From: Candidatus Sulfomarinibacteraceae bacterium
GTDB lineage: Bacteria > Acidobacteriota > Thermoanaerobaculia > Thermoanaerobaculales > Sulfomarinibacteraceae
DNA length: 64,000 nucleotides
Assembly: GCA_963785275.1 (NCBI GenBank)
Contig: CAWAUY010000028.1
Span: forward strand, 1,916 to 65,915
Direction of reading: 5' to 3'
Shown: piece after piece, positions 1 through 64,000 of the stretch
How positions within the stretch are numbered: the first letter of the stretch is position 1
Layout: each line of letters begins with the position of its first letter
The notes under the pieces: model-generated
The model's input: the letters and a program-made list of their open reading frames with translations, nothing else
Told to the model about the DNA's origin: nothing
Databases searched by the model: none
Made by a program: the position numbers and the translations under genes

Positions 1-771
1 GTGGCTGCCGAACAACGCCGCGTCGAGAACGCCGGGGAGGTCCTCGAGGAGCTCGAGGGCGCGGGCTGCGTCGCGGCACTCGACCTCCAGCACCGAGCCG
101 CGGGCGAAGACGGTCTTGAGCCGTGGGATGGTGTCGAGGGCGAGGAGCTTTCCGGCGTGCATCAGAGCCACCCGGTGGCAGCGCTCGGCCTCGTCCATGT
201 AGTGGGTGGTGACGAATACGGTGACGCCTTCCGCCGAGAGGTCGTCGATGAGGTCCCAGAATGTGCGGCGGGCCTCCGGATCCACCCCGCCGGTCGGTTC
301 GTCGAGAAAGACCACGGATGGCCGGTGGAGGAGGGCGCAGGAGAGCGCCAGGCGTTGCCGAAATCCTCCGGGGAGGTCCCCGACGATCGACTTGCGGCGG
401 CCGCCAAGACCGGTCACGTCGTACGCCCAGTCGCGCCGCTCTTCGAACGGCCTGCCCCACAAGCGATAGGTTCCGGCCCAGAAACGGATGTTCTCATCGA
501 CTGTCAGATCGTTGTAGAGGGAAAACCTCTGAGACATGTAGCCGATGCGGGTCTTGATCTGGGCGGCCTGGGTGGAGATATCGAATCCGGCCACGGTGCC
601 GCTGCCCGAGGTCGGCCTGAGCAGACCACACAGCATCCGGATGACGGTTGTCTTGCCGGCCCCGTTCGAACCGAGAAAACCGAAAATCTCGCCCGGCGCG
701 ACCTCGAAGGAAACACGGTCGACGGCCACGAAGTCACCGAAGACGCGGGTCAGATCGGTGGCGGAAACCAT
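1..771 (-). CDS. ABC transporter ATP-binding protein (N-terminal 257 codons; 3' end lies beyond the window start)
   Basis: Absent from the ORF track because it has no stop in the window. Manual minus-strand translation from the ATG (revcomp of 769-771) gives MVSATDLTRVFGDFVAVDRVSFEVAPGEIFGFLGSNGAGKTT (Walker A), LPGGFRQRLALSCAL (signature-like), VVFLDEPTGGVD (Walker B) and TTHYMDEAE. The 1..948 + ORF is its antisense shadow. Confidence 0.85.
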   Translation of the reverse strand, partial: MVSATDLTRVFGDFVAVDRVSFEVAPGEIFGFLGSNGAGKTTVIRMLCGLLRPTSGSGTVAGFDISTQAAQIKTRIGYMSQRFSLYNDLTVDENIRFWAGTYRLWGRPFEERRDWAYDVTGLGGRRKSIVGDLPGGFRQRLALSCALLHRPSVVFLDEPTGGVDPEARRTFWDLIDDLSAEGVTVFVTTHYMDEAERCHRVALMHAGKLLALDTIPRLKTVFARGSVLEVECRDAARALELLEDLPGVLDAALFGSH

Positions 772-809
772 GATCTCCGGCTCTCGTGCCGCCGCAGAGG
801 TCGGGCTTG

Positions 810-2141
810 TCACCGGCCGACGGCCCTTTGCAGCGCGGCATCCGCCAGCCAGGCTGCGACCCGGGTTCTGACCTGCGCGGCCTCGGCGGCGGTCAGATCG
901 GCCTGGGCGTCGAGCAGTTCGGAGAGCAGCGCCAGCCCCGCGGCGTAGCGTTCGCTGGACGCCTCTTCCCAGGCGGCGGCGGCGGTGGCGGAGGCGTCGG
1001 CCGCGCCGACCGCATTCAGCGCGGACTCGAGTTCGAGCCGGCTCGTCTCGACCTCGAGTCGAATCCTCCGTTCCATCTCGCCGCGGTCCTGCTGGAGAGC
1101 CCGCTGTTCGGCCTCGACGCCGGCGGCGCGGGCCCTGGTCTGGCTGCCGTCGAAGACCTTCCAACTGGCGGCCACCCCGACGCGCCACGAGTCATTGGCC
1201 TCGTCGACCAGGGGGAAGTAACGTTGATTGGGCCGGGCGACGAGGTACTGACCGGTGGCCCCGACCGCCGGCAGGCGGGCGGCGGCGACCGCTCGCGCCC
1301 GGGCGCCGAGCCCGGCGATCCGCGCGTCGGTCATCTTGAGTTCGGGGCGGTATTCGAGAGCCTGCTGCTGGAGACCGGCCAGGGACGGCGGGTGATCGGG
1401 GACCTGATCGGTCGCCGCGTCCGCCAGCGTGATGGTCGCTGCGTCGTTCATGCCAAGCAGCGATCGGAGCCGGGCCATGGACTGCTCCTCCGCATTCCGC
1501 GCTCGGATCACATCGACCTCGGCCGCAGAGACTCGTGCCTCGGCGGCGAAGACATCGGCGTTGACCGCCATCCCGGCCTCGCGCAGGGCGCGAGCATCTT
1601 CGAGCAAGCGGCGGGTTCTTTTGACCTGAGCTTCGGCGACATCGACCCCGGCTGCCGCTCCCACCGCGGACCAATAGTCCATCCGGGCGACGTAGCCGAG
1701 GTCGAGGGCAGTGAGCGATTGCGACCAGGTGGCGGCGGATTCATCCATCCGAGCGGCCTCGCGGTTGGCGGAGATTGCGCCACCGGTGTAGATGGGTTGG
1801 GTCACCATCAGGTCTGCGCTGTAGGTGGTCTCGATGTTCGGATAGAGCACCAGCGGTGGCTGACCGGGCTGATCCGAGGGCACGGTGAACTCGGGCACCC
1901 CGTTTTGCCGGGCGACGGCGGCGTTGACGCTGACGACCGGAAGCCGTGCGCCGTCGGCCGCCTTGACGGCGAATTCCGTGGCCTCGAGGCGATCAGCAGC
2001 CGCAGTGGTCAAGGTCGAAGCCTCGATCGCCGTCCGGGCGGCCTCATCGGCATCGAGGAGAGTCTGACCGTGAGCCGGGGGCGCGGCCGTCCCGAGTCCA
2101 AGCGTGAAAACAAGTATAAAAAAGTACCGTCGAGCGTTCAT
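810..2141 (-). CDS. TolC-family outer membrane efflux protein
   Basis: Real start is the internal ATG at 2139-2141 of ORF 810..2882. It gives MNARRYFFILVFTLGLGTAAPPAHG (signal peptide) followed by Ala/Leu-rich coiled repeats typical of OEP/TolC. The Arg/Pro-rich upstream part of the ORF is non-protein-like. The start overlaps the upstream ABC gene stop by ATGA. Confidence 0.85.
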   Translation of the reverse strand: MNARRYFFILVFTLGLGTAAPPAHGQTLLDADEAARTAIEASTLTTAAADRLEATEFAVKAADGARLPVVSVNAAVARQNGVPEFTVPSDQPGQPPLVLYPNIETTYSADLMVTQPIYTGGAISANREAARMDESAATWSQSLTALDLGYVARMDYWSAVGAAAGVDVAEAQVKRTRRLLEDARALREAGMAVNADVFAAEARVSAAEVDVIRARNAEEQSMARLRSLLGMNDAATITLADAATDQVPDHPPSLAGLQQQALEYRPELKMTDARIAGLGARARAVAAARLPAVGATGQYLVARPNQRYFPLVDEANDSWRVGVAASWKVFDGSQTRARAAGVEAEQRALQQDRGEMERRIRLEVETSRLELESALNAVGAADASATAAAAWEEASSERYAAGLALLSELLDAQADLTAAEAAQVRTRVAAWLADAALQRAVGR

Positions 2142-3088
2142 GGTGCCTCCGTCGACGTGGGCCGGGTTGACGATTTGGTGAGATAGAGAAAGGCGTCCTC
2201 GAGACCGGCCGGCACTTCGCGGGCGGACTCGATCCAGACGTCGTGGGGGTTGAGGATCTCGCGGATCGCAGCGACCGGGTCGACGTTGCTCTCGGCGAGA
2301 TGAACGTGGAGGGTGGCGCCGAAGACGCTGACGTCGACGATCTTCTCGTGGGCGGCGAGCACGTCGGCGACGGCAGCGCGGGGGGCGGCCACGACCTCGA
2401 CCACGGCTCCGGGCATCAGACCGGGGATCTCTTTTGGGCGCGCGTCGGCCAGGATCACGCCCTCGTGCATCAGAAGGACGCGGGTGCAGCGCTCGGCCTC
2501 GTCGAGATAGGGCGTCGCCACCAGCAGAGTCAGGCCGTCGCTTACCAGGTCTGCGAGCAGGCGCCAGAACTCGCGCCGCGTGACCGGGTCGACACCGGTG
2601 GTGGGCTCGTCGAGCAGCAGCACGCGGGGCGAGTGGATCAGCGTGCAGGCGAGGGCGAGCTTCTGCTTCATCCCGCCGGAGAGGCGGTCGGCCTGGCGGT
2701 TGTGGAAGGGTGCGAGACCAACCAATTCGAGGAGTTCGCTGCGGCGCGCCCGCCACTTGGGGACGCCGTACATCAGGGCGAAGAACTGGATGTTCTCGTC
2801 CACCGTGAGGTCGCCGTAAAGGGCGAATCGCTGGGCGAGGTATCCGAGCCGGGTGTGGAGGGCGCGGCGCGATTGCCAGCAATCGTCACCAAACGCCGTG
2901 GCGCCGCCGTCGCTGGCCCTCAACAGCCCGCCGAGGACGCGCAGACTGGAGGTCTTGCCGGCGCCGTCGGGACCGATCAGACCCACCACCTCACCCTCGC
3001 TGACGGCGAAGGACACGGCGCGGACTGCCTCGAGGTTGCCGTAGCGGACGACGAGCTCGCGCGCTTCGAGCAGGGTTGGGGCCGTCAC
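2138..3088 (-). CDS. ABC transporter ATP-binding protein
   Basis: Has GLIGPDGAGKTS (Walker A), LSGGMKQKLALA (signature) and VLLLDEPTTGVD (Walker B). GTG start at 3086-3088 lies 8 nt after the hlyD stop. The longer ORF to 3352 is an Arg-rich extension overlapping hlyD. Confidence 0.9.
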   Translation of the reverse strand: MTAPTLLEARELVVRYGNLEAVRAVSFAVSEGEVVGLIGPDGAGKTSSLRVLGGLLRASDGGATAFGDDCWQSRRALHTRLGYLAQRFALYGDLTVDENIQFFALMYGVPKWRARRSELLELVGLAPFHNRQADRLSGGMKQKLALACTLIHSPRVLLLDEPTTGVDPVTRREFWRLLADLVSDGLTLLVATPYLDEAERCTRVLLMHEGVILADARPKEIPGLMPGAVVEVVAAPRAAVADVLAAHEKIVDVSVFGATLHVHLAESNVDPVAAIREILNPHDVWIESAREVPAGLEDAFLYLTKSSTRPTSTEAP

Positions 3089-3096
3089 ACCGTTCC

Positions 3097-4059
3097 TCAG
3101 TTGAAGAGGGCGTCCGCGGGCATCCCGGGTTTGAAGATCCCCTCGTCGTTCTCGAGCTGCAGCTTGACGCGAAAGACGAGCTTGGCGCGCTCGTCGGGGG
3201 TCTGGACGTTTTTCGGCGTGAACTCGGCGACCGGCGAGATGAAGGAGACCGTGCCCTCGAACGAGCGGTCGCTGCCGTCGACGGTCACGACCGCCGACTG
3301 GCCGAGCGTCACCTGCGACAGGTTGGGTTCGTCGATCCACACCGTTAGCCACGGCCGCCCGAGGTCGGTAAGGACGGCGATCGTGGCACCCGGCGGCAAC
3401 ACCTCACCGGGTTCCGCCACCCTGGTGGTGAGGACGCCATCGATCGGCGCGAGAACCGTGGCATCGACGATCTTCTGATCCGCTGCGGCCACCGTCGCCT
3501 CGGCTGCTGCGCGCTGCGCGCGGGCCGCTTCGATCTCCTGCCGTCGGGGGCCGGCGACCAGTTTGTCGACCTGGGCGCGGGCTGCGGCGACCGCGCGTTC
3601 GGCGACCTCCTGGCGGGTGGCTGCGTCGTCCCGGGACTTCTCGGTCGCGGTGCCCCGTTCGGCGAGCCCGGACAACCGATCGAGATCGCGGCGGGCGGCG
3701 TCGAACTCGGCCTGGGCCTGGGCCAACTGGTCCTCCGCTCGCTGCAGGTCTTCGGCGCGGCTCCCCGCGAGGAGGAGCCGGAGCTGAGCGTCGGCGGCCT
3801 CTGCATTGGCGCGTGCCTGGGCGAGGTGGTGCTCGGCATCGATGGTCTCGAGCCTCGCCACGACATCGCCGGTTCGCGGCTCGTCACCCTCCTCGAACGG
3901 TGCCTCGAGCAGGCGGCCGCCGACGGTGGCGGCGAGCCGGATGTCGGTCGCCTCGATGTGGCCGGAGGCGCGGATCGCACCGTCATCGGTCGCGTTGTGG
4001 CACGCGACGGCAAGGACCAGAGTGGCAGAGAGAACTGTGACAACGCTGAAACGACTCAT
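3097..4059 (-). CDS. HlyD-family membrane fusion (periplasmic adaptor) protein, YbhG-like
   Basis: N-terminal membrane anchor MSRFSVVTVLSATLVLAVA, then a long Ala/Gln/Arg coiled coil, then a C-terminal beta-barrel motif (TVSFISPVAEFTPKNVQTPDERAKLVFRVK). Confidence 0.9.
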   Translation of the reverse strand: MSRFSVVTVLSATLVLAVACHNATDDGAIRASGHIEATDIRLAATVGGRLLEAPFEEGDEPRTGDVVARLETIDAEHHLAQARANAEAADAQLRLLLAGSRAEDLQRAEDQLAQAQAEFDAARRDLDRLSGLAERGTATEKSRDDAATRQEVAERAVAAARAQVDKLVAGPRRQEIEAARAQRAAAEATVAAADQKIVDATVLAPIDGVLTTRVAEPGEVLPPGATIAVLTDLGRPWLTVWIDEPNLSQVTLGQSAVVTVDGSDRSFEGTVSFISPVAEFTPKNVQTPDERAKLVFRVKLQLENDEGIFKPGMPADALFN

Positions 4060-4703
4060 GTGTTTTCTCCAGATCCGGGGGCGGCGATTCCGTTCAGCAG
4101 CAGATCGGTGAGGAAGGGAGCGACCTCGTCATCGTCCTCGGGAATCTGCATCCCGGGGCCGATTGCGGCTGCGCGGCTGCGCAGGGGCGCGACGGCATTC
4201 AGAATCAGCGAGGCGCCGATCATGGTGAGGTGGGTCATGACCGGCTCGGTGGCCCGGAACTCCCCGCGGCGGACCCCGTCGGCCAACAACGCGCGCACGA
4301 TTTCCACCACCCGCAGCATGCGGTCGAGGACATCAGGCTGGAGATGGCTTCCCGCCGAGGCGAGTTCGCGCAGGACGATTCGGGGATGGTCGGGGTAGGT
4401 CTGCAGGGTTCGCGTGACCACTGCGATCACGGCGGCCAGTCGATCTCGCGCCGTTCCCTCCGGCGCCGTCGCATCAGCGAGCGCTGCCTCGACGCGGTCG
4501 AAGTTCCGCATCAGCACCGCGGTGTAGAGCGCCTGTTTGTTGCCCACGTGATAGTAGAGCAGGGCCTTGTTGACGCCTGCACGGCGGGCGATGTCATCGA
4601 CGCGTGCGCCGCCGAAACCGTCGGCCGCAAAGGCTGACGACGCAGCATTCAGGATCCGTTGCCGGGTTGCTCGTTGGGGTTGGGAGGCGTCTTTTGGGGT
4701 CAT
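4056..4703 (-). CDS. TetR/AcrR-family transcriptional regulator
   Basis: N-terminal HTH RILNAASSAFAADGFGGARVDDIARRAGVNKALLYYHVGNKQALY. Stop overlaps the hlyD start (ATGA at 4056-4059). Confidence 0.9.
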   Translation of the reverse strand: MTPKDASQPQRATRQRILNAASSAFAADGFGGARVDDIARRAGVNKALLYYHVGNKQALYTAVLMRNFDRVEAALADATAPEGTARDRLAAVIAVVTRTLQTYPDHPRIVLRELASAGSHLQPDVLDRMLRVVEIVRALLADGVRRGEFRATEPVMTHLTMIGASLILNAVAPLRSRAAAIGPGMQIPEDDDEVAPFLTDLLLNGIAAPGSGENT

Positions 4704-4714
4704 GAAATCTGTTT

Positions 4715-4732
4715 TAACTAACCAGTTAGTAA
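4715..4732. promoter_or_regulatory. Near-palindromic candidate TetR operator upstream of the efflux operon
   Basis: TTAACTAAC CA GTTAGTAA. The core ACTAAC(4717-4722)-CA-GTTAGT(4725-4730) is a perfect 6-2-6 inverted repeat, 12 nt upstream of the tetR ATG (4703), in an unusually AT-rich 52-nt spacer. Confidence 0.4.
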
Positions 4733-4784
4733 ATTAGGTTCTCAAAGTCCCGTTGTCAACCCCGACGGTGAGCACGATCTCCGA

Positions 4785-7509
4785 TCAGCTCTTTGGTTCG
4801 GCCTTTTGCCTCTCCGCCTCGGCCACCGCCATCCGCACCTTGATCAGGGTGTCGGGCGTCACCGAGATCGAGCTGATGCCGCAGTCCACCAGGAACGGCG
4901 GTACCTCGTCGGGATAGTCCGACGGCGCCTGACCGCAGATCCCGATCTCCAGACCGCGGCGTCGAAAAGCTTCGACGCCCTGCCGGATCATGGCCTTGGC
5001 GGCGGGTGAGCGGGCGTCCACCGGGTGGGTGTAGTTTTCGAGATCGTCGCGCGACACCGCGTACACGGTCTGCACCAGGTCGTTGGAGCCGATCGAGCCT
5101 CCCGGTCAGCTGCATCTCGTCGATAAAGCGCTCGGCCTCGATCACGTTGGAGGGCAGCTCGACCATCAGAAAGAGCGGGACCCCGGCCTGCGGCGACAGC
5201 CCGCGTTGGTCGAGCAACTGCACCACCTCGCGCCCCTCTTCGGGGCTGCGGCAGAAGGGGATCATGATCTGCAGGTTGTCGAGCCCGATGTGTTGGCGGA
5301 CCAGGCGGATGGCGTCGCACTCCATGTCGAACGCCGGCAGGAAGGCGGGATCGATGTAGCGCGACGCCCCGCGCCACGCGATCATCGGGTTCTCCTCCTC
5401 GGGCTCGAAGAGCCGGCCGCCAAGAAGGTCGCGGTACTCATTGGATTTGAGGTCGGACATTCGAACCAACACCGGGCGCGGGTGAAAAGCCGCACAGATG
5501 AGGGCGATGCCATACATGAGCTGATCGACAAAGAACTGGCGCCGGTCGGCATAGCTGGCCGTTCGCCGTTCGATGGCGAAGAGCAGCGAGCCGACCTCTT
5601 CCGGTCCTTCACGCTCCAGTTGTTCGCGATAGGGGGCGAGCTCTTTGGCGAGACCGGTACCGGCAGCGAATGCCTTGAGTTCTTCAAAAAAGACCAGGGC
5701 CAGAGGGTGGATCCCCACCTGGGCGGTGAGGATGAACTCGAGCCGCGCGAGACCGACCCCGTCGCAGGGCAGCAGCGCTTCCTGCAGGGCGCGCTCGGGA
5801 AAGCCGACGTTGAGCTTGACCAGGGTCTCGGGGCCGTTATTTTCGTCCACCTCGACCCGTTCCACATGAAATGGATGGATGCCTTCGTAGACCTGACCGG
5901 TATCGCCCTCGGCGCAGGACCCCGTCACCTCCATGAGATCGGAGATGGCGTTTGTTGCGTCCTGGCAGCCGACGATGGCCGGGATCCCAAACTCCCGGGC
6001 GACGATCGCGGCGTGCGAGGTGCGGCCGCCCTTCTCGGTAACGATGAGTGATGCCTCGCGCATCAGGGGCTCCCAATCGGGGGTGGTCATCTCAGTGACC
6101 AGCACATCGCCCGGGTCGAACACCCGTTCCGCAACCGGGATCTTTTCAAGGACGGCGCCATCGCGAAGAGTCTTGCGGAGCTCGCGCTTGCGCACAATGA
6201 CCTCTTCGTAATCCGGGTAGACCCTGGCCCGTCCGGCTCCGATTCGTGTGCCGACGGCGTGACCCTGGGCCAGTACTTTGCCCTGTTCCTTCAGGCCCTC
6301 CACCAGCTCGGGCGCCATAGAGTAGGTTTCCAGGGTGGCCTTGTGTTGGCTGTTCGAGTGGACCGTTTCCGGTCGTGCCTGCACCACGTAGAGGTCGCCG
6401 GTGTAGCCGTCCTTGGCCCACTCGATATCCATCGGCCGTCCGTAGTGTTCCTCGATCGTCAGCGCCATTCGCCCGAGCTCCATGACCTCGACCTCGGAGA
6501 GCGACCATTGCCGACGCCACGCGGCCTGGACGTCGACGCTTTCGGTGGAGGTGCCGCCCTGCATGGAATAGACCAGCTTGCGGTCCTTGGCCCCCAGATC
6601 GCGATGGACAACCGCAGGTCGCCCCCGGCGGAGCCCTTCCTTCCACACAAGGAAACTGTCAGGAGAAACGGTTCCCTGCACCACCATCTCGCCGAGACCG
6701 AAGGCAGAGCTGACGTGGATGACGTTGCGGTTGCCCGAATCCGGGTCGAGGGTGAAGATGACGCCGGAGCTGGCGATATCGGAGCGCACCATTTTCATCA
6801 CGACCACGCCGAGTGCGCCTTCGAGCGGATCCATGCCGCGCTCGAGCTGGTAGCTCACGGCGCGCTCGGTGAAGGCGCTGGCCGCGCACTCCTTCCATGC
6901 CCGGGCGATCGCGTCCGAACCGCGGATGTTGAGAAAGGACTCGTACTGACCGGCGAACGACGCGGCGTCTGAATCCTCGGCCACCGCCGACGAACGAACA
7001 GCGGCATCCACCTCGCAGTCGAACTCCCGCGAAAGCTCGCTATAGGCGGCGTCGAGATCGTCGAGAATCGGTTGTGGGATGGGGGTGGTGAGAACCAGCG
7101 CCCGCGCCAGGGCGGTGCGTCCGTACATCTCGAGCTGGTCGTCGGCGGGGGCATCTTCGAAAACTATGCGCAGTGCATCCGCCAGGGTCGGGGCGTTTGC
7201 TGCCCGCAGCTTCAGATTCTGGAGGTGCTCGTCGGCCTCGATCTCGTCCCAACAGCCCTTGGGTAACTCGGCAGCCACGAACTCGCGGTGGGCTTTGGTA
7301 GTGGTTGCAAAGCCGTTGGGTATGCGAACCCCTTTCGGCACCAACTGCCGGTACATCTCGCCGAGCGACGCCGCCTTGCCGCCCACCAGGTGGGTGTCGC
7401 CGCTGCCGACCTCGTCGAACCAGAGAACCCGTCGGTCCGCCGTGTTCTTATGCGCTGCGCTATCCGTCTCTCGAAACTCTTCCTGCCGAACAGACATCTT
7501 CTCCTCCAT
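4785..7509 (-). CDS. ppsA: Phosphoenolpyruvate synthase (PEP synthase), reading frame interrupted by an apparent 1-nt frameshift near 5101-5103
   Basis: Has a PPDK_N-type ATP-grasp N-terminus, the phospho-His swivel motif TEKGGRTSHAAIVAREFGIPAIVG, and a PEP-utilizer TIM barrel. ORF 4756..7509 turns into Arg/Gly junk after ...FIDEMQLTG. The true C-terminus (GGSIGSNDLVQTVYAVSRDD...GICGQAPSDYPDEVPPFLVDCGISSISVTPD) continues in the frame of ORF 4785..5075. An alternative start is the ATG at 7497, preceded by GGAGGA. Confidence 0.85.
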
Positions 7510-7761
7510 GCTGCTGCCTCAGATGGACGATCGGTATCGGTGTGCGCGGGGACGCCGCGTGGGTGTTTTCGAGTGGAGCGCAGCGCGAACCGCGCGCAAA
7601 AACATGACGTGCAGCCGGGTTCTTCATCACCCCGGGGCGGTCTCACGATCAGGTTGGTTGTCGAGATTCACCGTGGGGTCAGTGTATCACCCCGGCGGGT
7701 ACCCGGTGTTCAGCCGCACGATGGGCAGGACCTCCGACGGGGCGCCATCGATGAACCGCTC

Positions 7762-9171
7762 TCAGTGGACGTGGACCAGCGGTTGCACGTGCAGGGAGTG
7801 ACCGGCCGCTGCACTGAAGGCACCGAGAGAAAAGGTCAGGAGCATGTCGTAGTCGAGCGCCACGATGCCGGTCCGACCGTCGCCCGAAAGCGCCTGGGTT
7901 CCGGGATTGTTCTGGAACCACCGCGCCCATTCCTGCGTGCCCGGATCGAACATCAGGAACTGCTGGCCGTCTTCGGGGAAGACCTTGTTGGGAGACGGAT
8001 AGAGGTTTTCCGTGAAGGGAAACTGCGCCGATGAGTGGCAGCTCAGGCACGACGACGCCGCGAGATCGGTGGTCCCCTGGTAGCGTTTTCCGCTGACCGT
8101 GACGACGTTGTGCCGAGTGGCCACGTCCATCGGACCCGCGAGGCGCCCACCCCAGCCGAGTGTCTGGTGGGTGTAGGCGGGCGCTGCCGGGTTGAGCCAG
8201 GTCTCCATCAGCGGACCGTTTGGGTTGGTGCCCGACGGAGTGTTGGCGAACTGGGGGTCGTTGCCCCACATCGCGCCGACCGGGACCGCCTTGTCCCAGA
8301 CAGAGTTACCATTGGCAGTTGCGTCGTAGGCGAATGCCATGAAGACCCACCCGGTCTCGGGTGAGGCAACGGAATCTTTGATCTTGACGGCCATCTGCGA
8401 GAAGTAGACGGGCACAACACCAGGTTTCACGGGGTTGCTGTGAGGATCCTCGATCATCGCCACAGTCGGGCGATAGACATACGACACGGCCGAACCCGTG
8501 AGCGGTGGCCATTGGTCGGGAGTGAGCGTGGCCGACTCGACCTTGAAGACGATCGAACCTTCTGGGAACTGGGGATCGCTCAGATCGGGCTCGTAGGGGT
8601 CCTTCCAGATACGACCCAGCATCGCCGCAGCGACGTCGTTGTAATAGATGACAGCGTGGTTCTGAAACGGCACCGCCGGCACGGGGTCCTTGAAGGTGAA
8701 TGGCTGCAGAATCTGACCGGTGTAGGAACCCATGAGCGCCTCGCGACCGGAGTTGGGATCGATCGAACCGTCGGGGAGGCGAGAGCCCTGTGCCGACCAC
8801 ATCATGTCGTACCAGCCGGCCTTCGCCGGCGTCCAGGACAGCGGATCGTCGACGACGTCGCTCAGGGCGGGGGCCACAAAAGCCTTGAGTCGCATCATGT
8901 ACTGGAGGGCATTGCCGGCGTTGATCCTGCCGCCGTCGGCCCCCGCAATCCACTTGGACGGTACCGGGGCGGTGGGATAGGCATAGTTGGCAGTTCTAAA
9001 ACTTCCGCTCCACTGGTCTGCCGTCGGGTAGACCGTGTTGTTGGAGGCCAGCGGGTCGGGGCCCTGCGCGGTCGCCGTCACGGCCATGAGGGCCATGCAG
9101 GTCATCGCCGCGATATTTCGCAGATTGAAAAGTCCTCGTGCGTGTCGATCGGAACAAGCGGTCGTAGCCAT
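7762..9171 (-). CDS. Exported hypothetical protein with a single C-terminal CxxCH heme-c motif
   Basis: Internal ATG at 9169-9171 of ORF 7762..9504 is preceded by GGGGGA. Signal peptide MATTACSDRHARGLFNLRNIAAMTCMALMAVTATAQG. Contains SSCLSCHSS. I recognise no family. The region upstream of this ATG within the ORF is Arg/Pro junk overlapping the kinase gene. Confidence 0.6.
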   Translation of the reverse strand: MATTACSDRHARGLFNLRNIAAMTCMALMAVTATAQGPDPLASNNTVYPTADQWSGSFRTANYAYPTAPVPSKWIAGADGGRINAGNALQYMMRLKAFVAPALSDVVDDPLSWTPAKAGWYDMMWSAQGSRLPDGSIDPNSGREALMGSYTGQILQPFTFKDPVPAVPFQNHAVIYYNDVAAAMLGRIWKDPYEPDLSDPQFPEGSIVFKVESATLTPDQWPPLTGSAVSYVYRPTVAMIEDPHSNPVKPGVVPVYFSQMAVKIKDSVASPETGWVFMAFAYDATANGNSVWDKAVPVGAMWGNDPQFANTPSGTNPNGPLMETWLNPAAPAYTHQTLGWGGRLAGPMDVATRHNVVTVSGKRYQGTTDLAASSCLSCHSSAQFPFTENLYPSPNKVFPEDGQQFLMFDPGTQEWARWFQNNPGTQALSGDGRTGIVALDYDMLLTFSLGAFSAAAGHSLHVQPLVHVH

Positions 9172-9191
9172 GAAGTCCCCCGGTTTCCTTT

Positions 9192-12100
9192 TTAAGACTG
9201 AATCTCTTTCGCGACTATACCATTCTCCAGCGCTTCGGCATAGGCGGCAGCGCCCCACTGCGCGTAGAGCCCGCACGCCGCCACGCGATGGGTCGCCGCT
9301 GCGGCGGGGTCGAGGTCGCCGATGGATGCCGCCGCCAACTGGTGGGCGAGGGCCTCGATGTGAAGATAGCCGGAGTCCGAGGCCGCGTGTTGTGCCTCGA
9401 GGTAGATTGCCCGGGCACGATCGTGATTGCCCGCCAGGCGTGCGAGTTCTCCAGCGATGAGACGTTCCTTGTGCAGAAGGTTGTGGGGACACAGCGAGGC
9501 CCACTTCTTGAGGAGTCGATGGTTCTTTCGAATCGACCGAAGCCTGGACCTTTTGTGCGGAGACGTCGCCGTCGAGAGGGACGCGGCCAGAATGAGGGCC
9601 TCGTACAACCGGTGTTCAGCGCTGTGGAGCATGCCCGCCGAGTCCTTGAGGTAGGAGGTGGCGACGCGGAGCGTTTTGAGCGCCGCCTCGACATCACCCC
9701 ACAGATACAACGTCTGCATCTTGACGATGAAGTAGTAGTGGGCGAAATGGCGTGACCCGTATGTCGAGAGACCGGCGACGAACTCCCCCTCCTCAAAATC
9801 TTCGTCGCTGAAGTCGCTTCGGCTGCGGGTTTCGCCTCGAAGGTTGCGAACCGCCTGACGAACGGCCCTCACCGCCCCCGCCGGTTCGGTGAGACCGACT
9901 CGATCGAGGAGTTCGAGGTATTCCCGCGATGCATCCGAGATCCGATCCATCCTCTCGCCGCGCATGAAGTAGCTGAAGGTGGTGGCGCAACTGGCACAAC
10001 CGGTATGAAAGAGGTCTCCGGTTTCGAGACCCGCCGCAAAGGCTGTCCGCCACAGGTCTTCGGCTTCGGTCGCCGGCCGCAGCCAGGACGTGCCGAAATA
10101 GCCGACCACGAAATTGACCTCGGCCTTCTGCTGGACATTGTCGTACTTCTCGACGAGATCGAGCGACAGGCGGCCGAAATCATATCCCCGGCGATAGTTG
10201 CCGAGAATCCCGCCGAGGAAAATGCACCCGAACACCATGTAGCCGATCGCGGCATCCGCAGTGTTGCCGTGTCTCAGACACAAATTCACCATCCTCGCGT
10301 TGACCGCGACACTGAGTTCTGGACGCAACTGATAGGCGGCCTTGGCAACGGCAGCGATCAGCCGTACCGCCCCGACCAGGCGCTCGTCGACCATCGTCGG
10401 CACGTCGAGGATGTCCGCGACCTCGCGGCGACCGAGACGAAGCTTGGCGCCGATCAGGTCGAAGACAAAGGAAGGAGGGTGGAACTTCGGGGGCAATTTG
10501 ATACCGAACAGGGCGGCGCCTTCACGCCCTGCCCGGTAGGCATCATCAAATCTCGCGAGGTCCGTATAGAAGTGGACCAGCCGTTCGAGGATCTCGGCCT
10601 TGGCCGAGGTTTCGCCGGCGAAGGAGAGCGCCCGCTGATAGAAATCCTCGGCGCGGTCAAAGGCCAGGGCCTCGACGGCCTGGCCCGCCGCGATCCGGTA
10701 GAACTTACCCGCCTTTGCCAGCTCGCCCGCGCCTTCGAGGTGGACAGCGAGCAGTTCGGGTGTGTCATCGCCGTCCCTCTCCAGCGACTCTGCCAACGCC
10801 GCGTGGTGGCCTGCAACGACCGGTTTGGAAAGACGTGCCACGATGCTCTCGCGGATCCGATCGTGATAACACTCGACTTCGTCCTCGAGTCCGGGTCCGG
10901 TGGTTCGTATCATGCGTTCCGAGCGCAGTGAACTGACAATCTCGGGCGGGAGCGCCCGCAGCGCGGCGACCTCCTGGACGTGCCGCAAAAGGATCGGACG
11001 GCTCGCCACCGCGATCACTTCGAGCAAACGCCGCTGATCTTCGGGAAGCCTTTGAACCCTCTGCCAGAGGATCTCGTCGAGGTGCACCTCGCCGGCCTCG
11101 AAAACCTCGAGCCCCGCCTGGAGGTGCTGAACCAACTCGTAGATGAAGAGGGCGCTGCCGGCCGACTCCTCGACCACCCAGTCGGCCTGGGCGCCGGCTT
11201 CCGGCGATCCGTCGCCAATCAGAATCAGCGCCAGGTCGCGAGTCTCGTCGGTGCTCAGAGCATCGACGACCAGAGTCTCCTCGACCAGGTTTGCGTCGTC
11301 GCCGGCGAGATCCTCGAGCGCCAGCAGACACGGGCTCACACCGACGTACTCGGTTCGGTAACTGAACAGCATCAACATCCGCGGTGGCTCGGTCGAGCTG
11401 ACGATCTCCCTGATCAACGCGGCGCTATCAAGGTCCCCCCATTGAAGGTCGTCGATAAAGAGCACCAGCGGGTGCCGCTCGCCGATCCTGGATAACAGCT
11501 CGCGAAGGGCGCCGAAAGCCTGGAGTCTGAGCTCCTCGAGGTTGGAGCTGCCCTTGTGCGCGGACGCCATATCGGCGACCTGTTTGATGCGCCGCAAGGC
11601 CGGAAAGATTCGCGCCAGTGCCACGATGTGATCGGGCATCAAAAGGCTGATTTCTTCGCGTGGAAGGCTGAGCAGGTATCGGGTCAAGGAATCCACGAGA
11701 CTGTCGATGGCCTTGTAGGGCATCGACTCCTGTTCGTAACAGCGCCCGACCAACACTACGGGCTCTTCGCGCCCTGTCAGCTCCTGCAGAAAGTGCTGGA
11801 TCAGAGCCGATTTCCCGGCCCCGGAACGGCCGTGGACCCGGCACACCCCGACCGCTCCCTCGAGCGTACGCTCGAGGCAGCGCGACAGGGTCTGGAGGTG
11901 GTGGCGGCGACCGATGAACGGGGTCGCGAGGGGATCCGATACCGGAGAAGCCGAAACCGGGTCTGGAGCCGCGTCACCGCGGAGCCGCGCGATCACCTCG
12001 GGACCTTTGGGGCGGCTGTCGGGGTCCCGCGAGAGCAGCTCCATGCACAGAGTGGAGAGATCATCGGGCGCGTCGGGCGCGAGCTCTTGCGGCGGAGGCG

Positions 12101-13010
12101 GGTCCAGGTGCTGCTTGTCGCGCAGCACGTCGATCGATCGGCCGGTGATCGGCAGCCGGCCGGTCAGGACTTCGTACAGCATGACCCCAACGGCATACCA
12201 ATCGCTGGCCGTGGTCAGCAGCTGTGCGGCCGCCTGCTCGGGAGCCATATACGCGACCGAGCCGGTGATGCGGCCTGAGGTGTGGCTGCTCTGCTGGTTT
12301 TGTGAGTTGCCAGATGCCGTGCCGGAAATCCCTGCCGAGGCCCGCGTCTCCGAGCCGAGCTCCTGAACCAGACCGAAGTCGAGGAGCACCACCCGGCCGT
12401 TCTTGCGGACCAACACGTTGCCCGGTTTGAGATCGCGGTGGAGGATTCGCGCCCGGTGGAGAGCCTCGACCCCTTGCGCCAGCTGACCAAAGACATCGGC
12501 AACTCGTTCTCTGTCAAAGTCCTCGGGAGGGGGCGACGGGAGCCGATGTGTCGCAGGATCTCCGCCGTCTGCATCCTGCGAGCGGTACCACGAAATATTC
12601 TCCATCGGGGCGTCAATGGTCTCGTCCTCGGCAATGCTCGAGTCTTCAGAGGGACCCGAGCCGGTGCCGACCGGACCGGGCGTGACCAGCGCCTCGTGCG
12701 GGCGCAGGAAGGTCCTCAGATTGACGGCGTCTTGCAGGAGCTCCATGGTGAAAAAATACCGTTCGCCGTCGGATATGAACTCGTACAGTGGTACCAGGTT
12801 GGGATGGACGGTGCGGGCCAGCGATCGGAACTCCTGTTTGAAAAGAAAAATCGTTTCAGGGCTGGCCTCGCGCAGGGTTTTGAGCGCCACCAGAGCCTCT
12901 CGTTCGCGGTCGTAGGCTTCGTAGACCACGCCCATACCGCCGGCTCCGATTCGGCGGAGAATGCCGAATCTCTCGGTGCCCTCGAACTCCACCCGGTCTT
13001 CAGCGCTCAC
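9192..13010 (-). CDS. Ser/Thr protein kinase fused to an AAA/STAND-type NTPase and a TPR-like C-terminal region
   Basis: Kinase motifs GAGGMGVVYEAYD, VALKTL, HRDLKPGNVL, DFGL, YMAPE. P-loop VHGRSGAGKSAL, followed by a roughly 800-aa helical repeat region. Preferred GTG start at 13010 is preceded by AGGAG with 8-nt spacing. The longest ORF starts at GTG 13052. Confidence 0.85.
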   Translation of the reverse strand: MSAEDRVEFEGTERFGILRRIGAGGMGVVYEAYDREREALVALKTLREASPETIFLFKQEFRSLARTVHPNLVPLYEFISDGERYFFTMELLQDAVNLRTFLRPHEALVTPGPVGTGSGPSEDSSIAEDETIDAPMENISWYRSQDADGGDPATHRLPSPPPEDFDRERVADVFGQLAQGVEALHRARILHRDLKPGNVLVRKNGRVVLLDFGLVQELGSETRASAGISGTASGNSQNQQSSHTSGRITGSVAYMAPEQAAAQLLTTASDWYAVGVMLYEVLTGRLPITGRSIDVLRDKQHLDPPPPQELAPDAPDDLSTLCMELLSRDPDSRPKGPEVIARLRGDAAPDPVSASPVSDPLATPFIGRRHHLQTLSRCLERTLEGAVGVCRVHGRSGAGKSALIQHFLQELTGREEPVVLVGRCYEQESMPYKAIDSLVDSLTRYLLSLPREEISLLMPDHIVALARIFPALRRIKQVADMASAHKGSSNLEELRLQAFGALRELLSRIGERHPLVLFIDDLQWGDLDSAALIREIVSSTEPPRMLMLFSYRTEYVGVSPCLLALEDLAGDDANLVEETLVVDALSTDETRDLALILIGDGSPEAGAQADWVVEESAGSALFIYELVQHLQAGLEVFEAGEVHLDEILWQRVQRLPEDQRRLLEVIAVASRPILLRHVQEVAALRALPPEIVSSLRSERMIRTTGPGLEDEVECYHDRIRESIVARLSKPVVAGHHAALAESLERDGDDTPELLAVHLEGAGELAKAGKFYRIAAGQAVEALAFDRAEDFYQRALSFAGETSAKAEILERLVHFYTDLARFDDAYRAGREGAALFGIKLPPKFHPPSFVFDLIGAKLRLGRREVADILDVPTMVDERLVGAVRLIAAVAKAAYQLRPELSVAVNARMVNLCLRHGNTADAAIGYMVFGCIFLGGILGNYRRGYDFGRLSLDLVEKYDNVQQKAEVNFVVGYFGTSWLRPATEAEDLWRTAFAAGLETGDLFHTGCASCATTFSYFMRGERMDRISDASREYLELLDRVGLTEPAGAVRAVRQAVRNLRGETRSRSDFSDEDFEEGEFVAGLSTYGSRHFAHYYFIVKMQTLYLWGDVEAALKTLRVATSYLKDSAGMLHSAEHRLYEALILAASLSTATSPHKRSRLRSIRKNHRLLKKWASLCPHNLLHKERLIAGELARLAGNHDRARAIYLEAQHAASDSGYLHIEALAHQLAAASIGDLDPAAAATHRVAACGLYAQWGAAAYAEALENGIVAKEIQS

Positions 13011-13161
13011 AGTATTGACTCCTGCAGAACCGCCCGCCGTGTGACGGGCCACCCATCAAAAATGTCGGTGATCGCACGAGATGAGAATAACAGAAACCGA
13101 GAATTAATCTCATGCCGAATCACGAGGGCGTGGCGTCCTCGCAGCTTGACGAGGTGAACCG

Positions 13162-13923
13162 TCAGCCGCCGGCTCTCGAATCCAGGATCTCGTGCAGTTT
13201 CTTCGACGGAAGAGGGTGGTGGCTGAGGACTGTGCCGTCGAGGACGATGCTGAAGACGCCGTAGGGCGAGGGTGCGCGGTCGCGGATCTCGCGGGCGCTC
13301 GTCAGTTCGACCTCCCTGGCATTCAGCCCGCGATCGCGCGCCACGTCGAGGGCGGTCGCGGCCGCATCCTCGAGGTAGGGGCACTGGTCCGTACGGACGA
13401 CCGACAGACCCTCGCCGAGACGCCGAGCCTTCTCTTCCCATTCTCCGGAGAAAGATGGAAGAGCAGCATCGCTGAATGTGTGGACCAGGAGCTCATATCC
13501 CGGCGGGGCCTGCTCCACCTTTTCAAAACCGTGCCGCAACAGCAGCTTGCGGCCAGCCAACCAGTTGCCCTCGGTGGTGACCATGGCAACACCGTTGGCG
13601 CCCTGGCGCCGGGCGTCGGCGAGACACGCCTCGAGCAGCATGGAGCCGTACCCCTTGCCTTTGCTCTTGCCGACGACCCACAGACAGTGGATGAACATGA
13701 ACCGAGCCGCCTCTGCGGGCCGCCACGCAAACTCGCCTGGGATGTACTCGATAAATCCACGACCGCCCTGGGACAGATCGAGGAGCTTGATCCGCAGCCC
13801 TTCGGCAAAGCGCGCTTCGAGCCATTGACGTTTGCGCTGCCACCCGGCGGATTTCCTCCGGCTCATGTGGCAGAAGAACCCAACCTCGTCCACGTTTGCG
13901 GGTGTGACGTCGATGGTTTTCAT
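13162..13923 (-). CDS. GNAT-family N-acetyltransferase (YoaP-like architecture)
   Basis: ATG at 13921-13923 is preceded by AGGAG. Contains FFCHMSRRKSAGWQRKRQWLEARFAEGLRIKLL and the acetyl-CoA motif VVGKSKGKGYGSMLLEACLADARRQG. The upstream part of ORF 13162..14064 overlaps the neighbouring gene. Confidence 0.75.
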   Translation of the reverse strand: MKTIDVTPANVDEVGFFCHMSRRKSAGWQRKRQWLEARFAEGLRIKLLDLSQGGRGFIEYIPGEFAWRPAEAARFMFIHCLWVVGKSKGKGYGSMLLEACLADARRQGANGVAMVTTEGNWLAGRKLLLRHGFEKVEQAPPGYELLVHTFSDAALPSFSGEWEEKARRLGEGLSVVRTDQCPYLEDAAATALDVARDRGLNAREVELTSAREIRDRAPSPYGVFSIVLDGTVLSHHPLPSKKLHEILDSRAGG

Positions 13924-13963
13924 GGGCTGCTCCTGATCTCGCTGGTCGAACTCGTCGAAGACC

Positions 13964-14992
13964 TCAGGGTTCGTCCGATACCTTGATAATGAGCTTGCCG
14001 TCGTGCGACCCGTCGAACAGCCGATTGATGTTTCGCGGTGCGGTCTCCAGGCCGTCGTAGACATCGACCTTGTACTTCAGGCGGCCCTCGGCGTACCACT
14101 CGCTGAGCTTGGCAACGGCCTCGCCGGTGCGGTCGAGATAGTCCATCACGATAAAGCCCTCGACCCTGGCCCGTCGGATGAGGACCATCGGAAAGGCAGA
14201 CGGGCCGGGCACCTTCTCGGCGGCGTTGTAGCCCGAAATCAGACCACAGACCGCGATTCTCGCGTAATTGTTGATCCAGGTGAGCTCGGCGTCGAGGATG
14301 TCACCGCCGACGTTTTCAAAGATCACGTCGATGCCGTCGGGGCAGTGTTTGTGGAGCGTGCGAACGACGTTCTCTGTTTTGTAGTTGATGGCGGCGTCGA
14401 AGCCGAGGTCGGCAGTCAGCCACGCGCACTTGGCATCGGAGCCTGCGATGCCCACCACCCGGCAGCCCATGATCTTGCCGATCTGGCCGACGATCGACCC
14501 GACTGCCCCGGCGGCGCCCGAGACGACGAGCGTTTCACCGGCCTTTGGTTTGCCGATGTCGAGCAGACCGAAGTAGGCGGTGAGACCGACGATCCCGAAC
14601 AGCCCGAGAAAAGCAGTCAGCGGGAGCGGACCGGGGTCGATGACCCGCTGGTCGCTGCCATCCGAGATCGCGTAGTCCTGCCAGCCGACGGTGCCGGAGA
14701 CCAGGTCACCCGGAGAAAAGCGGTCGGTGCGCGACTCTTCGACGACCCCCAGGGTGAGCCCGCGCATGACGTCGCCGATGCCGACCGGTTCCACATACGA
14801 CGGTCCCTCGCGGATCCAACCGCGGTTGGCGGGATCCAGCGAGAGATAGATGTTGCGGACCAGCACCTCGCCGTCGGCGAGCGCTCGGACCGGCTCCTCC
14901 ACCCACTCGAAATCACTGTCCTTGATCAGCCCCTCGGGTCTCGCGGCCAGCCGCCACTGTCGGTTGATGCGTTCTGCCATAGCGTGCTCCAT
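13964..14992 (-). CDS. NADP-dependent oxidoreductase, medium-chain reductase family (CurA/YncB / alkenal reductase-like)
   Basis: N-terminus NRQWRLAARPEG...DFEWVEEP, Rossmann motif VSGAAGAVGSIVGQIGKIMGCRVVGIAGS, C-terminus GKLIIKV. Confidence 0.88.
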   Translation of the reverse strand: MEHAMAERINRQWRLAARPEGLIKDSDFEWVEEPVRALADGEVLVRNIYLSLDPANRGWIREGPSYVEPVGIGDVMRGLTLGVVEESRTDRFSPGDLVSGTVGWQDYAISDGSDQRVIDPGPLPLTAFLGLFGIVGLTAYFGLLDIGKPKAGETLVVSGAAGAVGSIVGQIGKIMGCRVVGIAGSDAKCAWLTADLGFDAAINYKTENVVRTLHKHCPDGIDVIFENVGGDILDAELTWINNYARIAVCGLISGYNAAEKVPGPSAFPMVLIRRARVEGFIVMDYLDRTGEAVAKLSEWYAEGRLKYKVDVYDGLETAPRNINRLFDGSHDGKLIIKVSDEP

Positions 14993-15036
14993 TTCGTTCG
15001 CGCGGGTTCATCCAGGTTCCGGGATAGTATTGCCGT

Positions 15037-15921
15037 GTGAGGTACGAGGGTACAGTGTACCGTCCGCCATCCGAAGCGGGATCGCTGATCATCCAGGCAA
15101 CCGTCGGCTGTCCGCACAATCGGTGCGCCTTCTGTTCCATGTACAGCGACAAGAAATTCAAGAAGCGCCCCGTCGCCGAAGTCATCGAGGACCTCGATAT
15201 GGCCGTCGAGGCTCATGGCCCGGGGGTCCGCACGATCTTTCTCGCCGACGGCAACACGGCAGCGCTGCCGACCGCCACCCTGGTCGCGATCGGTGAGGCT
15301 GCCGCGGAGCGCTTTCCCAACCTCGAACGCATCACAGTCTACGGTTCGGCCAAGTTCCTCGCGGCCAAGAGCCGGGACGAGTGGCGGCAGATCGGTGGCG
15401 CCGGCATCACGAGAATCCACTCGGGTCTCGAGTCCGGCGATGCCGTGACCCTCGATCAGATCCACAAGGGCGTCAATCCGGAGGCAGCCGCAGAGGCCTT
15501 CAACCACGTCATGGCGGCCGACATCGAACTTTCGGTCTATCTGATGGTGGGGGTGGCGGGTCTCGAGCGCTCACGTGAGCACGCCGAGGGCTCGGCGGCG
15601 GTCCTCAACCGGGCGAGCCCGGACTTCATCCGTCTCCGAACCTTTGTGCCACGGCTCGGCACCGAGTGGTGCGAACGCTGGCAGCGCGGCGATCTCACCC
15701 TGCTCGGTCCCCACCAGGCGCTCGAGGAGACCAGACTGCTGGTGGAACGGCTCGAGGGGCCGACCATGCTGTTGTCCGACCACGTCACCAACTTCCTCGA
15801 TGTCAACGGACGCATCCCTGACGACAAAAGCATGATGTTGGCAACCATCGACGAGGCCCTCGAATGGACTGAGGAAAGCTTCAGACCGCCTACCGAGCGG
15901 CTCATCCATCTCGGATTATAG
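15037..15921 (+). CDS. Radical SAM protein (function unknown)
   Basis: CPHNRCAFCSMY matches the CxxxCxxC 4Fe-4S/SAM cluster motif near the N-terminus. The roughly 290-aa length fits a TIM-barrel. GTG start. Confidence 0.8.
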   Translation: MRYEGTVYRPPSEAGSLIIQATVGCPHNRCAFCSMYSDKKFKKRPVAEVIEDLDMAVEAHGPGVRTIFLADGNTAALPTATLVAIGEAAAERFPNLERITVYGSAKFLAAKSRDEWRQIGGAGITRIHSGLESGDAVTLDQIHKGVNPEAAAEAFNHVMAADIELSVYLMVGVAGLERSREHAEGSAAVLNRASPDFIRLRTFVPRLGTEWCERWQRGDLTLLGPHQALEETRLLVERLEGPTMLLSDHVTNFLDVNGRIPDDKSMMLATIDEALEWTEESFRPPTERLIHLGL

Positions 15922-16199
15922 GGTCGAGACTTCAGCTCATGACGGGTCTCCATCGTCGGGCGGTATCGGCGCGGCTACAGTAGACCAACTTCGCGATCGA
16001 GGACTGGGGGGCAATCGATGAAGAGCTCTTCGTGGCGGCGGTGCTGAGTTATTGGGGACCGACCGATGTGGTTCACATCATGAATCGCGGGCGATGCGGT
16101 GTCCGGCCCGTGACCGAGGAATAAATACCCGTCGAGATTTTTTTTAAGGACCGACGGTCCGAACAGAATTTTTACCAGAACATCCAACGAGGAGACACC

Positions 16200-17201
16200 A
16201 TGATCAAGGCCTATGCAGCGTCTGAAGCCGGCGGCGAACTCAAGCCTTTCGAGTACGATCCAGGACCGCTTGGCAGCAACGAGGTCGAGATAGCGGTCGA
16301 GCACTGCGGCATCTGCCACAGCGATCTCAGCATGCTCGACAACGAATGGGGCATGACCCAGTACCCATTTGTCCCGGGTCACGAAGTGGCCGGCACCATC
16401 TCAAAAGTCGGCGAAGAGGTGGGCAATCTGGAGGTCGGCCAGCGGGTCGGTCTCGGTTGGCACGCGGGCTACTGCATGACGTGTCACAGCTGTATGGAGG
16501 GCGACCACAATCTCTGTGCATCCGGTGTCGGAACCATCGTCGGCCGCCACGGCGGTTTTGCCGACCGGGTGCGCGCCCAGGCTGCAGCCGTCGTGCCCCT
16601 GCCCGATGGTGTGGATATGGAAAGTGCCGGTCCGCTCTTCTGCGGCGGCATCACCGTCTTCAACCCCATGGTCCAGTTCGGGGTGAGTCCCACCGACAGG
16701 GTTGGGGTGATCGGGATCGGCGGGCTCGGCCACATCGCCCTGCAGTTTCTCAATGCCTGGGGCTGCGAAGTGACGGCCTTCACCTCGAGCGAGGACAAGA
16801 AGAAAGAGGCCCTCGAGCTTGGCGCCCACCACACGATCAACTCGCGCAACCCCGACGAAATCGAGGCGGCAGCGGGTCGGTTTGCGATGATCCTCTCGAC
16901 CGTCAACGTCAAGCTCGACTGGAACGCCTATGTCGGGACGCTGCAGCCCAAGGGCCGTCTCCACTTCGTGGGGGCGACGATGGAGCCGCTCGACCTCGGT
17001 GTGTTCCCGCTGCTCATGGCGCAACGGTCTGTTTCGGGTTCGCCGGTGGGCAGCCCGGCGACCATCGCCACGATGCTCGATTTTGCCGCCCGGCACTCGG
17101 TCAAGCCGGTGATCGAGACCTTCCGATTCGATCAGGTCAACGAGGCTCTGGCGCGGCTGCGGAGCGGGAAGGCCCGTTACCGGATCGTTCTCAGTCGATA
17201 G
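16200..17201 (+). CDS. Zn-dependent NAD(P) alcohol dehydrogenase (YahK/cinnamyl-alcohol dehydrogenase-like)
   Basis: GICHSDL, PGHEVAG, the structural-Zn cluster [15 protein letters not shown], and GIGGLGH. GAGGAG RBS lies 6 nt upstream of the ATG. Confidence 0.9.
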
Positions 17202-17234
17202 ACCCGCGCCCGCGATCCGCGCGCCGAAGAGACC

Positions 17235-17268
17235 GAAAAACCGCGACGCTCGGCGTCGCGGTTTCTCT
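17235..17268. terminator. Bidirectional intrinsic terminator between convergent adh and icd
   Basis: Perfect 10-bp stem ACCGCGACGC(17240-17249), loop TCG, GCGTCGCGGT(17253-17262). Flanked by an A-run on the left (GAAAAA) and TTTCTCT on the right. Confidence 0.65.
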
Positions 17269-17294
17269 GTCTCACGATGGGCCGTCGAACCGAC

Positions 17295-19526
<2,232 letters not shown>

Positions 19527-19816
19527 TCACCCTCGTGAAAATTTTCATATGCCGCGACCCGGCACGGCAGTTTAGCCCTTCCGAGGTTCATTGTCAGCTA
19601 CCCTGCATTTCTCACCAGCTTCCTGTTGCGGGCTCCGATGCGCCCCATCCGGCGGGGTTTTCTCCCCTCGGGGTGCTCCACGTACTGTTCAAATACGCGT
19701 CCGCGCCCCTCAGGTCGTAAACCCCACCGGGCACGGCACCTCACAGCCCTCGCGACGAAACCCGGTGAGAAATGCCGGCTACCGGAGATTCGCGGCCGTC
19801 AGCCCGAGCTGAGATG

Positions 19817-19846
19817 TGTCCACCTGCACAATCGTCAACGTGGACA
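19817..19846. promoter_or_regulatory. 7-bp inverted repeat in the 5' region of the NifX-FKBP fusion gene
   Basis: TGTCCAC(19817-19823)-N16-GTGGACA(19840-19846), 49 nt upstream of the ATG at 19895. It could be an operator or a 5'-UTR stem. Confidence 0.25.
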
Positions 19847-19894
19847 GCCGCCTGATGGCCGGTTACCATCCGAACCTCGTGAAAGGAGCGTGTG

Positions 19895-20767
19895 ATGCTG
19901 ATCGCTATTCCCTCTGACACCAACGACGGTCTCGATGCCGCCATTTCGGAGCACTTCGGCCACTGTGCCGCCTTCACCCTGGTCGACGTGACCGACGACG
20001 CCATCGGAGAGGTTTCGATTCTTGAGAATTCAGGCCACGTTGAGGGCGGCTGCATGGCGCCCGTGACCCTCCTCAAAGAACGCGGGGTCGAGGTTCTCCT
20101 CGCCGGCGGTATGGGTGGGCGGCCGCTCGCCGGATTCCAGGAGGTCGGGATCGAAGTCCGCTTCAAAGAAGATGCCGGCACGGTCAGAGAGGCGGTCGAG
20201 CTCTTTGTCTCCGGTGGTTGCCGCGCATTCGGCGAAGCGCAGACCTGCGGCGGTGGCGAGGGCGGTTGCGGTGGGCACGATCACCACCACCACCATGAAC
20301 CCGAGACCGTGCCCATCGAGGGCAGGGCCGACATCCGGGATGGCCGCATGGTGACGGTCGAGTACGAGCTCAAGGACGTCGATGGCGCCGTCTTGAACTC
20401 CTCCTCCGAGACCGGTCCAATGCGCTTTATCTTCGGTGCCGGTCAGATCTTCCCGGCCGTCGAGCAGGCCCTGGCCGGGCTCGAACCGGAGGCGAACGTG
20501 GTCGCCGCGGTGTCGGCCGCCGATGGTTTCGGAGACCGAGATGAGGCTCGTGTCGTCGAAGCCCCCCGGGCCCAGCTTCCACCCGATGTCGTCGTCGGCG
20601 CCATGGTCTCGGCCCAGGACGAACAGGGACGGAGATTCCCCCTGAGGGTCGTCCACCTGGATGAAAACGTCGCCCGGCTCGACGCCAACCACCCGCTCGC
20701 CGGCAAGGACCTGGTGTTCGATCTGACCGTGAAGATGGTCGAAGACGTCAAGCAAGCGGGGAGTTGA
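19895..20767 (+). CDS. Fusion protein: NifB/NifX-type (dinitrogenase FeMo-cofactor-binding fold) domain, Cys/His-rich linker, SlyD-like FKBP peptidyl-prolyl isomerase
   Basis: The N-terminus MLIAIPSD..LDAAISEHFGHCAAFTLVDV..GGCMAPVTLLKERGVEVLLAGGMGGRPLAGFQEVGIEV matches the NifX/NifB-C fold. The linker is CGGGEGGCGGHDHHHHHE. The C-terminus VEYELKD.DG..L......GPMRFIFGAGQIFPAVEQALAGLEPE...HPLAGKDLVFDLTV is SlyD-type FKBP with an insert-in-flap region. ATG 19895 is preceded by AAAGGAG with 6-nt spacing. Confidence 0.8.
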   Translation: MLIAIPSDTNDGLDAAISEHFGHCAAFTLVDVTDDAIGEVSILENSGHVEGGCMAPVTLLKERGVEVLLAGGMGGRPLAGFQEVGIEVRFKEDAGTVREAVELFVSGGCRAFGEAQTCGGGEGGCGGHDHHHHHEPETVPIEGRADIRDGRMVTVEYELKDVDGAVLNSSSETGPMRFIFGAGQIFPAVEQALAGLEPEANVVAAVSAADGFGDRDEARVVEAPRAQLPPDVVVGAMVSAQDEQGRRFPLRVVHLDENVARLDANHPLAGKDLVFDLTVKMVEDVKQAGS

Positions 20768-20843
20768 GGCCCACTCGTCAGGACTCGACTGTCGTACAAT
20801 TCAGCGAGTGAAATCCTCAGGCAAATACGCGGGTCGTCACCCG

Positions 20844-21908
20844 ATGGAAAGCCCTTTCCAGTCTCAGCCGCCACTGGGCAGACGCCTGATGTTTTCCCTG
20901 GTTCCCACTGTTCTACTCGTAGTGATTGCGGTCGCTCTGTTCGAAGTCGCTCTTCGTGTGCGGTATGAGAGCACCGAAAAGATCACTGGGGCTGCCGAAT
21001 GGAGGGTCGCCGATTTCGGTGGTTTCAGTTATCACTGGGACAGCTACCATCCGCTGCTTGGATGGACCAATCAGCCCGGATACCGGAGCGACGAAACCGT
21101 TCCCTTTTCCGTGACCATCAATTCTCAGGGCCTTCGAGCCACTGATGACTACGCCCCTGTCGCAGTGAACGGAGTCCGCCGCATCGCCCTCTTCGGCGAC
21201 TCGCTTGCATTTGGGGAAGAGGTCGATGATGGAGAGACGGTCGCCGACCATCTGGGGGAGCTTCGGCCTGATCTCGAAGTCCTGAACTACGGCGTCCACG
21301 GTTACAGCCTCGGTCAGTCGGTCCTGCTGCTCGAGGAGGAGGGCGGTCTCCTCGATCCAGATCACTACGTAGTGATGGTTCTCTTTCCCGAGGACCTGGT
21401 GCGGGACGGTGCCAGCGAATTCGTCCACGCCAAACCGGTTTTTCGACTGGTTGACGGGTCGCTGAAGATCGAAAATGTCCCCGTCCCGGAAGCCTCGCGA
21501 ACACCGCGGCTCTTCCGCGTCAGCTACACGGCGGCCTGGCTTTTCGGGCGGAGGGGTTCGTGGCACCGCGACACCACCGACTGGGCAACCGATCTCGCAC
21601 GCAGTCGGGCCATCGTAGACCGCGCAGCTTCAGTCTGTGCGGAGCGGGATCGACCGTTGACAGTGGTTGTGCTGCTGGCTCCAGCCGGAGTCCTCAGATA
21701 CCTCTCCGACCCGGGATGGCGGACGCAGTTCGATGCCCGGCGGGCGGAATTCCTCGACCAAAAGATCGATATGCTCGACCTGGTCCCGGCGCAGATCGAG
21801 GCCTACCGCGAGGAACGAACGGCCCTGTTTGCGCCCCTCGCCCACTGGTCGTCGCGCGGCAACCAGATCTGGGCCGAGCAGATCGCCGGGCATCTCGGAG
21901 GGGAGTGA
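20844..21908 (+). CDS. Membrane-anchored SGNH/GDSL-like hydrolase family protein
   Basis: TM helix MFSLVPTVLLVVIAVALFEVAL and a GDSL block RRIALFGDSLAFGEE. The start is uncertain: GTG 20808, ATG 20844 or ATG 20889. Confidence 0.6.
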   Translation: MESPFQSQPPLGRRLMFSLVPTVLLVVIAVALFEVALRVRYESTEKITGAAEWRVADFGGFSYHWDSYHPLLGWTNQPGYRSDETVPFSVTINSQGLRATDDYAPVAVNGVRRIALFGDSLAFGEEVDDGETVADHLGELRPDLEVLNYGVHGYSLGQSVLLLEEEGGLLDPDHYVVMVLFPEDLVRDGASEFVHAKPVFRLVDGSLKIENVPVPEASRTPRLFRVSYTAAWLFGRRGSWHRDTTDWATDLARSRAIVDRAASVCAERDRPLTVVVLLAPAGVLRYLSDPGWRTQFDARRAEFLDQKIDMLDLVPAQIEAYREERTALFAPLAHWSSRGNQIWAEQIAGHLGGE

Positions 21909-21923
21909 ACGCGATCGTCGAGT

Positions 21924-22298
21924 CTACCGCAGCTCCTGCGGCACCAGGTCTTGCCTGATCACCTCCGCGACGATGGATCCCGAGCTTCGACCGAGCGTCG
22001 CCGCCAGCTTCTCGACGGTCGTTCCCTCCTGGAACCCGGATCTCACGGTCACACGGTCCTCCTCGGTCCACGGCAGACCCGAGTTGATCGGTCTGCCGAT
22101 CTCGAGGTTCTCCCGACGCCTCTCCTCGACACTCTTCTTGGGTTTCTTGGTCTGTTTGACGAATTCGAGAATTGAAAACAGGGCCCTGATCACTTCCGGA
22201 TCGTTGTAGGGGCTTTCCGCCGGGAAGGCCTCTCCGGTGGTCGGGTGGATTCCCTGCGCGAGAGTCTTGACGATGTTCCGGCTTTCGTTGAGTTCCAT
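21924..22298 (-). CDS. Hypothetical protein with a Myb/SANT-like helix-turn-helix C-terminal motif
   Basis: Second ATG (22296-22298) has AAGGAG 6 nt upstream. Contains [45 protein letters not shown], following the W-x-EE-D...G pattern. I cannot name a family with confidence. Confidence 0.55.
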   Translation of the reverse strand: MELNESRNIVKTLAQGIHPTTGEAFPAESPYNDPEVIRALFSILEFVKQTKKPKKSVEERRRENLEIGRPINSGLPWTEEDRVTVRSGFQEGTTVEKLAATLGRSSGSIVAEVIRQDLVPQELR

Positions 22299-22380
22299 GT
22301 CACGCTCCTTTTTCATCGGCCGTTTGGGGCCACGATGAGGTTGAGCGTGGACGGGGTGCCCGGACGATAGGCATAAATAA

Positions 22381-22407
22381 AGTATAACTCTGACACCGGG
22401 TTGTCAA
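22381..22407 (-). promoter_or_regulatory. Candidate sigma70-type promoter for the 21924..22298 gene
   Basis: The minus strand reads TTGACA (revcomp 22402-22407)-N15-TATACT (revcomp 22381-22386). Both hexamers are strong, but the spacer is short. Confidence 0.35.
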
Positions 22408-22583
22408 GAAGGTGCTCGATCGCTCACGGCCGTCATCCCGGTTTTGCGGGAACAAGCTCCCCGAACTGCTAGCCGTGAAATAGCCCCGGGGTGATCGCGG
22501 TTTCTTTCACTAGCATCTCGCGTTCGGCTCAGGTCAAACCTCGAATCACCGAACGACCCACGAAATCAACAAGGAGAAACCCC

Positions 22584-23642
22584 ATGCCCAACACCAAAGC
22601 CTATTCCGCAGCCAGCGCAACTTCGCCGCTGGCGTTTGACACGATTCAACGCCGAGACACCACCGAGACCGATGTGCAGATCGAAATCCTCTTCTGCGGC
22701 GTCTGCCACTCAGATCTGCACACAGTGCGGGACGAGTGGAGCAGCTTCATGCCTACAACCTACCCCTGCGTACCCGGGCACGAGATCGTCGGCAGGGTCA
22801 CCGGGGTCGGTTCGGCCGTCACCGGTTTCAAACCCGGTGACCTCGTGGGGGTCGGATGCGTGGTCGATTCGGATCACACCTGCCCGAATTGCCAGAAAGA
22901 CGTCGAGCAGTTCTGCCCCAATGCGACCTTCACCTACAACGCTCCGGACAAGCACCTCGGCGGCGTCACGTTCGGCGGCTATTCCGAGGGCATCGTGGTC
23001 GATGAGAAGTTCGTGCTCCAGATTCCCGACAACCTCGATCCGGCCGGCGCTGCCCCGCTTCTCTGCGCGGGGATCACGACCTACTCGCCGATCCGGCGCT
23101 GGGGCGAGATCAAGGGCAAGAAGGTCGGCGTGGTCGGCCTCGGAGGGCTGGGACACATGGGGGTGAAGTTCGCGCGGGCCTTCGGTGCCCATGTCGTGGT
23201 GTTCACGACCTCCCCGGGCAAGCAGGAAGACGCGCTGCGCCTCGGCGCCCACGAAGTCATCATCTCGACCGACGCGGATCAGATGCAGGCGCACGCGGGA
23301 TCCTTCGATTTCATCCTCGACACCATCTCCGCCGACCACGACATCAACGCCTACATCGGCATGCTCGGTCTTGACGGCACCATCACCCTGGTCGGCGCGC
23401 CCGAGAAGCCGATGCCCGTCTCGGCATTCGCCCTGCTCTTTGGTCGCAAGAGCGTCGCAGGCTCGCTCATCGGCGGCATCGCCGAGACCCAGGAGATGCT
23501 CGACTTCTGCGGTGAGCACGGCATCACTGCCGATGTCGAGGTGATCCCGATCCAGAAGATCAACGAGGCCTACGAGCGCATGCTCAAATCGGATGTGAAG
23601 TACCGCTTCTCCATCGACATGGCCTCGCTCAAAACGGAGTAG
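22584..23642 (+). CDS. Zn-dependent NAD(P) alcohol dehydrogenase (YahK-like), paralogue of 16200..17201
   Basis: ATG 22584 is preceded by AAGGAGA. Contains GVCHSDLH, PGHEIVG, CPNCQKDVEQFC and GLGGLGH. The ORF-track start at 22491 is an upstream extension. Confidence 0.9.
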   Translation: MPNTKAYSAASATSPLAFDTIQRRDTTETDVQIEILFCGVCHSDLHTVRDEWSSFMPTTYPCVPGHEIVGRVTGVGSAVTGFKPGDLVGVGCVVDSDHTCPNCQKDVEQFCPNATFTYNAPDKHLGGVTFGGYSEGIVVDEKFVLQIPDNLDPAGAAPLLCAGITTYSPIRRWGEIKGKKVGVVGLGGLGHMGVKFARAFGAHVVVFTTSPGKQEDALRLGAHEVIISTDADQMQAHAGSFDFILDTISADHDINAYIGMLGLDGTITLVGAPEKPMPVSAFALLFGRKSVAGSLIGGIAETQEMLDFCGEHGITADVEVIPIQKINEAYERMLKSDVKYRFSIDMASLKTE

Positions 23643-23699
23643 TGCGAAGGGCGACTGTCGGCGAGAGGGCCGAATCTCCCGGTTACTGGAGCCGGACTC

Positions 23700-24173
23700 T
23701 CATTTGAAACGATCATCGGCCACATCGGTGTGCCTGCGGGCATCCTCGAGCCAACCCGAGCGGGAGCCCGCGCGATCATCGAACTCACCGACGTACGGTT
23801 TGAGATCGAGGACGGGTGTGCCGTCGAGGAGATCGATCCCCTGGACCGCAAGCAGGTTGCGATCGATTCCAACAAGCTCTACAACCGACAGGCCGATCGG
23901 ATTCGGCCGACTCGGTGCGCGGGTCGCAAAGACGCCCCGAAGCCGGGTGTCGAGAAACGGCACGACCTTCAAACGGTAACCGGCGGTTTGGTGGAGATGG
24001 CACAGAAGAATGATGTGCGAGAACCCCTCGAGATCGCAGAGGCCGTCCACATACTGCTCAAAAACCTCTACCGTCCCGGCCGCCCTTTTCGCTCGAGAGG
24101 GCTGGATCGGGGTGCCTTCCGGTTTCTTAAAGGGGCTGTGAACAACGCCGATAGACTCGTATTTGATTTTCAT
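23700..24173 (-). CDS. trmO: tRNA (t6A37-N6)-methyltransferase TrmO (TsaA/YaeB family)
   Basis: MKIKYESIGVVHSPF... and RAPSRPNPIGLSVVELVGIDRNLLAVQGIDLLDGTPVLDLKPYV are hallmark UPF0066 motifs. ATG 24171-24173 is preceded by GGAGAGG. Confidence 0.85.
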   Translation of the reverse strand: MKIKYESIGVVHSPFKKPEGTPIQPSRAKRAAGTVEVFEQYVDGLCDLEGFSHIILLCHLHQTAGYRLKVVPFLDTRLRGVFATRAPSRPNPIGLSVVELVGIDRNLLAVQGIDLLDGTPVLDLKPYVGEFDDRAGSRSGWLEDARRHTDVADDRFK

Positions 24174-24892
24174 AATGGAACCTCTCCGACGAGTTGGATG
24201 CGCCGGGTTCGTGGGTGGCAGCGTGAGCCCGGCGAACAGCCTCGGCCCGCGCTGCGCATCGTCAGACTGTCCCTCACGACGCGAGACCGGTCGCGATCCT
24301 GGCCGCACGAAGAACAGTATCGAAGTTGAAGCGGTGTGCCGCAGTTCCTGCACGTTGCGCCGTCACCCATTACTTTCTCCCGCTTCATGAATCCACCACG
24401 CTGTGCATTCTGTCGACCCGACGCCACTGGACCGACTCGGTGCCGATCGGGGATCGCCGAAATGACACATCGATCGCATGGGTTCCACCTTTTTCATTGT
24501 TGCATTGTGATCACGTATCCGCCATCAAGTGTCGCTGTTTCACGTCCACCGAATCCCCCGTTCGCGCAGGGTCGACATTGGTCTTCCCCGCGTTTGCCGA
24601 CACGGTTGGCTCATCCACGGCAGAGCGTTGATGCGAAGGGTGACACCTCTCCGGACTGCGCTTCAAAGATCCGGCTTCAGTGCTGGAAGTTCGCTTCAAG
24701 ACGGCAGGCCGCTGGGGGCGGAGCGCTGACAGGTGGACAGTTGACGATGATCGGTCTCGCTCTCAGATTGGCAAGGTCGACCCAATGATTGCGGCCGCCC
24801 CGCCATCCAGACAGGGTTTCGCGCACATCGGTGGAGAATGACCGAATGCATGACCCCGGCATCCTTACCGACGCCAGAAATCGCAATCTGTG

Positions 24893-24921
24893 TTGACACA
24901 TATGATCACAAGAATCATATT
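24893..24921 (+). promoter_or_regulatory. Candidate sigma70 promoter with an overlapping palindrome upstream of the ELWxxDGT-repeat gene
   Basis: TTGACA(24893-24898)-N17-CATATT(24916-24921). The inverted repeat ATATGAT(24900-24906)-N7-ATCATAT(24914-24920) sits in the spacer and -10 region. The ATG is at 24983. Confidence 0.35.
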
Positions 24922-24982
24922 TAGAATGAAGAATCTCAAGTCCAACATCTCAATTGATTGCCTGTGAACGGGAGGCTTTTCC

Positions 24983-26419
24983 ATGGATTGCCGCGAACCA
25001 CGGCCGCAACCAATTTTGAGAATTGTCCTCGCCGCCATCCTGGGGCTTGCGACGTTTCCGGTCCTCGCGGACGAACCCTATCTGGTGCGGGACATCAACC
25101 CGGGTACCACCGTCTCCCTGATTTCGAATTTCTACGCCACGGAAAGCCTGGTGTTCTTCCGCGCCCATCGAGATGGTTCCGGTTCCGAGCCCTGGCGGTC
25201 GGACGGCACGTCAGAGGGCACCTTCATGATTCAAGAGCTGAGAACGGGAACGAACAGCTCACTCCCCGCTGCGTTCAGCAGTTTTGGCGACGACATCGTT
25301 TTTTCCGCCTCCAACGACGATGGACTGGGATTGTTTCGCACCAGGGGCGCGCCGAACGACATCGTGCTGGTCAAAAGCGACTTCGTACTGTGGATGCCGC
25401 CCATGGTCGCGGCGGGCACCGAGATGTTCATGAGCGGATCCGTGATCGGTTCTCTTGGCGGCGACAGAGAGCTCTGGAAGACCGACGGAACCTCGGCAGG
25501 AACAATCCGGGTCAAGGACATCAATCCGGGTTCCCTGGCGTCATTTCCCGAAGAACTCGTTGCGGTCGGGGGCACCCTCTATTTCAAAGCCAACGACGGC
25601 ACCCGCGGCGAGGAACCGTGGACTTCAGACGGCACCGAGTCCGGCACCGACATCGTTCAGGACATCCACGCCGGAGCGGTCTGGTCGAGCCCGACGAGTT
25701 TGACCGAGGTCGGTGGCCGGCTCTTCATGGCCGCCGACAACGGTGTCGACGGCGCAGAACTCTGGGTCATCAATGAGAGCGGAGTCTTGAGCATGATTGA
25801 CATCTGCCCGGGCGGCTGTGGAGGAGGTGCGGGCGATATTACCGCAGTCGGCGACCTCGCCTATTTTCGGTCGCTCGGTGACGGTTCGACGGGGGCCGAA
25901 CTGTGGCGATCGGACGGTTCAACACCCGGCACCTGGAAGGTCAAGGAGATCGCACCTGGAACGAAGGCAGCATACATTGCCAACATCACCGATCTCGACG
26001 GAACGGTCTTCTATTTCATTGCCGACGACACGGTTCACGGTCTTGAGTTGTGGCGCTCCGACGGCACCGAACCCGGCACCCGGATGGTCAAGGACATCAA
26101 CGCGAGCGGCGATAGCATGAACAGCGTCAATAGCGAGATCGTTGCCGCCGGAGGCGAGGTCTTCTTTGCCGCCGATGACGGTGTCCACGGCTACGAGTTG
26201 TGGCGCTCCGACGGCACTGATTCCGGAACCTCCATGGTCGCAGACATCGACCCGACCGGAAACGCCTATCCTGCCAACCTGACCGTGATTGGAGACCGGC
26301 TGCTTTTCACCGCTCATGATCCGAACATAGGGTACGAACTGTGGGGGTTCACGCTGCCCACTTTCTCCGACGGATTCGAGTCGGGAGACACCTCGAAGTG
26401 GTCGAACACAGTGCCTTAG
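24983..26419 (+). CDS. Secreted ELWxxDGT-repeat (beta-propeller-like) protein
   Basis: Signal peptide ILRIVLAAILGLATFPVLA. At least 6 repeats of (E)LW(R/K)(S/T)DGT..GT..V.DI.PG, for example ELWKTDGTSAGT, EPWTSDGTESGT, ELWRSDGSTPGT, ELWRSDGTEPGT, ELWRSDGTDSGT. Confidence 0.85.
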   Translation: MDCREPRPQPILRIVLAAILGLATFPVLADEPYLVRDINPGTTVSLISNFYATESLVFFRAHRDGSGSEPWRSDGTSEGTFMIQELRTGTNSSLPAAFSSFGDDIVFSASNDDGLGLFRTRGAPNDIVLVKSDFVLWMPPMVAAGTEMFMSGSVIGSLGGDRELWKTDGTSAGTIRVKDINPGSLASFPEELVAVGGTLYFKANDGTRGEEPWTSDGTESGTDIVQDIHAGAVWSSPTSLTEVGGRLFMAADNGVDGAELWVINESGVLSMIDICPGGCGGGAGDITAVGDLAYFRSLGDGSTGAELWRSDGSTPGTWKVKEIAPGTKAAYIANITDLDGTVFYFIADDTVHGLELWRSDGTEPGTRMVKDINASGDSMNSVNSEIVAAGGEVFFAADDGVHGYELWRSDGTDSGTSMVADIDPTGNAYPANLTVIGDRLLFTAHDPNIGYELWGFTLPTFSDGFESGDTSKWSNTVP

Positions 26420-26789
26420 TACCCTGTTGAGATCGTGTAAAAGGAAGAGTGCCGGGTTTGTACATTCGGTGATGGGTGTCACGTTCAGAATGCACCATTC
26501 TTCTGATCGCCTGGCGTTTGGAAGTGGCAGGAAGTGCCGTTTGTTCCTCGTTGGATTCCGAACACGCCCCGCCTTTGTCCGTTTCTTCGAAGCGACGTGT
26601 CACCCGTCACTCGAGGCTTCGATCGCAGCGTAGCGCGGGGAGAGCCGGTACCCCGGAACCAGGTTAGGATGCACACGTGGTTCTCTGGAACACCCGCTCG
26701 AGGGGCTGCTGGATTCCATGCGCCGGCCGGTCTTTCACCGCAAAAGGGTGGTATGCCGATTTCGAACTGTCAGGCAGAAAGGTGACAAC

Positions 26790-27137
26790 ATGAAAATTGA
26801 AATCCTCGGTGCGCCCGAGGTGAATGTCATCGCGCGGGAAATTCAGGTCCAGGGCCGAGAGGGAAATTTTCACCTGCGGTTGAATGGACACGTCATGTAC
26901 CGCTCCCCGGTTGATGGTACTGAGCGGTCGGCAGGACGATCGATCGACGTGTTTGCTGCTGCTGTTGAGGCTTGGAACACCCATTGTGACGAAGTAGTCG
27001 GCGCCGCGACCGACCAGGACGAGCTCGTCGTTGTCGAGCGGCTTCGTTCGCGGCTGAACGAACTCGATCTCCTACAGGACGGCGAGGCTGGGTACTGGGA
27101 TCTCGTTGTGGCCGAGGCTCAGGAGAGTCTTCTTTGA
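26790..27137 (+). CDS. Hypothetical protein (115 aa)
   Basis: ATG 26790 is preceded by AAAGGTGA. The codon pattern looks coding. I recognise no motif. The ORF-track start at 26718 is an upstream extension. Confidence 0.5.
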   Translation: MKIEILGAPEVNVIAREIQVQGREGNFHLRLNGHVMYRSPVDGTERSAGRSIDVFAAAVEAWNTHCDEVVGAATDQDELVVVERLRSRLNELDLLQDGEAGYWDLVVAEAQESLL

Positions 27138-27270
27138 AGTCTGATCACGCCAGGTACGTTGTGGTTCACCGCGATAGACTGGAATCGTTGGACTGGGACC
27201 GTCGACGCGCGGCATACGGCGTGGTCACGTCTTTCGAAGCCCAACGAAGGCGACGGACCGGAGTGTGTTG

Positions 27271-27630
27271 ATGACTGGCAAGAAAAAGGACACGCATGAG
27301 AGTTTTCGGCAGCGACTTCTGGCCACGGAGGCCGAAGTCAAATCCTTGCTGACGGGAACGACCGAAGGTTCGAAACCGGTAGACCTCAGCCTTCCAATTG
27401 GCAGATTGTCGCGGGCGGATGCCATCCAGATGCAGAACATGGCGGCATTGAACAAACGGCAACTCGAGATCAAACTCAAGCAGATCGAAGGCGCTTTATC
27501 CGCCTTGGAACAGGGTTCGTATGGGTCGTGCCGGAACTGCAACGGGGAGATCCACATGGCGCGACTCGAGGCGCAGCCCGAGACCCCCTTCTGCATCGAT
27601 TGTCAGGAGATGTTCGAGCAGCAGGGGTAG
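27271..27630 (+). CDS. TraR/DksA-family C4 zinc-finger protein
   Basis: CRNCNGEIHMARLEAQPETPFCIDC matches CxxC-N17-CxxC, preceded by a coiled-coil region. ATG 27271 has GGAG 7 nt upstream. Confidence 0.8.
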   Translation: MTGKKKDTHESFRQRLLATEAEVKSLLTGTTEGSKPVDLSLPIGRLSRADAIQMQNMAALNKRQLEIKLKQIEGALSALEQGSYGSCRNCNGEIHMARLEAQPETPFCIDCQEMFEQQG

Positions 27631-27655
27631 TGGGCGGCGCTTTTCGGCCCGATAT

Positions 27656-27681
27656 CCCGGCCCTCGATACAGTGGGCCGGG
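27656..27681 (+). terminator. GC-rich hairpin after the TraR/DksA gene (no U-tract)
   Basis: CCCGGCCC(27656-27663), 10-nt loop, GGGCCGGG(27674-27681). It is followed by TCTGATG, so it is not a canonical intrinsic terminator. Confidence 0.3.
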
Positions 27682-27743
27682 TCTGATGAACCCTCTCTGG
27701 TTGGCGTCTCCGCGAGAATTCAAATGAAGGACAATGACCCTCC

Positions 27744-27974
27744 ATGAGCCATCAACAGGCGGACAATCCACTCCACGGTCAGACCCTCGAGATGATCGTG
27801 AATGCTCTGGTAGAGCGATATGGTTGGAGCGAATTGGGCAACCGCATCAACATCAGGTGTTTCGTCAACGATCCCTCGGTGAAGTCCAGCCTGAAATTTC
27901 TGCGCAAGACACCCTGGGCGAGGCAAAAGGTCGAGAAGCTGTTCGTCGCCATGATTCAGGAGGGACCCCGATAG
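27744..27974 (+). CDS. VF530/DUF2132-family small putative DNA-binding protein
   Basis: [58 protein letters not shown] matches the conserved DUF2132 core as I remember it. Confidence 0.8.
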
Positions 27975-27980
27975 CGTCTT

Positions 27981-28003
27981 TTGCGTCGCAGGGGCAGGAT
28001 TTG
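27981..28003. repeat. Partial direct copy of the 3' end of tRNA-fMet (possible att-site remnant)
   Basis: TTGCG-tcgca-GGGGCAGGATTTG (27981-28003) compared with TTGCG-GGGGCAGGATTTG in the tRNA (28371-28388). This is a 13-nt exact match plus a 5-nt match, in the same orientation. Confidence 0.5.
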
Positions 28004-28128
28004 CCGTTGCCGAAGGCGACACGAATTCCGGCCTCCGGGAAACTTGGAACCACGATAAAAAAGCGCGGCGTCAAGACGTCCCTCGGGGCCCTCCCGACGT
28101 GAACGCGGTGTTCGACCCCATCAGCGAA

Positions 28129-28283
28129 CGCCCACTACCATTTTCGCTTCGCTCAATTGGTGTGGCCGTACCGCTGCTGTGGCCGGGTTGACGTTGGGCC
28201 AGCTTCGCAGCTGGCCCAACGCCTCTCCCCACGATCAGGCCGCGCCCATTGCCGTTCTCGCTCCGCGACAAGGCGCATGGCCG
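28129..28283. repeat. Imperfect roughly 40-nt direct repeat pair (about 114-nt period) flanking a perfect 12-bp hairpin
   Basis: CGCCCACTACCATTTTCGCTTCGCTCAATTGGTGTGGCCG (28129-28168) and CGCCCATTGCCGTTCTCGCTCCGCGACAAGGCGCATGGCCG (28243-28283) share about 29/41 identities. The hairpin is GTTGGGCCAGCT-TCGC-AGCTGGCCCAAC (28193-28220). Confidence 0.45.
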
Positions 28284-28330
28284 CTGGCCGCTCACGGCGA
28301 GTTGCGCGAGGCACACGCGCCCAACGCAAA

Positions 28331-28358
28331 CACAGAAAACGCCGCCCGAAGGCGGCCG
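28331..28358 (-). terminator. Intrinsic terminator downstream of tRNA-fMet
   Basis: The minus strand reads GCCGCC-TTCG-GGCGGC (28341-28356) followed by GTTTTCTGTGTTT. Confidence 0.65.
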
Positions 28359-28367
28359 TGCGTTTGC

Positions 28368-31481
<3,114 letters not shown>

Positions 31482-31483
31482 GC

Positions 31484-31526
31484 GCAATTCTACACCGCGC
31501 TGCGAAATTCGGCGGTGTAGAATTGC
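31484..31526. promoter_or_regulatory. Perfect 15-bp inverted repeat filling the divergent intergenic region; each arm carries TAGAAT 5-6 nt before an ATG
   Basis: GCAATTCTACACCGC(31484-31498)-N13-GCGGTGTAGAATTGC(31512-31526). The minus gene context is GCGGTGTAGAATTGCgcATG and the plus gene context is GCGGTGTAGAATTGCcggATG. Neither start has a Shine-Dalgarno sequence. Confidence 0.5.
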
Positions 31527-31529
31527 CGG

Positions 31530-32336
31530 ATGTTCCTGCACCGCGAGGGCGACCCTGCCGGCACGTATCTGATTCCACAGACGTCACACTCGTGGCTCGC
31601 CTGGCAGGTTGCCGAACACTGGGGCAACCGTTCCTTTGCCAGACCTGCCCCGCGCGCCGAAACGCTGGCCGCAGTTCTGCTTCACGACGGAGGATGGAGC
31701 GATTCCGACAGTGCGCCCTCGCTCGACGAGGACGGCCGGCCGCGGACCTTTGATCGATTGCCGGCGACCGACCACCTCGGTATCTGGCGAACAAGCACCG
31801 TGCGGGCCGCCCAGTACAGCCGATACTCGGGTCTCCTGGTCGGGGGGCACTTCACCTCGATGGCCCAACGCAAACTCACCGACCTCCTCGACCGCAACGA
31901 CATGGATGGCGCCCGGGTCGCGCAGGCCTTCGTCGCCGAGATGGAGCGGCACGAACACACCTGGATCGAGGAACTGAGCAGGGACGCCCGCTACCAACCA
32001 TATCTCGAGGGACCGGGCCGCGAGGTCAACGCCCGCCTCCTCGATACCTGCGATAGAGTATCGGTTTACCTGTGCGCCTCGCTGCCGGCGCCCTTCGAGG
32101 TCTGGGCGAAAAACGCCGCGGGCGAGACCGAGGTCATCACTTTTGAATCCGTCGATCCCACGACCTGGCGGGTCCACCCCTGGCCGCTTCAGGGGGACCG
32201 ACTTCAACTCCACTGTGAGGGGCGCCGTTTGGCCTCGGGGACCTTTGCTGATGAACCGGTTTTCAGGGAGACCCTGAGCCGGGCGCCGACTGTGCGATTG
32301 GTCTTCACCCTTCTGCGTTCTTCAGCGGTTGGTTGA
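31530..32336 (+). CDS. Hypothetical protein, DUF3891-like (HD-like motif)
   Basis: IPQTSHSWLAWQVAEHWG and AAVLLHDGGW resemble the DUF3891 N-terminus as I recall it. Only a moderate-confidence family call. Confidence 0.55.
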   Translation: MFLHREGDPAGTYLIPQTSHSWLAWQVAEHWGNRSFARPAPRAETLAAVLLHDGGWSDSDSAPSLDEDGRPRTFDRLPATDHLGIWRTSTVRAAQYSRYSGLLVGGHFTSMAQRKLTDLLDRNDMDGARVAQAFVAEMERHEHTWIEELSRDARYQPYLEGPGREVNARLLDTCDRVSVYLCASLPAPFEVWAKNAAGETEVITFESVDPTTWRVHPWPLQGDRLQLHCEGRRLASGTFADEPVFRETLSRAPTVRLVFTLLRSSAVG

Positions 32337-32360
32337 CATTCGCCTGACCTTGCCTACAAT
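32333..32360 (+). promoter_or_regulatory. Sigma70-type promoter of tRNA-Asn
   Basis: TTGACA(32333-32338)-N16-TACAAT(32355-32360), 19 nt upstream of the mature tRNA 5' end. Confidence 0.6.
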
Positions 32361-32378
32361 ATGCGTTTGCCGCTGTAT

Positions 32379-32453
32379 TCCGCAGTAGCTCAATGGTAGA
32401 GCGAGTGGCTGTTAACCACTATGTTGGGGGTTCAAGTCCCTCCTGCGGAGCCA
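32379..32453 (+). tRNA. tRNA-Asn (GTT), CCA encoded
   Basis: TCCGCAGTAGCTCAATGGTAGAGCGAGTGGCTGTTAACCACTATGTTGGGGGTTCAAGTCCCTCCTGCGGAGCCA. The cloverleaf folds with a 7-bp acceptor stem and anticodon loop CTGTTAA. Confidence 0.95.
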
Positions 32454-32462
32454 GATTTCATC

Positions 32463-32488
32463 GCCGGGGTCGTCCCCGGCATTTTTTT
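32463..32488 (+). terminator. Intrinsic terminator after tRNA-Asn
   Basis: GCCGGGG-TCGT-CCCCGGC followed by ATTTTTTT. Confidence 0.85.
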
Positions 32489-32542
32489 GATCCTTTGACC
32501 GTAACGGTTCGTGGCCGATTGTGAAAAATAGCGCAAAATCGG

Positions 32543-32571
32543 TTGACGTGATAATTTCCAAGGCGTATAAC
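32543..32571 (+). promoter_or_regulatory. Candidate sigma70 promoter of gdh, followed by a 9-bp GC 5'-UTR hairpin
   Basis: TTGACG(32543-32548)-N17-TATAAC(32566-32571). The hairpin is CGCGCGCGG(32573-32581)/CCGCGCGCG(32590-32598). AGGAGG follows at 32599-32604 and the ATG at 32610. Confidence 0.5.
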
Positions 32572-32609
32572 ACGCGCGCGGCGCTGATCCCGCGCGCGAG
32601 GAGGCGACG

Positions 32610-33893
32610 ATGGCAACAGAATTCAACGCATTTGCAATGGCCCAACGGCAGTTCGATGCGGTGGCCGACAAGCTCCAGCTCGACGAGGGCATTCGGGAGC
32701 TTCTGCGCTGGCCCCAGCGCGAGTTTCATTTCACCGTGCCGGTGCGGATGGATGATGGAAGCTACAAGGTTTTCAAGGGTTTTCGGGTGCAGCACAACGA
32801 CGCCCGTGGTCCCGCCAAAGGCGGCATCCGCTTTCACCCCCAGGAAACCGTTGACACGGTGCGTGCGCTGGCGACCTGGATGACCTGGAAGTGCGCCGTG
32901 GTCGATATCCCCCTCGGTGGCGGCAAAGGCGGTGTGATCTGCGATCCTCACGATCTGTCACCACGCGAACAGGAAGCGTTGTGCCGTGGTTGGGTCCGCC
33001 AGGTGTCGAAGAATGTCGGACCGGTCCAGGATGTGCCCGCCCCCGACGTGATGACCAACCCACAGCACATGGTGTGGATCATGGACGAGTACGAAAAGCT
33101 TGCCGGCGGCCACTACCCCGGATTCATCACCGGCAAGCCGGTCGAGGTGGGCGGTTCCCTGGGGCGGACCGAGGCCACGGGCTACGGTGTTATCTACACC
33201 GTGCGCGAGGCTTTGAAACGTTTCGACATCCCGGTGAAGGGCGTGCGCGCGACCATGCAGGGTTTCGGCAACGTCTCGCAATATGCCGCAAAGAAGCTGA
33301 TCGAGCTCGGTGGCATGGTGGTTGCTGTGGCCTGTTGGGACAACGATGATCACTGTGCCTACACCTTCCGCAAACCCGACGGAATCGATGTCGAGTTCCT
33401 GCTGTCGATCACCGATCGATTCGGCACGATCCACAAGGAGAAGGCCGAAGCGGCGGGGTACGAGGTCCTCGAGGCCGACGCCTGGCTCGACCAGGAGGCG
33501 GAGATCGTGATCCCGGCGGCGCTTGAAAACCAGATCACCGGCGACAACGTCAACCGCATCTCCGCGACGGCGAAAATTGTCGCCGAGGGCGCCAACGGTC
33601 CCACCACCCCGGAGGCCGACGCGGTGCTCAAGGAGCGCGGCATCTTCGTCATCCCCGATTTTCTGGCCAACGCGGGCGGGGTCACCTGTTCCTACTTCGA
33701 ACAGGTCCAATGCAACACCAACTTCTTCTGGCCCAAAGACGAGGTTCTCGAGCGCCTCGACCAGAAGATGACCCGCGCCTTTAACGCGGTCGCGGACCTC
33801 GCCCAGGAAACCGGGGAGTACATGCGCGACGCGGCCTACATGATCGCCATCCAACGGGTGGCCACTGCGTGCCATCTGCGGGGGTGGGCGTGA
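32610..33893 (+). CDS. gdh: Glutamate dehydrogenase (Glu/Leu/Phe/Val dehydrogenase family, about 425-aa GudB/RocG type)
   Basis: GPAKGGIRFHP and KCAVVDIPLGGGKGGV (catalytic Lys region), with the Rossmann motif QGFGNV. Confidence 0.95.
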   Translation: MATEFNAFAMAQRQFDAVADKLQLDEGIRELLRWPQREFHFTVPVRMDDGSYKVFKGFRVQHNDARGPAKGGIRFHPQETVDTVRALATWMTWKCAVVDIPLGGGKGGVICDPHDLSPREQEALCRGWVRQVSKNVGPVQDVPAPDVMTNPQHMVWIMDEYEKLAGGHYPGFITGKPVEVGGSLGRTEATGYGVIYTVREALKRFDIPVKGVRATMQGFGNVSQYAAKKLIELGGMVVAVACWDNDDHCAYTFRKPDGIDVEFLLSITDRFGTIHKEKAEAAGYEVLEADAWLDQEAEIVIPAALENQITGDNVNRISATAKIVAEGANGPTTPEADAVLKERGIFVIPDFLANAGGVTCSYFEQVQCNTNFFWPKDEVLERLDQKMTRAFNAVADLAQETGEYMRDAAYMIAIQRVATACHLRGWA

Positions 33894-33894
33894 C

Positions 33895-34010
33895 GGAAAT
33901 TTTGAATGTTAAGTTTTGAGTTTTGAGTTTCCGGCTGCGACGACTCGGCAAGCCCGAGTGGAAATTCCAGGTCAATTCAAAATTCAAAATTCAAAATTGA
34001 AAATTGAACC
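33895..34010 (+). repeat. Heptamer-repeat hairpin element A (TTTTGAR x4 ... AATTSAA x5)
   Basis: The left arm holds TTTTGAA TGTTAAG TTTTGAG TTTTGAG (33900-33927). The right arm holds AATTCAA x3 plus AATTGAA x2 (33974-34008). 33897-33929 pairs with 33974-34006: 26 Watson-Crick pairs, 3 G.U and 4 mismatches. The apical GC mini-hairpin is ACTCGG/CCGAGT (33943-33959). The element starts 2 nt after the gdh stop. Confidence 0.7.
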
Positions 34011-34013
34011 GTG

Positions 34014-34041
34014 TTGACCAACAAGGGGCCGTTGATATAGT
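34014..34041 (+). promoter_or_regulatory. Sigma70-type promoter of tRNA-Gln
   Basis: TTGACC(34014-34019)-N16-TATAGT(34036-34041), 27 nt upstream of the tRNA 5' end. Confidence 0.55.
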
Positions 34042-34067
34042 CTCCGCCCCTGTTTGATGACCCGTGT

Positions 34068-34141
34068 TGGGGTGTCGTCCAATGGTAGGACATGCGGCTC
34101 TGGACCGTAGTATCGGGGTTCGAATCCCTGCACCCCAGCCA
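34068..34141 (+). tRNA. tRNA-Gln (CTG), CCA encoded
   Basis: TGGGGTGTCGTCCAATGGTAGGACATGCGGCTCTGGACCGTAGTATCGGGGTTCGAATCCCTGCACCCCAGCCA. U1-A72 is typical of tRNA-Gln. The anticodon loop is CTCTGGA. Confidence 0.95.
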
Positions 34142-34151
34142 ATTCAGTTTT

Positions 34152-34176
34152 AAAAACCGGCCCACGCCGGTTTTTT
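34152..34176. terminator. Bidirectional intrinsic terminator (tRNA-Gln / thiamine pyrophosphokinase gene)
   Basis: AAAAACCGGC-CCAC-GCCGGTTTTTT. An A-run and a T-run flank a 5-bp GC stem. Confidence 0.75.
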
Positions 34177-34816
34177 ATATTGAGGCGTCATGCTGTCGCA
34201 TGACGATGACGGCCCCGCCTTCGGCCCGGACGCGGACCTCGTTGTGCGTGGCCTCGTTCGAGATTGACGGTCGGTTGCCTGCGTCGACGGCAGCGTTGTC
34301 GATCGGCCAGCGGACGCCGCCGACAGTGACGCGGGTGGTGGGATCGTAGCTCCAGAATGACCACGTTTCGCCGGGAACCGCATCGAGTCGGACGTCGCCG
34401 CGGATCGCCAGCAGTCGGTGTGAGTCGCCCTCGAAGACGAGGCGAGGCCCGAGAGCCAATCGGGCCAACAAGCCGAGGTTGCCGAGGTCGTGGTCGACCC
34501 GGCCACCGGTTGCGGCGAGAACCGTGATTTCCTGCACTCGCAAATTTTCAAACGCGTACTCCAGGGCCTTGTCGAGGTCGGTACGGTCCTGGTCCGGCCT
34601 CTCGATCATCAGATCGTCTCCGAGCCACGAGCGGGTCGACTCGCTGATCGAATCGAGATCACCGACCACCGCGACCGGGCGCAGTCCGACCCGAGCGAGG
34701 TGATCGGCCCCGCCGTCGGCCGCCAGCAAGTGTTCGGCGCCTGCGGCGAGCGCTGTCAAACGCGGTGTCCAGCGGAGGGGAGCGTTTGCCACCAGAACTG
34801 TTCGTGGGGCTGCCAT
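34175..34816 (-). CDS. thiN: Thiamine pyrophosphokinase
   Basis: VAVVGDLDSI (GDxDS motif), LAATGGRVDHDLGN, and a C-terminal thiamine-binding beta-domain. 213 aa. Confidence 0.8.
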   Translation of the reverse strand: MAAPRTVLVANAPLRWTPRLTALAAGAEHLLAADGGADHLARVGLRPVAVVGDLDSISESTRSWLGDDLMIERPDQDRTDLDKALEYAFENLRVQEITVLAATGGRVDHDLGNLGLLARLALGPRLVFEGDSHRLLAIRGDVRLDAVPGETWSFWSYDPTTRVTVGGVRWPIDNAAVDAGNRPSISNEATHNEVRVRAEGGAVIVMRQHDASI

Positions 34817-34883
34817 GATTCGATGGTACAGGAGCGATCAACGCCTGCCACCGCGAGGAACATTGGTGCTAAACTAACTACCG

Positions 34884-36395
34884 ATGCAGAACTCGATTGA
34901 CAATCTATCCGGCACGGTTTATATCCCGGACACATCCGCACTTATCGAAAACCCCGACGCCCTCGATCGCCTCCTCACAGGCGGCAATATCGTGGTGCTC
35001 CTGCACCAGGTCATCGAGGAACTCGGCCGCCTGCAGGCCTCTCGCTCCAAGTCGGAGGGCGTGCGCCACGCGGCGCGTCTGGTGATGCGAAAGATGCTGG
35101 AGTATCGACGCCACCAGTTGATCCACCACAGCGTCGAACGGCTCTTCAACAACCAAACCGGAGCGGAGGAGTTTCGCAAGACTCCTGCCGGCGGGATACT
35201 CGCATGGGAACCGGACGGCGCGGTCGCGGCCCCCTACTCGGCCGAGTCGGGCGACAATCTGATCCTCGCGAGTGCCCAGCGCATTGCCGACGTCGCCAGA
35301 TCGAACGGTCACCCGGGTTATGAAGTGGTTGTGATCTCGGAGGATTCCAACCTCCTCCTGAAGTGTGACGCCCTGTCGATCTCCGCCGAGAATCTGCGCT
35401 ACGGCAAGGTCAGCCTCGACAACGTCGAGCAGATTTACCGGGGCGCGGTCGATGGCGAGATCGGTGAGGATGCCTTCCAGCTATTCCTCGATAGCGGCGC
35501 CCCCGGCGAGCGCTCTCTGCCGTTTTCCGAGATCGGCTTTTCAGAGTCCTTGGAACTGTTGTGGAATCTCGGCGTGGTGCTGCGGTGCGGTGAGGATATC
35601 TTGATCACCCGTTGCAACCCCGACCTTGAACAGGTCGAAGACCTGCGTTTTGCCCAGTATTGGGACCGCAAACGGGCGACCTACAAACCGCGTCCAATTC
35701 TCGGTTTCACCCCGCGCGACCCGCAGCAGATCCTCGGGATGGAGTTCCTGCTCGACCCCGATGTGCAACTGGTGGTGCTCGACGGTCCGGCCGGCTCGGG
35801 CAAGACGCGGATGATGGTGGCGACCGGTCTCTACATGCTGATCGGCCAACCCACAACGTGGCGTGTGGCGCCCCATTCGCAACCCTTGACGCCGGACTAC
35901 GGTTACGATCACGGCCTCCTCCTGTTGCGCCCGGAACACGCCTCGAGCCAGTACGATCTCGGCTATCTTCCGGGCGACTACGAGAGCAAGCTCTCGCCGT
36001 GGCTCGAGCCCTTCTTCCAGGCCGTGCGGTCGTTGTCCCTGTCGAACGAGCATGACTTCATGGAGGAGTTGCGCTCCACCGACCGGTTGACGATGGTCTC
36101 GACGTCGATGTTGCGGGGCCTCGATATCGAGCGGTCGATCGTCCTCGTCGACGAGCTCCAAAACGGAGACCGCCACCTCGCCAAGACCCTGATGAGCCGC
36201 TTTTGTGCGACCTCGAAGGTCGCTCTCGCGGGCTGCCTCGACCCGGTCCAGATCGACAACCCCTATGTGGACTGGCGCTCCAACGCGCTGACGCGCATCA
36301 AGGAAGCCTACAAGGGCTTCGGGCCTCAGGTCGCACAGGTGCGGCTCGAGCACAACTACCGCGGACCGATCTCCACGAGGGCCGACCTGCTCTGA
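34884..36395 (+). CDS. PIN-domain plus PhoH-like ATPase protein (YlaK-type)
   Basis: N-terminal PIN domain (YIPDTSALIENPDAL...VVLLHQVIEEL) and the PhoH-type P-loop VVLDGPAGSGKTRM with LVDELQN. Confidence 0.85.
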   Translation: MQNSIDNLSGTVYIPDTSALIENPDALDRLLTGGNIVVLLHQVIEELGRLQASRSKSEGVRHAARLVMRKMLEYRRHQLIHHSVERLFNNQTGAEEFRKTPAGGILAWEPDGAVAAPYSAESGDNLILASAQRIADVARSNGHPGYEVVVISEDSNLLLKCDALSISAENLRYGKVSLDNVEQIYRGAVDGEIGEDAFQLFLDSGAPGERSLPFSEIGFSESLELLWNLGVVLRCGEDILITRCNPDLEQVEDLRFAQYWDRKRATYKPRPILGFTPRDPQQILGMEFLLDPDVQLVVLDGPAGSGKTRMMVATGLYMLIGQPTTWRVAPHSQPLTPDYGYDHGLLLLRPEHASSQYDLGYLPGDYESKLSPWLEPFFQAVRSLSLSNEHDFMEELRSTDRLTMVSTSMLRGLDIERSIVLVDELQNGDRHLAKTLMSRFCATSKVALAGCLDPVQIDNPYVDWRSNALTRIKEAYKGFGPQVAQVRLEHNYRGPISTRADLL

Positions 36396-36408
36396 CGGCC
36401 GGCCGGCC

Positions 36409-36499
36409 AAATTTTGAATTCTCAATTCCCATCAACCTGCGCGGGCATCGAGGTGTGGGCCCGTCATTCAAAATTCAAAATTGAGAATTAAGAATTCAC
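36409..36499 (+). repeat. Heptamer-repeat hairpin element B (same family as element A)
   Basis: The left end AAATTTTGAATTCTCAATT (36409-36427) shares AAATTTTGAAT with element A. The right array is CATTCAA AATTCAA AATTGAG AATTAAG AATTCAC (36465-36499). 36410-36427 pairs with 36479-36496: 16 Watson-Crick pairs, 1 U.G and 1 mismatch (g36416/a36490), including 11 consecutive pairs. It is preceded by GGCCGGCCGGCC (36397-36408). The right arm overlaps the osmC stop codon. Confidence 0.65.
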
Positions 36500-36892
36500 G
36501 GTCGTTTCCACCACGAACTCCGGCGGGTTTTCCATCGTCTTTTTAACCGCGCACTGGCCGGCCGCGCGGACGAGGGCCGAGTGGTACTTCTCGGGGAACT
36601 CGGGAGGCACGTCGATCTTGATACGGATCACAGTCATCCGTCTGGTCTTCTCGTCACGCTCCCAGCTTTGGACAAGCTTGATGCCGTCGTGCGGGATGTT
36701 CCGCTTCTGGCAGAAACCGAGCACATAGATCCCGGCGCAGGTGGCGAGCGACGCGAGAAAGAGATCGAACGGTTCGGGTGCCGAAGCCTGTCCGCCGTTT
36801 TTCAGCGACTGATCGGTGACGATCTCGAAGCCGTCGAGGTCAGCGGTCACGCGTTGACCACCTGGAAAGGTCACGGTCAATTCGTTGTTCAT
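36488..36892 (-). CDS. OsmC-family peroxiredoxin-like protein
   Basis: SAPEPFDLFLASLATCAGIYV and RAAGQCAVKKT give the two conserved Cys of OsmC/Ohr. 134 aa. Confidence 0.85.
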   Translation of the reverse strand: MNNELTVTFPGGQRVTADLDGFEIVTDQSLKNGGQASAPEPFDLFLASLATCAGIYVLGFCQKRNIPHDGIKLVQSWERDEKTRRMTVIRIKIDVPPEFPEKYHSALVRAAGQCAVKKTMENPPEFVVETTVNS

Positions 36893-37641
36893 CGATCCTC
36901 CTTCACGAATCTGAATACGGCGAGCTCTTCGAGGTTGCCCTTCTGCCCCCTGATCGGCGACGGTATGCTGCCGATGACGGAAAGACCGAGCGATCTCAAA
37001 CTCTCGATGGTGTCGTCAATGACCTTGCGGCGAACGCTTTCGTCGCGGACGATGCCGCCTTTGCCGACCTGGTCTCGTCCGGCTTCGAACTGAGGTTTCA
37101 CGAGACACACGAGCCGCGCTTCCGGGAGCAGGTGCGGGAACAGTGCGGGGATCACCAGCCGAAGCGAAATGAACGAGACGTCGACCGTGGCGAGGGCGGC
37201 GGCGAAGGGCAGATCTTCGGCGGCGAGGTGGCGGGCGTTGACGCCCTCGAACACGATCACGCGGGGGTCGGTCCGCAGCCGCCAGTCGAGCTGTCCGCGC
37301 CCGACATCGAGAGCGATCACCCGGGCAGCGCCCTTTTGCAGCATCAGATCCGTAAAACCACCGGTCGAGGCGCCGACGTCGAGACAGTCAAGACCCGAAG
37401 GTGAGATGTCGAATGTCTCGAGGGCGGCGGCGAGTTTGAGCCCGCCCCGCGACACATAGGGGTGATCCGGCACCGCGATCTCGATTTCGGCGTCCGGAGT
37501 CACCTGGGTGCCGGCCTTGCTTTCGACCGCGCCGTCCACCGTGACCTTGCCGGCGAGAATCAGCGCCTGGGCGCGTGCTCGTGACGGCGCCAGATCGCGC
37601 TCGGTGAGCAGAATGTCGAGGCGTCTCTTCTCAGTTGCCAC
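36889..37641 (-). CDS. tlyA: TlyA-family rRNA (cytidine-2'-O)-methyltransferase
   Basis: S4 domain RLDILLTERDLAPSRARAQALILAGKVTV, YVSRGGLKL, and the SAM motif LDVGASTGGFTD. The stop overlaps the osmC start (ATGA). Confidence 0.9.
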   Translation of the reverse strand: MATEKRRLDILLTERDLAPSRARAQALILAGKVTVDGAVESKAGTQVTPDAEIEIAVPDHPYVSRGGLKLAAALETFDISPSGLDCLDVGASTGGFTDLMLQKGAARVIALDVGRGQLDWRLRTDPRVIVFEGVNARHLAAEDLPFAAALATVDVSFISLRLVIPALFPHLLPEARLVCLVKPQFEAGRDQVGKGGIVRDESVRRKVIDDTIESLRSLGLSVIGSIPSPIRGQKGNLEELAVFRFVKEDR

Positions 37642-37777
37642 GCCCCGATCCTATCGAGGTTCGGGCGCTGGCGCTATGGGCCCTGGGATATCAAAGTTCA
37701 TCAGATATGCAGGCCAATCCGAGCTGGTTGTCTGGACGAACTGTAGGGAGGGCTTGAGCCCACCATCAGAGTCTGCT

Positions 37778-40700
37778 TCACTGCCTCACTGCCTCGTCGA
37801 GCGGGATCGTCACCAGGTGGTTTTCCCACGTTTGTGAAGCCACCAGGCTTCCATCTGGCATGAGTGCCACGGCGGTGACTCCCGGCAAGCCGTCGCGCAG
37901 CAACCGGGCGGGCGTTTGACCGGTCGGATCGACGTGCCACACCTCGCCGGTGCTCGGCGCCGTAGCAGCCAGCATTCCCGAAGGCAGCACCGCGAGGTAG
38001 GCCTCCTGTTGGTCGCCGTTGCTCCAGCCGGGGACGTCCAATCGACGGACCACCTGGCCCGTCGCCGTGTCCACCAGAGCGACCGCTCCGTCGACCGGAA
38101 CCGCAGCGGCCAGCAGCCCCGCCGACCACGCCAGACCCGTCACCGGTCCGGGCAGGGTCGCGACGACGGTCTCGCGCCATTCGGGTGGATCGAATCGCAG
38201 CAGACGCCGGTTTCCGGTGTCGGCCACAAACAGGCTGCCGTCGCCCGACCACAGTGCGTCGCGCGGTCCAAAGAGGTTTTTGCCGATGATTTTGATGGTG
38301 CCGTCGGGTAGAAGAAGCTGAACACGCCCATTCCAGGTATCGGCGACGGCGAGAGTGCCGTCTGCGGCCAGGGCGAGCCCCGACGGCTCCTTGAAAGTCC
38401 CGGGCGCAGTCCCCTCCTCACCCAAGACATCGAGACAGGCGCCCTGCGCGCTGAACCATTGAATGCGGTGGTTGAGGGTGTCGGCGACCGCGATCCAGCC
38501 GCCCGGCGACACCGCGAGACCCCGGGGCTCGCGCAGGCCGTTTCCGGCCCTCCCGGAGCCGCGCTGCCAGGGCGACGGACAACCAGGAGCAATCGACTCG
38601 ATGATGAGGCCGTCGGATCGGATCAGCCACAGGCTGTGGCCGCGCCCCGCGACGGCGTTGATTTCTCCCGCTCCCGGGAGGATCTGGCGCCAGGGCAAAA
38701 GACCTCCGCCGCTGCGGTGGACGCCCTGGCTGTCGACGGCCACCAGGTCCTTGCCCTGCCAGGCCAGAGATCGGACGCCGTCGAGAGCTCCACCGACTGC
38801 CGCCGGCTGGTCGCCCCGTCCCAATCGCACACTCCGTCCGTCGCTCCAGGCGAGCCAGTCGTCGTTGGCCGCGGCAGCCGTCACGGCGTCCGAAAAGGCG
38901 CGGCTCCACGTGTCGCCGTCACGCCGCCAGACACCCTCGTCGCCCCACGCCCAGAGAACTTCGCCTGCGGCCAGCCCGAGGGCGCCGGAGAGCCGTCCCT
39001 TCGGCTGCCAATTCTCACCGGCGAATCGAAACACTCGTCCGTCCGCACATAGGGACCAGGCTCTGTCCTGCCACCGTACCGCTCCGAGAACGTCACACGG
39101 CGGGATGGGCAGGGTGCCCGATGGCCACCCGGCGAGGTCGAGCTCGATCACCTGTCCGTCGAGGAGCGTTGCGAGAGCTCCCTTGCCATCGAGGGCCAGG
39201 GATCGGACGACGTCGTGCCGGGTTTCCGGCAACTCGGCGATCACAGTCGCCCCTTTTGGAAGTTGCATCGCGGGCGCGATCGGCGTTCGGGGCGCGACCC
39301 CTTCGGTGACCCGATAGAGCATCGCGCCATCGTGTTCCGCCACTTTGACGAGACCGGGGACCTCCTGCATCGCGCCGTCTCCCGTGAGTTGGTACTGCTC
39401 GCGCTCGAGATCGGCGAGCACCACCCACTGCACATCGTACCGGTCGAGCACCGCTCTTCGAGCCCGGTGGTCTCGGCCGGAGTACAGGGTCTTCAGATCA
39501 TCGAAGCGCGCGCCGATCTCTTCGACCGACTGGCCTCGTTGCTGGAGGTGCCACTCCCAGCCGACGACGGTCGGCTGCCCGGTGTGCATGACCATCCTGG
39601 TGTGTTGGGAGTAGGAGGCACCGGCCGATTCCGCCACCACGTCGCCGGGACGGGCCACGCCCTGAAGAGCGCGAACGAGAAAGGCGGTCTGGCGATCGCG
39701 ACCTGCGAGGTACGCCTGGCCGTTCAGCGACGGACGCGGTGACGCGGTTCTCGGTTGGATCCAGCCCTGCGCGATGCCGAGCGGCAGGTTGACGGCGGCG
39801 ACGAGCTGGAGCGGCAACCAGACGGCAAATACCAGCCGGCGCCTCCCGCCTCGAGTCCGCAACAGAACGACGGCGAGGGCGAGAGCGAACACGACCCACA
39901 CGCCGTTGTAAATCTTGAAAATGGTGTTCATGCGATCGATCAAGGTGAATCGTTCGCAGGCCGCGATCGCGAGACAGCCGAGCGCCGCGAGGGCCCACGC
40001 CATGCGGTCGAGACGGAAGCGGCGCGAGATGGCGACGGTTGCAAAAACCGCTGCAACAGCAAGCGCCAGGGCAGCGGCCGAGGAGCCGAAAGCGAGACCG
40101 CCCCAGACTCCGAGACCTGCGGTGGGGAGGACGATCCACCAGCGTCGCCCGAGAAGAGCCATCCCAAGCACCGCCATCGGCACCATGAACAGACCGAAGT
40201 GCCGCAGCACAGCCCACGCCGGTGCGAAATCGGCGTGGGTGACGAAGAGACCTCTGCCTCCGGCGCCGGCGTTGATTCCGGCAACGAGTTCGTAGACAAA
40301 GGGGAGTGCGGCTGCCAGGCTGAGGGTGCCCGCCGCCGCAAGACGGCCGAGGCCCGCAATCGGTTTCCGCGCCGCCGCCACGGTCCCGACAAAGAGGACC
40401 GCCGTGAGGAGAAAGAGATCCCAGGGGTTGGTGGCCACAACGACTGCCGCTCCGATGCCGCACACGCAGGCCGCGGCCAACCACTGCCGGTTGCGCGCAC
40501 TGACGGTGATCCAGCCCCAGAACAGAGTCGCCAAAAAGACCGGCAGGGCGATGAAGTGTCCGTGGAGGTCAGCAAAGAGCGCAGTCCACAAGGGATACTC
40601 GGTGATGGCGAATCCCGGCACGACCCTCGATGTCGCCCACCAGAGATCGAAGATCTTGTTCTTCTGTGCGAGATCGAACAGCCACGGCCAGGCGAGGTTT

Positions 40701-43303
40701 CCGGTGAGCAGGACCAGCAGCGGCAGCAGGGCGGCGGCAAACCACCCGCGCCGGCGGGCCAGCACCAGTCCGAAAGCGGCGAGGACCGCCGCCCCGAAGG
40801 CCGGGATCGCGGCTGCCAACAGGTTGTAGCCGACACCGGCGCTGCAGCCGGTGACCAGAATTGGAAAGGCCGCGAGAACCTCGCCGAAGTAGTAGTAGTT
40901 GAGCTGCATCCCGGCCATCCACGGTTCCCCGGGCGGCCATGAGGGGGCGTTGAGAAAGGCGTTGAGGAACGCGAAGTCCATTGGCTTCTCGCCCCAGTAG
41001 ATGGCGGGGTTGAAGGCCCTGACGACGAGGAAGACGAGGCCGACCGCACCGGTGATGACGAGGACCTTGAAGATCCCGCTGCGCCGCCGCTTGAACGTGA
41101 CGGTGATTTCGTGGCGGCCCCGCCACGCAACGGCGGCGGCAACCCCGGCCAACCCGAGAAAGATCCACGAGGCGGTGGCGGCGTTGATGGACCAGATGCG
41201 AAGCTCGCTGCCGAGCCACAGGAGCCAGGCGGGCAGGATCCAGCCAGTGGTCACGGCCAGACCGACCCCGGCGTCCGGCAGGCGTTTCAGCAACGGCAGG
41301 AACAGCACCCAGGTCGAGAGACCGAGCACGCCGAGCACCAGGGTCCACACGCCGAGATCGATGATCTGGCGGGTGGCCGACGGCACCGCCGGGAGGCTCG
41401 GCACAGGGTTGATCTTAGTGCGCTCGAGGCCCGCAAAACCGAGCATGTCGAGGTCGGGCAGAGGACGAAGGACCCGTTCGACGAGTCGTTCGGGTGCGAC
41501 CGCCGCGACCCGCCGGAAGATCAACACCTGGGGAAAGTCGTAGTTGACGAAACTCTCGTCAGCGCCTTGAACCGGCCACTCAAGACCGAAGATGCGGGGT
41601 TCGCGGTGAACCCTGGTCAACAGTTCGAAGCCCGCTTCGCCGTCCAGCAGCAGTCGGTACAGCCGGGCCGTCAGTGGGAACCTCTGCGGATTGGCGAAGA
41701 CCGTGCGCAGGACCCGGTTTGAGGTGATGACGATCCAATCGGCACGGGCGAGTTCGGTCGCCCAGCGGAGAGCCTTGCCTTCGTCGTCAGGGAGGTCGTA
41801 TGAGGGCAACGAGAACCGCTCGACGGAACCGTCGACCCCGTCGAGCGCGATCGTCTCGTCCCAGCTCTCGAAGGCCACGACCTGGCCGTCCTCCAGCATC
41901 GGCACGAGCCACTCTGTCGCCGTCTTGTGGGGGTGCGGTTGTGCAAAGGCCCAGAGGTACGCGACGCCCCACAGCACCGTGCCCGCTGCAACCAGCCCAA
42001 TCGCCCGCCGCCGGAACGGCGTTCGCAGACGGCACAACCACCAGGCGGCGATCAGGGTCGCGGGGACCACGAGGGGCTCCCAGTAGCGGAGATACTTGAC
42101 CTGGAGCGTGCTCAGCCGGATGGCCATCGGAACGAGCCAGGCGAGCAGCAACAGCAGCAATACAGAGCCCCTGTTCCAACGCCCGGCGAACCACCGGCGC
42201 CACCGGGTGGCGAACCGTCGGCCCGCCGCGGCGGAAGCAGCGAGCACCGCCAACAGGAGCATCGGCCCCCAGCCCCACAGCGCGAGCTCGCGGAGCGGGT
42301 AGAGGACGGGGAGGGTGTTTGCGTAGACCCGAACGTACGGAAGATCGGCCTCCCCGAGGACCATCCGGATCTGTTCGCCCACCCCACGCACATAGGCGGG
42401 GTTGAGATCGGGGCCGGCGGCCACGACCGCCAGCGCGCGACCAAAGGCACCATCGCCGCCGAGATCAAACAGGGCTGCAACCTGGAATGCGGCAAAGACC
42501 GCGCAGATGGCGGCCGCGACCACCAGCGCCTGCCGCACGGTTCCTTCTCTTTTCGCCGCAAGGTGGAGGGCGATCGCAGCAGCGACGAGCGCCCCGATGA
42601 GGGGCATCGGCGGGCGTGCCTCCACGAAGGCCCAGGGCTGGCACAACCAGAACGTCGCGGCAAGAGCGGACGACGCCAGCATCGCCAGCCGCATGACCTC
42701 GACGACCCGCAGCCGGCCCGCGAGGAGAATGGCCAGGGCCAGTGGCAGGCCGAGCGGCAAGGAGGCGACCTTGACCGCCAACGACGCGCCGACGGCGATG
42801 CCGGCGGCGGCGGCAGCCGGGCCGCGACCGCCGGTCGCCAGCCAATAGCAGGTAGCCAGCGCGGCCATCACCCACACCGAGTGATGGGCCTCGACGGTCG
42901 AAAAATGCGACTGTTGGAGATCGAGGGGAACCCATGCGACCACGAACAGGAAAAGGTCCGCGGTCTGTCTTCCCCACGCTTTCCGGGCGACGACCCAGCC
43001 GAGGATGAGGGCCAGCATCGATGCCAACAGCGAGACCGCTCGCCCGCTTGCGGTCAGCCCCCTCAACGAGTCGCTCATGCCGAGGATGGCCGCCGCTGCT
43101 CTCGTTCCCTGAAAGTGGAGCGAGCCGTAGGCAAAGAACTGAGGGTCGGAAAACCACCCGTCGATCTTCTGGCCGACAAAACTCACCTGTCGTTCGTCGG
43201 GGTGCAGGGAGGACGACGAGTAGCCCGAGTCCCACCCCTGCAGCAGAAGGCGCAGGCCCAGTGCGAGGAAAAGAAGCAGCCACGTTCGCTTGCGCAACAT
43301 CAT
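37778..43303 (-). CDS. Giant polytopic membrane protein: GT-C-like N-terminal region, YYY (DUF2298/Chlor_Arch_YYY) domain, C-terminal NHL-repeat beta-propeller
   Basis: 1841 aa with dozens of predicted TM helices. Contains SLHPDERQVSF near the N-terminus and GEKPMDFAFLNAF...GEPWMAGMQLNYYYFGEV (YYY motif). The C-terminal roughly 500 aa hold NHL-like blades (PRGLAVSPGGWIAVADTLNHRIQWF, PSGLALAADGTLAVADTWNGRVQLL, GSLFVADTGNRRLLRF). Confidence 0.85.
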   Translation of the reverse strand: MMLRKRTWLLLFLALGLRLLLQGWDSGYSSSSLHPDERQVSFVGQKIDGWFSDPQFFAYGSLHFQGTRAAAAILGMSDSLRGLTASGRAVSLLASMLALILGWVVARKAWGRQTADLFLFVVAWVPLDLQQSHFSTVEAHHSVWVMAALATCYWLATGGRGPAAAAAGIAVGASLAVKVASLPLGLPLALAILLAGRLRVVEVMRLAMLASSALAATFWLCQPWAFVEARPPMPLIGALVAAAIALHLAAKREGTVRQALVVAAAICAVFAAFQVAALFDLGGDGAFGRALAVVAAGPDLNPAYVRGVGEQIRMVLGEADLPYVRVYANTLPVLYPLRELALWGWGPMLLLAVLAASAAAGRRFATRWRRWFAGRWNRGSVLLLLLLAWLVPMAIRLSTLQVKYLRYWEPLVVPATLIAAWWLCRLRTPFRRRAIGLVAAGTVLWGVAYLWAFAQPHPHKTATEWLVPMLEDGQVVAFESWDETIALDGVDGSVERFSLPSYDLPDDEGKALRWATELARADWIVITSNRVLRTVFANPQRFPLTARLYRLLLDGEAGFELLTRVHREPRIFGLEWPVQGADESFVNYDFPQVLIFRRVAAVAPERLVERVLRPLPDLDMLGFAGLERTKINPVPSLPAVPSATRQIIDLGVWTLVLGVLGLSTWVLFLPLLKRLPDAGVGLAVTTGWILPAWLLWLGSELRIWSINAATASWIFLGLAGVAAAVAWRGRHEITVTFKRRRSGIFKVLVITGAVGLVFLVVRAFNPAIYWGEKPMDFAFLNAFLNAPSWPPGEPWMAGMQLNYYYFGEVLAAFPILVTGCSAGVGYNLLAAAIPAFGAAVLAAFGLVLARRRGWFAAALLPLLVLLTGNLAWPWLFDLAQKNKIFDLWWATSRVVPGFAITEYPLWTALFADLHGHFIALPVFLATLFWGWITVSARNRQWLAAACVCGIGAAVVVATNPWDLFLLTAVLFVGTVAAARKPIAGLGRLAAAGTLSLAAALPFVYELVAGINAGAGGRGLFVTHADFAPAWAVLRHFGLFMVPMAVLGMALLGRRWWIVLPTAGLGVWGGLAFGSSAAALALAVAAVFATVAISRRFRLDRMAWALAALGCLAIAACERFTLIDRMNTIFKIYNGVWVVFALALAVVLLRTRGGRRRLVFAVWLPLQLVAAVNLPLGIAQGWIQPRTASPRPSLNGQAYLAGRDRQTAFLVRALQGVARPGDVVAESAGASYSQHTRMVMHTGQPTVVGWEWHLQQRGQSVEEIGARFDDLKTLYSGRDHRARRAVLDRYDVQWVVLADLEREQYQLTGDGAMQEVPGLVKVAEHDGAMLYRVTEGVAPRTPIAPAMQLPKGATVIAELPETRHDVVRSLALDGKGALATLLDGQVIELDLAGWPSGTLPIPPCDVLGAVRWQDRAWSLCADGRVFRFAGENWQPKGRLSGALGLAAGEVLWAWGDEGVWRRDGDTWSRAFSDAVTAAAANDDWLAWSDGRSVRLGRGDQPAAVGGALDGVRSLAWQGKDLVAVDSQGVHRSGGGLLPWRQILPGAGEINAVAGRGHSLWLIRSDGLIIESIAPGCPSPWQRGSGRAGNGLREPRGLAVSPGGWIAVADTLNHRIQWFSAQGACLDVLGEEGTAPGTFKEPSGLALAADGTLAVADTWNGRVQLLLPDGTIKIIGKNLFGPRDALWSGDGSLFVADTGNRRLLRFDPPEWRETVVATLPGPVTGLAWSAGLLAAAVPVDGAVALVDTATGQVVRRLDVPGWSNGDQQEAYLAVLPSGMLAATAPSTGEVWHVDPTGQTPARLLRDGLPGVTAVALMPDGSLVASQTWENHLVTIPLDEAVRQ

Positions 43304-43379
43304 TTCAACACTAGCGGATGATCCTCGAAATCGTCCACCGTTTGCAAAGTTTTAACCTGCCTTTGTCGATCAGGAGAGG

Positions 43380-44282
43380 TCACGATGTGCGGTGGCAGAT
43401 GAAGCGGGCCAGCGCCGCGAGCTCGCCGTCGGGTCCTTCGAGGCTTCGGGCACGGTTTACCAGCTGCTCCTCCAGCAGATCGAGTCGCTGTTGCGCCGCG
43501 GCGAGGCCGTACAGAGTGACATACGTGAGCTTGCCGCTTTGGGCGTCCTTTCCGGGCGATTTGCCGAGGTCGTCGGCCGAGGCGGTGGCGTCGAGAATGT
43601 CATCCGCGACCTGAAAGGCGAGACCGAGATCGCGACCGAACAGGGCGAAATTCGCTCGGTCCGGCGGTTTGGCCCGGGCAAGCAGTGCGCCGAGCTCCAC
43701 CGACGCCTGCAGAAGACACCCGGTCTTGTGGCGGTGGATCCGCTCGAGCTGTTGTTCGAGCGCGGTCCGGTCGCTCGCGCTTCGGCCGGTGCTTTCAATG
43801 TCCTCCGCCTGCCCGCCGACCATCCCCCGGGAGGACACCGCTTCGGCAACCAGCGCCACCGCGTCGGCGCGGATATCCGTCCAGGATGCGCCTTCGGGGT
43901 GGCGCGCCAGGAGGAGCAGTCCTTCGGCGAGCAGGGCATCGCCGACCAGGATTGCGGTCGCCTCGTCAAAGGCGATGTGGACCGTCGGGCGACCCCGGCG
44001 CAGCACGTCGTCGTCCATCGCGGGGAGATCGTCGTGAACCAGGGAGTAGGTGTGGATGAGTTCGAGACCGCACGCCGCTTCCGTCACCGCATCGGGGTCT
44101 CCACCGGCTGCCCGGCAGGTGAGCCGAGCGAGGATCGGACGGATTCTCTTGCCACCGGCGAAGACCGCGTAGGCCATCGCTTCGTGGAGGCGCCGGGGCC
44201 ACGAGTCGGGGTTTCCAACGAGGCGTTGCAGGGCCGCCTCGACCACCACACGCTCGTCCGAAAGCAGCCGTTCGACGTTCAC
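43380..44282 (-). CDS. ispA: Polyprenyl (farnesyl/geranylgeranyl) diphosphate synthase
   Basis: FARM LVHDDLPAMDDDVLRRG and SARM FQVADDILD. The GTG start at 44280-44282 overlaps the xseB stop (GTGA). The ORF-track start at 44381 is an extension. Confidence 0.9.
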   Translation of the reverse strand: MNVERLLSDERVVVEAALQRLVGNPDSWPRRLHEAMAYAVFAGGKRIRPILARLTCRAAGGDPDAVTEAACGLELIHTYSLVHDDLPAMDDDVLRRGRPTVHIAFDEATAILVGDALLAEGLLLLARHPEGASWTDIRADAVALVAEAVSSRGMVGGQAEDIESTGRSASDRTALEQQLERIHRHKTGCLLQASVELGALLARAKPPDRANFALFGRDLGLAFQVADDILDATASADDLGKSPGKDAQSGKLTYVTLYGLAAAQQRLDLLEEQLVNRARSLEGPDGELAALARFICHRTS

Positions 44283-44524
44283 TCCGTGTCCTCGTCCTCT
44301 TCCTCGGCCAGCACGTCCACAGCATCGCCTTCGAGCAGCTGGCTCACCCGCTGCTCGACCTCTTCGAGTCGGCCGCGGCATTTTTTGGCGAGTTCCATCC
44401 CGTTCTCGAAGAGACCGAGCGCCTCTTCGAGCCCGACCGACTCGTCTTCGAGCCGCGCGACGATGGCCTCGAGATTGGCGAGTTGGTCTTCGAACCGTTC
44501 ACTTTCTTTCTTCTTTTCGGTCAT
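44279..44524 (-). CDS. xseB: Exodeoxyribonuclease VII small subunit
   Basis: FEDQLANLEAIVARLEDESVGLEEALGLFENGMELAKKCRGRLEEVEQRV. 81 aa. Confidence 0.9.
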   Translation of the reverse strand: MTEKKKESERFEDQLANLEAIVARLEDESVGLEEALGLFENGMELAKKCRGRLEEVEQRVSQLLEGDAVDVLAEEEDEDTE

Positions 44525-45969
44525 CGATCGCTCCGATCGTCGGGCGCGGATCCCGACTGCGTGGTGTCGTCGAACAGCGACGGCTGCGCCGCCGGGTCTT
44601 TGGATCGGCCGGGCCTCTCGCTGGAAGTGCTGCTGACCAGAGACCGTACCCGGCCGCGGGCGAGGCGTGTCGTCAGGGTCTGTCCGCCATGGATGCTGTG
44701 CGCATCCCTGAGCGGTGTCGTGGCCCCCTCGAGGGTCGTGATGGAGTAGCCCCTTTCGAGCACCCTGGTCGGTCCGAGGTGGCCGAGCGCGCGGGCCGAT
44801 GCCTCGGCGCGGGCGCGCAGCCGCCGTGTGTGCGCATCCATCAACTGGCGGAGCTGCTGTTGGCGGCTCGCGAGGAGCCGGCGATGGCCGCCGGCAGCGA
44901 TCCTGGCGGGCAATCGCCTGAGGCCCTGACTGGCATACTCAAGGCGCGCGCCGGCCGCCTCGAAGACCCGTCGCAGGGCGGGGGCGAGCCTGGCGGCTCG
45001 CCGCAGACGTTCGCGGTAGAGCCGAATCCGTTGCGGCACCATGGCCAGACCGGACGACCCAGCGAGGCCGTTGAGGTGGGTTCGGGCGTGGCGAAGGTGG
45101 CGGGTGATGTCCCGCCGCAGGACTTCACGCGCGTCGTTCACGCGGCGCTCCTGCTCTTCGAGACGCGCGACCACGATCTCCGCCGCCTGGGTTGGAGTGG
45201 CGGCTCGGACATCGGCCACGAAGTCGGCGATGGTGAAATCAACCTCGTGGCCGACGCCCGAGATGACCGGCACCGGTGACGCCGCGATGGCCCGGGCCAC
45301 GGGCTCCTCGTTGAAGGCCCACAAATCTTCGAGACTGCCGCCGCCGCGGCCGACGATCACGATGTTGACCCTGCCCGAGCGTGTGAGCCGGTCGATGGCC
45401 GCCGCGATTTCCGCGGCGGCGCCCGCACCCTGAACGGTGGCGGGGGCCACCACGACATCGAGGAACGGGTGGCGTCGCAAGACCTTGAGCATGTCCTGCA
45501 GGGCGGCTCCTGAAGCGGAGGTGACGATGCCGACCCGGTTGGGCAGGGCCGGCAGCGCTCGTTTCCTCTCGGCCGCGAAGAGCCCCTCCTGTTCGAGTCG
45601 CTTTTTGAGTTGTTCGAATGCGAGCTGGAGGGCGCCCACGCCCTGCGGCTGGACATCGTCGACCACCATCTGAAACCGGCCGCGCTGGGCGTAGATGGTG
45701 AGCGAACCGCGGACGAGAACGGCGAGCCCGTCTTCGAGCTCGAACTTGAGCCGTTTGGCCTTCGAAGCCCACAGGACGCAGTCGATGGCGGCGCTCTCAT
45801 CCTTGAGGGTGAAATAGACGTGGCCCCGCCCCGAAGGGTTGACGTTCGTGGCCTCGCCTTCGACCCGGACGCCTGAGAAACCCTGTTCGAGGAGCGTGTT
45901 GACTTCGGCCAGAAGCGCGGCGACCGAATAGACGCGATCACTCATCGCTGGCCACACAAACCCGGTCAC
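44521..45969 (-). CDS. xseA: Exodeoxyribonuclease VII large subunit
   Basis: OB fold (VRVEGEATNVNPSGRGHVYFTLKD) and GIVTSASGAALQDM. The stop overlaps the xseB start (ATGA). An alternative ATG start is at 45945. Confidence 0.9.
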   Translation of the reverse strand: MTGFVWPAMSDRVYSVAALLAEVNTLLEQGFSGVRVEGEATNVNPSGRGHVYFTLKDESAAIDCVLWASKAKRLKFELEDGLAVLVRGSLTIYAQRGRFQMVVDDVQPQGVGALQLAFEQLKKRLEQEGLFAAERKRALPALPNRVGIVTSASGAALQDMLKVLRRHPFLDVVVAPATVQGAGAAAEIAAAIDRLTRSGRVNIVIVGRGGGSLEDLWAFNEEPVARAIAASPVPVISGVGHEVDFTIADFVADVRAATPTQAAEIVVARLEEQERRVNDAREVLRRDITRHLRHARTHLNGLAGSSGLAMVPQRIRLYRERLRRAARLAPALRRVFEAAGARLEYASQGLRRLPARIAAGGHRRLLASRQQQLRQLMDAHTRRLRARAEASARALGHLGPTRVLERGYSITTLEGATTPLRDAHSIHGGQTLTTRLARGRVRSLVSSTSSERPGRSKDPAAQPSLFDDTTQSGSAPDDRSDR

Positions 45970-45996
45970 GCGTGTTGCAACAGGCCACGATGGGGC

Positions 45997-46245
45997 TCAG
46001 CCGTCCAACTCCTCGCGCGAAAGCGCGTCATCCACCAACATCACAGGAATGCCTGAAACGACGGGGTAGACGCGGCCGGCTGGCGAGGCGAGCCCGACCT
46101 CGATCACTGGTTCCTCGCCCTTGAACTGTTCGCGGTACTTCTCGATCAGACGCTGACGTACCGGCTCCGGCAACTCGACGACCTCGAGTGGCGTTTTGTC
46201 CACCGGGCATACCAGAATCTCCAGCAGCTTGGGGTCGACATCCAT
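45997..46245 (-). CDS. Trm112/YcaR-family (UPF0434) small protein
   Basis: LLEILVCPVDKTPLE ... YPVVSGIPVMLVDDA. ATG 46243-46245 is preceded by AAGGAG. The ORF-track start at 46326 is an extension. Confidence 0.8.
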   Translation of the reverse strand: MDVDPKLLEILVCPVDKTPLEVVELPEPVRQRLIEKYREQFKGEEPVIEVGLASPAGRVYPVVSGIPVMLVDDALSREELDG

Positions 46246-46347
46246 GACGCGCTCCTTCGGCGACAATTCTACACGAGGCGGAAACGACGAAAGAACGAAA
46301 AAGGGCCCCGGAGATCCGGGGCCCATGGTTATCGGTTGTCGTTCCGG

Positions 46348-48411
46348 TCAGTCGTCGGTCGGTTCAGGTGCAGGCGACGATGGTGGGTCAGCCGGTGGGT
46401 TTAAAATGTCTTCCCTTTCCTGGCGGCGCTTCGTGCGCTCGATGCGATGTTGGATGACGCGTTCCGTTTCTTTGCGCGCCTCTTCGAGGTGGCCCGGGTG
46501 CTCGTGCCTGTACATCTCTTCGGGCATGTGCCCGGTGATCCAGCTCGGATTCATGGGGTAGACGTGGGGGTGGAAGATCACCGAGTACATGTGCCAGACG
46601 AGGATCGCGAGCGACGCCAGCCAGGCCTCCCAGAAGTGGATGACCAGGGCCACATCGAGGACGCCCTTGGGCAGGAACTGAACAAACCAGTTGTCGAACC
46701 ACAAGAGGATACCGGTGATGACCATGACTACGGTGCCCCAGACCAGGGCCCAGTACTCGGCCTTTTCGACGTAGTTGAAGCGCTGGGTGCACTCCATCCG
46801 CCGTCCCAGACCGAGGTTGTACAGCATACGGCGGATGAAGAACTCGAAATCGCGTCGGATCGGCCACATGTCTTTGACGAAGCGGCGGCCGCGCGGCGAG
46901 AGCAGGAACAGGGTGTGCCACAGGATGGTCGCCATGTAGATCACCGCAGAGGCTCGGTGAAGGATGCCGCGGACTTCGAACCCGCCTTCCCAACCGAAGA
47001 ACAAGCGCGAGATAAAGCCCTGGTCGTAGCGCAGGGCGAAACCGGAGATGACCAGAGCGATAAAGGAGATGGCGAGCAGGGCGTGCTGGACCACCTCGTC
47101 GATGTGCATCCGTACGACCTGAGGCCGTTTTTTCGAGATGTTCACGAGATGGCGGACGAGATCGATGAGCCAGTGCAGGATCATCAGACCGATGATCACC
47201 GCGATGGCCACGATGTAGATCTTTTCGATGACGTCGGCAGCTGGTGTCCGCAGACCCTGGCCTCCGATGCCGTGAATCGGGGTGTTGGCCATTTTTTCGG
47301 AGATATTCGGGTGACATTCGCCGCAGGTCGACCGGAGGTTGCCGGGGTATACGGTCGAGGTCGGGTCGGAGCTCGCGAGAATGCGGTGGACGCCGTGGCA
47401 GGATGCGCAGTTGGCGACGTGGGTATCGCCGGCCTTCGACTTGAGCCCATGGTAGGAGTCGATAAACGTGGTCAGCCGACCGGTACTGATGTCGTACTTC
47501 TCGTTGAGCACCGTCGATTCGTGGCACGGTGAACACGTCATCTCGGCGACTTTGGAACCCGACACCGGCGACAGGGGATCGTCCGGCGACAGAATGCCGT
47601 GCTCGCCGTGGCAGTCGGTGCACACCGGCGCGTCGGTCTCGCCGCGCGCCGCCAGTTGGCCGTGAATGCCCTCCCGATAGTCGTTCTCCACACCCCCGTG
47701 GCATCTGCCGCAGGTCGAGGGGATGTTGAAGTGGTTGATGCTTGATTCCGGCGAACCCGGGGAGAGGATCCTGTGGGCGGTGCCGCTGGTCGAGTGGCAG
47801 TCGTTGCAGGTCGCCGCCACGTAGACGCCGCCGCGCGAGGCCTTGCTGTGGACCGAACGGGCGTAAATCTGGATCGGGTGGTCGATGAGGATGTCGTACT
47901 TGGTCGTGATGTCGAGATTTTCGTGGCACTTACCACAGGTCGCGGGAAGGTTGGTTGGGTGGGTGGACGAACGATTCACCGAAGAGGGAAGAATGTCGTG
48001 AGAACCGTGGCAGTCCGAGCATTGCGGCATGTCCACGATGCCGTCGCCGATTAGGGCCCGGCCGTGCGCCTGGTACTGCATGGCAGCCTCGTCGTGGCAC
48101 ACGCGGCAGGGGTCACTGCCCACCCTGAAATTCGAATCCGGTGGGCGGTGGGGCACCGTGTCCCGATCCTGGTGGCAGTCGAGGCATTCGACGCCGTCGT
48201 GCGCCGAGTGCGAAACCTCGTCAGCAAAGGCCGAGCCCGTGCCGCCCGCCTCATGGCAATCGGCGCACATCGAGCTGTCGATGGATTCGAACTCGTCGTC
48301 CTGGGCGACGGCGAACGGTGTGATGAGGAAACTGACCGCAGCAGCGAACACCGCGACCGTAATACGGCCGAAAATCAACCGACCAGTTGACAGCAGCGAA
48401 GAGTGGTTCAT
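46348..48411 (-). CDS. Inner-membrane multiheme cytochrome c (11 CxxCH) fused to a HydC/FdnI-type b-cytochrome membrane domain (CbcL-like)
   Basis: The eleven CxxCH motifs are CADCH, CLDCH, CRVCH, CSDCH, CGKCH, CNDCH, CGRCH, CTDCH, CSPCH, CASCH and CGECH. N-terminal signal/anchor. The C-terminal roughly 250 aa have 5 TM helices with conserved His (ILHWL, VVQHAL, ILHRAS..LWHTL, VIHFWEAW..VWHMY). ATG 48409-48411 is preceded by GGAGG. Confidence 0.85.
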   Translation of the reverse strand: MNHSSLLSTGRLIFGRITVAVFAAAVSFLITPFAVAQDDEFESIDSSMCADCHEAGGTGSAFADEVSHSAHDGVECLDCHQDRDTVPHRPPDSNFRVGSDPCRVCHDEAAMQYQAHGRALIGDGIVDMPQCSDCHGSHDILPSSVNRSSTHPTNLPATCGKCHENLDITTKYDILIDHPIQIYARSVHSKASRGGVYVAATCNDCHSTSGTAHRILSPGSPESSINHFNIPSTCGRCHGGVENDYREGIHGQLAARGETDAPVCTDCHGEHGILSPDDPLSPVSGSKVAEMTCSPCHESTVLNEKYDISTGRLTTFIDSYHGLKSKAGDTHVANCASCHGVHRILASSDPTSTVYPGNLRSTCGECHPNISEKMANTPIHGIGGQGLRTPAADVIEKIYIVAIAVIIGLMILHWLIDLVRHLVNISKKRPQVVRMHIDEVVQHALLAISFIALVISGFALRYDQGFISRLFFGWEGGFEVRGILHRASAVIYMATILWHTLFLLSPRGRRFVKDMWPIRRDFEFFIRRMLYNLGLGRRMECTQRFNYVEKAEYWALVWGTVVMVITGILLWFDNWFVQFLPKGVLDVALVIHFWEAWLASLAILVWHMYSVIFHPHVYPMNPSWITGHMPEEMYRHEHPGHLEEARKETERVIQHRIERTKRRQEREDILNPPADPPSSPAPEPTDD

Positions 48412-48429
48412 GACAGCCCCTCCACCTAC

Positions 48430-48457
48430 ATTGTGGGGCATTTCACAAGCGTGTCAA
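48430..48457 (-). promoter_or_regulatory. Candidate sigma70 promoter of the multiheme cytochrome gene
   Basis: The minus strand reads TTGACA (revcomp 48452-48457)-N16-CACAAT (revcomp 48430-48435), inside an AT-rich 140-nt gap. Confidence 0.35.
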
Positions 48458-48582
48458 CTCAAGAAATCATTTGTTTTCAGAATTTTGAATAGGTGACTAT
48501 ATGCCCAAATATGTAAGTTTCTGTATTGAAGATATTTCCGGGCGAGATGTGTCGGAGACTGCGTTTCGGTCCTATCGAATCG

Positions 48583-48960
48583 TCAGATCAGGATCACGCG
48601 AACCCGTCGCGAACGCGGCCCATCGAGCTCGACGAAGAAGATTCCCTGCCACGTGCCGAGGCACAGCCGGCCGTTTTCGACCGGCACCGTCACCGAGCTG
48701 CCGAGCAGCGTTGCCATCAGGTGGGCATCGGAGTTGCCCTCGGCGTGGGCAAACGGGACCGGCGGTACCATGGCCTCATAGGCGGCCACGAGGTCGCGGG
48801 CGACGTCGGGATCGGCGCTTTCGTTGATAACCACCGCTGCGGTCGTGTGCGGCACGAAGACGTGGCACAGACCGTCGCGCGAATCCTGGACAACGGCGGC
48901 GACCCGGCCGGTGATGTCGACCATCTCGCGCCGGGCGTTGGTGCGGACTTTGATGATCAT
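48583..48960 (-). CDS. YjbQ/UPF0047-family protein (secondary thiamine-phosphate synthase-like)
   Basis: DITGRVAAVV...GLCHVFVPHTTAAVVINE..DPDV..D and GNSDAHL...LLG.S...PV..G.L.LGTWQGI. 125 aa. Confidence 0.9.
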   Translation of the reverse strand: MIIKVRTNARREMVDITGRVAAVVQDSRDGLCHVFVPHTTAAVVINESADPDVARDLVAAYEAMVPPVPFAHAEGNSDAHLMATLLGSSVTVPVENGRLCLGTWQGIFFVELDGPRSRRVRVILI

Positions 48961-50909
48961 GGTGGTGTCCTCCGGTTGGTGTCATAGACCTTCCGATAGG
49001 CCTCGCGGAGATAGATGACTCTCCGAACGTAGGTGTAGGTCTCCGGGATGGGGATCTCCTCGGTGAATCGGCGATGGTCGGGCTGTTGTTTCCACCACTT
49101 GCGAATTCTGGTCTCCCCGCCGTTGTACGCCGCCAGAGCGGGCTCGACGGCCCCAAATCGGCGCAGGAGGTGGGCGAGTTCGCGGGCTCCGATGCGGAGA
49201 TTGATTTCGGCGTTGCGAAGGTCGGGCGAAGAGCCGATTCCCAAAGCCTTCGCGTGGCCCCTTGCGGTCGAAGGCAGCAGCTGCATCGCGCCGACTGCGC
49301 CCCGCGGAGAGACCGCGTGGGCGGTAAATGTGCTTTCCTGACGTGCGATACCGGCCACCAGCCAGGGGTCGACGCCGAACTCAGCGGCGGCGGCCATCAG
49401 CGCTGACCGCCAACGAAGCGGCAGGTAAAGCTCGATCGCGTTCTCAGGAGCATCTGTCAGGGAGACCGTCCCAAGCTCGGGGAAGCCGGCCCGGAGCCAC
49501 CGGATCGAGTCGTTCATTTGCCCCTGTTGAACCGCGAGCTGAGCACCTGCGAGAGCCTCGCCGGGCGCTGGTTTTCGTGCCCGTCGAATACGCCTCCACT
49601 CGCGTGCGGCCTCCGTCTCAGCGCCGGCATCCAACAGCCGCTGCACTGATGCCGGTGGCGCTCCGGGTGCGATCGCAGGAACGGTCCGAGGGGCGTTTGG
49701 CGAGGTCCTGCCCGCCATGTCGAGCGCCCAGCTCGCATAGAGATCAGGCACTGGCACCGCGGCGAGCGCCGCGAGTTCCTGTTCTCCCGCGGCCGCGGAC
49801 ATGGCGGCCCAGAACCTCAAGCTCCGGGCCTGGCCTGGAAGGGCGCGGGCGATCTCGAGCACTCGCTCACGGTTGCCACCCCGACCGGCCAGCGCGAACC
49901 CGAGTCGGCGGCCGAGCCACTCCCGTCTCGAGTCAAGCCATCGCGCGGCCTCGAGCTGCCGCCAGGTGTCGAACGCGGTTTCCAATCGGCCGCTTTCGGT
50001 CGCGCACTCGAGAAGCAGGACGAGTGCTGCATTGCGTTCATTGCGATCGCCGGCGATCGCCGATGCACGGTCTGACGTCGATGCGCAATCTGCAAACGCC
50101 CGTTTCGCGCCGGAGGCCGGCCACCTCCCCCAGGCGCGGTTGCGCAGGGCCCGGGCCCGCAGCATGAGATCGGTGGACCCTGCACGGCGGCCGTCGGGGA
50201 GGGCCAGAAGGGCTCTCCGCGGCGACCCGGCGTCGAGTTCCGCGCGGGCGAGTTCGCGCCGGCGCTCGATCTCCGCGTCGCCGCTCCAACTTTGTGAACG
50301 GAGCTCGGCGGCGGCTCGCGAGGGCGTGTTGTCGCGTTGCCATGCGCGGCTGCGACGCAGACGATCTTCGGGGCCGAGCCCTGCAAGGAGGCGGCGGTCG
50401 AGGTCCCTGTCGTGAGAGGACAAACGGCGCGGTGCCGAAACCGCCAGCCGTTCGGCCGCTGCAAGCCGTGTCGGTTCGTGGGCTACCGTCAACAGGAGTT
50501 CATCTCCTGCCGGAGCGAACGAATCTGGCAGCCTTGATCTCTCGACGGCGGCGGCGCTGAAATCCCCCTCGGCAATCAGACTTTCAATGAGATGGAGCCG
50601 GGCTCGCGCAGCCGACGTCGGTGGCGGTGAGGCGTCGAGGTATTGACGCCAGGAGCCGGAAGGGGCCGACGTCCGTTCGAGACACTCTTTCCAACTCGCC
50701 ATTCGGGCCGCTTCGAGGACGGGGCCGGTTCCGGCCTCGGCAAAGAGCCTCGCTGCCAAGCCGGGGTCCGAGTCGATGAGAGCGAAGGCCCGGTCGAGGA
50801 GCTGGTCGCGGGCGGAGACGGTTGGACCGGCGGGCGCGTTACCACACGCGGCGGCCGTCAAGGCCGCCGCGAGGAACAGGAACGAGCGTGTCGGGAGGAG
50901 GTGCTTCAC
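48957..50909 (-). CDS. Soluble lytic murein transglycosylase (Slt70-like lipoprotein)
   Basis: Lipobox LTAAAC, a long Ala/Arg-rich superhelical region, and the C-terminal SLT catalytic domain (IARQESTFTAHAVSPRGAVGAMQLLPSTA...AAYNGG). The GTG start overlaps the upstream stop (GTGA). Confidence 0.85.
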   Translation of the reverse strand: MKHLLPTRSFLFLAAALTAAACGNAPAGPTVSARDQLLDRAFALIDSDPGLAARLFAEAGTGPVLEAARMASWKECLERTSAPSGSWRQYLDASPPPTSAARARLHLIESLIAEGDFSAAAVERSRLPDSFAPAGDELLLTVAHEPTRLAAAERLAVSAPRRLSSHDRDLDRRLLAGLGPEDRLRRSRAWQRDNTPSRAAAELRSQSWSGDAEIERRRELARAELDAGSPRRALLALPDGRRAGSTDLMLRARALRNRAWGRWPASGAKRAFADCASTSDRASAIAGDRNERNAALVLLLECATESGRLETAFDTWRQLEAARWLDSRREWLGRRLGFALAGRGGNRERVLEIARALPGQARSLRFWAAMSAAAGEQELAALAAVPVPDLYASWALDMAGRTSPNAPRTVPAIAPGAPPASVQRLLDAGAETEAAREWRRIRRARKPAPGEALAGAQLAVQQGQMNDSIRWLRAGFPELGTVSLTDAPENAIELYLPLRWRSALMAAAAEFGVDPWLVAGIARQESTFTAHAVSPRGAVGAMQLLPSTARGHAKALGIGSSPDLRNAEINLRIGARELAHLLRRFGAVEPALAAYNGGETRIRKWWKQQPDHRRFTEEIPIPETYTYVRRVIYLREAYRKVYDTNRRTPP

Positions 50910-52396
50910 CCGCCAAGGGCGTCAGGGTTTCCATCGGCGAGAATCCGAACCAGCTCCTCCTGAAAATAATTGTGGCCGCTGCGGATGTCGGCCGCAATAC
51001 GCTTTTCGAACATCTCGCGGCTTCGTTCGATGTCTTCTTTGAGGCGGGTGGCGAGGTCTTTCTGGATCCGCCCGCGATCCACCTCTTCTTCGTTGTAGAG
51101 CTTGATCTCCGAAACCAGGAGGCGGGCGAATCGCCGCGCCTCTTCGTGGCGGGGGTCATCTTCGGCGGCGTCTGGCTGGGCGCCAGCAGCCGGTTCGACC
51201 GGTGGTTCGATCGGACGGACCGGAGGTGGCGCTTCCGTTTCCTCGACTGCCGGCGGTTGGGCGGGCGCGGCATCCGGCACCAGCGACGGCGGCGGATAGC
51301 TTGCCTGGGTTTGGGGTTCGAAATCGTCCGCCGAGGGCGTTTCCACCGCCTCGACCTGGATGGTCGCGGACGGATCAAAAGCCTCGCCGGTCGGTGCCGC
51401 TTCTTCGACCGCAGGCTCCGGTTCGAAATCGTAATCGACTTCCATGATCTCTTCGGAAGATGCCTCGGCTGCAACGGGGGCTGCCTCGATCTCTTCGGTC
51501 TGTTGCACGGTGTCGTTGAATGTCGGGGCCCCCGTCGCGGGCTCGAACGCCGAAACTTCGGGTTGTTCGAATTCAGGTTCCGCCGGTTCTGGTTCTGGTT
51601 CTGGTTCGGAGACGGTCTCGAAGACTTCCTGTGCGGCGGGAACGGCCGGTTCCGGCTGCTGCAGCGGGGCCACCTCAGCCAACATGGACGAGGGCGCTTC
51701 CGTGCGGTTGTGGAGGGTGTCGATCAGAAGGCAGGCCGTGGCGATGTGCGCCTGGGCGGCATCGAGGACCCAGGGTTGATCACCCTCGTGGTCGACGTAG
51801 ACAATGCCCATGAGCTTGCCGCGAAGACTGATCGGCAGGAGGGCTCCTTCATCGGGCACACCCTGGTCGGTCAACCATTCGGAAACCAGTGGGTCCCGGC
51901 GCGGATCAATCATGAGCGGCATGCCGGTTTCGACGAGCTGGGAGAAGTGGGGTGATGCGGCGACACCGCCGTTCCACGATCGGATCACATCGGGATTGTC
52001 GAATCCGACGCCGCTCCACGCCGTGACCACACCGTCGCGAATCACGAGCACCACCGCGCGCCCGACGTGCTCGCCGAGCAGCGGCAGAAGTGCCCGCAGC
52101 AACTCCGACTGGCTCTTTGCGCCGTCGAGGACGCGCAGATTGTCGAGCGAGACTCCGGTTGAGGGGGGCGGGGCCTGATCGGGGATGGCGTTCAATCCGG
52201 CAAGCTCCGACTCGAGATCTTTGATGGGAAAGAGCTCGTCGGCGTCGGTCGGCAGGGCCTCCTGAACCGAGCTCTTCATCGTGTCGACGAGGTTCTCGAG
52301 TTGAATGACAAAGTCGTTGAAACGGTTCGCCACCGCATCGAGACCGTGACGCTGAGTCAATTTGAGATGCTCGAGCAGGGCATCGTAGCGATCCAT
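50906..52396 (-). CDS. GAF-domain protein with an acidic Pro/Glu-rich linker and a conserved basic C-terminal module
   Basis: ATG 52394-52396 is preceded by TAGGAGG. GAF-like region (AVVLVIRDGVVTAWSGVGF...LRGKLMGIVYVDHEG). A roughly 170-aa linker includes EPEPEPEP. The C-terminus is HEEARRFARLLVSEIKLYNEEEVDRGR. Confidence 0.7.
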   Translation of the reverse strand: MDRYDALLEHLKLTQRHGLDAVANRFNDFVIQLENLVDTMKSSVQEALPTDADELFPIKDLESELAGLNAIPDQAPPPSTGVSLDNLRVLDGAKSQSELLRALLPLLGEHVGRAVVLVIRDGVVTAWSGVGFDNPDVIRSWNGGVAASPHFSQLVETGMPLMIDPRRDPLVSEWLTDQGVPDEGALLPISLRGKLMGIVYVDHEGDQPWVLDAAQAHIATACLLIDTLHNRTEAPSSMLAEVAPLQQPEPAVPAAQEVFETVSEPEPEPEPAEPEFEQPEVSAFEPATGAPTFNDTVQQTEEIEAAPVAAEASSEEIMEVDYDFEPEPAVEEAAPTGEAFDPSATIQVEAVETPSADDFEPQTQASYPPPSLVPDAAPAQPPAVEETEAPPPVRPIEPPVEPAAGAQPDAAEDDPRHEEARRFARLLVSEIKLYNEEEVDRGRIQKDLATRLKEDIERSREMFEKRIAADIRSGHNYFQEELVRILADGNPDALGG

Positions 52397-52650
52397 GGTG
52401 CCTCCTATCGCGCTTCCTACCATTATCCACACCACCCCGACGATCCGTCAAGCTCTTGTATCTCAGTGCGATCCGCTGTGCTCGCCCAATCGACGCGAGG
52501 GACGAAACCGCGCCCTCTTTTTCCCGATTTTCCGCGGTTGCGGTCGCATCGGATCGGCCCGGGCACAGCGATCCCCCGGCCGTGCTCAGGGTTCGTGAAT
52601 GTTGTCACAAGGCGCGGTTTCTGGTAGCGTGCGGGGCGAAGGGAGGAGCT

Positions 52651-53448
52651 ATGAAAAGGAGCCGATTCCTGCCGTGCAGCGTGGCAGTACTCGTTGCAAT
52701 CGCACTCATCTCGGGATGTTCTCGAGGCCCCAGCGAGGAGGAGCTCGCGCAAACCCAATTCGAGGAACAGCTTGCACAGCTTCAAACGCAATACCAGGAT
52801 CTCCAGGATCGACGCGCCGAACTCGCTGCAGCGACGACCGCTCTGACCGAGATCGAAGCCGTTCGGGAACGCGATCGCACCGACGAGCAGAAGGCCGAAC
52901 TCGAGACCCTGCCGGTGACGATCGACGAGCTCACGGTCGCGAGGGACGAGGCCTTTGATCTGGCGCAGGACACGTTGGCCAACTTTCTCAACGTCGCCCT
53001 CAACAACTTCCCGGAGGACCCGGCAACCGTCCAGGGTCTCAACATCTACGCCGATGAGGCGATTCTGATCGCCCGCGACACCGTGTTCAAGGCGGGAGAC
53101 TACAAAAAAGCGACCGACCAGCTTGCTTCTGCACTCAGCTACTACGAGACCCTGTCGCTCCCGATCTACCCGGCGCTGGCAGACACCCTCGCAGAGCTCG
53201 AAGACATGCGCTTTATCAACCAGGAGCGCTTCGATCTCATCAAAAAGAACATGACCATGGACGAGGTCAAAGAGATCGCAGGGGTTCCCTACTACCAGAA
53301 CATTCAGGTCGATGAAAAGCGCGGCGTCGAGACATGGCTCTACCGCAAAGTCGAGGGCGGTGCAGCGGCCATCTACTTCAAGGTGAAAACCACAAAGAGC
53401 TACGACAAGAAGTGGGACGCCGTCAAGACCAAGGTTGTTACCGACTGA
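52651..53448 (+). CDS. Lipoprotein with a coiled-coil region and a BamE/SmpA-OmlA-like C-terminal motif
   Basis: ATG 52651 is preceded by GGGAGGAG. The lipobox is LISGC. Contains KKNMTMDEVKEIAGVPYY...WLY. Confidence 0.7.
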   Translation: MKRSRFLPCSVAVLVAIALISGCSRGPSEEELAQTQFEEQLAQLQTQYQDLQDRRAELAAATTALTEIEAVRERDRTDEQKAELETLPVTIDELTVARDEAFDLAQDTLANFLNVALNNFPEDPATVQGLNIYADEAILIARDTVFKAGDYKKATDQLASALSYYETLSLPIYPALADTLAELEDMRFINQERFDLIKKNMTMDEVKEIAGVPYYQNIQVDEKRGVETWLYRKVEGGAAAIYFKVKTTKSYDKKWDAVKTKVVTD

Positions 53449-53473
53449 TTCTCAGATATTCGAGAGATATCTA

Positions 53474-53507
53474 CGCGGCGCCCACCGTGGACGGGGGCGC
53501 CGCGTTT
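53474..53507 (+). terminator. Strong GC hairpin after the lipoprotein gene (short U-tract)
   Basis: CGCGGCGCCC(53474-53483) pairs with GGGCGCCGCG(53495-53504). An inner CCG/CGG extension is possible. It is followed by TTT. Confidence 0.45.
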
Positions 53508-53534
53508 GACGCTCCGGAAAGCTGGTGATATTCT
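53506..53534 (+). promoter_or_regulatory. Candidate sigma70 promoter of rpsU
   Basis: TTGACG(53506-53511)-N17-TATTCT(53529-53534), with TG at 53526-53527 (extended -10-like). 76 nt upstream of the rpsU ATG. Confidence 0.45.
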
Positions 53535-53609
53535 TCCGATCCCATTGCGCGCGCCGAGGACTCCGTCAAGGGTGTCGGCGCAGATTGCACCGAGAGGGGG
53601 TGAACCCAT

Positions 53610-53822
53610 ATGCCGACTGGTGTCATAGTTCGTGACAATGAATCCTTCGAACAGGCGCTCCGCCGCTTCAAAAGGAAGTGCGAAAAAGCCGGCATCCTCT
53701 CTGAGGTCAAAAGGCGCCGCTTTTACGAAAAGCCTTCCGAGCGCCGCAAACGGGAAATGATCCAGGCCCGAAAGAAGATGCTTCGCAAGATGGCCAAGCA
53801 GCGTCGTGCCGGCCTGCTGTAG
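53610..53822 (+). CDS. rpsU: 30S ribosomal protein S21
   Basis: [39 protein letters not shown]. 70 aa. RBS is GGGGGTGA. Confidence 0.95.
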
Positions 53823-53830
53823 CTTCTACG

Positions 53831-56200
53831 GTGGACCGCTCGATCGCTTCTGACGTCGAGTTCGACAAAGTACTTCAGTTGATCGCGGCCCACGCCCGCA
53901 GCGGCGTGGGCCGTATTTTTCTCGAGCGTTCGGTTGTCGAACCTCATCCAGGTGGCGACCCCGACGATGCCGCCCGTCTGGTGCTCGCCCTGACCGAGCT
54001 GATCGAGGATGATGAGACGCTCTCATTCGCCGGGGTCGACGACGCACTGCCGTGGTTGGAGGACGATGCGCCGCCGCCGTCCGAACCGCGCGATCTCCTC
54101 GCCCTGCTCGGTCTCGCAAAGAGGGTGGCGGCCGTTCGCCGCCGGTTCGGCGCCGCCGCGAGCGATCGCCTGCGCGCCCTCGCGGAGAAGCTCCCCGACA
54201 CGACCGAACTCGTCGCCGCGGTGTCGCCGCGCCTCAACGCTGACGGAACGGTCGCGGACTCCGCGTCGTCGGAGCTGCAACGTCTGCGCCGCGAGGTCGG
54301 GCGGGCACGCACCGATGTGACGGCCGAACTTGACGGCATCCGGCGCGCCCACGGCGATGTGGTGACCGATGCGCCGCCGACGCTGCGCCGCGATCGCTAC
54401 TGCCTGCCGGTCAGGTCGTCGGCCAGAGGGCAGCTTCCGGGTCTCCTGCTGGATGTCTCGGCCCGTGGTGCAACCGCCTTTGTCGAACCGCTGGCCGTAG
54501 TCGAGCTCAACAATCGGTTGACCGCCGCGTCTGCGGGTGAGCGGCGCGAGATCCAGCGGATCCTGGCCGAGATCGCCCGTCAATTCGCCGCGGCGCACGA
54601 CGATCTGGCTGCGGCCGTTGAGGTGCTCGCCGAAATCGACGCTGTCCAGGCCAAAGTTTTGTTCGGGCGTCGAGTCGATGGCCGGGTCGTCCTGCCGGCG
54701 GCGACATCCGAACTGGTTTTGCGCGGCGCCCGCCACCCGCTGCTCGACGAGCGTTTGCATGCTCTGAGGGTCGATGTTTTCGGGGACATGGAACAGCGCG
54801 ACCCCGGGCATCGGGTCGTGCCGTTGGATTTCGCGATGCCGGAGGGCATCCGGACCCTCGTGGTCTCGGGGCCGAACGCGGGCGGCAAGACCGTCGTCCT
54901 CAAGACCATCGGTCTCATGGCATTGATGAGTCAGCATGGAATTCCGCTGCCTGTTGATGAGGGCACGGCCATCCCGGACTTCTCCCGTCTGTGGTGCCAT
55001 ATCGGTGACGAGCAGAACGTTGCGGCGGATCTGTCGACTTTTTCCGGTTCTATGGCGGCCACCGCCCGTCTCCTCGACGACGCGGACGACACCACACTGG
55101 TGTTGTTCGACGAGCTCGGCGCCGGCACCGATCCACTCGAGGGGGCTGCGATCGGATGCGCCCTTCTCGAAGAGTTGTCAAACCGCGGCGCGGTCACAGT
55201 GGTCTCGACCCACCTCGCGGCGATCGCCTTGTCGGCGAATTCGGCGAACGGCATGGAGAACGCGGCGGTGGAGTACGACGAAGACACCCAGCGTCCCACC
55301 TACGTTCTCGCCGTAGGCCGGCCCGGGCGATCGCGGGCGTTGGAAATCGCAGACCGCGTGGGAGTGTCGCACGCGGTGCTCGAACGAGCGCGAGAGCTTC
55401 TCGGCGGCGATCACCTCGAACTCGACCGCTGGCTGCGTCGCCTCGAAAATCTAGAGATGCAGCTCGAGGCCGAGCGCTCCGAGGTCGCGCTGCTGCGAGC
55501 CGAGACCGACGGATACCAACAGGAGGCCAGACGCGAACTGCAGAAACTCGAGAACGAACGCCTTGCCCTCCCGGAGGTGTTGGCCGCAGAACGTGACGAG
55601 CTGCGCCGACGCGCCAAGAAGAAGCTCGACGCCGCCATCACGCGTCTCCAGAGTGCGGTGGAGGAACACGAGGCGCTCGGCAGGAGGCGATTGCAGAAGC
55701 TGCGCGACGAGGCTCTCGACCTCGATGATCGTCAGGTGTCGCCAACTCCGAGCGCCGGCGGTCTCGAGGTCGGCGCGCGGGTCCGGCTTGCAGTCGGTGG
55801 CAAGGGCGTGCTGCGCGAGATCCGCGGATCGCAGGCCCGGGTGGAAGTGGCCGGCAAGAAACTGTGGGTGCCGGTGGGCGAGCTCCAGGTGGTTGCGGGG
55901 CCGCCCCCCGCGCAGCAAGCGGCCGTGAGGGTGGAGACCGTCGACCCGTCGGACCGCGAACTCAAGCTGATTGGTCTCGACCGCGAACACGCCCGCGAGG
56001 AGCTCGAGCGCTTTCTCGATCGGGCCTCGACCTCGGGTCTGCCCGCGGTGCGGGTGGTGCACGGCCACGGGACGGGGACCCTCCGTCGACTGGTCACCGA
56101 GATCTGTCGTTCGCACCCTTCCGTCCGCTCGTTCCGCCACCCGCCTCAGCACCGCGGCGGCACGGGGGCCACTGAAGTGGAGCTGGATCACGGCTCGTGA
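53831..56200 (+). CDS. mutS2: Endonuclease MutS2 (MutS domain plus C-terminal Smr domain)
   Basis: Walker A VVSGPNAGGKTV, LFDELGAGTDP, and the Smr domain LIGLDREHAREELERFLDRA...VRVVHGHGTGTLR. GTG start. Confidence 0.92.
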   Translation: MDRSIASDVEFDKVLQLIAAHARSGVGRIFLERSVVEPHPGGDPDDAARLVLALTELIEDDETLSFAGVDDALPWLEDDAPPPSEPRDLLALLGLAKRVAAVRRRFGAAASDRLRALAEKLPDTTELVAAVSPRLNADGTVADSASSELQRLRREVGRARTDVTAELDGIRRAHGDVVTDAPPTLRRDRYCLPVRSSARGQLPGLLLDVSARGATAFVEPLAVVELNNRLTAASAGERREIQRILAEIARQFAAAHDDLAAAVEVLAEIDAVQAKVLFGRRVDGRVVLPAATSELVLRGARHPLLDERLHALRVDVFGDMEQRDPGHRVVPLDFAMPEGIRTLVVSGPNAGGKTVVLKTIGLMALMSQHGIPLPVDEGTAIPDFSRLWCHIGDEQNVAADLSTFSGSMAATARLLDDADDTTLVLFDELGAGTDPLEGAAIGCALLEELSNRGAVTVVSTHLAAIALSANSANGMENAAVEYDEDTQRPTYVLAVGRPGRSRALEIADRVGVSHAVLERARELLGGDHLELDRWLRRLENLEMQLEAERSEVALLRAETDGYQQEARRELQKLENERLALPEVLAAERDELRRRAKKKLDAAITRLQSAVEEHEALGRRRLQKLRDEALDLDDRQVSPTPSAGGLEVGARVRLAVGGKGVLREIRGSQARVEVAGKKLWVPVGELQVVAGPPPAQQAAVRVETVDPSDRELKLIGLDREHAREELERFLDRASTSGLPAVRVVHGHGTGTLRRLVTEICRSHPSVRSFRHPPQHRGGTGATEVELDHGS

Positions 56201-56243
56201 AACCAAGAATCAACTGATAGGTTGCGGTCGGTATGAATCAGAT

Positions 56244-56418
56244 ATTTGATCTTGGATTTTGGATATTTGTTCTTACGGTGCTCTACGCTTGGCCTGCTTG
56301 TGGTGGCGATTACGATTTGTTGACATCCAACATCCAACATCCTGTCAACACTCCGCGATCTTACCATTCCGAGAAGCAGTCTGGCAAGAGTATCCAACAT
56401 CCAACATCCAACATCCGT
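56244..56418 (+). repeat. Heptamer-repeat element C: one (nTTGGAT) array and two complementary (CATCCAA) arrays between mutS2 and dnaG
   Basis: L array: ATTTGAT CTTGGAT TTTGGAT ATTTGTT (56244-56271). R1 array: CATCCAA CATCCAA CATCC (56324-56342), sitting in the loop of the 8-bp hairpin TGTTGACA/TGTCAACA (56318-56325/56343-56350). R2 array: TATCCAA CATCCAA CATCCAA CATCCGT (56391-56418). Confidence 0.7.
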
Positions 56419-56442
56419 ACCTTTATGTAAGAATGACCCCTC

Positions 56443-58200
56443 ATGGTAGACGCTGACCTGACCCGCGATGTCATTTCGCGCGTGCGCGAGGCCGCCGATA
56501 TGGTGGATGTGGCGGGCGAGTATGTGAGGCTGAAGAAGCGGGGTCGGACGTGGGAGGGGTTGTGCCCGTTCCACGAAGAAAAGACCCCTTCGTTCTCGGT
56601 GGATGCGGAAAAAGGCCTCTACTACTGTTTCGGCTGCCATCAGGGCGGCGACATTTTCAAGTTCCTGATGCAGCTCGAAAACCTCAATTTCCCCGAGGCT
56701 GTCGAGCGGTTGGCGCGCCGCTACGGGGTGACGCTGCCGCCCCGAAGCCCCGAAGCCAGACAACGGCGCGACGCCGGCGACCGCCAGCGCGTCCTCCTCG
56801 AGGAGGCGCAGCGTTTCTTCGCCGAGTGCCTGGAACAACCGATGGGTCGCGAAGCGCAGACCGAACTCGATCGCCGGGGTTTTGCAAAGGAGAGTTGGCA
56901 GGCGTTTGGCTTCGGATTTGCTCCGGACGGCTGGCGCGGCCTCCTGGACCATCTGACCAGGCGGCATCCCGAAGGCGCTCTCGTTGAGGCCGGTCTCGCC
57001 GTGCGCCCTGAAAGCGGGACCGCGCCGTACGACCGATTTCGCAACCGCCTGACCTTTCCTGTGCGCAGCGGCGACGGCGCGTTGATCGCATTCGGCGGCC
57101 GTGTCCTCGGCGACGGCGAACCCAAGTATCTGAACAGCCCGGAGACCCAGATCTTCCGCAAACGATCGACGCTCTTCTGTCTGGATCGGGCGCGGCGGGC
57201 GATCGCCGACCAGGCGACGGTGCTGGTCGTCGAAGGCTACTTTGATTGTCTCTCCCTGCACCGGGTCGGAATCTCAAACGCCGTGGCGACTCTGGGCACC
57301 GCGCTGACGACCGATCACGCGCGGCTTCTCAAACGGCGGCTCGGACCCGAAGGCCTGGCTCTGCTCTGCTACGACGCTGACAATGCAGGGCGCCGTGCTG
57401 CAGCGTCCGGCGCGCAGACCCTCCTCGAAACCGGAGTCGACGTGGCCGTTATCGTCCTGCCGATGGGAGAAGACCCCGACGATGTCATTCGTGAACGCGG
57501 GGTCGAGTCGTTTCGCGAGACCCTCGATCACCCGACGCCTCTGCTCGAGTTCCTGCTCGGCGACCTCCCGCCCGAACCTGCCCGCCGCCGGCGCGCGGGT
57601 TTGCAGCTGGCGCCTCTTGTGTGCTCGGCATCCGATCCTGCCGTGCGCCAGAATCTGATCGAGGAGCTGGCTCGGCAACTGTATCTTCGGCCTAGAGATG
57701 TGGAAGAGCATGGAAACCGGGGGCGGCGCGGTCCGGTCGCCCCGTCGAGTGCTGTGCCCAAGCGGCAGGCTCTGCCGTCTGGCGAACGGGAGCTGTTGCG
57801 GATGGTCATCGAGGGTTCACAGGAGTGGCGCCGTCGGATCCTGGACGCCGTCGACCTGGACCTGATCGAGGACCCGCGGGTGAAAGCCATTCTCGATGCT
57901 GCTCGCGAGACTGACGGGTCTGCGGAGAGCGCCGCCGATTTTGTGGGGGACCTGGTCCGGCGAACCGAGCAACCGGACCTCGGTTCGCTGGTCGCGGAGC
58001 TGAGCACGGCGCCGATGCCCGAGGTGACCGAAGAGACCATTCGCCGCCAGCTGACCCTCCTCTTGGAACACCAGGCCAGGGAGCTCGCGCGGCGGTTGGC
58101 GCCGCTGATTGCCGAGGCCGAGGCGCGAGGTGACCTGGCTGAATTGGACAGATTATTGGGGGAAAAAGCCAGATTACGGCAGAAAAATGTAGAAATCTGA
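56443..58200 (+). CDS. dnaG: DNA primase
   Basis: Zinc finger CPFHEEKTPSFSVDAEKGLYYCFGCHQGGD and the TOPRIM motif VVEGYFDCLS...DADNAGRRAA. Confidence 0.95.
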   Translation: MVDADLTRDVISRVREAADMVDVAGEYVRLKKRGRTWEGLCPFHEEKTPSFSVDAEKGLYYCFGCHQGGDIFKFLMQLENLNFPEAVERLARRYGVTLPPRSPEARQRRDAGDRQRVLLEEAQRFFAECLEQPMGREAQTELDRRGFAKESWQAFGFGFAPDGWRGLLDHLTRRHPEGALVEAGLAVRPESGTAPYDRFRNRLTFPVRSGDGALIAFGGRVLGDGEPKYLNSPETQIFRKRSTLFCLDRARRAIADQATVLVVEGYFDCLSLHRVGISNAVATLGTALTTDHARLLKRRLGPEGLALLCYDADNAGRRAAASGAQTLLETGVDVAVIVLPMGEDPDDVIRERGVESFRETLDHPTPLLEFLLGDLPPEPARRRRAGLQLAPLVCSASDPAVRQNLIEELARQLYLRPRDVEEHGNRGRRGPVAPSSAVPKRQALPSGERELLRMVIEGSQEWRRRILDAVDLDLIEDPRVKAILDAARETDGSAESAADFVGDLVRRTEQPDLGSLVAELSTAPMPEVTEETIRRQLTLLLEHQARELARRLAPLIAEAEARGDLAELDRLLGEKARLRQKNVEI

Positions 58201-58471
58201 CATTTTCTGCTCCACAGGGGTTGCCAAAACCGGTTTTGAGACCCATATTCCCTTGGATGGTGAGTGGCCCTGCGCACAGTGCCTGTGCTGAGAACCGACG
58301 CCCACCTTGAACACACCTTGATGGACGGAATTTTTGACTGACCCCTTTTGGGAATGGAATGCCTGCGCGAAGTGCTGTTCACTGCGCAGTGCCTCGGGCA
58401 GTGTCGAACGACCGGTGAACCCCTCGTATGTATCGGTTTGAGCAATTCTCCCTCGTGAATGGAGGCGGCTT

Positions 58472-60187
<1,716 letters not shown>

Positions 60188-60194
60188 TCTCGGA

Positions 60195-60296
60195 GGCTTG
60201 GGGCCTGGGGCTTGGGGCTTGAGATCCGAAATCAAGGCCAAACCTCAAGCCTCGAGCCCCAGGCCCCAAGCCCATCTACCGGCTTGCTGGTAGATG
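60195..60296 (+). repeat. Heptamer-repeat hairpin element D (CTTGGGG-type / CCCCAAG-type arms, 29-bp stem) plus a second 8-bp hairpin
   Basis: 60195-60223 pairs with 60244-60272 over 29 consecutive pairs: 27 Watson-Crick and 2 G.U. The loop is 20 nt. The second hairpin is CATCTACC(60273-60280)/GGTAGATG(60289-60296). The element starts 8 nt after the rpoD stop and ends 23 nt before tRNA-Met. Confidence 0.8.
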
Positions 60297-60318
60297 ACGT
60301 CCGCGGTACCATGTGCCG

Positions 60319-60391
60319 GGGCCCATAGCTCAGCGGTCAGAGCCGCCGGCTCATAACCGGTCGGTCCCAGGTTCGAATCCTGGTGGGCCCA
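60319..60391 (+). tRNA. tRNA with CAT anticodon (elongator Met, or Ile2 if lysidine-modified); CCA not encoded
   Basis: GGGCCCATAGCTCAGCGGTCAGAGCCGCCGGCTCATAACCGGTCGGTCCCAGGTTCGAATCCTGGTGGGCCCA folds as a cloverleaf with a 7-bp acceptor stem and anticodon loop CTCATAA. The discriminator A is followed by TGG. Confidence 0.9.
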
Positions 60392-61173
60392 TGGTCTGGG
60401 GCGCACCCGCGGGGGGTGAATATTTGAGCAAGGAACTTCGCGATCTCGTCTTGTTGGTTCAGCTGCAGGATATCTACAGCTCGATCTCGGAAGCCATTGC
60501 TGAGCGGAACTCTCCTCCCGTGGAAATTCGCGAGTTGCAGGAAGAAAACCGCGTGCGCCAGCAGGAGCTCGAAGAGATGGAGCAACAGATGGTTGCCCAC
60601 GAAGAGGAAATCAAGGAAGTTCAGAAAAAACAGGCCGAGTGGGAGCTCGAGCTCGAGCATTTTCAGAAGCAGAAGAGCATTGTCAGCAACGAGCGCGAAT
60701 TCACCGCAGTGATCTCCGAGATCGATTACGCGACCAAGGAAATCGAGGGGGCGTCGGCACGCCGCAAAGAGCTCGAAGAAGCCATTGCAGGCATCCAGGG
60801 CGAAGTCGCCGAACGCCGCGAGGCGCGTCCCGACGAAGAGGGAGCGCATAAAGAGGTGGTCGAAGGCTGGGAAGCGCGCAAGGAAGAGCTGTTGAAGATC
60901 GTCCACGATCTTTCGAAGAAGGCCAAAAAGGTCGAGAAAGACATCCAACCCAAACAGCGAGCGCGATTCATGCGACTGCTCGAGAGCAAACAGGGCAAGG
61001 CGTTGTCGGCGGTGGTCGACGGTTCGTGTTCGCTCTGCCATTTTGAACTTCGCCCCCACCTTCAACAGCGCGTACGGCGCAGCGACGAAATTATCGATTG
61101 CGAGCACTGCCACCGGATCCTCTACGTTGAGGACGTCCTGACAGCATGGAGTGCCGATACTGCCGAGGGCTGA
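60391..61173 (+). CDS. Coiled-coil protein with a C-terminal C4 zinc ribbon (COG1579/DUF164-like)
   Basis: A long heptad-rich coiled coil, then CSLCHFELRPHLQQRVRRSDEIIDCEHCHRILY. The start is uncertain: ATG 60391 overlaps the tRNA discriminator base, and TTG 60424 is preceded by GGGGGGTGA. The ORF-track start at 60313 lies inside the tRNA. Confidence 0.75.
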   Translation: MVWGAPAGGEYLSKELRDLVLLVQLQDIYSSISEAIAERNSPPVEIRELQEENRVRQQELEEMEQQMVAHEEEIKEVQKKQAEWELELEHFQKQKSIVSNEREFTAVISEIDYATKEIEGASARRKELEEAIAGIQGEVAERREARPDEEGAHKEVVEGWEARKEELLKIVHDLSKKAKKVEKDIQPKQRARFMRLLESKQGKALSAVVDGSCSLCHFELRPHLQQRVRRSDEIIDCEHCHRILYVEDVLTAWSADTAEG

Positions 61174-61177
61174 TTCG

Positions 61178-61900
61178 ATGTCCGAGCTTGCTGACCGTCT
61201 GGCTCTGGTACAGGGGCGCGTTGCTCGAGCCGCGACCAGCGCCGCACGCGACCCGTCAGAGATAACCCTCGTCGCTGTCGGCAAAACCTTCCCCGCCGAG
61301 GTCGTGCGCGAGGCGGTCGAAGCTGGCGCCACGGATCTCGGAGAGAACCGGGTGCAGGAGTCGGTCGCCAAGAAGCCTCTGGTTCCCCCCGCACGTTGGC
61401 ACCTGATCGGTCCGCTTCAGCGCAACAAAGTGAAGGCTGCGCTGGAGACCTTTGATTTCATTCACACACTCGACAGGATTGAGCTTGCCGACCGTCTGCA
61501 GACGCTGCTCACAAAAAACTGGCCCGAGCGGCGGATGCCGGTTCTGCTCGAGATCAACATCGGACGAGAGCCGCAGAAGGCCGGAGCGCTGCCTGATGAG
61601 GCCGTTGAACTGCTCCGGCACGTCCGGGGCTGCGATCGTCTCGACGTGCGCGGCTTGATGGCGATCCCACCGTGGGGTGACGATCCTGAGGCGTCGCGGC
61701 CGTTTTTCCGCGAACTCCGTGAACTTCGGGATCTGTTGCAGCAGACCGCGCAGGTCCCGTTGCCGGAGCTCTCGATGGGGATGAGCCACGACTTCGAGTT
61801 GGCCATCGCCGAAGGCGCCACCATGGTCCGCGTCGGCACCGCGATTTTCGGCCGGCGGGGTGGGCGAACCAAGCGGCGTTCGAGTGCGCCTCTGAAATAG
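61178..61900 (+). CDS. yggS: YggS-family pyridoxal-phosphate homeostasis protein
   Basis: LVAVGKTFP (PLP Lys), GENRVQE, WHLIGPLQRNKVK, and SMGMSHDFELAIAEGATMVRVGTAIFG. Confidence 0.9.
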   Translation: MSELADRLALVQGRVARAATSAARDPSEITLVAVGKTFPAEVVREAVEAGATDLGENRVQESVAKKPLVPPARWHLIGPLQRNKVKAALETFDFIHTLDRIELADRLQTLLTKNWPERRMPVLLEINIGREPQKAGALPDEAVELLRHVRGCDRLDVRGLMAIPPWGDDPEASRPFFRELRELRDLLQQTAQVPLPELSMGMSHDFELAIAEGATMVRVGTAIFGRRGGRTKRRSSAPLK

Positions 61901-61901
61901 A

Positions 61902-62012
61902 TTCGACCGAGCGAACGCGGCACTCCGCCCTTTGTCATTTCGACCGAGCGGAGCGAGTGGAGAAATCTCTTGGGAGAGACGCCTCCACTCCAGGCAAAGG
62001 TCTCGCGATGGC
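61902..62012. repeat. Intergenic repeat: duplicated TTCGACCGAGCG motif and an imperfect hairpin
   Basis: TTCGACCGAGCG occurs at 61902-61913 and 61939-61950. GTCATTTCGACCGAGCGGAGCGAGTGGAGAAATCTC starts at 61934. The stem GAGTGGAG(61955-61962)/CTCCACTC(61983-61990) has an inner TCTC/GAGA pairing. Confidence 0.45.
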
Positions 62013-62207
62013 GGCGCGGCTTTCAGAACGCGCTTGCTCGCGAGGAGCCACCTTCAACATTGTTGGCCCGAATCACCCTGCCGGCGTGAAAGCCCGAGCG
62101 TCCAACAATATTGAAAATGGCACCTCCGCCGCGCGGATTTTGCCTTTCTCCTTGCCCCGGGCACTACTTTGTGAAAAAATTCTCAGCTGACGGAGTGAGG
62201 GGGATCG

Positions 62208-63446
62208 ATGGACGAACCGACGACGGTGAATCGCGAATTTCAAAAGGCCGTCGGCAATCTTGCCGAACAGGCCTCACCAAAATGTGTCGAGTTCCTGCGC
62301 GACCTGGTCACCCTGCCTTCACCGAGTCGTGGCGAGCGTCTGGCGTGCGAACGGGTGCTGCGTGAAATGGAGGAGCTCGGGTACCACGACGTCCACCTCG
62401 ACGAAATGGGCAATGTGCTCGGTCGCATGGGTTCAGGGCCCTGCGTCCTCGCCTTTGACGCGCACATCGACACCGTCGGCATCTCGAACCCGACGCACTG
62501 GCGTCACGACCCCTTCCGCGGCATCGTCACCGGCGGCACGCTCTTCGGCCGCGGTGCTTCCGACCAGAAGGGCGGGGTTGCCGCCGTGGTCCACGGCGTG
62601 GCACTGGCCGACCGGGTCGGTCTGTCAAACGATGTGACGGCGTGGGTCACCGCCACGGTCAACGGCGAGGACTGCGTCGGGCTGGCGTGGCAGTATCTGC
62701 TCAACGAGACCGATCTGCGGCCGGAAGTGGTCGTCATCGCCATGCCTTCGCATCTCGGTGTGTGCTACGGCCAGCGCGGTCGGATGGAGGTTGAGATCTC
62801 CACCACCGGGGTTTCGACCCACGGTTCGCAACCCGACCGCGGCCGCAACGCGATCTACGAAATGATGCCGGTCATCGACGGCCTCAAGAAACTCCACAGC
62901 GAACTCGAAATAGACCACCCCATGCTCGGCCGCGGTTCGTTGGCGGTGACCGGGATCTCGTCCCTGTCGCCGTCGTTGACGGCGGTTCCCGACGGATGCA
63001 CCATTCACATCGATCGCCGTCTCACCATTGGGGAAACGGCCGACGATGCCCAGGCACAGCTCGCAGAGGTTTCGGCCGCGGCCGGCGAGCACAGCGTGGT
63101 TCGTCTGCTGCACTACGACCTGCCGTCCTGGCGCGGCTTCACCTATCCCACCGACAAGGTGTTTCCGGCATGGGAAACCCCGGTCGAGAGCGCCGCCGTC
63201 CGGGCGGCCCTCGCCTCGGCCGAGCGAGTCCTCGAACGCACACCACGAATCCACCGATCGGCATTTTCCTCGAACGGTTGCGCGACCTCCGGCATGTACG
63301 GTATCCCGACCATCGGTTTCGGCCCGGCCGACGAGCTCCACTCCCACACCGTCAACGACCAGATCCCCCTCGCCCAACTCAAACCGGCGATGGCCTTCTA
63401 CGCGATGTTTCCGCAGATCTACCTCGAAGCTGCCGGCAACGGTTAA
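62208..63446 (+). CDS. M20-family metallohydrolase (YgeY/ArgE/DapE-like)
   Basis: LAFDAHIDTVG, GRGASDQKGG, and a C-terminus SNGCATSGMYGIPTIGFGPADELHSHTVNDQIPL typical of YgeY-like M20 enzymes. Confidence 0.85.
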   Translation: MDEPTTVNREFQKAVGNLAEQASPKCVEFLRDLVTLPSPSRGERLACERVLREMEELGYHDVHLDEMGNVLGRMGSGPCVLAFDAHIDTVGISNPTHWRHDPFRGIVTGGTLFGRGASDQKGGVAAVVHGVALADRVGLSNDVTAWVTATVNGEDCVGLAWQYLLNETDLRPEVVVIAMPSHLGVCYGQRGRMEVEISTTGVSTHGSQPDRGRNAIYEMMPVIDGLKKLHSELEIDHPMLGRGSLAVTGISSLSPSLTAVPDGCTIHIDRRLTIGETADDAQAQLAEVSAAAGEHSVVRLLHYDLPSWRGFTYPTDKVFPAWETPVESAAVRAALASAERVLERTPRIHRSAFSSNGCATSGMYGIPTIGFGPADELHSHTVNDQIPLAQLKPAMAFYAMFPQIYLEAAGNG

Positions 63447-63471
63447 ACGTCAAGAGTTGAACCGTTGCTTT

Positions 63472-64000
63472 TCAGTCTGTGGCTTGAAGAAGTCTCGGCA
63501 GATCTGCGACCGTGGTGATCGCCGTCGTCGGGAGGTCGAGACCCGCCCTGGCGTCGCGTGCGGGCAGGGCGACCCGGGAAAATCCGAGGGCTGCCGCTTC
63601 GCGCACCCGTTCAGCGGCTCGGCTCACCGCGCGGACCTCGCCGAGCAACCCGATTTCTCCGAAGATTGCCAGGTCTCCGGCGAGCGGCCGGTCGGCGGCT
63701 GAAGACAAGAGTGCAGCCGCCACCGCCAGGTCGAGGGCGGGCTCGCGCAACGACAGACCGCCGACGAGATTCACGAAGACATCGCGGTCGCCGAAAGCGA
63801 TTCCCGCGTGGCGCTCGAGCACCGCAAGCAGCAGGGCGAGCCGCGACGAGTCGAGGCCCTGAGCGACTCGGCGCGGCGTCCCCAGGCTCGAAGTGGAGAC
63901 CAGGGCCTGCACTTCCACCAACAGTGGGACCGTGCCCTCCAGAGCCACCGCCACGGCCGAACCCGAGGCGCCGGTCTGCCGATCTTCGAGGAGCCAGGCG
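63472..64000 (-). CDS. radA: DNA repair protein RadA/Sms, C-terminal Lon-protease-like domain (5' part lies beyond the window end)
   Basis: LLVEVQALVS...GTPRR...G.D..R...LLAVLE.H.G......DVFVN..GG......A.DLAV..AL.SS......P.......FGE.GL.GE.R. The frame stays open to the window end. Confidence 0.9.
   Translation of the reverse strand, partial: AWLLEDRQTGASGSAVAVALEGTVPLLVEVQALVSTSSLGTPRRVAQGLDSSRLALLLAVLERHAGIAFGDRDVFVNLVGGLSLREPALDLAVAAALLSSAADRPLAGDLAIFGEIGLLGEVRAVSRAAERVREAAALGFSRVALPARDARAGLDLPTTAITTVADLPRLLQATD

Follow-up and report, generated by a model that had tools for sequence, protein, structure and literature searches.

Paired inverted heptanucleotide arrays behind gdh and other genes of a Sulfomarinibacteraceae bacterium belong to an abundant, fast-evolving class of intergenic repeats

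A self-complementary element downstream of gdh

In the window (the whole 64,000-nt stretch of DNA that was analysed, to which positions refer unless a contig is named), the gdh gene is separated from the gene for tRNA-Gln by a repeat element, here called element A. Loci compared with the window bear numbers prefixed with L. The features of the region are as follows.

33891-33893, plus strand: stop codon TGA of gdh (32610-33893), Glu/Leu/Phe/Val dehydrogenase
33897-33929, plus strand: 5' arm of element A, a T/G-rich heptamer array (TTTTGAA TGTTAAG TTTTGAG TTTTGAG at 33900-33927)
33930-33973, plus strand: core of element A, a GC-rich stretch without repeats that contains a 6-bp hairpin, ACTCGG-CAAGC-CCGAGT (33943-33959)
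33974-34008, plus strand: 3' arm of element A, an A-rich heptamer array (AATTCAA three times, then AATTGAA twice), an inverted copy of the 5' arm
34014-34041, plus strand: near-consensus tRNA-Gln promoter TTGACC-16-TATAGT, beginning 5 nt past the 3' arm
34068-34141, plus strand: tRNA-Gln(CTG), followed by a canonical hairpin and T-run terminator (34144-34183)

The two arms of element A are complementary. Between 33897-33929 and 33974-34006, 29 of the 33 positions are paired, by 26 Watson-Crick pairs and three G.U pairs (G33913-T33990, G33920-T33983 and G33927-T33976), and four are mismatched. The consensus units of the arms agree at six of seven positions, and the position that differs gives rise to the G.U pair on the plus strand. 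TRF counted 4.4 copies in the 5' array (33900-33930) and 4.6 in the 3' array (33974-34005), and the inverted pair was also found by a repeat search. On re-reading the sequence, the four plus-strand heptamers, the core hairpin and the five AATTSAA units of the initial annotation were reproduced at the same coordinates, and its count of paired positions (29 of the 33, including the three G.U pairs) was obtained again base by base. The distance that it gave from the gdh stop codon (2 nt) needs correction: the first heptamer lies 6 nt and the paired region 3 nt downstream of the stop.

Folding of 33890-34015, proposed as a check when the element was first described, gave a stable predicted structure of -40.2 kcal/mol on the plus strand (z -4.0; none of 200 shuffles equalled it); the minus strand gave -30.4 kcal/mol (z -2.9). 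The terminator and promoter scans bear out the earlier statements that the element has no terminal U-tract and that it sits before the tRNA-Gln promoter. The 3' arm is followed by CCGTGTTGACC, in which no U-tract could be read, and a scan of 33890-34015 for intrinsic terminators gave no prediction, as no GC-rich stem with a U-tract was found. The organism uses canonical terminators elsewhere, for example 3' of tRNA-Gln (34144-34183). A search of Rfam at gathering score returned tRNA matches only, and at E ≤ 1 no match overlapped element A or element B (described below); element D had only sub-threshold matches to miRNA precursors, that is, to generic hairpins.

Elements of the same design in the window

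Three further elements, B, C and D, had been assigned the same design, and their sequences and folds bear this out. Their features are as follows.

36409-36429, plus strand: 5' arm of element B, AAATTTTGAATTCTCAATTCC, 13 nt past the PhoH-PIN stop codon and two units (14 nt) shorter than in L001
36466-36499, plus strand: 3' arm of element B (ATTCAAA ATTCAAA ATTGAGA ATTAAGA ATTCAC), containing the OsmC stop codon on the minus strand (36488-36490)
56248-56270, plus strand: 5' arm of element C, TTGGATx-type units, in the MutS2-DnaG spacer
56323-56342, plus strand: internal array of element C, ACATCCA, 2.9 copies
56392-56416, plus strand: 3' arm of element C, ATCCAAC, 3.6 copies, 80% complementary to 56240-56264
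60195-60223, plus strand: 5' arm of element D, four GGCTTGG-type units, 7 nt downstream of the rpoD stop codon (60187)
60244-60273, plus strand: 3' arm of element D, CCAAGCC-type, 93% complementary, ending just before the tRNA-Met promoter

Element B (36409-36499) lies between the convergent genes for PhoH-PIN and OsmC. Element D lies between the genes for RpoD and tRNA-Met and has a predicted fold of -67 kcal/mol; the tRNA-Met promoter downstream of it (TTGCTG-17-TACCAT) is conserved among relatives. Elements A and D each take up all the room between a stop codon and the promoter that follows; for element A this space ends at the -35 box of tRNA-Gln. Provision of back-up stop codons was considered as the purpose of the arrays and rejected: element A has stops in three frames and the array of element D has none.

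The OsmC stop codon lies inside an arm of element B (window 36488-36499), as it also does in L002 and L003, and the protein tails end in TVNS, RVSSS and VVSSQF. This C-terminal tail varies between genomes, so that turnover of the array rewrites the end of the protein.

Abundance, unit length and position relative to genes

Six period-7 arrays of at least three copies, belonging to elements A to D, were observed in the 64-kb window against 0.41 expected, the expectation being the mean of 100 locally dinucleotide-shuffled windows (maximum, 2). When intergenic arrays of at least three copies were counted in the window and 15 related loci (335 kb), 42 had period 7, 12 had period 6, nine had period 8, and any other period was represented at most twice. 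An enrichment of heptamer arrays over shuffled sequence, as anticipated in the initial annotation, is thereby found within the window, and period 7 is dominant in the relatives. Arrays of 6- to 8-nt units were present in 38 of 169 intergenic spacers of the window and its relatives. The share of spacers with an array was 35% where the genes converge, about 20% where they are in tandem and 13% where they diverge; the difference between convergent and divergent spacers was significant (Fisher p = 0.02), and the divergent spacers are longer.

The arrays lie close to gene 3' ends. Twenty-two of the 42 intergenic period-7 arrays were within 25 nt of a stop codon and two of the 42 within 25 nt of a start codon, which upholds the association with 3' ends drawn earlier from the elements of the window. 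Gene calls were crude (long ORFs with high GC3), and start-codon distances are therefore less reliable than stop-codon distances. For about 60% of the period-7 arrays an inverted partner was found within 300 nt, well over the proportion at control positions.

A single genome can carry many unrelated heptamers; those found include AATTTTG, GGCTTGG, ATCCAAC, CGGGACT, GTCGACA and CATAGCC. Long arrays without a partner also occur (GCCGCAC, 15 copies, in L013; GGCTCGG, 22 copies, in L075; GAGCTGT, 13 copies, in L077). Inverted arrays are also built from 8-nt units (GGTGAGAG/TCTCACCT) or 6-nt units (CCGCTT/CGGAAG; CAGGGA/CTGCCC), at L013:7750-7836, L014:18726-18908 and L205:1480-1900, indicating that seven is the mode and not a strict rule. 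In L203:1-1933, MutS2 is called with 846 aa, against 789 aa in the window, and its frame continues into a CATAGCC heptamer array, so that arrays can corrupt automatic gene calls.

The same sites in related genomes

By its GDH protein, the window belongs to the Thermoanaerobaculia (Acidobacteriota) and is close to 'Sulfomarinibacteraceae' MAGs (96% identity). Paired inverted heptamer arrays stand directly 3' of gdh in seven related loci (L001, L002, L003, L006, L008, L011 and L013). L005 and L010 have the gene-proximal array only, followed by a canonical terminator, L007 has array remnants, and L009, L012, L014 and L015 have plain terminators and no element. Arrays and canonical terminators occur together at the gdh 3' end of L005, L008, L010 and L011, so the arrays are not simple replacements of terminators. 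In the more distant relatives the gdh element adjoins a convergent gene and there is no tRNA. The tRNA-Gln promoter is conserved in L001 to L003; the element next to it is not conserved in sequence.

Variants of the element occupy the same sites in independent assemblies, namely L001 (a JGI metagenome) and the MAGs L002, L003, L006 and L008, and this excludes an assembly artefact of low-complexity reads, which the initial annotation had named as a possible refutation. Across genomes with 81-96% GDH identity, the units at the gdh site form a graded series (AATTTTG, AGTTTTG, AGTTCTC, AGTTCAC, AGTTCAG and AGTCGAC), as if a single ancient array had evolved at this position. The pattern recurs downstream of rpoD, where L203 has four GGCTTGA units with two CCAAGCC units, L202 has ATGGGCT with seven CATAGCC units, and L204 and L205 have plain GC hairpins. 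Where relatives have no array at the gdh or rpoD 3' end, plain GC hairpins are found in the same slot, often with T-runs. Across genomes, the sites at the 3' ends of gdh, phoH/osmC and rpoD are conserved, and the elements that occupy them change in heptamer family, unit number and core.

Turnover of units, arms and cores

The comparison of the window with L001 gives the closest view of this turnover. The two have identical GDH and 97% identity over 5.5 kb; their copies of element A have 50-74% identity with unrelated cores (50% identity), and the only arm in which their copies of element B differ is two units longer in L001, a difference of exactly 14 nt. Inversion of the core by recombination between the arms was considered for the difference between the window and L001 and was rejected, as the cores are unrelated in both orientations. 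The 3' arm of the rpoD element has four to five units in the window against two in L203. At site B, the window, L002 and L003, which have about 96% identical GDH, carry three different families, of the AATTCTC, TTAGCTA and AGTTTTG types.

The arms of an element stay close to each other. When the consensus units of the two arms were compared across 20 elements, they matched at 7/7 positions in seven and at 6/7 in ten, and the differences were mostly single transitions. Several stems have one mismatch per 7 nt, which is the pattern expected from separate homogenisation of each arm. As judged from these comparisons, arrays gain and lose whole units, and their arms are homogenised separately yet usually remain within one substitution per unit. 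Complementarity can also be lost: between the orthologous elements of L006 and L008, an arm has decayed in L008 without compensation and the predicted fold weakens from -52 to -35 kcal/mol, an observation that speaks against pairing being under strong selection.

A whole element can be copied to another site, as L003 shows: its elements A and B, separated by 2.4 kb, match each other in inverted orientation, and the match extends through the core (94% over 32 nt). The two copies (A, L003:11288-11402; B, L003:13790-13893) are near-identical, and other genomes carry unrelated elements at both sites. Besides orthologues and this pair, no second copies of the A, B, C and D cores were found in all DNA compared. 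Element A is, on this evidence, one member of an abundant and fast-evolving set of intergenic arrays of 6- to 8-nt units in Thermoanaerobaculia and other Acidobacteriota.

Two local rearrangements were also observed. In L085:1000-1317, two whole heptamer-hairpin elements stand 180 nt apart with a 52-nt core that is 100% identical; the copies differ in the unit number of the 5' arm, and the element and spacer have been duplicated locally. In L002:13850-13885, a perfect small palindrome, CTCTAACGGCGC-GAAG-GCGCCGTTAGAG, covers the phoH stop codon and runs into a TTAGCTx array. The arrangement resembles the outcome of a fold-back (template-switch) event in which the end of the gene was copied and gave rise to the array.

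Strand preference and arm order

In the window, L001, L002 and L003, the gdh-sense strand folds 7-9 kcal/mol better than the antisense strand, with 15 G.U pairs against three, which suggests a role of the plus-strand RNA at the gdh site. Among 18 AATTTTG-type elements in tandem gene contexts, the sense strand was favoured in seven and the antisense strand in 11, and differences between arm consensus units were of the G.T type in five cases and of the A.C type in eight (7 of 20 elements each). The earlier proposal that G.U pairs favour the plus-strand RNA holds at gdh in four genomes and fails as a general rule (seven sense, 11 antisense). Because the strand test fails beyond gdh, the G.U pairs are not taken as proof of RNA function.

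The order of the arms is more regular, the T-rich arm coming first in all seven cases at unbiased loci. In viral contigs, for which the scans gave at least 80 loci per arm order and the comparison is limited to the periodic subsets, the T-rich arm came first in five cases against one. A G+T-rich arm followed by an A/C-rich arm is seen in elements A and B of the window, in L001, L002, L006 and L008, and in the viral contigs L220, L224, L234, L239 and L259. This order is opposite to that of a bidirectional terminator built of an A-tract, a hairpin and a T-tract.

Distribution in metagenomes

A metagenome scan for AATTTTGAAT-N40-70-ATTCAAAATT found at least 120 loci with GC contents from 0.16 to 0.65. 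Among the matches listed, both arms were 7-nt periodic in 36-39 loci, and the high-GC matches were at other loci, again abutting stop codons. Over 355 units of AATTTTG-type arrays on numerous unrelated contigs, also among the matches listed, positions 1-4 (AATT) were kept at 82-92% and positions 5-7 at 63-75%.

The contigs with AATTTTG-type inverted heptamer hairpins (L082-L201) have GC contents of 0.28-0.65 among the matches listed. A mid-GC match (L170:9673-9756) is on a Prevotella/Hallella contig, and in Bacteroidota- or Prevotella-like contigs the same cores recur at different loci (L109/L170, L087/L138 and L102/L184). In a low-GC group (L107, L174, L184, L199 and L200), the 7-nt periodicity continues through the core.

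Comparison with known repeats and terminators

Heptameric repeats have been known in cyanobacteria since 1990 as STRR. The comparison with STRR made in the initial annotation was apt, since these too comprise several heptamer families per genome and are intergenic and abundant; STRR are, however, mainly direct arrays, and phylum and base composition also differ. The claim that paired inverted heptamer arrays had not been described in a high-GC bacterium is not supported. Convergently paired, intergenic GGGAATC heptamer sites have been reported in two Xanthomonas species (70 and 75 cases); these pairs could form stem-loops, and their unit number varies between species while their place is conserved (Rehm et al. 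2015, PMC4692102). The same study found few inverted heptamer pairs in Nostoc. It also cites previous work in which many bacteria had an excess of heptameric SSRs, for which polymerase slippage favouring 7-nt units is a possible cause (PMC4692102).

Element A has the properties of such heptanucleotide SSRs, with at least three head-to-tail copies, an intergenic position, a convergent pair of arrays, and a conserved place with variable unit number among close relatives. The present arrays are like the Xanthomonas GGGAATC sites in their high-GC host, intergenic location, nearby opposite-strand arrays, conservation of single or paired type, and conservation of some unit positions. Whereas a single G-rich family that could form G-quadruplexes dominates in Xanthomonas, one genome here can hold many unrelated families, several of which are AT-rich; G-tracts are absent from element A, which shows neither GGGANTN units nor the capacity for a G-quadruplex. 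The tight proximity to stop codons, the replacement of cores and the copying from site to site go beyond the Xanthomonas report. Direct TAACTGA heptamer repeats have been described upstream of start codons in Beggiatoaceae, cyanobacteria and Bacteroidetes (MacGregor 2015, PMC4679880). These are likewise abundant intergenic heptamer arrays that span phyla, but they are almost all direct, use one heptamer and precede genes, in contrast to the inverted pairs of many heptamers behind stop codons found here. A search for literature on heptamer repeats in Acidobacteria or Thermoanaerobaculia found nothing.

The elements also recall the REP, BIME and REPIN sequences of proteobacteria, which are extragenic palindromes behind genes, often between convergent genes, and form inverted doublets and hairpins of about 100 nt. 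REP and BIME elements have roles in mRNA 3'-end protection and in termination. REPs are 20-40 nt long, exist in hundreds of near-identical copies and are mobilised by RAYT, whereas the arms here are microsatellites with site-specific sequences that are not known to be accompanied by a RAYT. Within roughly 0.4 Mb of DNA from this family, a core was shared only by elements A and B of L003, and arms differed between sites. With intrinsic terminators the elements share a stable hairpin immediately after the stop codon, in the slot in which relatives have canonical terminators. Unlike an intrinsic terminator, the stem of element A has no U-tract, is far longer, AU-rich and imperfect, and has its T-rich arm first.

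Integron attC sites, by comparison, have 7-bp core sites (R''/L''-L'/R'; RYYYAAC...GTTRRRY), lie at the 3' ends of mobile cassettes and have an integrase nearby. An attC-like reading was rejected because the flanks are syntenic housekeeping genes (gdh, tRNA, phoH and rpoD); the arms consist of four to five contiguous units, against the two spaced core sites of attC.

Proposed explanation and alternatives

The explanation that we favour, with a probability of roughly 45%, is that element A is a self-complementary microsatellite, made and renewed by slippage and templated copying, which probably serves as a 3'-end hairpin without a U-tract in the terminator slot. The dynamics come from the comparison of genomes; the copying mechanism and the RNA role are what we infer from them. 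Element A consists of two inverted copies of a single array, (TTTTGAR)n, around a short GC-rich core. Slipped-strand mispairing in 7-nt steps would set the unit number, and hairpin-templated (intramolecular) and ectopic gene conversion may keep or restore the symmetry of the arms and swap the cores. Transcribed as the gdh 3' UTR, the element would fold into an AU-rich stem that is long and imperfect and has the core hairpin at its tip, and this stem may act as a barrier to 3' exonucleases or as an insulator against read-through before the tRNA promoter. The element stands in the slot held by ordinary hairpin terminators in array-less relatives.

The main alternative, which we consider less likely, is that the arrays are a functionless by-product of slippage, fold-back or template switching and gene conversion alone, and that the RNA hairpin has no selected role. 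Their accumulation behind stop codons would then reflect nothing more than the low constraint on intergenic DNA at these positions. Extreme turnover with loss in several lineages, the uncompensated arm decay in L008 relative to L006, the lack of a general sense-strand bias and the long partnerless arrays of L013, L075 and L077 would all be expected of such a by-product. The same design with 6- and 8-nt units, the resemblance of the L002 palindrome, copied from the phoH end, to a fold-back event, and the suggestion in the literature that polymerase slippage favours 7-nt units (PMC4692102) point the same way. The by-product reading has more difficulty with the very strong proximity to stop codons (22 against 2) and with the depletion of divergent spacers in spite of their greater length. 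Sites are, moreover, shared at 4-19% GDH protein divergence, canonical terminators are missing where the lineage of the window has long array hairpins, and the G.U pairs of the gdh-sense strand are consistent in four genomes.

A bolder proposal, which we regard as unlikely, is that the arrays are no passive microsatellites and that a dedicated, sequence-independent process builds and renews 7-nt-stepped hairpins behind stop codons in several phyla as a general U-tract-independent 3'-end module. Replication or repair enzymes that copy from a hairpin template or measure out units could carry out this process, as could a mobile system not yet recognised, and it would span Acidobacteriota, Bacteroidota (e.g. 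Prevotella), Xanthomonas and cyanobacteria. If true, it would also explain the 35-year-old puzzle of STRR.

We think it distinctly unlikely that the elements are non-autonomous mobile elements of the REPIN or MITE type, with the arms as terminal inverted repeats for a transposase (e.g. RAYT). The discrete, full-length inverted copies A and B of L003 at two sites would suit transposition, and so would the replacement of whole spacers between near-identical strains, the presence of different families at one site, stop codons provided by an arm, and the recurrence of cores across loci in Bacteroidota-like contigs. However, neither the two L003 copies nor element A is flanked by a target-site duplication of the kind expected of a MITE. 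In Thermoanaerobaculia and other high-GC DNA compared, no core was repeated save in orthologues and the L003 pair, and arm sequences vary from site to site within one genome. A Pfam scan of ten genes flanking elements identified no transposase, and the graded series at gdh fits local evolution in situ better than transposition.

Protein-binding heptad arrays, with one subunit per 7-nt unit on dsDNA or ssRNA, are a highly improbable explanation. One precedent on dsDNA is omega of pSM19035, an RHH repressor whose binding sites are heptads in direct or inverted orientation; the heptads found here are contiguous and in convergent orientation. Stronger conservation of AATT (82-92%) than of the last three positions (63-75%) over the 355 units among the matches listed, and the T-rich arm in first place at 7/7 unbiased loci, would also agree with binding, as would RAUUUUGR, which resembles an Sm/Hfq site. 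For the TAACTGA repeats, binding of cold-shock, S1, Hfq or Sm-like proteins to single-stranded RNA has been proposed (PMC4679880). Against a binding array stand the many unrelated heptamers within one genome and the sharing of the design by 6- and 8-nt units, and no candidate binding protein was found.

That the A-rich 3' arm of element A is an UP-like element boosting the tRNA-Gln promoter, with the 5' arm incidental, is scarcely credible: the promoter is near consensus and its -35 box follows the end of the arm by 5 nt, an arrangement retained in L001-L003, but bases -38 to -46 (ATTGAACCG) do not fit the consensus of the proximal UP subsite, the gdh element of distant relatives adjoins a convergent gene and not a tRNA, and an UP element is rejected as a general explanation because the equivalent element D before tRNA-Met is GC-rich and element B, between convergent genes, has no promoter.

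Significance of the repeat class

The repeat class is real, abundant and fast-evolving; it is new for Acidobacteriota, while repeats of this kind had been reported before from Xanthomonas and cyanobacteria. The lineage offers an unusually clear natural experiment, in which about one spacer in five has an array and the arrays lie directly behind stop codons. At the same housekeeping loci of close genomes, whole units have been gained or lost, arms homogenised, cores exchanged and elements copied from one site to another. Should the hairpins terminate transcription or act as stabilisers, repeat hairpins without a U-tract would have to be considered whenever terminators are predicted in Acidobacteria and other phyla. 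Should they be neutral, they would be a striking case of palindromic microsatellites that perpetuate themselves, and through them the 3' ends of genes would change rapidly, protein C-termini such as that of OsmC among them. In practice, the arrays offer hypervariable markers for strain typing and present a hazard for short-read assembly.

Other features of the window

A minus-strand ORF of 1841 aa (37778-43303) coincides with a strong AT skew of 0.20-0.37 at 40-43 kb and a GC content of about 0.70. A second minus-strand ORF of 344 aa (60337-61371) has coding-like GC3, and its 3' end overlaps tRNA-Met. No Pfam family matches this ORF, which may be a mis-call or an unknown protein. In the dnaG-rpoD spacer (58201-58471), a promoter-like sequence TTGCCA-17-CATATT (58221-58249) was found. 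This sequence is conserved in L202-L205, as are blocks of the rpoD leader (about 230 nt), which may be regulated.

Follow-up and report, generated by a model that had tools for sequence, protein, structure and literature searches.

A heptamer-armed hairpin between the convergent ends of phoH and osmC in Candidatus Sulfomarinibacteraceae and its candidate role at gene ends

In a bacterium of the lineage Candidatus (Ca.) Sulfomarinibacteraceae (Thermoanaerobaculia, Acidobacteriota), the convergent 3′ ends of phoH and osmC are separated by a hairpin of approximately 100 bases, designated element B, whose arms consist of 7-base repeats. What kind of sequence is this, how is it maintained between two genes, and what might it do there? 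An earlier interpretation made from the DNA letters alone (hereafter the sequence-only reading) took B for a second copy of the element A family, with a resemblance to MITE- or REP-like dispersal. Here we describe B in the 64-kb stretch of DNA that was analysed (the window), follow it through orthologous loci, which are designated by L numbers, and weigh the explanations of its origin and function.

Element B and its counterparts in the window

The hairpin is formed by a T-rich left arm, a GC-rich core with its own stem-loop and an A-rich right array (Table 1). RNAfold of the + strand reproduced the pairing proposed by the sequence-only reading between 36410–36427 and 36479–36496, with 17 pairs that include 11 consecutive Watson–Crick pairs and one U·G, and with one G·A mismatch. 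An inverted-repeat search returned the same 18-nt arms, 89% complementary and 51 nt apart, as well as two more pairing registers offset by approximately 7 and 14 nt, giving three registers in total. The proposed tandem nature of the right arm was borne out by TRF (period 7, 4.7 copies, 36466–36498). Its overlap with the end of osmC, which lies within the last two heptamers, is likewise confirmed from the sequence. The ‘51-nt core’ of that interpretation stands as the distance between the paired segments, but the unrepeated core is 37 nt long. Folded on its own, B marginally beats shuffled sequences (z = −1.8 on the + strand and −2.3 on the − strand, RNAfold), and the copy in the window is partly eroded; the significance of B comes from its 7-nt periodicity and from its orthologues, not from the folding energy of the window copy. 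At the gathering threshold Rfam returned tRNAs only, with no family for the hairpins, and at E ≤ 10 it gave chance-level miRNA-like matches on element A and none on B.

Table 1 Features of the window at and around the heptamer hairpins
Feature	Position	Strand	Basis or remark
tRNA-associated A-stem-U terminator	32463–32480, then ATTTTTTT (to 32487)		true A-stem-U terminator after a tRNA
Element A, heptamer hairpin	33897–34010	+	4 nt after the gdh stop (33891–33893)
Promoter of tRNA-Gln, TTGACC-16-TATAGT, sigma-70 type	34014–34041	+	promoter scan, 10/12 matches with TG
tRNA-Gln	34068–34141		tRNA call
tRNA-associated A-stem-U terminator AAAAACCGGCCCACGCCGGTTTTTT	34150–34177		true A-stem-U terminator after a tRNA; −15.7 kcal/mol, z = −5.2
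PIN-PhoH gene (phoH)	34884–36395	+	ORF list; Pfam PIN_4 and PhoH
phoH stop TGA	36393–36395	+	ORF list
Small GC hairpin GGCC-GGCC-GGCC, GGCCGGCCGGCC	36397–36408	+	immediately 3′ of the phoH stop
Element B, T-rich left heptamer arm AAATTTTGAATTCTCAATT	36409–36427	+	
Element B, GC-rich unrepeated core, 37 nt, short stem-loop GGGC...GCCC	36428–36464	+	RNAfold inner stem
Element B, A-rich right heptamer array CATTCAA AATTCAA AATTGAG AATTAAG AATTCAC	36465–36499	+	TRF
Last three osmC codons GTG AAT TCT (V N S) and stop TAA	36488–36499	−	within the last two heptamers
osmC ORF (OsmC family)	36488–36892	−	stop TAA, read as TTA at 36488–36490; Pfam OsmC
Looser-form element between mutS2 and dnaG	56240–56416	+	TRF; MutS2 and DnaG domains
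(GGCTTGG)4 / (CCAAGCC)5 hairpin	60194–60273	+	7 nt after the rpoD stop, upstream of tRNA-Met; TRF
tRNA-Met	60319–60391		

Three further elements of this class lie in the window. Element A carries a left array of TTTTGAG type and a right array of (AATTCAA)3(AATTGAA)2, and its RNA fold reaches −40.2 kcal/mol (z = −4.0). The 11-mer that the sequence-only reading had placed at the left ends of both A and B, AAATTTTGAAT, is indeed exact at 33897 and 36409; it has 8 matches at ≤1 mismatch where 0.13 are expected, and AATTSARAATTSAR likewise has 8 where 0.12 are expected. In alignment, the likeness of A and B extends to a 24-nt local match only, and the cores are unrelated. The tRNA-Gln promoter begins 4 nt past element A, so that gdh and the tRNA transcription unit have the hairpin between them. 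The hairpin at the end of rpoD (RpoD domains confirmed by domain search) folds at −68.3 kcal/mol with z = −7.1, and the element between mutS2 and dnaG sets TGGATTT TGGATAT (56254–56267) opposite (ACATCCA)3 at 56323–56342, with a second, direct array of (ATCCAAC)3.6 at 56392–56416. Among 25 intergenic spacers of more than 50 nt, period 7 was the clearly dominant autocorrelation (0.37–0.53) at exactly these four sites. The four elements use three unrelated heptamers (AATTCAA, GGCTTGG and CATCCAA) without a common seed, and no single conserved GTAG-like seed was found among them. Direct duplications were seen neither at A nor at B; the absence of a target-site duplication at B had been remarked on before, and the flanks (GGCCGGCCGGCC on the left, GGTCGTTTCC on the right) have no common direct repeat.

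Orthologous sites and the C-terminus of OsmC

OsmC homologues of 70–96% identity came from Thermoanaerobaculales and Holophagae MAGs, and alignment of PhoH against GTDB representative genomes yielded 53 loci, mostly labelled Ca. Sulfomarinibacteraceae or Thermoanaerobaculia; the relatives were surveyed as pieces of approximately 20 kb. About 45 of the examined loci retain the convergent order of phoH and osmC. The fold test was restricted to the 33 phoH/osmC spacers of ≤200 nt, 27 of which outdo dinucleotide shuffles in folding by 2 SD or more (25 of them on both strands), with median z of −4.3 and −5.0 for the two strands. Nearly every locus with PhoH identity of at least approximately 78% has the same layout, in which 3–6 heptamers follow the phoH stop, often after a small GC hairpin, and lead into a GC-rich core stem and an arm of complementary heptamers that touch or overlap the osmC stop. 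Heptamer sequence, unit number and core vary from genome to genome: GAATTYT, GAATTAG, GAGTTTT or GAACTNA serve in the majority of loci, GCTAACA in L006, L008 and L009, AGTTGAC in L022, GACGTTA/CTTCTAA in L034 and ATTATGA in L021 and L024. Core stems are lineage-typical across sites, with CCCACCCGCCC...GGGCGGGTGGG in some lineages and CCATCGCA...TGCGATGG in others. The element is absent at the more distant loci L023, L029–L033, L035–L038 and L053.

Site A gave a similar picture. In most of 22 orthologous loci the gdh stop is followed by a heptamer hairpin and then by the tRNA-Gln promoter, and the promoter itself (TTGACC-N16/17-TATAAT) is conserved in all of them. Both sites are occupied down to approximately 78% identity in PhoH and 86% in GDH despite complete sequence turnover. 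Because the same architecture recurs in 27 of the 33 short-spacer loci across this family of uncultured marine Acidobacteria, vertical inheritance of B in place at the phoH/osmC junction, as a fast-changing element, is well supported.

The sequence-only reading had also proposed that the repeat was accommodated in, or had supplied, the end of osmC, and comparison of C-termini divides this claim in two. The conserved end ...PPEFVVETVV occurs in more than 100 homologues, including those at loci without the element, and is ancestral, as is the corresponding ...VETTV of the window. After it come one to three variable residues, which, like the stop codon, keep the register of the array and change with its flavour; the part of the claim that concerns the final residues therefore stands. 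The terminal codons are AAT TCT TAA (NS) in the window, L002, L007, L015, L020 and L027, AGT TCT TAG (SS) in L004, AGT TCT TAA (SS) in L018, AGA AGT TAG (RS) in L034, AGC AGT TAG (SS) in L009 and AGC CAG TAG (SQ) in L006, such that NS and SS go with AATTCTT/AGTTCTT, RS with AGAAGTT and SS(Q) with CAGTTAG. In L010, L051 and L054 the first stop is lost and osmC gains two codons, ending at the TGA that the following unit provides (NSQF or SSQF), and in more distant OsmC homologues the frame stays open across three units (NSQFSILNS). OsmC ends in TS, TG, VG, RT or A at element-free loci. We had considered ...VNS as a plain ancestral ending and dropped this after comparing the DNA of 45 orthologues, in which only ...ETVV is conserved. 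The array has repeatedly run into the end of osmC and rewritten its stop codon together with the one to three codons before it, shaping the final residues only. Annotators should note that, in this clade, C-terminal extensions of the form ...NSQF or ...NSQFSILNS represent translated repeat.

A census of approximately 0.99 Mb of relatives plus the window extended these observations to the class. Among arrays with at least three copies, 115 had period 7, against 26 with period 6, 27 with period 8 and 10 with period 9, and 96 of 145 intergenic arrays of period 7 or 14 had an inverted partner (≥70% identity, within 220 nt). A stop codon lies within 20 nt of the element in 45 of 57 cases, 17 of which adjoin both convergent genes, and 2 of the 57 sit between divergent starts; these 57 elements represent about six orthologous sites and are non-independent, so that the counts show consistency and not independent events, and ten are positionally uncertain owing to the simple gene caller used. 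The hairpins begin 0–15 nt after stop codons. By arm polarity, 38 of the 57 are T-first, 8 A-first and 11 mixed; T-first polarity is the majority and not a rule. The class is not confined to gene ends, as such hairpins occur in the 5′ UTR or divergent spacer of the PGM gene in two to three lineages (L017 and L057 among them). Elsewhere this PGM/DUF3891 spacer is a palindromic bidirectional promoter of 48–51 nt, and among the sites compared lineage-specific gain of an element was confined to it. One hairpin, in L011, is hexamer-based. Together, these results make it well supported that B belongs to a lineage-wide class of imperfect palindromes of approximately 100 nt, each with 3–6 heptamers, a GC-rich core stem-loop and a complementary array.

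A scan with AATTCAAAATTCAAAATT located (AATTCAA)n arrays in at least 120 unrelated metagenome contigs of 20–70% GC; among the matches listed, 25 of 120 had a near-perfect inverted partner and none of the at least 120 was attributable to the source genome.

Slippage, copying and turnover of the arms

Metagenome contig L002 is approximately 100% identical to the window over kilobases. At B, the left arm of the window is shorter than that of L002 by 14 nt, exactly two units, and the core differs by three substitutions, which shows that whole 7-nt units are gained and lost by slippage. The two arms usually change flavour jointly, with the complement of one arm's heptamer present on the other, from which we infer either intrastrand templating or selection. 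In L004, in L054 and at site A of L016, the arms differ in flavour and pair poorly, one arm having been replaced. Local sequence may seed the flavour: in L006 the phoH end CTC TAA C, taken as its reverse complement, yields the arm flavour GTTAGAG, and a 13-bp hairpin joins the two, and in AATT-type lineages the osmC end AAT TCT TAA is the first unit of the array.

Such dynamics form the basis of a serious rival to any functional account. The hairpins might be a mutational by-product without selected function, in which heptanucleotide slippage (known to be favoured in many bacteria), hairpin-templated strand switching and local gene conversion continually make and homogenize microsatellite palindromes that persist mainly at gene ends, where they are harmless. 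An excess of heptanucleotide simple sequence repeats (SSRs) in prokaryotes and the idea that polymerase slippage underlies it are already established (Mrazek et al. 2007, as covered in PMC4679880 and PMC4692102). The two-unit indel between near-identical strains, the flavour traceable to the end of phoH in L006, the non-complementary arms in some loci, the lack of strand bias in G·U pairs described below, the occasional 5′-UTR copies, the hexamer-based hairpin and the spread of (AATTCAA)n, with its inverted partners, through unrelated metagenome contigs are all consistent with this view. We nevertheless hold it to be somewhat unlikely, since the same sites stay occupied across the divergence of the family despite full turnover, the hairpin takes up nearly all of a tight spacer and starts precisely behind the stop codons, and a useless palindrome of 100 nt would be expected to vanish from some lineages with compact genomes.

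Elements of one genome also influence one another. The 7-mer Jaccard similarity of A and B is 0.084 within the same genome versus 0.039 between different genomes (permutation p = 1e-4). The earlier claim that A and B are of one family holds, and the two have a repeat flavour in common. In L051, element A aligns with the reverse complement of B at 93% identity across 101 nt, a stretch that takes in the core, and copy-over between nearby elements of one genome is thereby shown in that lineage. As each arm has homology, in either orientation, to the arms of elements nearby, gene conversion across 2–3 kb suffices as an explanation. At element A, two otherwise identical strains differ in a tract of 65% identity that extends over the non-repeat promoter to the tRNA; replacement of the element was considered for this tract and dropped, as an ordinary mosaic recombination tract fits equally well.

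Copying could alternatively be the work of a trans-acting enzyme, for example a RAYT/Y1 transposase, on a non-autonomous mobile element of REPIN or MITE type. Size and shape would fit, as B is extragenic and has two inverted arms of approximately 25–35 nt in a hairpin of approximately 100 nt, and so would the within-genome similarity, the inverted whole-element copy in L051, the core stems common to several sites of a lineage and the gain in the PGM/DUF3891 spacer of L017 and L057; vertical persistence is known for REPINs too (10.1101/2021.07.10.451892). We regard this as quite improbable. Target-site duplications are missing, the heptamers differ even within the window, with neither a single conserved REP seed nor a GTAG-type motif, and orthologous sites are occupied instead of showing scattered presence and absence. 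The sole clear copy-over joins two sites 2.4 kb apart with arm homology, for which gene conversion accounts, and the AATTCAAAATTCAAAATT scan, with no source-genome copies among the at least 120 matches listed, shows spread of the array and not dispersal within the genome. The MITE-like dispersal suggested by the sequence-only reading lacks support: what it took for termini are tandem heptamers, and the architecture recurs in place at the orthologous short-spacer loci.

Candidate role at gene ends and comparison with known systems

Does B terminate transcription? Both its inner core stem and the small hairpin after phoH have the GC-rich stem-loop of an intrinsic terminator. A canonical intrinsic terminator was rejected for B as a whole, given that either strand has its T-rich arm first and its A-rich arm last, and that no U-tract follows the stem on either, the sequence there being GGTCGTTTCC (+) or GGCCGGCC (−). 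As canonical U-tract terminators do exist in the genome (see the two behind tRNAs in Table 1), termination by the hairpin alone is doubtful. In the window, the small hairpin on the phoH side has little stability (−7.4 kcal/mol, z = −0.35) and is followed by U-rich AAAUUUUGAAUU. In relatives it takes the form CGGCCC-loop-GGGCCG (−11.4, z = −2.2) or that of a compensatory variant, CGGCGC-GAA-GCGCCG, lengthened to 13 bp (−23.1, z = −5.2), and these forms precede GAAUUUUGAAUUUU. Together with the U-rich first arm, the small GC hairpin may constitute a weak conventional terminator of phoH.

The position of the elements at stop codons, between convergent genes and in front of a tRNA promoter, combined with strong folding that is kept through turnover, points to an mRNA 3′-end hairpin. 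We therefore favour, with a probability of about one half, the reading that B is an inherited gene-end hairpin, rebuilt by slippage, that acts as a 3′-end RNA structure; its function is argued from position and conserved folding only. Both convergent mRNAs would be transcribed through B, and each transcript would fold into a long hairpin starting 0–15 nt past its own stop codon. This hairpin would define the 3′ end and shield it against 3′-to-5′ exonucleases, and it would help to keep transcription from running on into the opposing gene or, in the case of site A, into the promoter of tRNA-Gln. Such a function would be like that of the REP/BIME hairpins of enterobacteria. Where only one gene 3′ end adjoins an element, however, sense and antisense strands split approximately 11 versus 10 in fold stability and G·U richness, a mixed outcome with no consistent strand bias, and such equal folding argues against an RNA-specific role. 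Motifs for NusG (TTNTTT), CsrA (GGA) and RNase E (RN|WUU) were considered and are unsupported across the differing flavours.

Equal folding of the strands, with near-perfect Watson–Crick symmetry and no RNA strand bias, is also compatible with an element that works as DNA, either as a cruciform-prone palindrome or as a phased array for a nucleoid-associated protein or topoisomerase at convergent transcription. Most arms have AATT every 7 bp, the site lies between convergent genes, and in many relatives the 3′ half of the core has four G-tracts on each strand (for example GGGAGGGCGGGTGGG in L013), which might form G-quadruplexes. The heptamers are highly variable, some without any AATT (GGCTTGG, GCTAACA and CATCCAA), which speaks against one sequence-specific binder, and central loops of 5–30 nt disfavour cruciform extrusion; we consider a DNA-level element very improbable.

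The favoured 3′-end hairpin may be carried one step further, to a bolder and, in our judgement, unlikely proposal. The elements would form a distinct class of self-renewing palindromes with microsatellite arms, whose U-rich 5′ arm would serve as a phased pad for a single-strand binder and make the whole a read-through switch responsive to protein or temperature. The footprint of the binder would be 6–7 nt, one heptamer per site, as for cold-shock OB-fold proteins; the length of the stem would be tuned by 7-nt slippage, the flavour would spread among the sites of a genome, and the last codons of the neighbouring genes would be rewritten in passing. If this were true, these bacteria of cold sediments would possess titrated control of read-through at gene ends.

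How, then, do the elements compare with known systems? The REP, BIME and REPIN sequences of Enterobacteria and Pseudomonas are likewise extragenic imperfect palindromes that form hairpins of approximately 100 nt, mostly at 3′ ends or between convergent genes, in genome-specific families that persist at orthologous sites, and mRNA 3′-end protection and termination-related effects have been proposed for them. BIMEs bind IHF and gyrase. REP arms, in contrast, are unique conserved sequences of 20–40 nt with a GTAG-type 5′ motif and are mobilized by RAYTs, whereas the arms here are tandem heptamers of variable number and sequence, even inside the 64-kb window. Bidirectional Rho-independent terminators also lie between convergent genes and consist of a GC-rich stem-loop flanked by complementary A/T-rich segments, but here the polarity is reversed (T-rich arm 5′ in 38 of 57) and the arms, 20–35 nt in length, have a 7-nt period. 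Bacterial MITEs (Correia/NEMIS, RUP, ERIC and Nezha) resemble the class in being short, non-coding, intergenic and capable of hairpin formation, and, like B, they at times extend over the end of a gene and contribute its stop codon or C-terminal residues. They are defined by IS-related terminal inverted repeats, target-site duplications and presence/absence polymorphism, none of which was seen here: unique terminal inverted repeats on near-identical dispersed copies were not found, as A and B have only 24 nt in common, and close relatives showed no filled versus empty sites at A and B.

The nearest parallel for the arms themselves is with heptanucleotide SSRs, such as STRR in cyanobacteria, GGGAATC in Xanthomonas and TAACTGA in Beggiatoaceae (PMC4679880 and PMC4692102), which are intergenic 7-nt tandems of 2–6 or more copies that differ in length and sequence among close relatives at a given intergenic site. 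In Xanthomonas, GGGAATC occasionally forms inverted pairs and varies in length between species at the same intergenic sites (PMC4692102). B shares with them at least three intergenic tandem units (4.7 copies) and a change in unit number between close strains (the 14-nt indel). Known heptanucleotide SSRs are mainly direct arrays of one motif per genome, often upstream of start codons, whereas in the class described here the intergenic arrays as a rule pair with an inverted partner across a GC-rich core (96 of 145), they lie just after stops and many motifs coexist. Our literature search returned no description of a systematic heptamer hairpin around a GC core or of its placement at stop codons, and no account of such hairpins persisting at orthologous sites throughout a bacterial family as their flavour turns over, being homogenized within genomes or co-varying with terminal codons.

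These loci offer a natural system for studying how the arms of a palindrome stay complementary during sequence turnover, how repeats are homogenized within a genome and how intergenic repeats overwrite C-terminal residues and stop codons. What they present is a combination of known ingredients, a heptanucleotide SSR and a REP-like 3′ hairpin. If the combination is functional, microsatellites are the material from which a globally abundant lineage of uncultured sediment bacteria makes its gene-end structures; this would be an evolvable alternative to canonical terminators and REP elements, and it would help to explain the over-representation of 7-nt repeats in bacteria, a question open since 2007.

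Hairpin cores and insertions

In many relatives (loci L013, L016, L020, L015 and L010), hairpin cores carry four closely spaced G-tracts per strand in their 3′ half, as exemplified by GGGAGGGCGGGTGGG at the phoH/osmC site (B) of L013. G-quadruplex formation by such cores, in competition with the hairpin, is conceivable; the hairpins of the window itself do not have four-G-tract cores. The phoH/osmC hairpin is split by insertions in two other loci, by approximately 1 kb lying between runs of heptamer-like repeats in L057 (9056–10019) and by approximately 200 nt within the core in L008 (11510–11820). Inspection of OsmC homologues revealed that the annotated C-terminal extensions of seven proteins (P0101, P0102, P0048, P0075, P0112, P0116 and P0120), with forms including ...NSQFSILNS, ...SPVLSAEF and ...SSQF, are the translated downstream heptamer repeat. 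These extensions probably either arose through loss of the stop codon with read-through or are mis-called ends.

Differences between near-identical strains

Comparison of the window with L002, a near-identical strain, revealed differing spacers. First, the tlyA/DUF2298 spacer (approximately 37700 in the window) contains 236 nt in L002 that are absent from the window; in the other relatives L012, L013, L017, L050 and L054 the same spacer holds a heptamer hairpin whose arms are of another, purine-rich heptamer (AAGAGTK). Second, the gdh/tRNA-Gln spacer (33890–34062) differs by approximately 35% throughout, across the stop codon, hairpin and promoter spacer, in strains that are otherwise identical over kilobases. 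This divergent stretch, with coding and tRNA sequences as its boundaries, resembles a short tract of mosaic recombination.

Other repeats and palindromes

The window contains further repeats and palindromes outside these sites, listed below together with its canonical terminators.

Repeats, palindromes and intrinsic terminators in the window
Position	Feature	Location
28341–28356	Intrinsic terminator, canonical A-tract/GC-stem/T-tract	After tRNA-Met
31482–31529	Palindromic spacer, 48 nt, GTGTAGAAT on both strands	Between divergent PGM-type mutase and DUF3891 genes
32463–32487	Intrinsic terminator, canonical A-tract/GC-stem/T-tract	After tRNA-Asn
34150–34177	Intrinsic terminator, canonical A-tract/GC-stem/T-tract	After tRNA-Gln
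56240–56416	TGGATTT TGGATAT opposite (ACATCCA)3; second array, direct, (ATCCAAC)3.6	mutS2/dnaG spacer
60194–60273	(GGCTTGG)4/(CCAAGCC)5 hairpin, 29 bp, near-perfect	Between rpoD stop and tRNA-Met

The rpoD hairpin starts 7 nt after the stop codon, ends 45 nt before tRNA-Met and has a folding energy of −68 kcal/mol (z = −7.1). In L135, a metagenome contig of unrelated origin, the CATCCAA heptamer array of the mutS2/dnaG spacer recurs beside an array of (AATTCAA)n. The paired GTGTAGAAT copies of the PGM/DUF3891 palindrome, which is kept in approximately 15 relatives, are probably back-to-back extended −10 promoters. Next to this palindrome a heptamer hairpin is inserted in L017 and L057, and the L011 spacer has a hairpin built from hexamer repeats (CCGTNT).

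A possible gene-end motif and terminators

Five distant relatives without the heptamer hairpin (L029, L032, L035, L036 and L037) share TGA-ACCACA(A/G)AG directly 3′ of the osmC stop, a motif that may represent another, different conserved gene-end element. Because canonical terminators lie 3′ of three tRNA genes in the window, ordinary terminators are in use by the lineage beside heptamer hairpins.

Follow-up and report, generated by a model that had tools for sequence, protein, structure and literature searches.

The most likely role of element C, the heptamer-repeat element in the spacer between mutS2 and dnaG, is to mark where the mutS2 transcript ends, not to switch primase expression between two states. 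The chances are about even that it is an operon-boundary hairpin, of the terminator or insulator type, that is remodelled by slippage. It would then belong to a lineage-wide class of hairpins in which both arms are short tandem-repeat arrays, with a period of about 7 nt, and which stand at operon boundaries. The window, that is the whole 64-kb stretch of DNA that was analysed, is from a Ca. Sulfomarinibacteraceae genome (Acidobacteriota, Thermoanaerobaculia).

Structure of element C

The features of the region, in order along the window, are:

53831..56200, + strand: mutS2, with MutS_V and Smr domains (Pfam matches)
56241..56274, + strand: L, the G/T-rich 5′ arm, with degenerate heptamers ATTTGAT CTTGGAT TTTGGAT ATTTGTT (array at 56244-56271)
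56277..56390, + strand: inner domain, with a predicted (MFE) imperfect middle stem, about 56277-56316 paired to 56351-56390, bearing the apical hairpin
56318..56350, + strand: apical 8-bp hairpin, TGTTGACA/TGTCAACA, with R1 carried in its loop
56323-56342, + strand: R1, (CATCCAA)x2.9, in the 17-nt loop of the apical hairpin
56391..56418, + strand: R2, the C/A-rich 3′ arm, TATCCAA CATCCAA CATCCAA CATCCGT
56426..56434, + strand: extended -10-like box TGTAAGAAT, 8 nt ahead of the dnaG ATG, putative promoter of a leaderless dnaG(-rpoD) mRNA
56443..58200, + strand: dnaG (primase)
58472..60187, + strand: rpoD (sigma-70), with Pfam Sigma70 regions 1.1 to 4

A base-by-base check bears out the description in an earlier note on this DNA, made from the letters alone, of a TTGGAT-type array followed by two CATCCAA arrays, the first of which an 8-bp hairpin presents in its loop. 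The apical arms TGTTGACA (56318-56325) and TGTCAACA (56343-56350) are fully complementary and enclose TCCAACATCCAACATCC. The IQHPTSNI open reading frames, which the same note regarded as spurious, are indeed translations of the arrays. L begins 39-44 nt past the mutS2 stop codon and has four degenerate units, while R1 and R2 have a period of 7 with 2.9 and 3.6 copies, each 100% matched (Tandem Repeats Finder); there are thus at least about three tandem 7-nt units on each side. The two strands carry the arrays in convergent orientation, the G-rich array coming first (GC skew of the 5′ arm, +0.14), and the dnaG ATG (56443) is 24 nt beyond the end of R2. Within the window, the CATCCAA unit is confined to the mutS2-dnaG spacer. 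With up to three mismatches allowed, ATCCAACATCCAAC has 11 matches in the window, 7 of them within the 180-nt spacer; shuffled sequences averaged 3.8 matches and had at most 9 (11 reached in 0 of 100).

Pairing and folding

The suggestion that L can pair with either right-hand array, giving mutually exclusive folds, holds in so far as both pairings are possible, the inverted arms being 17-25 nt long with 82-88% complementarity (repeat finder), but the two are not balanced. In the window, 14.5 pairs are expected at equilibrium for L:R2 and 0.0 for L:R1, making R2 the modelled equilibrium partner of L in this genome. When R2 is blocked, the fold loses 10 kcal/mol and L:R1 is still unused; a nascent transcript that stops before R2 adopts L:R1. 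Paired without gaps, L and R2 at best form a stem of 29-nt arms, comprising 23 Watson-Crick pairs, 1 G.U, 2 A.C, and 3 other combinations (z-score 5.7 against mononucleotide shuffles); it is AT-rich, has a mismatch about every 7 nt, and closes a 121-nt loop. Over the entire spacer, the fold signal is weak (MFE -64.5 kcal/mol, z = -1.85), 9 of 200 dinucleotide shuffles folding equally well, and the apical hairpin has -8.0 kcal/mol (z = -2.2).

A terminator scan found no terminator-like sites in 55800-56800, and there is no U-tract behind the 3′ arm, which is followed by CGTACCTTTATG; any termination by element C would therefore be non-canonical. The short G+C-rich stem, 3-8-nt loop, and U-tract of a canonical intrinsic terminator are not what element C has. 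Rfam gave no match to it, whether with the gathering threshold or with E-values up to 5, and no sensing element (leader peptide, aptamer, or T-box) was found at element C, where the only open reading frames are the array translations.

In a riboregulatory attenuator, L would alternate between R1 and R2 and in this way set how much transcript from mutS2 read-through or from a distal promoter enters dnaG. This is highly improbable. The physical possibility of both pairings, and the L:R1 fold of the nascent transcript, would suit such a switch, but L:R1 is not formed at equilibrium even when R2 is blocked, and the U-tract, sensing element, and Rfam family that might have supported it are missing.

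Variation between strains

Compared with the window, the flanking sequences of strain L081 are 99.0-99.3% identical, and the spacer is a hypervariable island. R1 has approximately 10 units in L081 and 3 in the window, so that the copy number of the 7-mers, for which a comparison of strains had been suggested, does vary. The L081 spacer also carries a 350-nt insertion, its R2 is degenerate (ATCCAAA ATCCAAC ATCCAGC ATTCGAG), its L region is divergent, with the window L homologous to (TATTGGA)x4 there, and the 5′ half of the middle stem is not conserved. A stable hairpin containing L is still predicted in L081, via the other partner: 17.5 pairs are expected for L:R1 and 0.16 for L:R2, the opposite of the choice in the window. 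The layout of L, R1, and R2 is retained in this strain, which is in favour of an attenuator, whereas the switch of preferred partner between strains with 99% identical flanks is against it. Conservation of two mutually exclusive folds among relatives was not found, either between the window and L081 or in the many orthologues with a single right-hand array.

The putative dnaG promoter

The synteny of mutS2 and dnaG is maintained across the Thermoanaerobaculia, with the mutS2 C-terminal motif FRHPPQHRGGTGATEVEL kept in approximately 45 loci immediately 5′ of dnaG. In 35 of 61 loci, a -10 box ends 6-9 nt ahead of the dnaG start, compared with 0.19% of random positions; its forms across the class, at 7-8 nt from the start, are TGYGAGAAT, TACAAT, or TACTAT. 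No Shine-Dalgarno sequence was found at dnaG across the loci examined. Because the -10 box is conserved and a Shine-Dalgarno sequence is lacking, it is probable that the main dnaG mRNA starts downstream of all three arrays. Transcription of the arrays could come from mutS2 read-through or from a weak distal site at 56289-56316. The 271-nt gap between dnaG and rpoD has no strong hairpin (best score 8.6), and for this reason rpoD is probably co-transcribed with dnaG.

The inner domain contains a weak promoter-like site, TTGGCC (56289-56294)-16 nt-TACGAT (56311-56316), read by eye and below the scan threshold; the matching place has TCGACA-16-GACAAT in L081 and TTGACA-16-TACGAT in L002. The TTGACA at 56320-56325 was rejected as a -35 box, the matching -10 sequence, TGTCAA, being without the key A2 and T6.

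For an attenuator, the weak site within the loop would be helpful, in that it would place R1 and R2 in the 5′ UTR, but the -10 box that is conserved 7-8 nt ahead of the start codon would set the main dnaG start 3′ of the arrays.

Repeat hairpins in orthologous spacers

Across the class, the mutS2-dnaG spacer usually contains an inverted pair of short tandem-repeat arrays, with a period of mostly 7, sometimes 6, 8, or 9, and a unit sequence that varies by genome. The earlier note had held that a lack of any comparable structure in related spacers would speak against its proposal; a hairpin with z of at least 5 is present in about 29 of the 44 spacers of at least 40 nt, most with tandem-repeat arms. 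Unrelated units in these spacers include GGCTTGA, CAGGATT/CTGCATC, GGCAATGA, GCTATGG, GGAATTA, GGGGACC, and AGGGGAG, and a GGGCTAT/CATAGCC inverted pair is present in L084, the sole further contig returned by a metagenome scan with the dnaG start region. Among related loci, 110 arrays represent 61 distinct units, and there is therefore no common motif. Many orthologues have one right-hand array only, counting against an attenuator, although L003 and L004 have several right-hand arrays for a single left-hand array, as an attenuator could require.

Three sequence-based explanations of the units were rejected. Stop codons in three frames do not, by eye, account for the period of 7 as a general rule: GGCTTGA, GGTCCTGA, and GGCAATGA provide a real TGA, and GGGGACC, AGGGGAG, and TTGGATN do not. 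A CsrA-type GGA motif is in some units (CAGGATT and TTGGATG) and missing from most of the 61. A G-quadruplex is impossible for the units of element C, where TTGGATN has only GG, and of the sister elements A and B; these lack a G-tract of at least 3, which the unit of element D (GGCTTGGGG) would provide.

The sister elements of the window are:

33898..34005, + strand: element A, TTTTGAG/TTCAAAA heptamer hairpin, 4 nt past a glutamate-dehydrogenase-type gene (z = -4.0)
36410..36496, + strand: element B, TTTTGAA-type heptamer hairpin, filling the gap of convergent PhoH/PIN-like and OsmC-like genes
60195..60272, + strand: element D, GGCTTGG/CCAAGCC heptamer hairpin, 7 nt past the rpoD stop codon (-68.3 kcal/mol, z = -7.1)

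With A, B, and D located, the inverted tandem 7-mer architecture 3′ of plus-strand genes is indeed common to all four elements, and three unrelated repeat units are already present within the 64-kb window. The RNA fold of element B is not significant (z = -0.46). Element A is directly followed by a promoter-like site and tRNA-Gln, and element D by a promoter-like site and a tRNA-Met gene (by eye, TTGACC-16-TATAGT and TTGCTG-17-TACCAT); the counterpart behind element C is the conserved dnaG -10 box.

Hairpins recur before dnaG and after rpoD from the Sulfomarinibacteraceae to the Thermoanaerobaculaceae, between which DnaG is only 42-45% identical. After rpoD, repeat hairpins are found in 11 loci, and elsewhere the slot is occupied by ordinary terminator-shaped hairpins, as in L050 (AAAACGCCCGCGACG/CGTCGCGGGCGTTTT) and L053. 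In a survey of 293 intergenic gaps, strong hairpins were present in 42 of 216 tandem, 14 of 42 convergent, and 1 of 35 divergent gaps (Fisher p = 0.005), and repeat-built hairpins in 22, 6, and 0 of these, respectively (p = 0.03), the gene calls being crude and ORF-based and the numbers behind the depletion in divergent gaps small. As a rule, the 5′ arm begins at -12 to +45 nt relative to the stop codon of the gene before it, the hairpin fills convergent gaps, and the arms are 20-50 nt long (median about 28).

Repeat hairpins are strongly handed, with 39 G-first and 6 C-first in one count and 22:5 in another, compared with 15:11 for ordinary hairpins. Handedness was rejected as evidence of strand specificity, as it is unchanged under reverse complementation and is therefore uninformative on the functional strand. 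An excess of G.U on the sense strand was not found; the bias is the reverse, with 47 sense and 73 antisense (A.C) (p = 0.02), in hairpins that are non-independent data. The selected object is therefore not pinned to the sense RNA over the DNA. Upstream and downstream arrays do not differ significantly in perfection (18 versus 12).

It is unlikely that the arrays are a non-adaptive by-product, with slippage making heptamers in free intergenic DNA, palindrome-templated repair copying them to the other arm, and no role for them in mutS2 or dnaG. Heptamers are, as Mrazek (2007) is cited in PMC4679880 and PMC4692102, the commonest long simple-sequence repeat in many bacteria, with slippage as the proposed cause, and the extreme turnover of a hypervariable island amid 99% identity, the diversity of units, and the absence of a strand-specific wobble signal would all follow. 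Such a by-product does not, however, explain why the same two slots are held at this level of DnaG divergence, why repeat hairpins are absent from divergent gaps and tightly placed against stop codons, or why their handedness exceeds that of ordinary hairpins.

Comparison with known systems

In E. coli, there is an internal terminator between rpsU and dnaG. The attenuator-like role that the earlier note drew from it is upheld in part: a barrier before dnaG is plausible, and the resemblance is loose, but the -10 box, the unbalanced folds, and the reversal in L081 leave the two-state switch unsupported. Like a terminator, the element C hairpin comes after a stop codon, its class is in tandem and convergent gaps, in the same slot as terminator-shaped hairpins in relatives, and it would be a barrier before dnaG. 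Unlike the E. coli terminator, it is without a U-tract, has a 121-nt loop and an AT-rich, mismatched stem, and follows mutS2 and not rpsU. REP/REPIN sequences and inverted pairs of DNA-uptake sequences are extragenic inverted repeats at gene 3′ ends, able to terminate transcription or stabilise mRNA, and each is one conserved 10-40-nt sequence in hundreds of dispersed copies. Element C is likewise an extragenic, hairpin-forming inverted repeat at a gene 3′ end, but its arms are internally tandem-repetitive and its unit is not dispersed, occurring at a single locus within the window.

In H. influenzae, the (ATCTTTC)n repeat of hmw1A is one arm of a 5′-UTR hairpin that is cleaved by RNase III, and both the hairpin and RNase III are also required for change in repeat number (PMC12721329). 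Element C resembles it in that a heptamer repeat supplies an arm of a long hairpin 5′ of a gene and varies in copy number (3 versus approximately 10 for R1). It differs in that the hmw1A repeat is in a mapped 5′ UTR, has a non-repeat, G-rich partner arm, and mediates phase variation of a surface adhesin, whereas in element C both arms are arrays, the gene is a housekeeping gene, and the arrays are probably upstream of the main transcription start. This direct precedent (PMC12721329) bears on a processing or stability element, in which the stem would be an RNase III substrate or a block to 3′-exonucleases, separating the fates of the mutS2 and dnaG mRNAs, with array length tuning expression. 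The arms are long enough for RNase III and strains differ in copy number, but mismatches break the stem at intervals of roughly 7 nt and the sense-strand wobble signal is absent. This is unlikely as a separate explanation; it overlaps with the boundary hairpin, the acting enzyme being the sole difference.

In Xanthomonas, heptamer arrays of GGGAATC occur as 70-75 convergent inverted pairs, which follow ORFs at a mean distance of 28 nt, are rare between divergent genes, and are conserved in position but variable in length; transcripts begin or end at them more frequently than at control sites (Rehm et al., 2015; PMC4692102). The likeness to the present elements extends to tandem 7-nt units, typically in about four copies, opposite-strand arrays with the G-rich array first, an intergenic location near or overlapping the upstream stop, rarity in divergent gaps, and a position that is kept while length and sequence vary. 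However, one G-tract unit dominates in Xanthomonas and is read as a G-quadruplex former (PMC4692102), whereas most units in the window are incapable of this (TTGGATN, TTTTGAR), the unit is replaced between genomes at the orthologous slot, and the phylum is the Acidobacteriota.

In Geobacter metallireducens, 49 sites carry GGACCGG x4, and MTYCTGA x5 occurs at paired sites (Aklujkar et al., 2009; PMC2700814). These too are tandem heptamers, some in opposite-strand pairs at variable distance, and GGACCGG is also the unit of three Thermoanaerobaculaceae loci (L065, L072, and L076). By contrast with the elements described here, the Geobacter repeats received annotations as putative sites for a global regulator or IHF/HU, or as regulatory RNAs, many of them lie within genes, and their positions were not compared across genomes (PMC2700814). 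The cyanobacterial STRR and TAACTGA heptamers are also intergenic tandem heptamers (PMC4679880; bioRxiv 10.1101/2022.06.06.494920), and elements A and B have the same unit as Nostoc, TTTTGAA/TTCAAAA, but the cyanobacterial repeats are mostly single direct arrays near start codons, with inverted pairs rare (PMC4692102).

An alternative is that the arrays act as DNA, binding proteins or forming a supercoiling-dependent cruciform at the dnaG -35/upstream region, and giving graded, phase-variation-like tuning by their length. The position of R2, at about -52 to -25 relative to the putative dnaG start, would allow this, as would the missing wobble signal in the sense RNA, the paired Geobacter heptamers (PMC2700814), and the altered output of the recO promoter on deletion of heptamer repeats in Nostoc (bioRxiv 10.1101/2022.06.06.494920). 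It is nonetheless very unlikely: units vary by locus and genome, which makes sequence-specific binding unlikely, the distance from the array to the dnaG -10 box is variable among loci, and the identical kind of hairpin is found between convergent genes, where there is no promoter.

A proposed operon-boundary hairpin

As an operon-boundary hairpin, L, after the mutS2 stop codon, and R2, or R1 in the sister strain, would form a long imperfect stem ending just 5′ of the dnaG promoter. We infer that it acts on mutS2-derived transcripts, either terminating them or defining and protecting their 3′ end, perhaps through RNase III or Rho, and that this barrier would shield the leaderless dnaG-rpoD promoter against read-through. 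Replication slippage would lengthen and shorten the arrays, and copying between the arms, by template switching or gene conversion, would renew their complementarity. With slippage and inter-arm copying, the hairpin would persist while its unit, copy number, and pairing partner change; the extra array would be a by-product of turnover and not half of a switch.

Reports since 2007 have described an excess of heptanucleotide repeats between bacterial genes, with no agreed function. Here the same heptamer architecture is built from many unrelated, mostly AT-rich units. The fixed syntenic slots despite sequence turnover, the interchange with terminator hairpins, and the strong handedness favour a structural role at gene ends over G-quadruplex formation or sequence-specific binding. 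On the evidence of promoter-like sequence, dnaG-rpoD in these uncultured marine sediment Acidobacteriota may be expressed from a leaderless promoter, and the mutS2|dnaG and rpoD|tRNA boundaries are concrete, testable loci.

As a tentative possibility, the repeat hairpins may be a self-renewing class of operon-boundary element, with a period of about 7 and fixed G-first handedness, that replaces canonical terminators in the Thermoanaerobaculia and perhaps in Xanthomonas, Geobacter, and some cyanobacteria. Continual rebuilding with a fixed handedness would imply either that a dedicated mechanism generates the elements or that some factor reads their handedness. Since the hypervariable arrays abut the leaderless dnaG-rpoD promoter, they would then be a mutational tuning knob on the expression of primase and sigma-70, and the housekeeping operon would contain a contingency locus.

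Inverted heptamer arrays between mutS2 and dnaG

Element C, in the mutS2-dnaG spacer, consists of one left tandem-heptamer array (L) and two inverted right arrays (R1 and R2). When the sequence was checked, these arrays and the hairpin that bears R1 were confirmed as the earlier note had given them. Both genes are supported by Pfam matches and homologues.

Features of the mutS2-dnaG spacer.
56200, plus strand: end of the mutS2 stop codon
56244-56271, plus strand: L, ATTTGAT CTTGGAT TTTGGAT ATTTGTT
56318-56325 with 56343-56350, plus strand: exact 8-bp hairpin, TGTTGACA with TGTCAACA, loop TCCAACATCCAACATCC
Loop of the 8-bp hairpin: R1, TCCAACATCCAACATCC; TRF period 7, 2.9 copies, 100%
56391-56418, plus strand: R2, TATCCAA CATCCAA CATCCAA CATCCGT; TRF 3.6 copies, 100%
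56443, plus strand: dnaG ATG

With up to three mismatches allowed, the 14-mer ATCCAACATCCAAC has 11 matches in the 64 kb, seven of them inside this spacer; none of 100 shuffles reached the total of 11. The L:R2 stem has arms of 29 nt with 23 Watson-Crick pairs (z-score 5.7 against mononucleotide shuffles). The predicted fold is a single long composite hairpin, in which L:R2 is the outer stem, the middle stem is imperfect and the 8-bp hairpin carries R1 at the apex; for the whole spacer (-64.5 kcal/mol, z = -1.85) the gain over dinucleotide shuffles is marginal. Having no U-tract, element C does not qualify as a canonical intrinsic terminator, nor does it fit the definitions of a REP element or of a riboswitch or attenuator. 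The sole match of a promoter scan was an antisense promoter-like site at 56387-56358 on the minus strand (TTGCCA-18-TAAGAT with an upstream TG), the -10 of which is not conserved in L081, a strain whose flanks are 99% identical to the window.

Choice of pairing partner

Alternate pairing of L with R1 or R2 had been proposed to act as an attenuator on dnaG. At equilibrium in the window, L is predicted to pair with R2 alone (14.5 expected pairs, against 0.0 for L:R1). Blocking R2 costs 10 kcal/mol and L:R1 is still absent; in predicted folding, L:R1 was seen only in a shortened, nascent-like transcript. In L081 the partner is reversed (L:R1 17.5 expected pairs, L:R2 0.16). The hairpin containing L is therefore kept while its partner changes between strains, the reverse of the prediction for a tuned two-state switch, and a two-state attenuator is very improbable. 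Of the earlier interpretation, two parts survive, the architecture of the family and a barrier 5′ of dnaG; the alternative-fold attenuator does not.

The DnaG protein of L081 is 100% identical to that of the window, with flanking DNA at 99.0-99.3%. Homology stops 16 nt 5′ of the mutS2 stop codon and returns after R1. This hypervariable island (56185-56339 in the window, 2385-2895 in L081) covers the last five codons of mutS2 (C-terminus ELDHGS* in the window versus ELGES* in L081), L and R1. L081 has (TATTGGA)x4 as L, a degenerate R2 and an inserted segment of about 350 nt carrying its own long inverted repeat. Its R1 has about 10 units versus 2.9 copies in the window, so the variation in heptamer copy number for which a check had been suggested is real. 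Between R1 and R2 of L081, positions 2690-2920 form an inverted repeat, near-perfect and some 230 nt long (gccccggaggggcga ... tcgcccctccggggc; cccggggcgcgagccccggg), which looks like a MITE-type insertion.

The spacer in related genomes

DnaG homologues and 80 genomic loci assign the window to Ca. Sulfomarinibacteraceae (Acidobacteriota, Thermoanaerobaculia), an uncultured lineage of marine sediment. Among tandem repeats of at least three copies in the window and these loci (1.36 Mb), period 7 is commonest (118 arrays), with 77 arrays of period 6 and 44 of period 9. The gene directly 5′ of dnaG is mutS2 in some 45 loci, including ones with DnaG identity as low as 42%, and the spacers measure 2 to 924 nt. 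An inverted tandem-array pair (hairpin z 5 to 25) is present in the spacer of most Sulfomarinibacteraceae and several Thermoanaerobaculaceae.

Spacer repeat units in numbered loci of relatives.
GGCTTGA/CCAAGCC: L001, L005, L083
CAGGATT/CTGCATC: L002
GGCAATGA, octamer: L003, L004
GCTATGG/CATAGCC: L006, L012, L026, L084
GGAATTA/TAATTCC: L008
GGTCCTGA, octamer: L009
GGGGACC: L065
AGGGGAG: L069
GGGGTCC: L072, L076

These units are unrelated between genomes, and one unit family can occupy different slots, CCAAGCC standing after rpoD in the window and before dnaG in L001 and L005. The site therefore conserves a hairpin made of repeats rather than any one sequence. L003 (9676-10000) and L004 each have a single bipartite array of G-rich octamers (GGCAATGA) and, after it, at least five modules, each a C-rich octamer array with a small GC hairpin (CCAGGTCGCG..CGACC), a multi-module form of the one-left, several-right arrangement.

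Location of repeat hairpins

Three further inverted period-7 pairs with other units occur in the window, in agreement with the family architecture previously described.

Other inverted period-7 pairs of the window.
33898-34005: A, TTTTGAG/TTCAAAA, fold z = -4.0
36410-36496: B, fold z = -0.46
60195-60272: D, GGCTTGG/CCAAGCC, fold z = -7.1

Compared with shuffles, folding is far stronger for A and D but not for B. The four heptamer hairpins rank among the approximately seven strongest 3′-end hairpins of the window. Directly after A and D, sigma-70-type promoter-like sites were read by eye, TTGACC-16-TATAGT (34014-34041) before tRNA-Gln and TTGCTG-17-TACCAT (60284-60312) before tRNA-Met; the order at both is gene end, hairpin, promoter-like site. 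The A/B unit TTTTGAA/TTCAAAA is identical to a heptamer reported in another phylum, from Nostoc PCC 7120. Between convergent genes of the window, at about 17222-17270, a hairpin of 21 bp that is not built from repeats (GAGACCGAAAAACCGCGACGC / GCGTCGCGGTTTCTCTGTCTC; G.U or A.C mismatches, one at most) resembles an ordinary bidirectional terminator.

Gaps of 60-350 nt (n = 293) were chosen blind to repeats, with genes from crude ORF-based calls. Strong hairpins were found in 42/216 tandem, 14/42 convergent and 1/35 divergent gaps (Fisher p = 0.005), and repeat-built hairpins in 22/216, 6/42 and 0/35, respectively (p = 0.03), with periods of 7 (21 cases), 8 (six) and 6 (one). The usual start of the 5′ arm is at -12 to +45 nt relative to the upstream stop codon, which in several genomes lies inside the first repeat unit. 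The slot 3′ of rpoD holds a repeat hairpin in 11/53 loci and, in some others (L050, L053), ordinary terminator-shaped hairpins with A-runs and T-runs. Gap class, stop-codon distance, the rpoD slot, the promoter-like sites after A and D and 3′-end strength together place the family in the terminator or operon-boundary hairpin niche. The preferred reading, held with about even confidence, is that element C is an operon-boundary hairpin, which would act on transcripts of mutS2, selection keeping it at its site and slippage rebuilding its arrays.

The start of dnaG

A -10-type box (TGYGAGAAT, TACAAT or TACTAT) ends 6-9 nt 5′ of the dnaG ATG or GTG in 35/61 loci, against a rate of 0.19% for this pattern at random positions. 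In the window the variant is looser, TGTAAGAAT (56426-56434). No Shine-Dalgarno sequence was found 5′ of dnaG; one precedes many other genes of the window, rpoD included. On sequence grounds, the simplest reading is that the dnaG(-rpoD) mRNA is leaderless, starting at or next to the ATG and 3′ of all three arrays, and the box suggests that this may apply across much of Thermoanaerobaculia. Starts at 34884 (PhoH/PIN-like gene, TAAACT-8 nt-ATG) and 53831 (mutS2, TAGCTT-6 nt-GTG) also look leaderless. A leaderless start would place R2 at about -52 to -25, where it might modulate the promoter at the DNA level, a role that is quite improbable. The distance from array end to box is variable and no conserved -35 element was found among the compared loci, which fits an extended -10 promoter.

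Handedness and strand signal

Among the hairpins of the window and L001-L080, a G-rich 5′ arm is paired with a C-rich 3′ arm in 39/45 of period 7 (p = 5e-7) and in 22/27 repeat hairpins of the unbiased survey, whereas non-repeat hairpins (15 versus 11) lack this handedness. Handedness is unchanged under reverse complementation and therefore identifies no functional strand. G4 potential was ruled out as its cause, as AT-rich units show it too, and stop codons in all frames were rejected on judgement by eye. It is possible that arrays are seeded from a G-rich, C-free ORF end plus stop codon.

No strand-specific signal was found in mismatch type or arm perfection. Sense-strand mismatches in tandem-context hairpins of the window and loci were G.U in 47 cases and A.C in 73 (p = 0.02, from non-independent data), the reverse of the expectation for a selected sense-RNA hairpin, and the more perfect arm showed no systematic difference in side (18 versus 12). 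A neutral by-product of slippage would need no such signal; with the hairpin conserved at its site, it is rather unlikely.

Comparison with known systems

Among long simple-sequence repeats, those with heptanucleotide units are the most abundant class in many bacteria, with slippage of the polymerase as a proposed cause (Mrazek 2007, from the summaries in PMC4679880 and PMC4692102). In H. influenzae, the hmw (ATCTTTC)n repeat forms a 5′-UTR hairpin processed by RNase III (PMC12721329); similar processing of element C, the predicted fold of which is one long hairpin, is unlikely. Geobacter metallireducens has H4 elements, GGACCGG x4, along with heptamer sites in pairs (PMC2700814), and the GGACCGG unit is also in L065, L072 and L076.

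The GGGAATC arrays of Xanthomonas occur as 70-75 convergent inverted pairs, at a mean distance of 28 nt 3′ of ORFs and with only 7-8% between divergent genes. From species to species their position is kept and their length is not; transcript starts and stops are commoner there than at controls, and the arrays have been read as G4 formers (PMC4692102). The handedness seen here matches the reported 'convergent' arrangement, and element C has the structure that defines such pairs, except for G4 potential.

Follow-up and report, generated by a model that had tools for sequence, protein, structure and literature searches.

A palindrome of convergent heptamer arrays downstream of rpoD belongs to a lineage-wide class of intergenic repeats in Acidobacteriota

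Among the long simple repeats of bacteria, those with a heptamer unit are the most frequent; to our knowledge, it has not been explained why seven bases are preferred or what function, if any, such repeats have. The work of Mrazek et al. (2007), as cited in PMC4679880 and PMC4692102, and a survey (PMC4060949) describe heptamers as dominating the long prokaryotic simple-sequence repeats (SSRs) and as lying mostly in noncoding DNA, in genomes that are large and rich in G+C; the proposed cause of this predominance is slippage of the polymerase, for which a register of 7 nt would be preferred (Mrazek 2007, as cited in PMC4679880 and PMC4692102). In these accounts, such SSRs are direct arrays, and inverted pairing, joint change of two arms, and polarity do not form part of the description. 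Convergent pairs of G-rich heptamers have been reported for Xanthomonas (unit GGGAATC) and Nostoc (unit GGGGA(C/T)T, the STRR1 unit) (Rehm et al. 2015, PMC4692102). These repeats (i) are found preferentially in about 4 copies, are strongly intergenic, and are not tied to mobile elements, (ii) have the G-rich strand as the coding strand, 0 to 50 bp past a stop codon or overlapping it, (iii) form convergent inverted pairs capable of folding into stem-loops at 70 to 75 loci per genome, and (iv) are conserved in position between species and variable in length (PMC4692102). The Xanthomonas repeats are transcribed, and transcripts often end there (PMC4692102). The TAACTGA heptamers of Beggiatoaceae, Cyanobacteria, and Bacteroidetes are likewise intergenic and occur in 2 to 6 copies at many loci (MacGregor 2015, PMC4679880); their unit is fixed, nearly all arrays are direct (1 inverted in 170), and they are located just upstream of start codons (PMC4679880).

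The palindrome studied here, element D, lies in a 64-kb stretch of DNA from a Thermoanaerobaculales-like acidobacterium that was analyzed as a whole and is referred to as the window. It follows rpoD, the final gene of an rpsU-mutS2-dnaG-rpoD run whose synteny is kept in relatives. The features of this region are the following.

58472 to 60187, plus strand: rpoD, primary sigma factor (Pfam Sigma70 regions 1.1, 1.2, 2, 3, and 4)
60195 to 60223, plus strand: 5' arm of D, four G/T-rich heptamers, GGCTTGG GGCCTGG GGCTTGG GGCTTGA G
60224 to 60243, plus strand: loop of D, 20 nt
60244 to 60272, plus strand: 3' arm of D, four C/A-rich units, mirror complement of the 5' arm with 2 G.U positions
60273 to 60296, plus strand: second hairpin, 10-bp stem and 4-nt loop
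60284 to 60312, plus strand: putative sigma-70 promoter of tRNA-Met, TTGCTG, 17-nt spacer, TACCAT
60319 to 60391, plus strand: tRNA-Met(CAT), downstream neighbor of D

Element D begins 8 nt downstream of the rpoD stop codon (TGA, 60185 to 60187). Its left units read CTTGGGG CCTGGGG CTTGGGG CTTGAGA (60197 to 60224) and its right units CCTCAAG CCTCGAG CCCCAGG CCCCAAG (60243 to 60270); in the register that starts at 60244, the right arm reads CTCAAGC CTCGAGC CCCAGGC CCCAAGC C. The arms, which an inverted-repeat finder scored as 93% complementary, pair into a gapless stem of 29 bp composed of 27 Watson-Crick and two G.U pairs, T60213.G60254 and G60215.T60252 being the sole non-Watson-Crick pairs. 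Tandem Repeats Finder detected period 7 in both arms, with 3.9 and 5.1 copies, in agreement with an autocorrelation scan. The coordinates, the 29-bp pairing, and the pair composition that an earlier note on this DNA had given all match the sequence, and its statement that a U-tract is absent also holds, since inspection of the sequence revealed no T-run after either hairpin of the D site. That note had proposed a comparison with shuffled controls, which gave a clear result: the sense RNA fold of positions 60188 to 60300 amounted to -82.0 kcal/mol, compared with -43.4 +/- 3.7 kcal/mol for the shuffles (z = -10.4), and 0 of 200 shuffles were equally stable. The antisense fold of the region (-78.1 kcal/mol, z = -8.5) opens into an internal loop where the two A.C mismatches fall. 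Both strands were also very stable when folded as single-stranded DNA, at -42.6 kcal/mol (z = -9.0) and -39.5 kcal/mol (z = -7.0). The D hairpin is real and striking, and it is one instance of an already-known kind of bacterial repeat.

A period scan of the whole window detected period-7 arrays only at four intergenic elements, namely, D and three sister elements.

33898 to 34009, plus strand: element A, inverted AT-rich heptamer arrays TTTTGAG / AATTCAA
36410 to 36498, plus strand: element B, inverted arrays with units of the family found in A
56241 to 56418, plus strand: element C, in the mutS2-dnaG spacer, TTGGAT(T/A) upstream and two ACATCCA/ATCCAAC arrays downstream

Element A starts 5 nt past the gdh stop codon and ends just 5' of the tRNA-Gln promoter (TTGACC-16-TATAGT), and element B, which starts 14 nt after a stop codon, is flanked by the PhoH-like and OsmC genes, which are convergent and have no other structure between them; long-range pairing in element C is weak. 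Together, A to D represent three unit families, one of them common to A and B, and AT-rich heptamer units are present even though the genome has 63% G+C. Sites A and B of the relatives L174 and L177 (PhoH-like 86 to 87% identical) also carry inverted heptamer arrays but with other units, AATTGAG/AATTCTC and AATTAGG/ATTCCTA, and the mutS2-dnaG spacer (site C) contains other heptamer hairpins in L161, L162, L171, and L172. The elements of L161 and L174 overlap the stop codon. Sites that neighbor each other within a genome can have units in common, as seen for A and B in the window, A and B in L174, and C and D in L161. In total, 59 loci contained 104 distinct canonical units, for which no common core motif was found, the top 4-mers being weak and varied. 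The earlier view that the shared property is the 7-nt periodic construction and not the sequence is thus confirmed by this number of units and by the differences between orthologous sites. The accompanying claim that the elements do not derive from a single mobile sequence has to be qualified in view of the units shared by neighboring sites.

D resembles the Xanthomonas and Nostoc repeats in a number of aspects. Its class consists of tandem 7-nt units that are intergenic and favor period 7; the G-rich arm of D is on the coding strand, 8 nt past the stop codon, and has a convergent partner; position is kept (10/10 relatives at rpoD, and A and B in L174 and L177), whereas copy number is variable; and the right-arm unit CCCCAAG is one base away from the Nostoc unit CCCCAAT. 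The differences are that (i) units vary by site and include AT-rich ones, whereas Xanthomonas and Nostoc have a single genome-wide consensus (GGGNATC), (ii) the unit is replaced, jointly in both arms, among relatives with 91 to 96% identical rpoD, (iii) there is no shared G-quadruplex potential, D having three GGGG and not four G-tracts, (iv) the phylum is Acidobacteriota, and most copies seen are paired into hairpins, and (v) neighboring sites of one genome share units. Unlike the TAACTGA repeats, the class of D has diverse units, is inverted, and lies just past stop codons. What is new here is the lineage and the pattern of unit turnover; convergent heptamer pairs themselves have already been described in Xanthomonas and cyanobacteria. 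A literature search on heptamer repeats in Acidobacteria found no paper.

A census demonstrated that D is one copy of a class of lineage-wide intergenic palindromes, each built from two convergent arrays of a 7-nt SSR. In 192 kb of clade sequence, 30 intergenic arrays had period 7, and the numbers for periods 5, 6, 8, 9, 10, and 11 were 0, 1, 5, 0, 0, and 0, respectively. The density of period-7 arrays was 1.34 per kb of spacer versus 0.03 per kb of gene, an approximately 46-fold difference, and three of the 5 nominally genic arrays correspond to the mutS2 reading frame of L162, which runs into a heptamer array. These context counts rest on the gene calls delivered with the loci, which were used because an ad hoc gene finder over-extends starts and labels some spacer elements as genic. 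A wider set of rpoD loci, mostly acidobacterial and totaling 1.8 Mb, gave a similar ranking: of the hairpins with periodic arms, most had period 7 (30 hairpins), followed by period 9 (18 hairpins).

The palindromes have a marked polarity: the 5' arm contained more G than C and was G+T-rich in 22/25 period-7 hairpins (P = 0.0002) and, when only distant loci were considered, in 15/17 (P = 0.002), whereas control hairpins were split 226:220. Read on the opposite strand, a 3' arm becomes a 5' arm, so this polarity holds on both strands and cannot mark a functional strand. It does imply that the G/T-rich arm is always on the coding strand just after a stop codon and that the C/A-rich arm is on the coding strand before the next start. 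Divergent spacers showed a shortage (1/15 versus 15/82), a trend in the expected direction that was not significant (P = 0.45).

To follow the D site among relatives, we used ten genomes with 91 to 96% identical rpoD, whose syntenic rpsU-mutS2-dnaG-rpoD-tRNA-Met-Zn-ribbon-YggS loci were taken from contigs. An exact-protein look-up found no record identical to the rpoD of the window, whereas a full protein search had returned many rpoD proteins with 81 to 96% identity, some of them named Thermoanaerobaculales. Pattern-based rpoD scans of GTDB genomes and JGI metagenomes yielded only distant Acidobacteriota (<=65% identity), with a Thermoanaerobaculaceae genome bin as the best match (65%), and these distant loci are a phylum-wide background and not an orthologue comparison. 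The rpoD-tRNA spacer contained inverted period-7 arrays in 10/10 relatives, and the units fall into five families.

Window, L162, L163, L164, and L173: GGCTTG(G/A) units
L170: GGGGCTC / (CCCCGAG)x7 units
L171: GGTTCAG / CTGAACC units
L172 and L169: AACGTT(C/G) units, self-complementary
L161: ATGGGCT / (CCCATAG)x7 units, spacer of 302 nt

The left arms of the window, L173, L162, L163, and L164 align unit for unit, and the start of the loop, GAGAT(C/T)CGA, is common to the window, L162, and L173. The number of right-arm units ranges from 2 to 5 among the GGCTTG-type genomes and from 2 to 7 across relatives. The perfect (CCCCGAG)x7 and (CCCATAG)x7 runs of L170 and L161 are located opposite decayed partner arms, indicating that arms expand independently in 7-nt steps, and we take a perfect 7-copy run that faces a decayed arm to be a mark of slippage. 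Because right arms differ by whole units, per-pair covariation counts are unreliable, and a classical covariation analysis of the five GGCTTG-type orthologues was dropped in favor of a matrix of self- and cross-pairing between the left and right arms of 10 genomes. The own right arm was the best partner of the left arm in 7/10 genomes, the mean pairing score was 17.1 for self-pairing versus 9.7 for cross-pairing, and each of the four unit families other than that of the window paired only within itself. These data imply that some mirror constraint or mirror copying exists; whatever alters the unit on one arm alters the other arm too. As to the mechanism suggested in the earlier note, slippage is consistent with the one-sided 7-copy runs, and the preference for the own arm agrees with mirror copying or, alternatively, with a mirror constraint.

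All 10 orthologous spacers folded better than shuffled sequences (z = -2.1 to -8.9). The window was by far the most perfect and the only one with a long perfect helix, whereas relatives had 13- to 18-bp or interrupted stems; among close relatives, stem quality extended from the perfect 29 bp down to about 10 to 14 bp, and the two arms may differ in unit number. Such uneven stems and unequal arms are not predicted by strong selection for a defined stem. The lineage provides a natural series: the same intergenic sites are kept, and among genomes whose rpoD is 91 to 96% identical the palindromes have exchanged their unit repeatedly, with both arms always switching jointly and the polarity always preserved. 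This series separates the features that are maintained (stem, position, and polarity) from the one that is free (sequence), and it makes testable whether complementarity arises via selection or templated copying and whether the stems substitute for canonical terminators.

Between the D hairpin and tRNA-Met there is a conserved putative sigma-70-type promoter, formed by TTGCTG (60284 to 60289) and TACCAT (60307 to 60312), the latter 6 nt upstream of the tRNA. The block CTTGCTGG-N15-TAC(T/C)AT-N6-tRNA is invariant in nine genomes, and the DNA 5' of it is hypervariable; the second hexamer is TACTAT in relatives and TACCAT in the window, and the spacer of the promoter is always 17 nt long and variable in sequence in the nine genomes. 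Invariant hexamers separated by a spacer of fixed length and varying sequence are a classical promoter signature, and the candidate scored 8/12, under the threshold of the promoter scan. The tRNA-Met had previously been considered to lack a recognizable promoter and to be co-transcribed with rpoD and then processed out; the conserved TTGCTG-N17-TAC(T/C)AT upstream argues against both ideas. The second hairpin had been described as an 8-bp hairpin, but the fold gives a 10-bp stem with a 4-nt loop. The -35 hexamer is overlapped by the loop and the 3' arm of this hairpin, which is present in part of the clade only, being missing from L163, L169, L171, and L172. D fills the unconstrained stretch from the rpoD stop codon to the conserved tRNA-Met promoter. 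As elements A and D both precede a conserved tRNA promoter, the heptamer palindromes occupy the interval that separates a stop codon from the promoter that follows.

We favor, with moderate confidence, the explanation that D is a slippage-driven SSR palindrome with an operon-end stem-loop role. According to this proposal, arrays would lengthen, shorten, and homogenize in 7-nt steps via replication slippage, and the repeat unit would drift fast. Complementarity of the arms would persist because changes are mirrored via templated quasi-palindrome correction (fold-back/template switching), selection on the stem, or both. Template-switch correction of quasi-palindromes, as presented in PMC7202029, is established in E. 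coli (Lovett laboratory). This process, known from the Ripley model, allows one arm of an imperfect inverted repeat to be copied into the other and would account for the mirroring of unit variants and for units that switch jointly. As a mechanism of mutation it does not define an element family, and we infer its action at D. Transcription would place the element at the 3' end of the rpsU-mutS2-dnaG-rpoD RNA, where the stem-loop would bar read-through into the tRNA promoter and block 3' exonucleases. Stem stability and polarity, with the G/T-rich arm first, would count, sequence would not, and there would be no tuning to the sense strand.

The distribution of other signals suggests that the palindromes probably serve as operon-end stem-loops. 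A canonical hairpin followed by a T-run within 150 nt past the stop codon was present at 74/156 distant rpoD loci (47%), whereas our hairpin and T-run scan found a convincing canonical terminator after rpoD in 0/10 clade members. A terminator-scan tool detected no intrinsic terminator at D, which has a 20-nt loop and no U-tract, unlike signals of this type with their short loop and U-tract. Canonical bidirectional terminators with A/T tracts are found elsewhere in the window (17229 to 17273 and 34144 to 34183), and since the same genome thus has such terminators, a termination role of D without a U-tract would be noncanonical. The REP stem-loops of enterobacteria block 3' exonucleases and mark the limits of operon segments, and intergenic stem-loops can selectively stabilize mRNA (for example, PMC4423207). 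Should the functional interpretation be correct, D would work in the manner of REP/BIME elements, as a transcribed intergenic or 3' stem-loop without a U-tract. REPs differ from the class of D in that they are a conserved family of about 35 nt, spread by RAYT, nonperiodic, and with a unit that is stable between close relatives; in the 64-kb window, resemblance between sites is limited to A and B, and units differ between sites and genomes. D also resembles variants of intrinsic terminators that lack a U-tract or form hairpin clusters (PMC8355165), given its G+C-rich hairpin after the stop codon and the second hairpin next to it, but it differs from intrinsic terminators by its 29-bp stem, its 20-nt loop, and the absent U-tract.

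A neutral origin is a serious rival, although we consider it less probable than the operon-end proposal. In this case, D would be a by-product of self-perpetuating heptanucleotide microsatellites in constraint-free intergenic DNA, the hairpin would be functionless, arm complementarity would stem only from fold-back/template-switch mutagenesis, and the polarity would reflect the purging of harmful orientations. The persistence and the complementarity of the arrays could indeed come from a mutational process alone, and a number of observations are in line with this possibility: (i) stem quality and arm length vary widely among close relatives, (ii) perfect expansions are one-sided, (iii) wobble pairs show no strand bias (see below), (iv) the diversity of units is huge, with 104 of them, (v) D has no U-tract while canonical terminators are used elsewhere in the window, and (vi) the mutS2 frame of L162 simply extends into an array. 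Opposed to it are the significantly structured spacers of all 10 relatives, the lack of another rpoD terminator in the clade compared with the 47% of distant relatives that have one, the position of element B as the only structure between two convergent genes, and the finding that Xanthomonas transcripts begin or end at such repeats more than at control repeats (PMC4692102).

A further-reaching version of the operon-end proposal, which we regard as speculative and rather improbable, is that self-renewing heptamer palindromes are a routine U-tract-free operon-end signal in Thermoanaerobaculales and other Acidobacteriota, kept by a mutational engine. This engine may consist of 7-nt slippage, fold-back copying of arms, and exchange between neighboring sites. 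If so, the unit would drift freely, and the stem, its position at the stop codon, and the polarity would persist.

The earlier note had argued for selection at the level of the sense RNA, with D acting either to terminate transcription independently of a U-tract or as an RNase III site at which the rpoD mRNA would be freed from a promoterless co-transcribed tRNA. We consider this unlikely. Both non-Watson-Crick pairs of the window are G.U in the sense RNA, and between 60188 and 60300 the sense fold is 3.9 kcal/mol better than the antisense fold; yet two G.U pairs out of two in a single copy are expected one time in four by chance. When all period-7 hairpins between co-directional genes were pooled, wobble positions numbered 9 in the sense and 9 in the antisense orientation, so that the asymmetry between G.U and A.C, whose loss with more copies the note itself had named as counterevidence, disappeared. 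In comparisons of spacer cores that end at the tRNA promoter, the antisense fold was more stable in 8/10 rpoD spacers, including that of the window (-68.1 sense versus -69.9 antisense). The only two that favored the sense fold, and only slightly, were those of the nearest relatives, L163 (-43.5 versus -40.5) and L162 (-35.2 versus -34.0). The 9:9 split and the antisense-favoring orthologues rule out the G.U versus A.C bias as evidence for a functional strand, and the polarity of the palindromes, equal on both strands, does not identify one either. RNase III needs roughly two helical turns of double-stranded RNA. The 29 unbroken base pairs of D exceed this length, about 20 bp of uninterrupted helix, but the long perfect helix is not conserved in the relatives, and a conserved promoter of its own precedes the tRNA-Met. 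The particular claims that had made D look special, namely, tuning to the sense strand, co-transcription of a tRNA that lacks a promoter, and conservation of an RNase III site, are not supported. For annotation, the lesson is that repeats underlie the long perfect hairpins of these genomes and that one or two G.U pairs should not be taken as evidence for a strand-specific RNA.

It is very improbable that D is a mobile element, either a MITE or a REP-like sequence moved by a RAYT transposase, or a DNA-level site for protein binding or cruciform formation. The units common to neighboring sites and the strong single-stranded DNA hairpin on both strands of D would fit these possibilities, but units differ among sites and genomes, a pattern at odds with a protein or transposase that recognizes one sequence. 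A MITE was discarded, since the loops of A and B are unrelated, inspection of the sequence revealed no direct repeats flanking D, and orthologous sites are filled in all relatives, so that there is no presence/absence pattern. Nor was an Rfam family found at D: only tRNAs passed the gathering threshold in the window, and a search at an E-value threshold returned sub-threshold, microRNA-precursor-like matches on both strands, as for a generic long hairpin. The least probable reading, by which the G-rich coding-strand arm after the stop codon folds into a G-quadruplex that regulates transcription or translation, as proposed for the GGGNATC repeats of Xanthomonas and Nostoc, would suit the position and strand of the array, 8 nt past the stop codon, and its three GGGG tracts plus one GG, but it was dropped because G-tracts are not conserved (runs are broken in L162, with GGCTTGAGGCCTGGGGCTTGTGG, and L173 is without GGGG), only three of them are full, the complementary arm 20 nt away would outcompete the quadruplex, and G-tracts are entirely absent from A, B, and C.

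Heptamer arrays were also found in further spacers of the PhoH loci of L174 and L177. Outside Acidobacteriota, heptamer hairpins were few, namely, those of L057 (Syntrophobacteraceae) and L073.

Hairpins built of two facing arrays of 7-nt repeat units, which pair as the arms of a stem, showed a marked polarity. The 5' arm is G/T rich and the 3' arm C/A rich in 22 of the 25 period-7 hairpins, including those at window positions 33898 (element A, after gdh) and 60195 (element D, between rpoD and tRNA-Met) and those of loci L003 to L172 from other genomes, and this pattern is strand symmetric. Control hairpins were split 226:220. The Xanthomonas heptamer pairs, described as being in "convergent orientation," obey this rule too. 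The Acidobacteriota are not the sole hosts of heptamer hairpins, which were also found in the more distant rpoD loci L057 and L073; the GGGATCA arrays of another such locus, L014, are similar to the Xanthomonas unit.

L057 (Syntrophobacteraceae): CTGGATG units directly behind rpoD, 57-130 nt past its stop codon
L073, 9065-9231: GGTTGTC/GGTTCAC units
L014, after the tRNA: GGGATCA arrays

Adjacent sites within one genome have a unit family in common, whereas the same site in another genome carries a different family. Since neighboring sites of one genome have like units, the data suggest that nearby arrays exchange or copy units between each other. The pairs of sites, two of them in loci of relatives (L174 and L161), are as follows.

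Window, A (33898-34009) and B (36410-36498): common unit AATTCAA
L174, A (2923-3040) and B (5514-5611): common units AATTGAG/AATTAAG
L161, mutS2-dnaG spacer site C (7852-8061) and site D (11880-12055): common units CCCATAG/ATGGGCT

The gene order rpsU-mutS2(Smr)-dnaG-rpoD (window 53610-60187) is kept across the clade and is the classical macromolecular-synthesis operon with mutS2 inserted after rpsU. In L161, the mutS2 stop codon TGA doubles as the start of the first heptamer unit, TGAGCTA, and the mutS2 gene call of L162 comprises 846 aa instead of ~789 aa because the frame continues into the ATGGGCT/CCCATAG arrays of the mutS2-dnaG spacer (L162:7755-7933). In the related locus L173 (5395-9640 and 13565-15039), mutS2, dnaG, and other genes are broken into fragments, and a DDE transposase pair is located downstream of the YggS-like gene; the locus is either degraded or the product of a long-read assembly rich in errors.

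Other signals were identified in the window.

60284-60312: putative sigma-70-type promoter of tRNA-Met (TTGCTG, 17 nt, TACCAT)
17229-17273, 34144-34183: two bidirectional terminators of the canonical intrinsic type (A-tract, G+C stem, T-tract)
61955-61990: nonperiodic hairpin, 16 bp
62042-62126: nonperiodic hairpin, 25 bp with a 35-nt loop

The promoter hexamers and spacer length are constant across nine genomes and the spacer sequence is variable, the second hexamer being TACCAT in the window versus TACTAT in relatives. The promoter ends 6 nt before the tRNA-Met start, and a transcript initiated from it would have nearly no 5' leader. One canonical terminator lies between convergent genes and the other after tRNA-Gln; the organism therefore does employ classical terminators elsewhere. 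Both nonperiodic hairpins fall within the 307-nt spacer between the YggS-like and M20 peptidase genes; in their place, the orthologous spacer of L164 (5371-5399) contains a GAAATCC heptamer array.

The AT skew of window 40001-44000 (+0.22) is well above that of the remainder, and this stretch falls inside a minus-strand ORF of 1,841 aa (37778-43303), whose homologue at the PhoH-like-gene locus L177 matches DUF2298.
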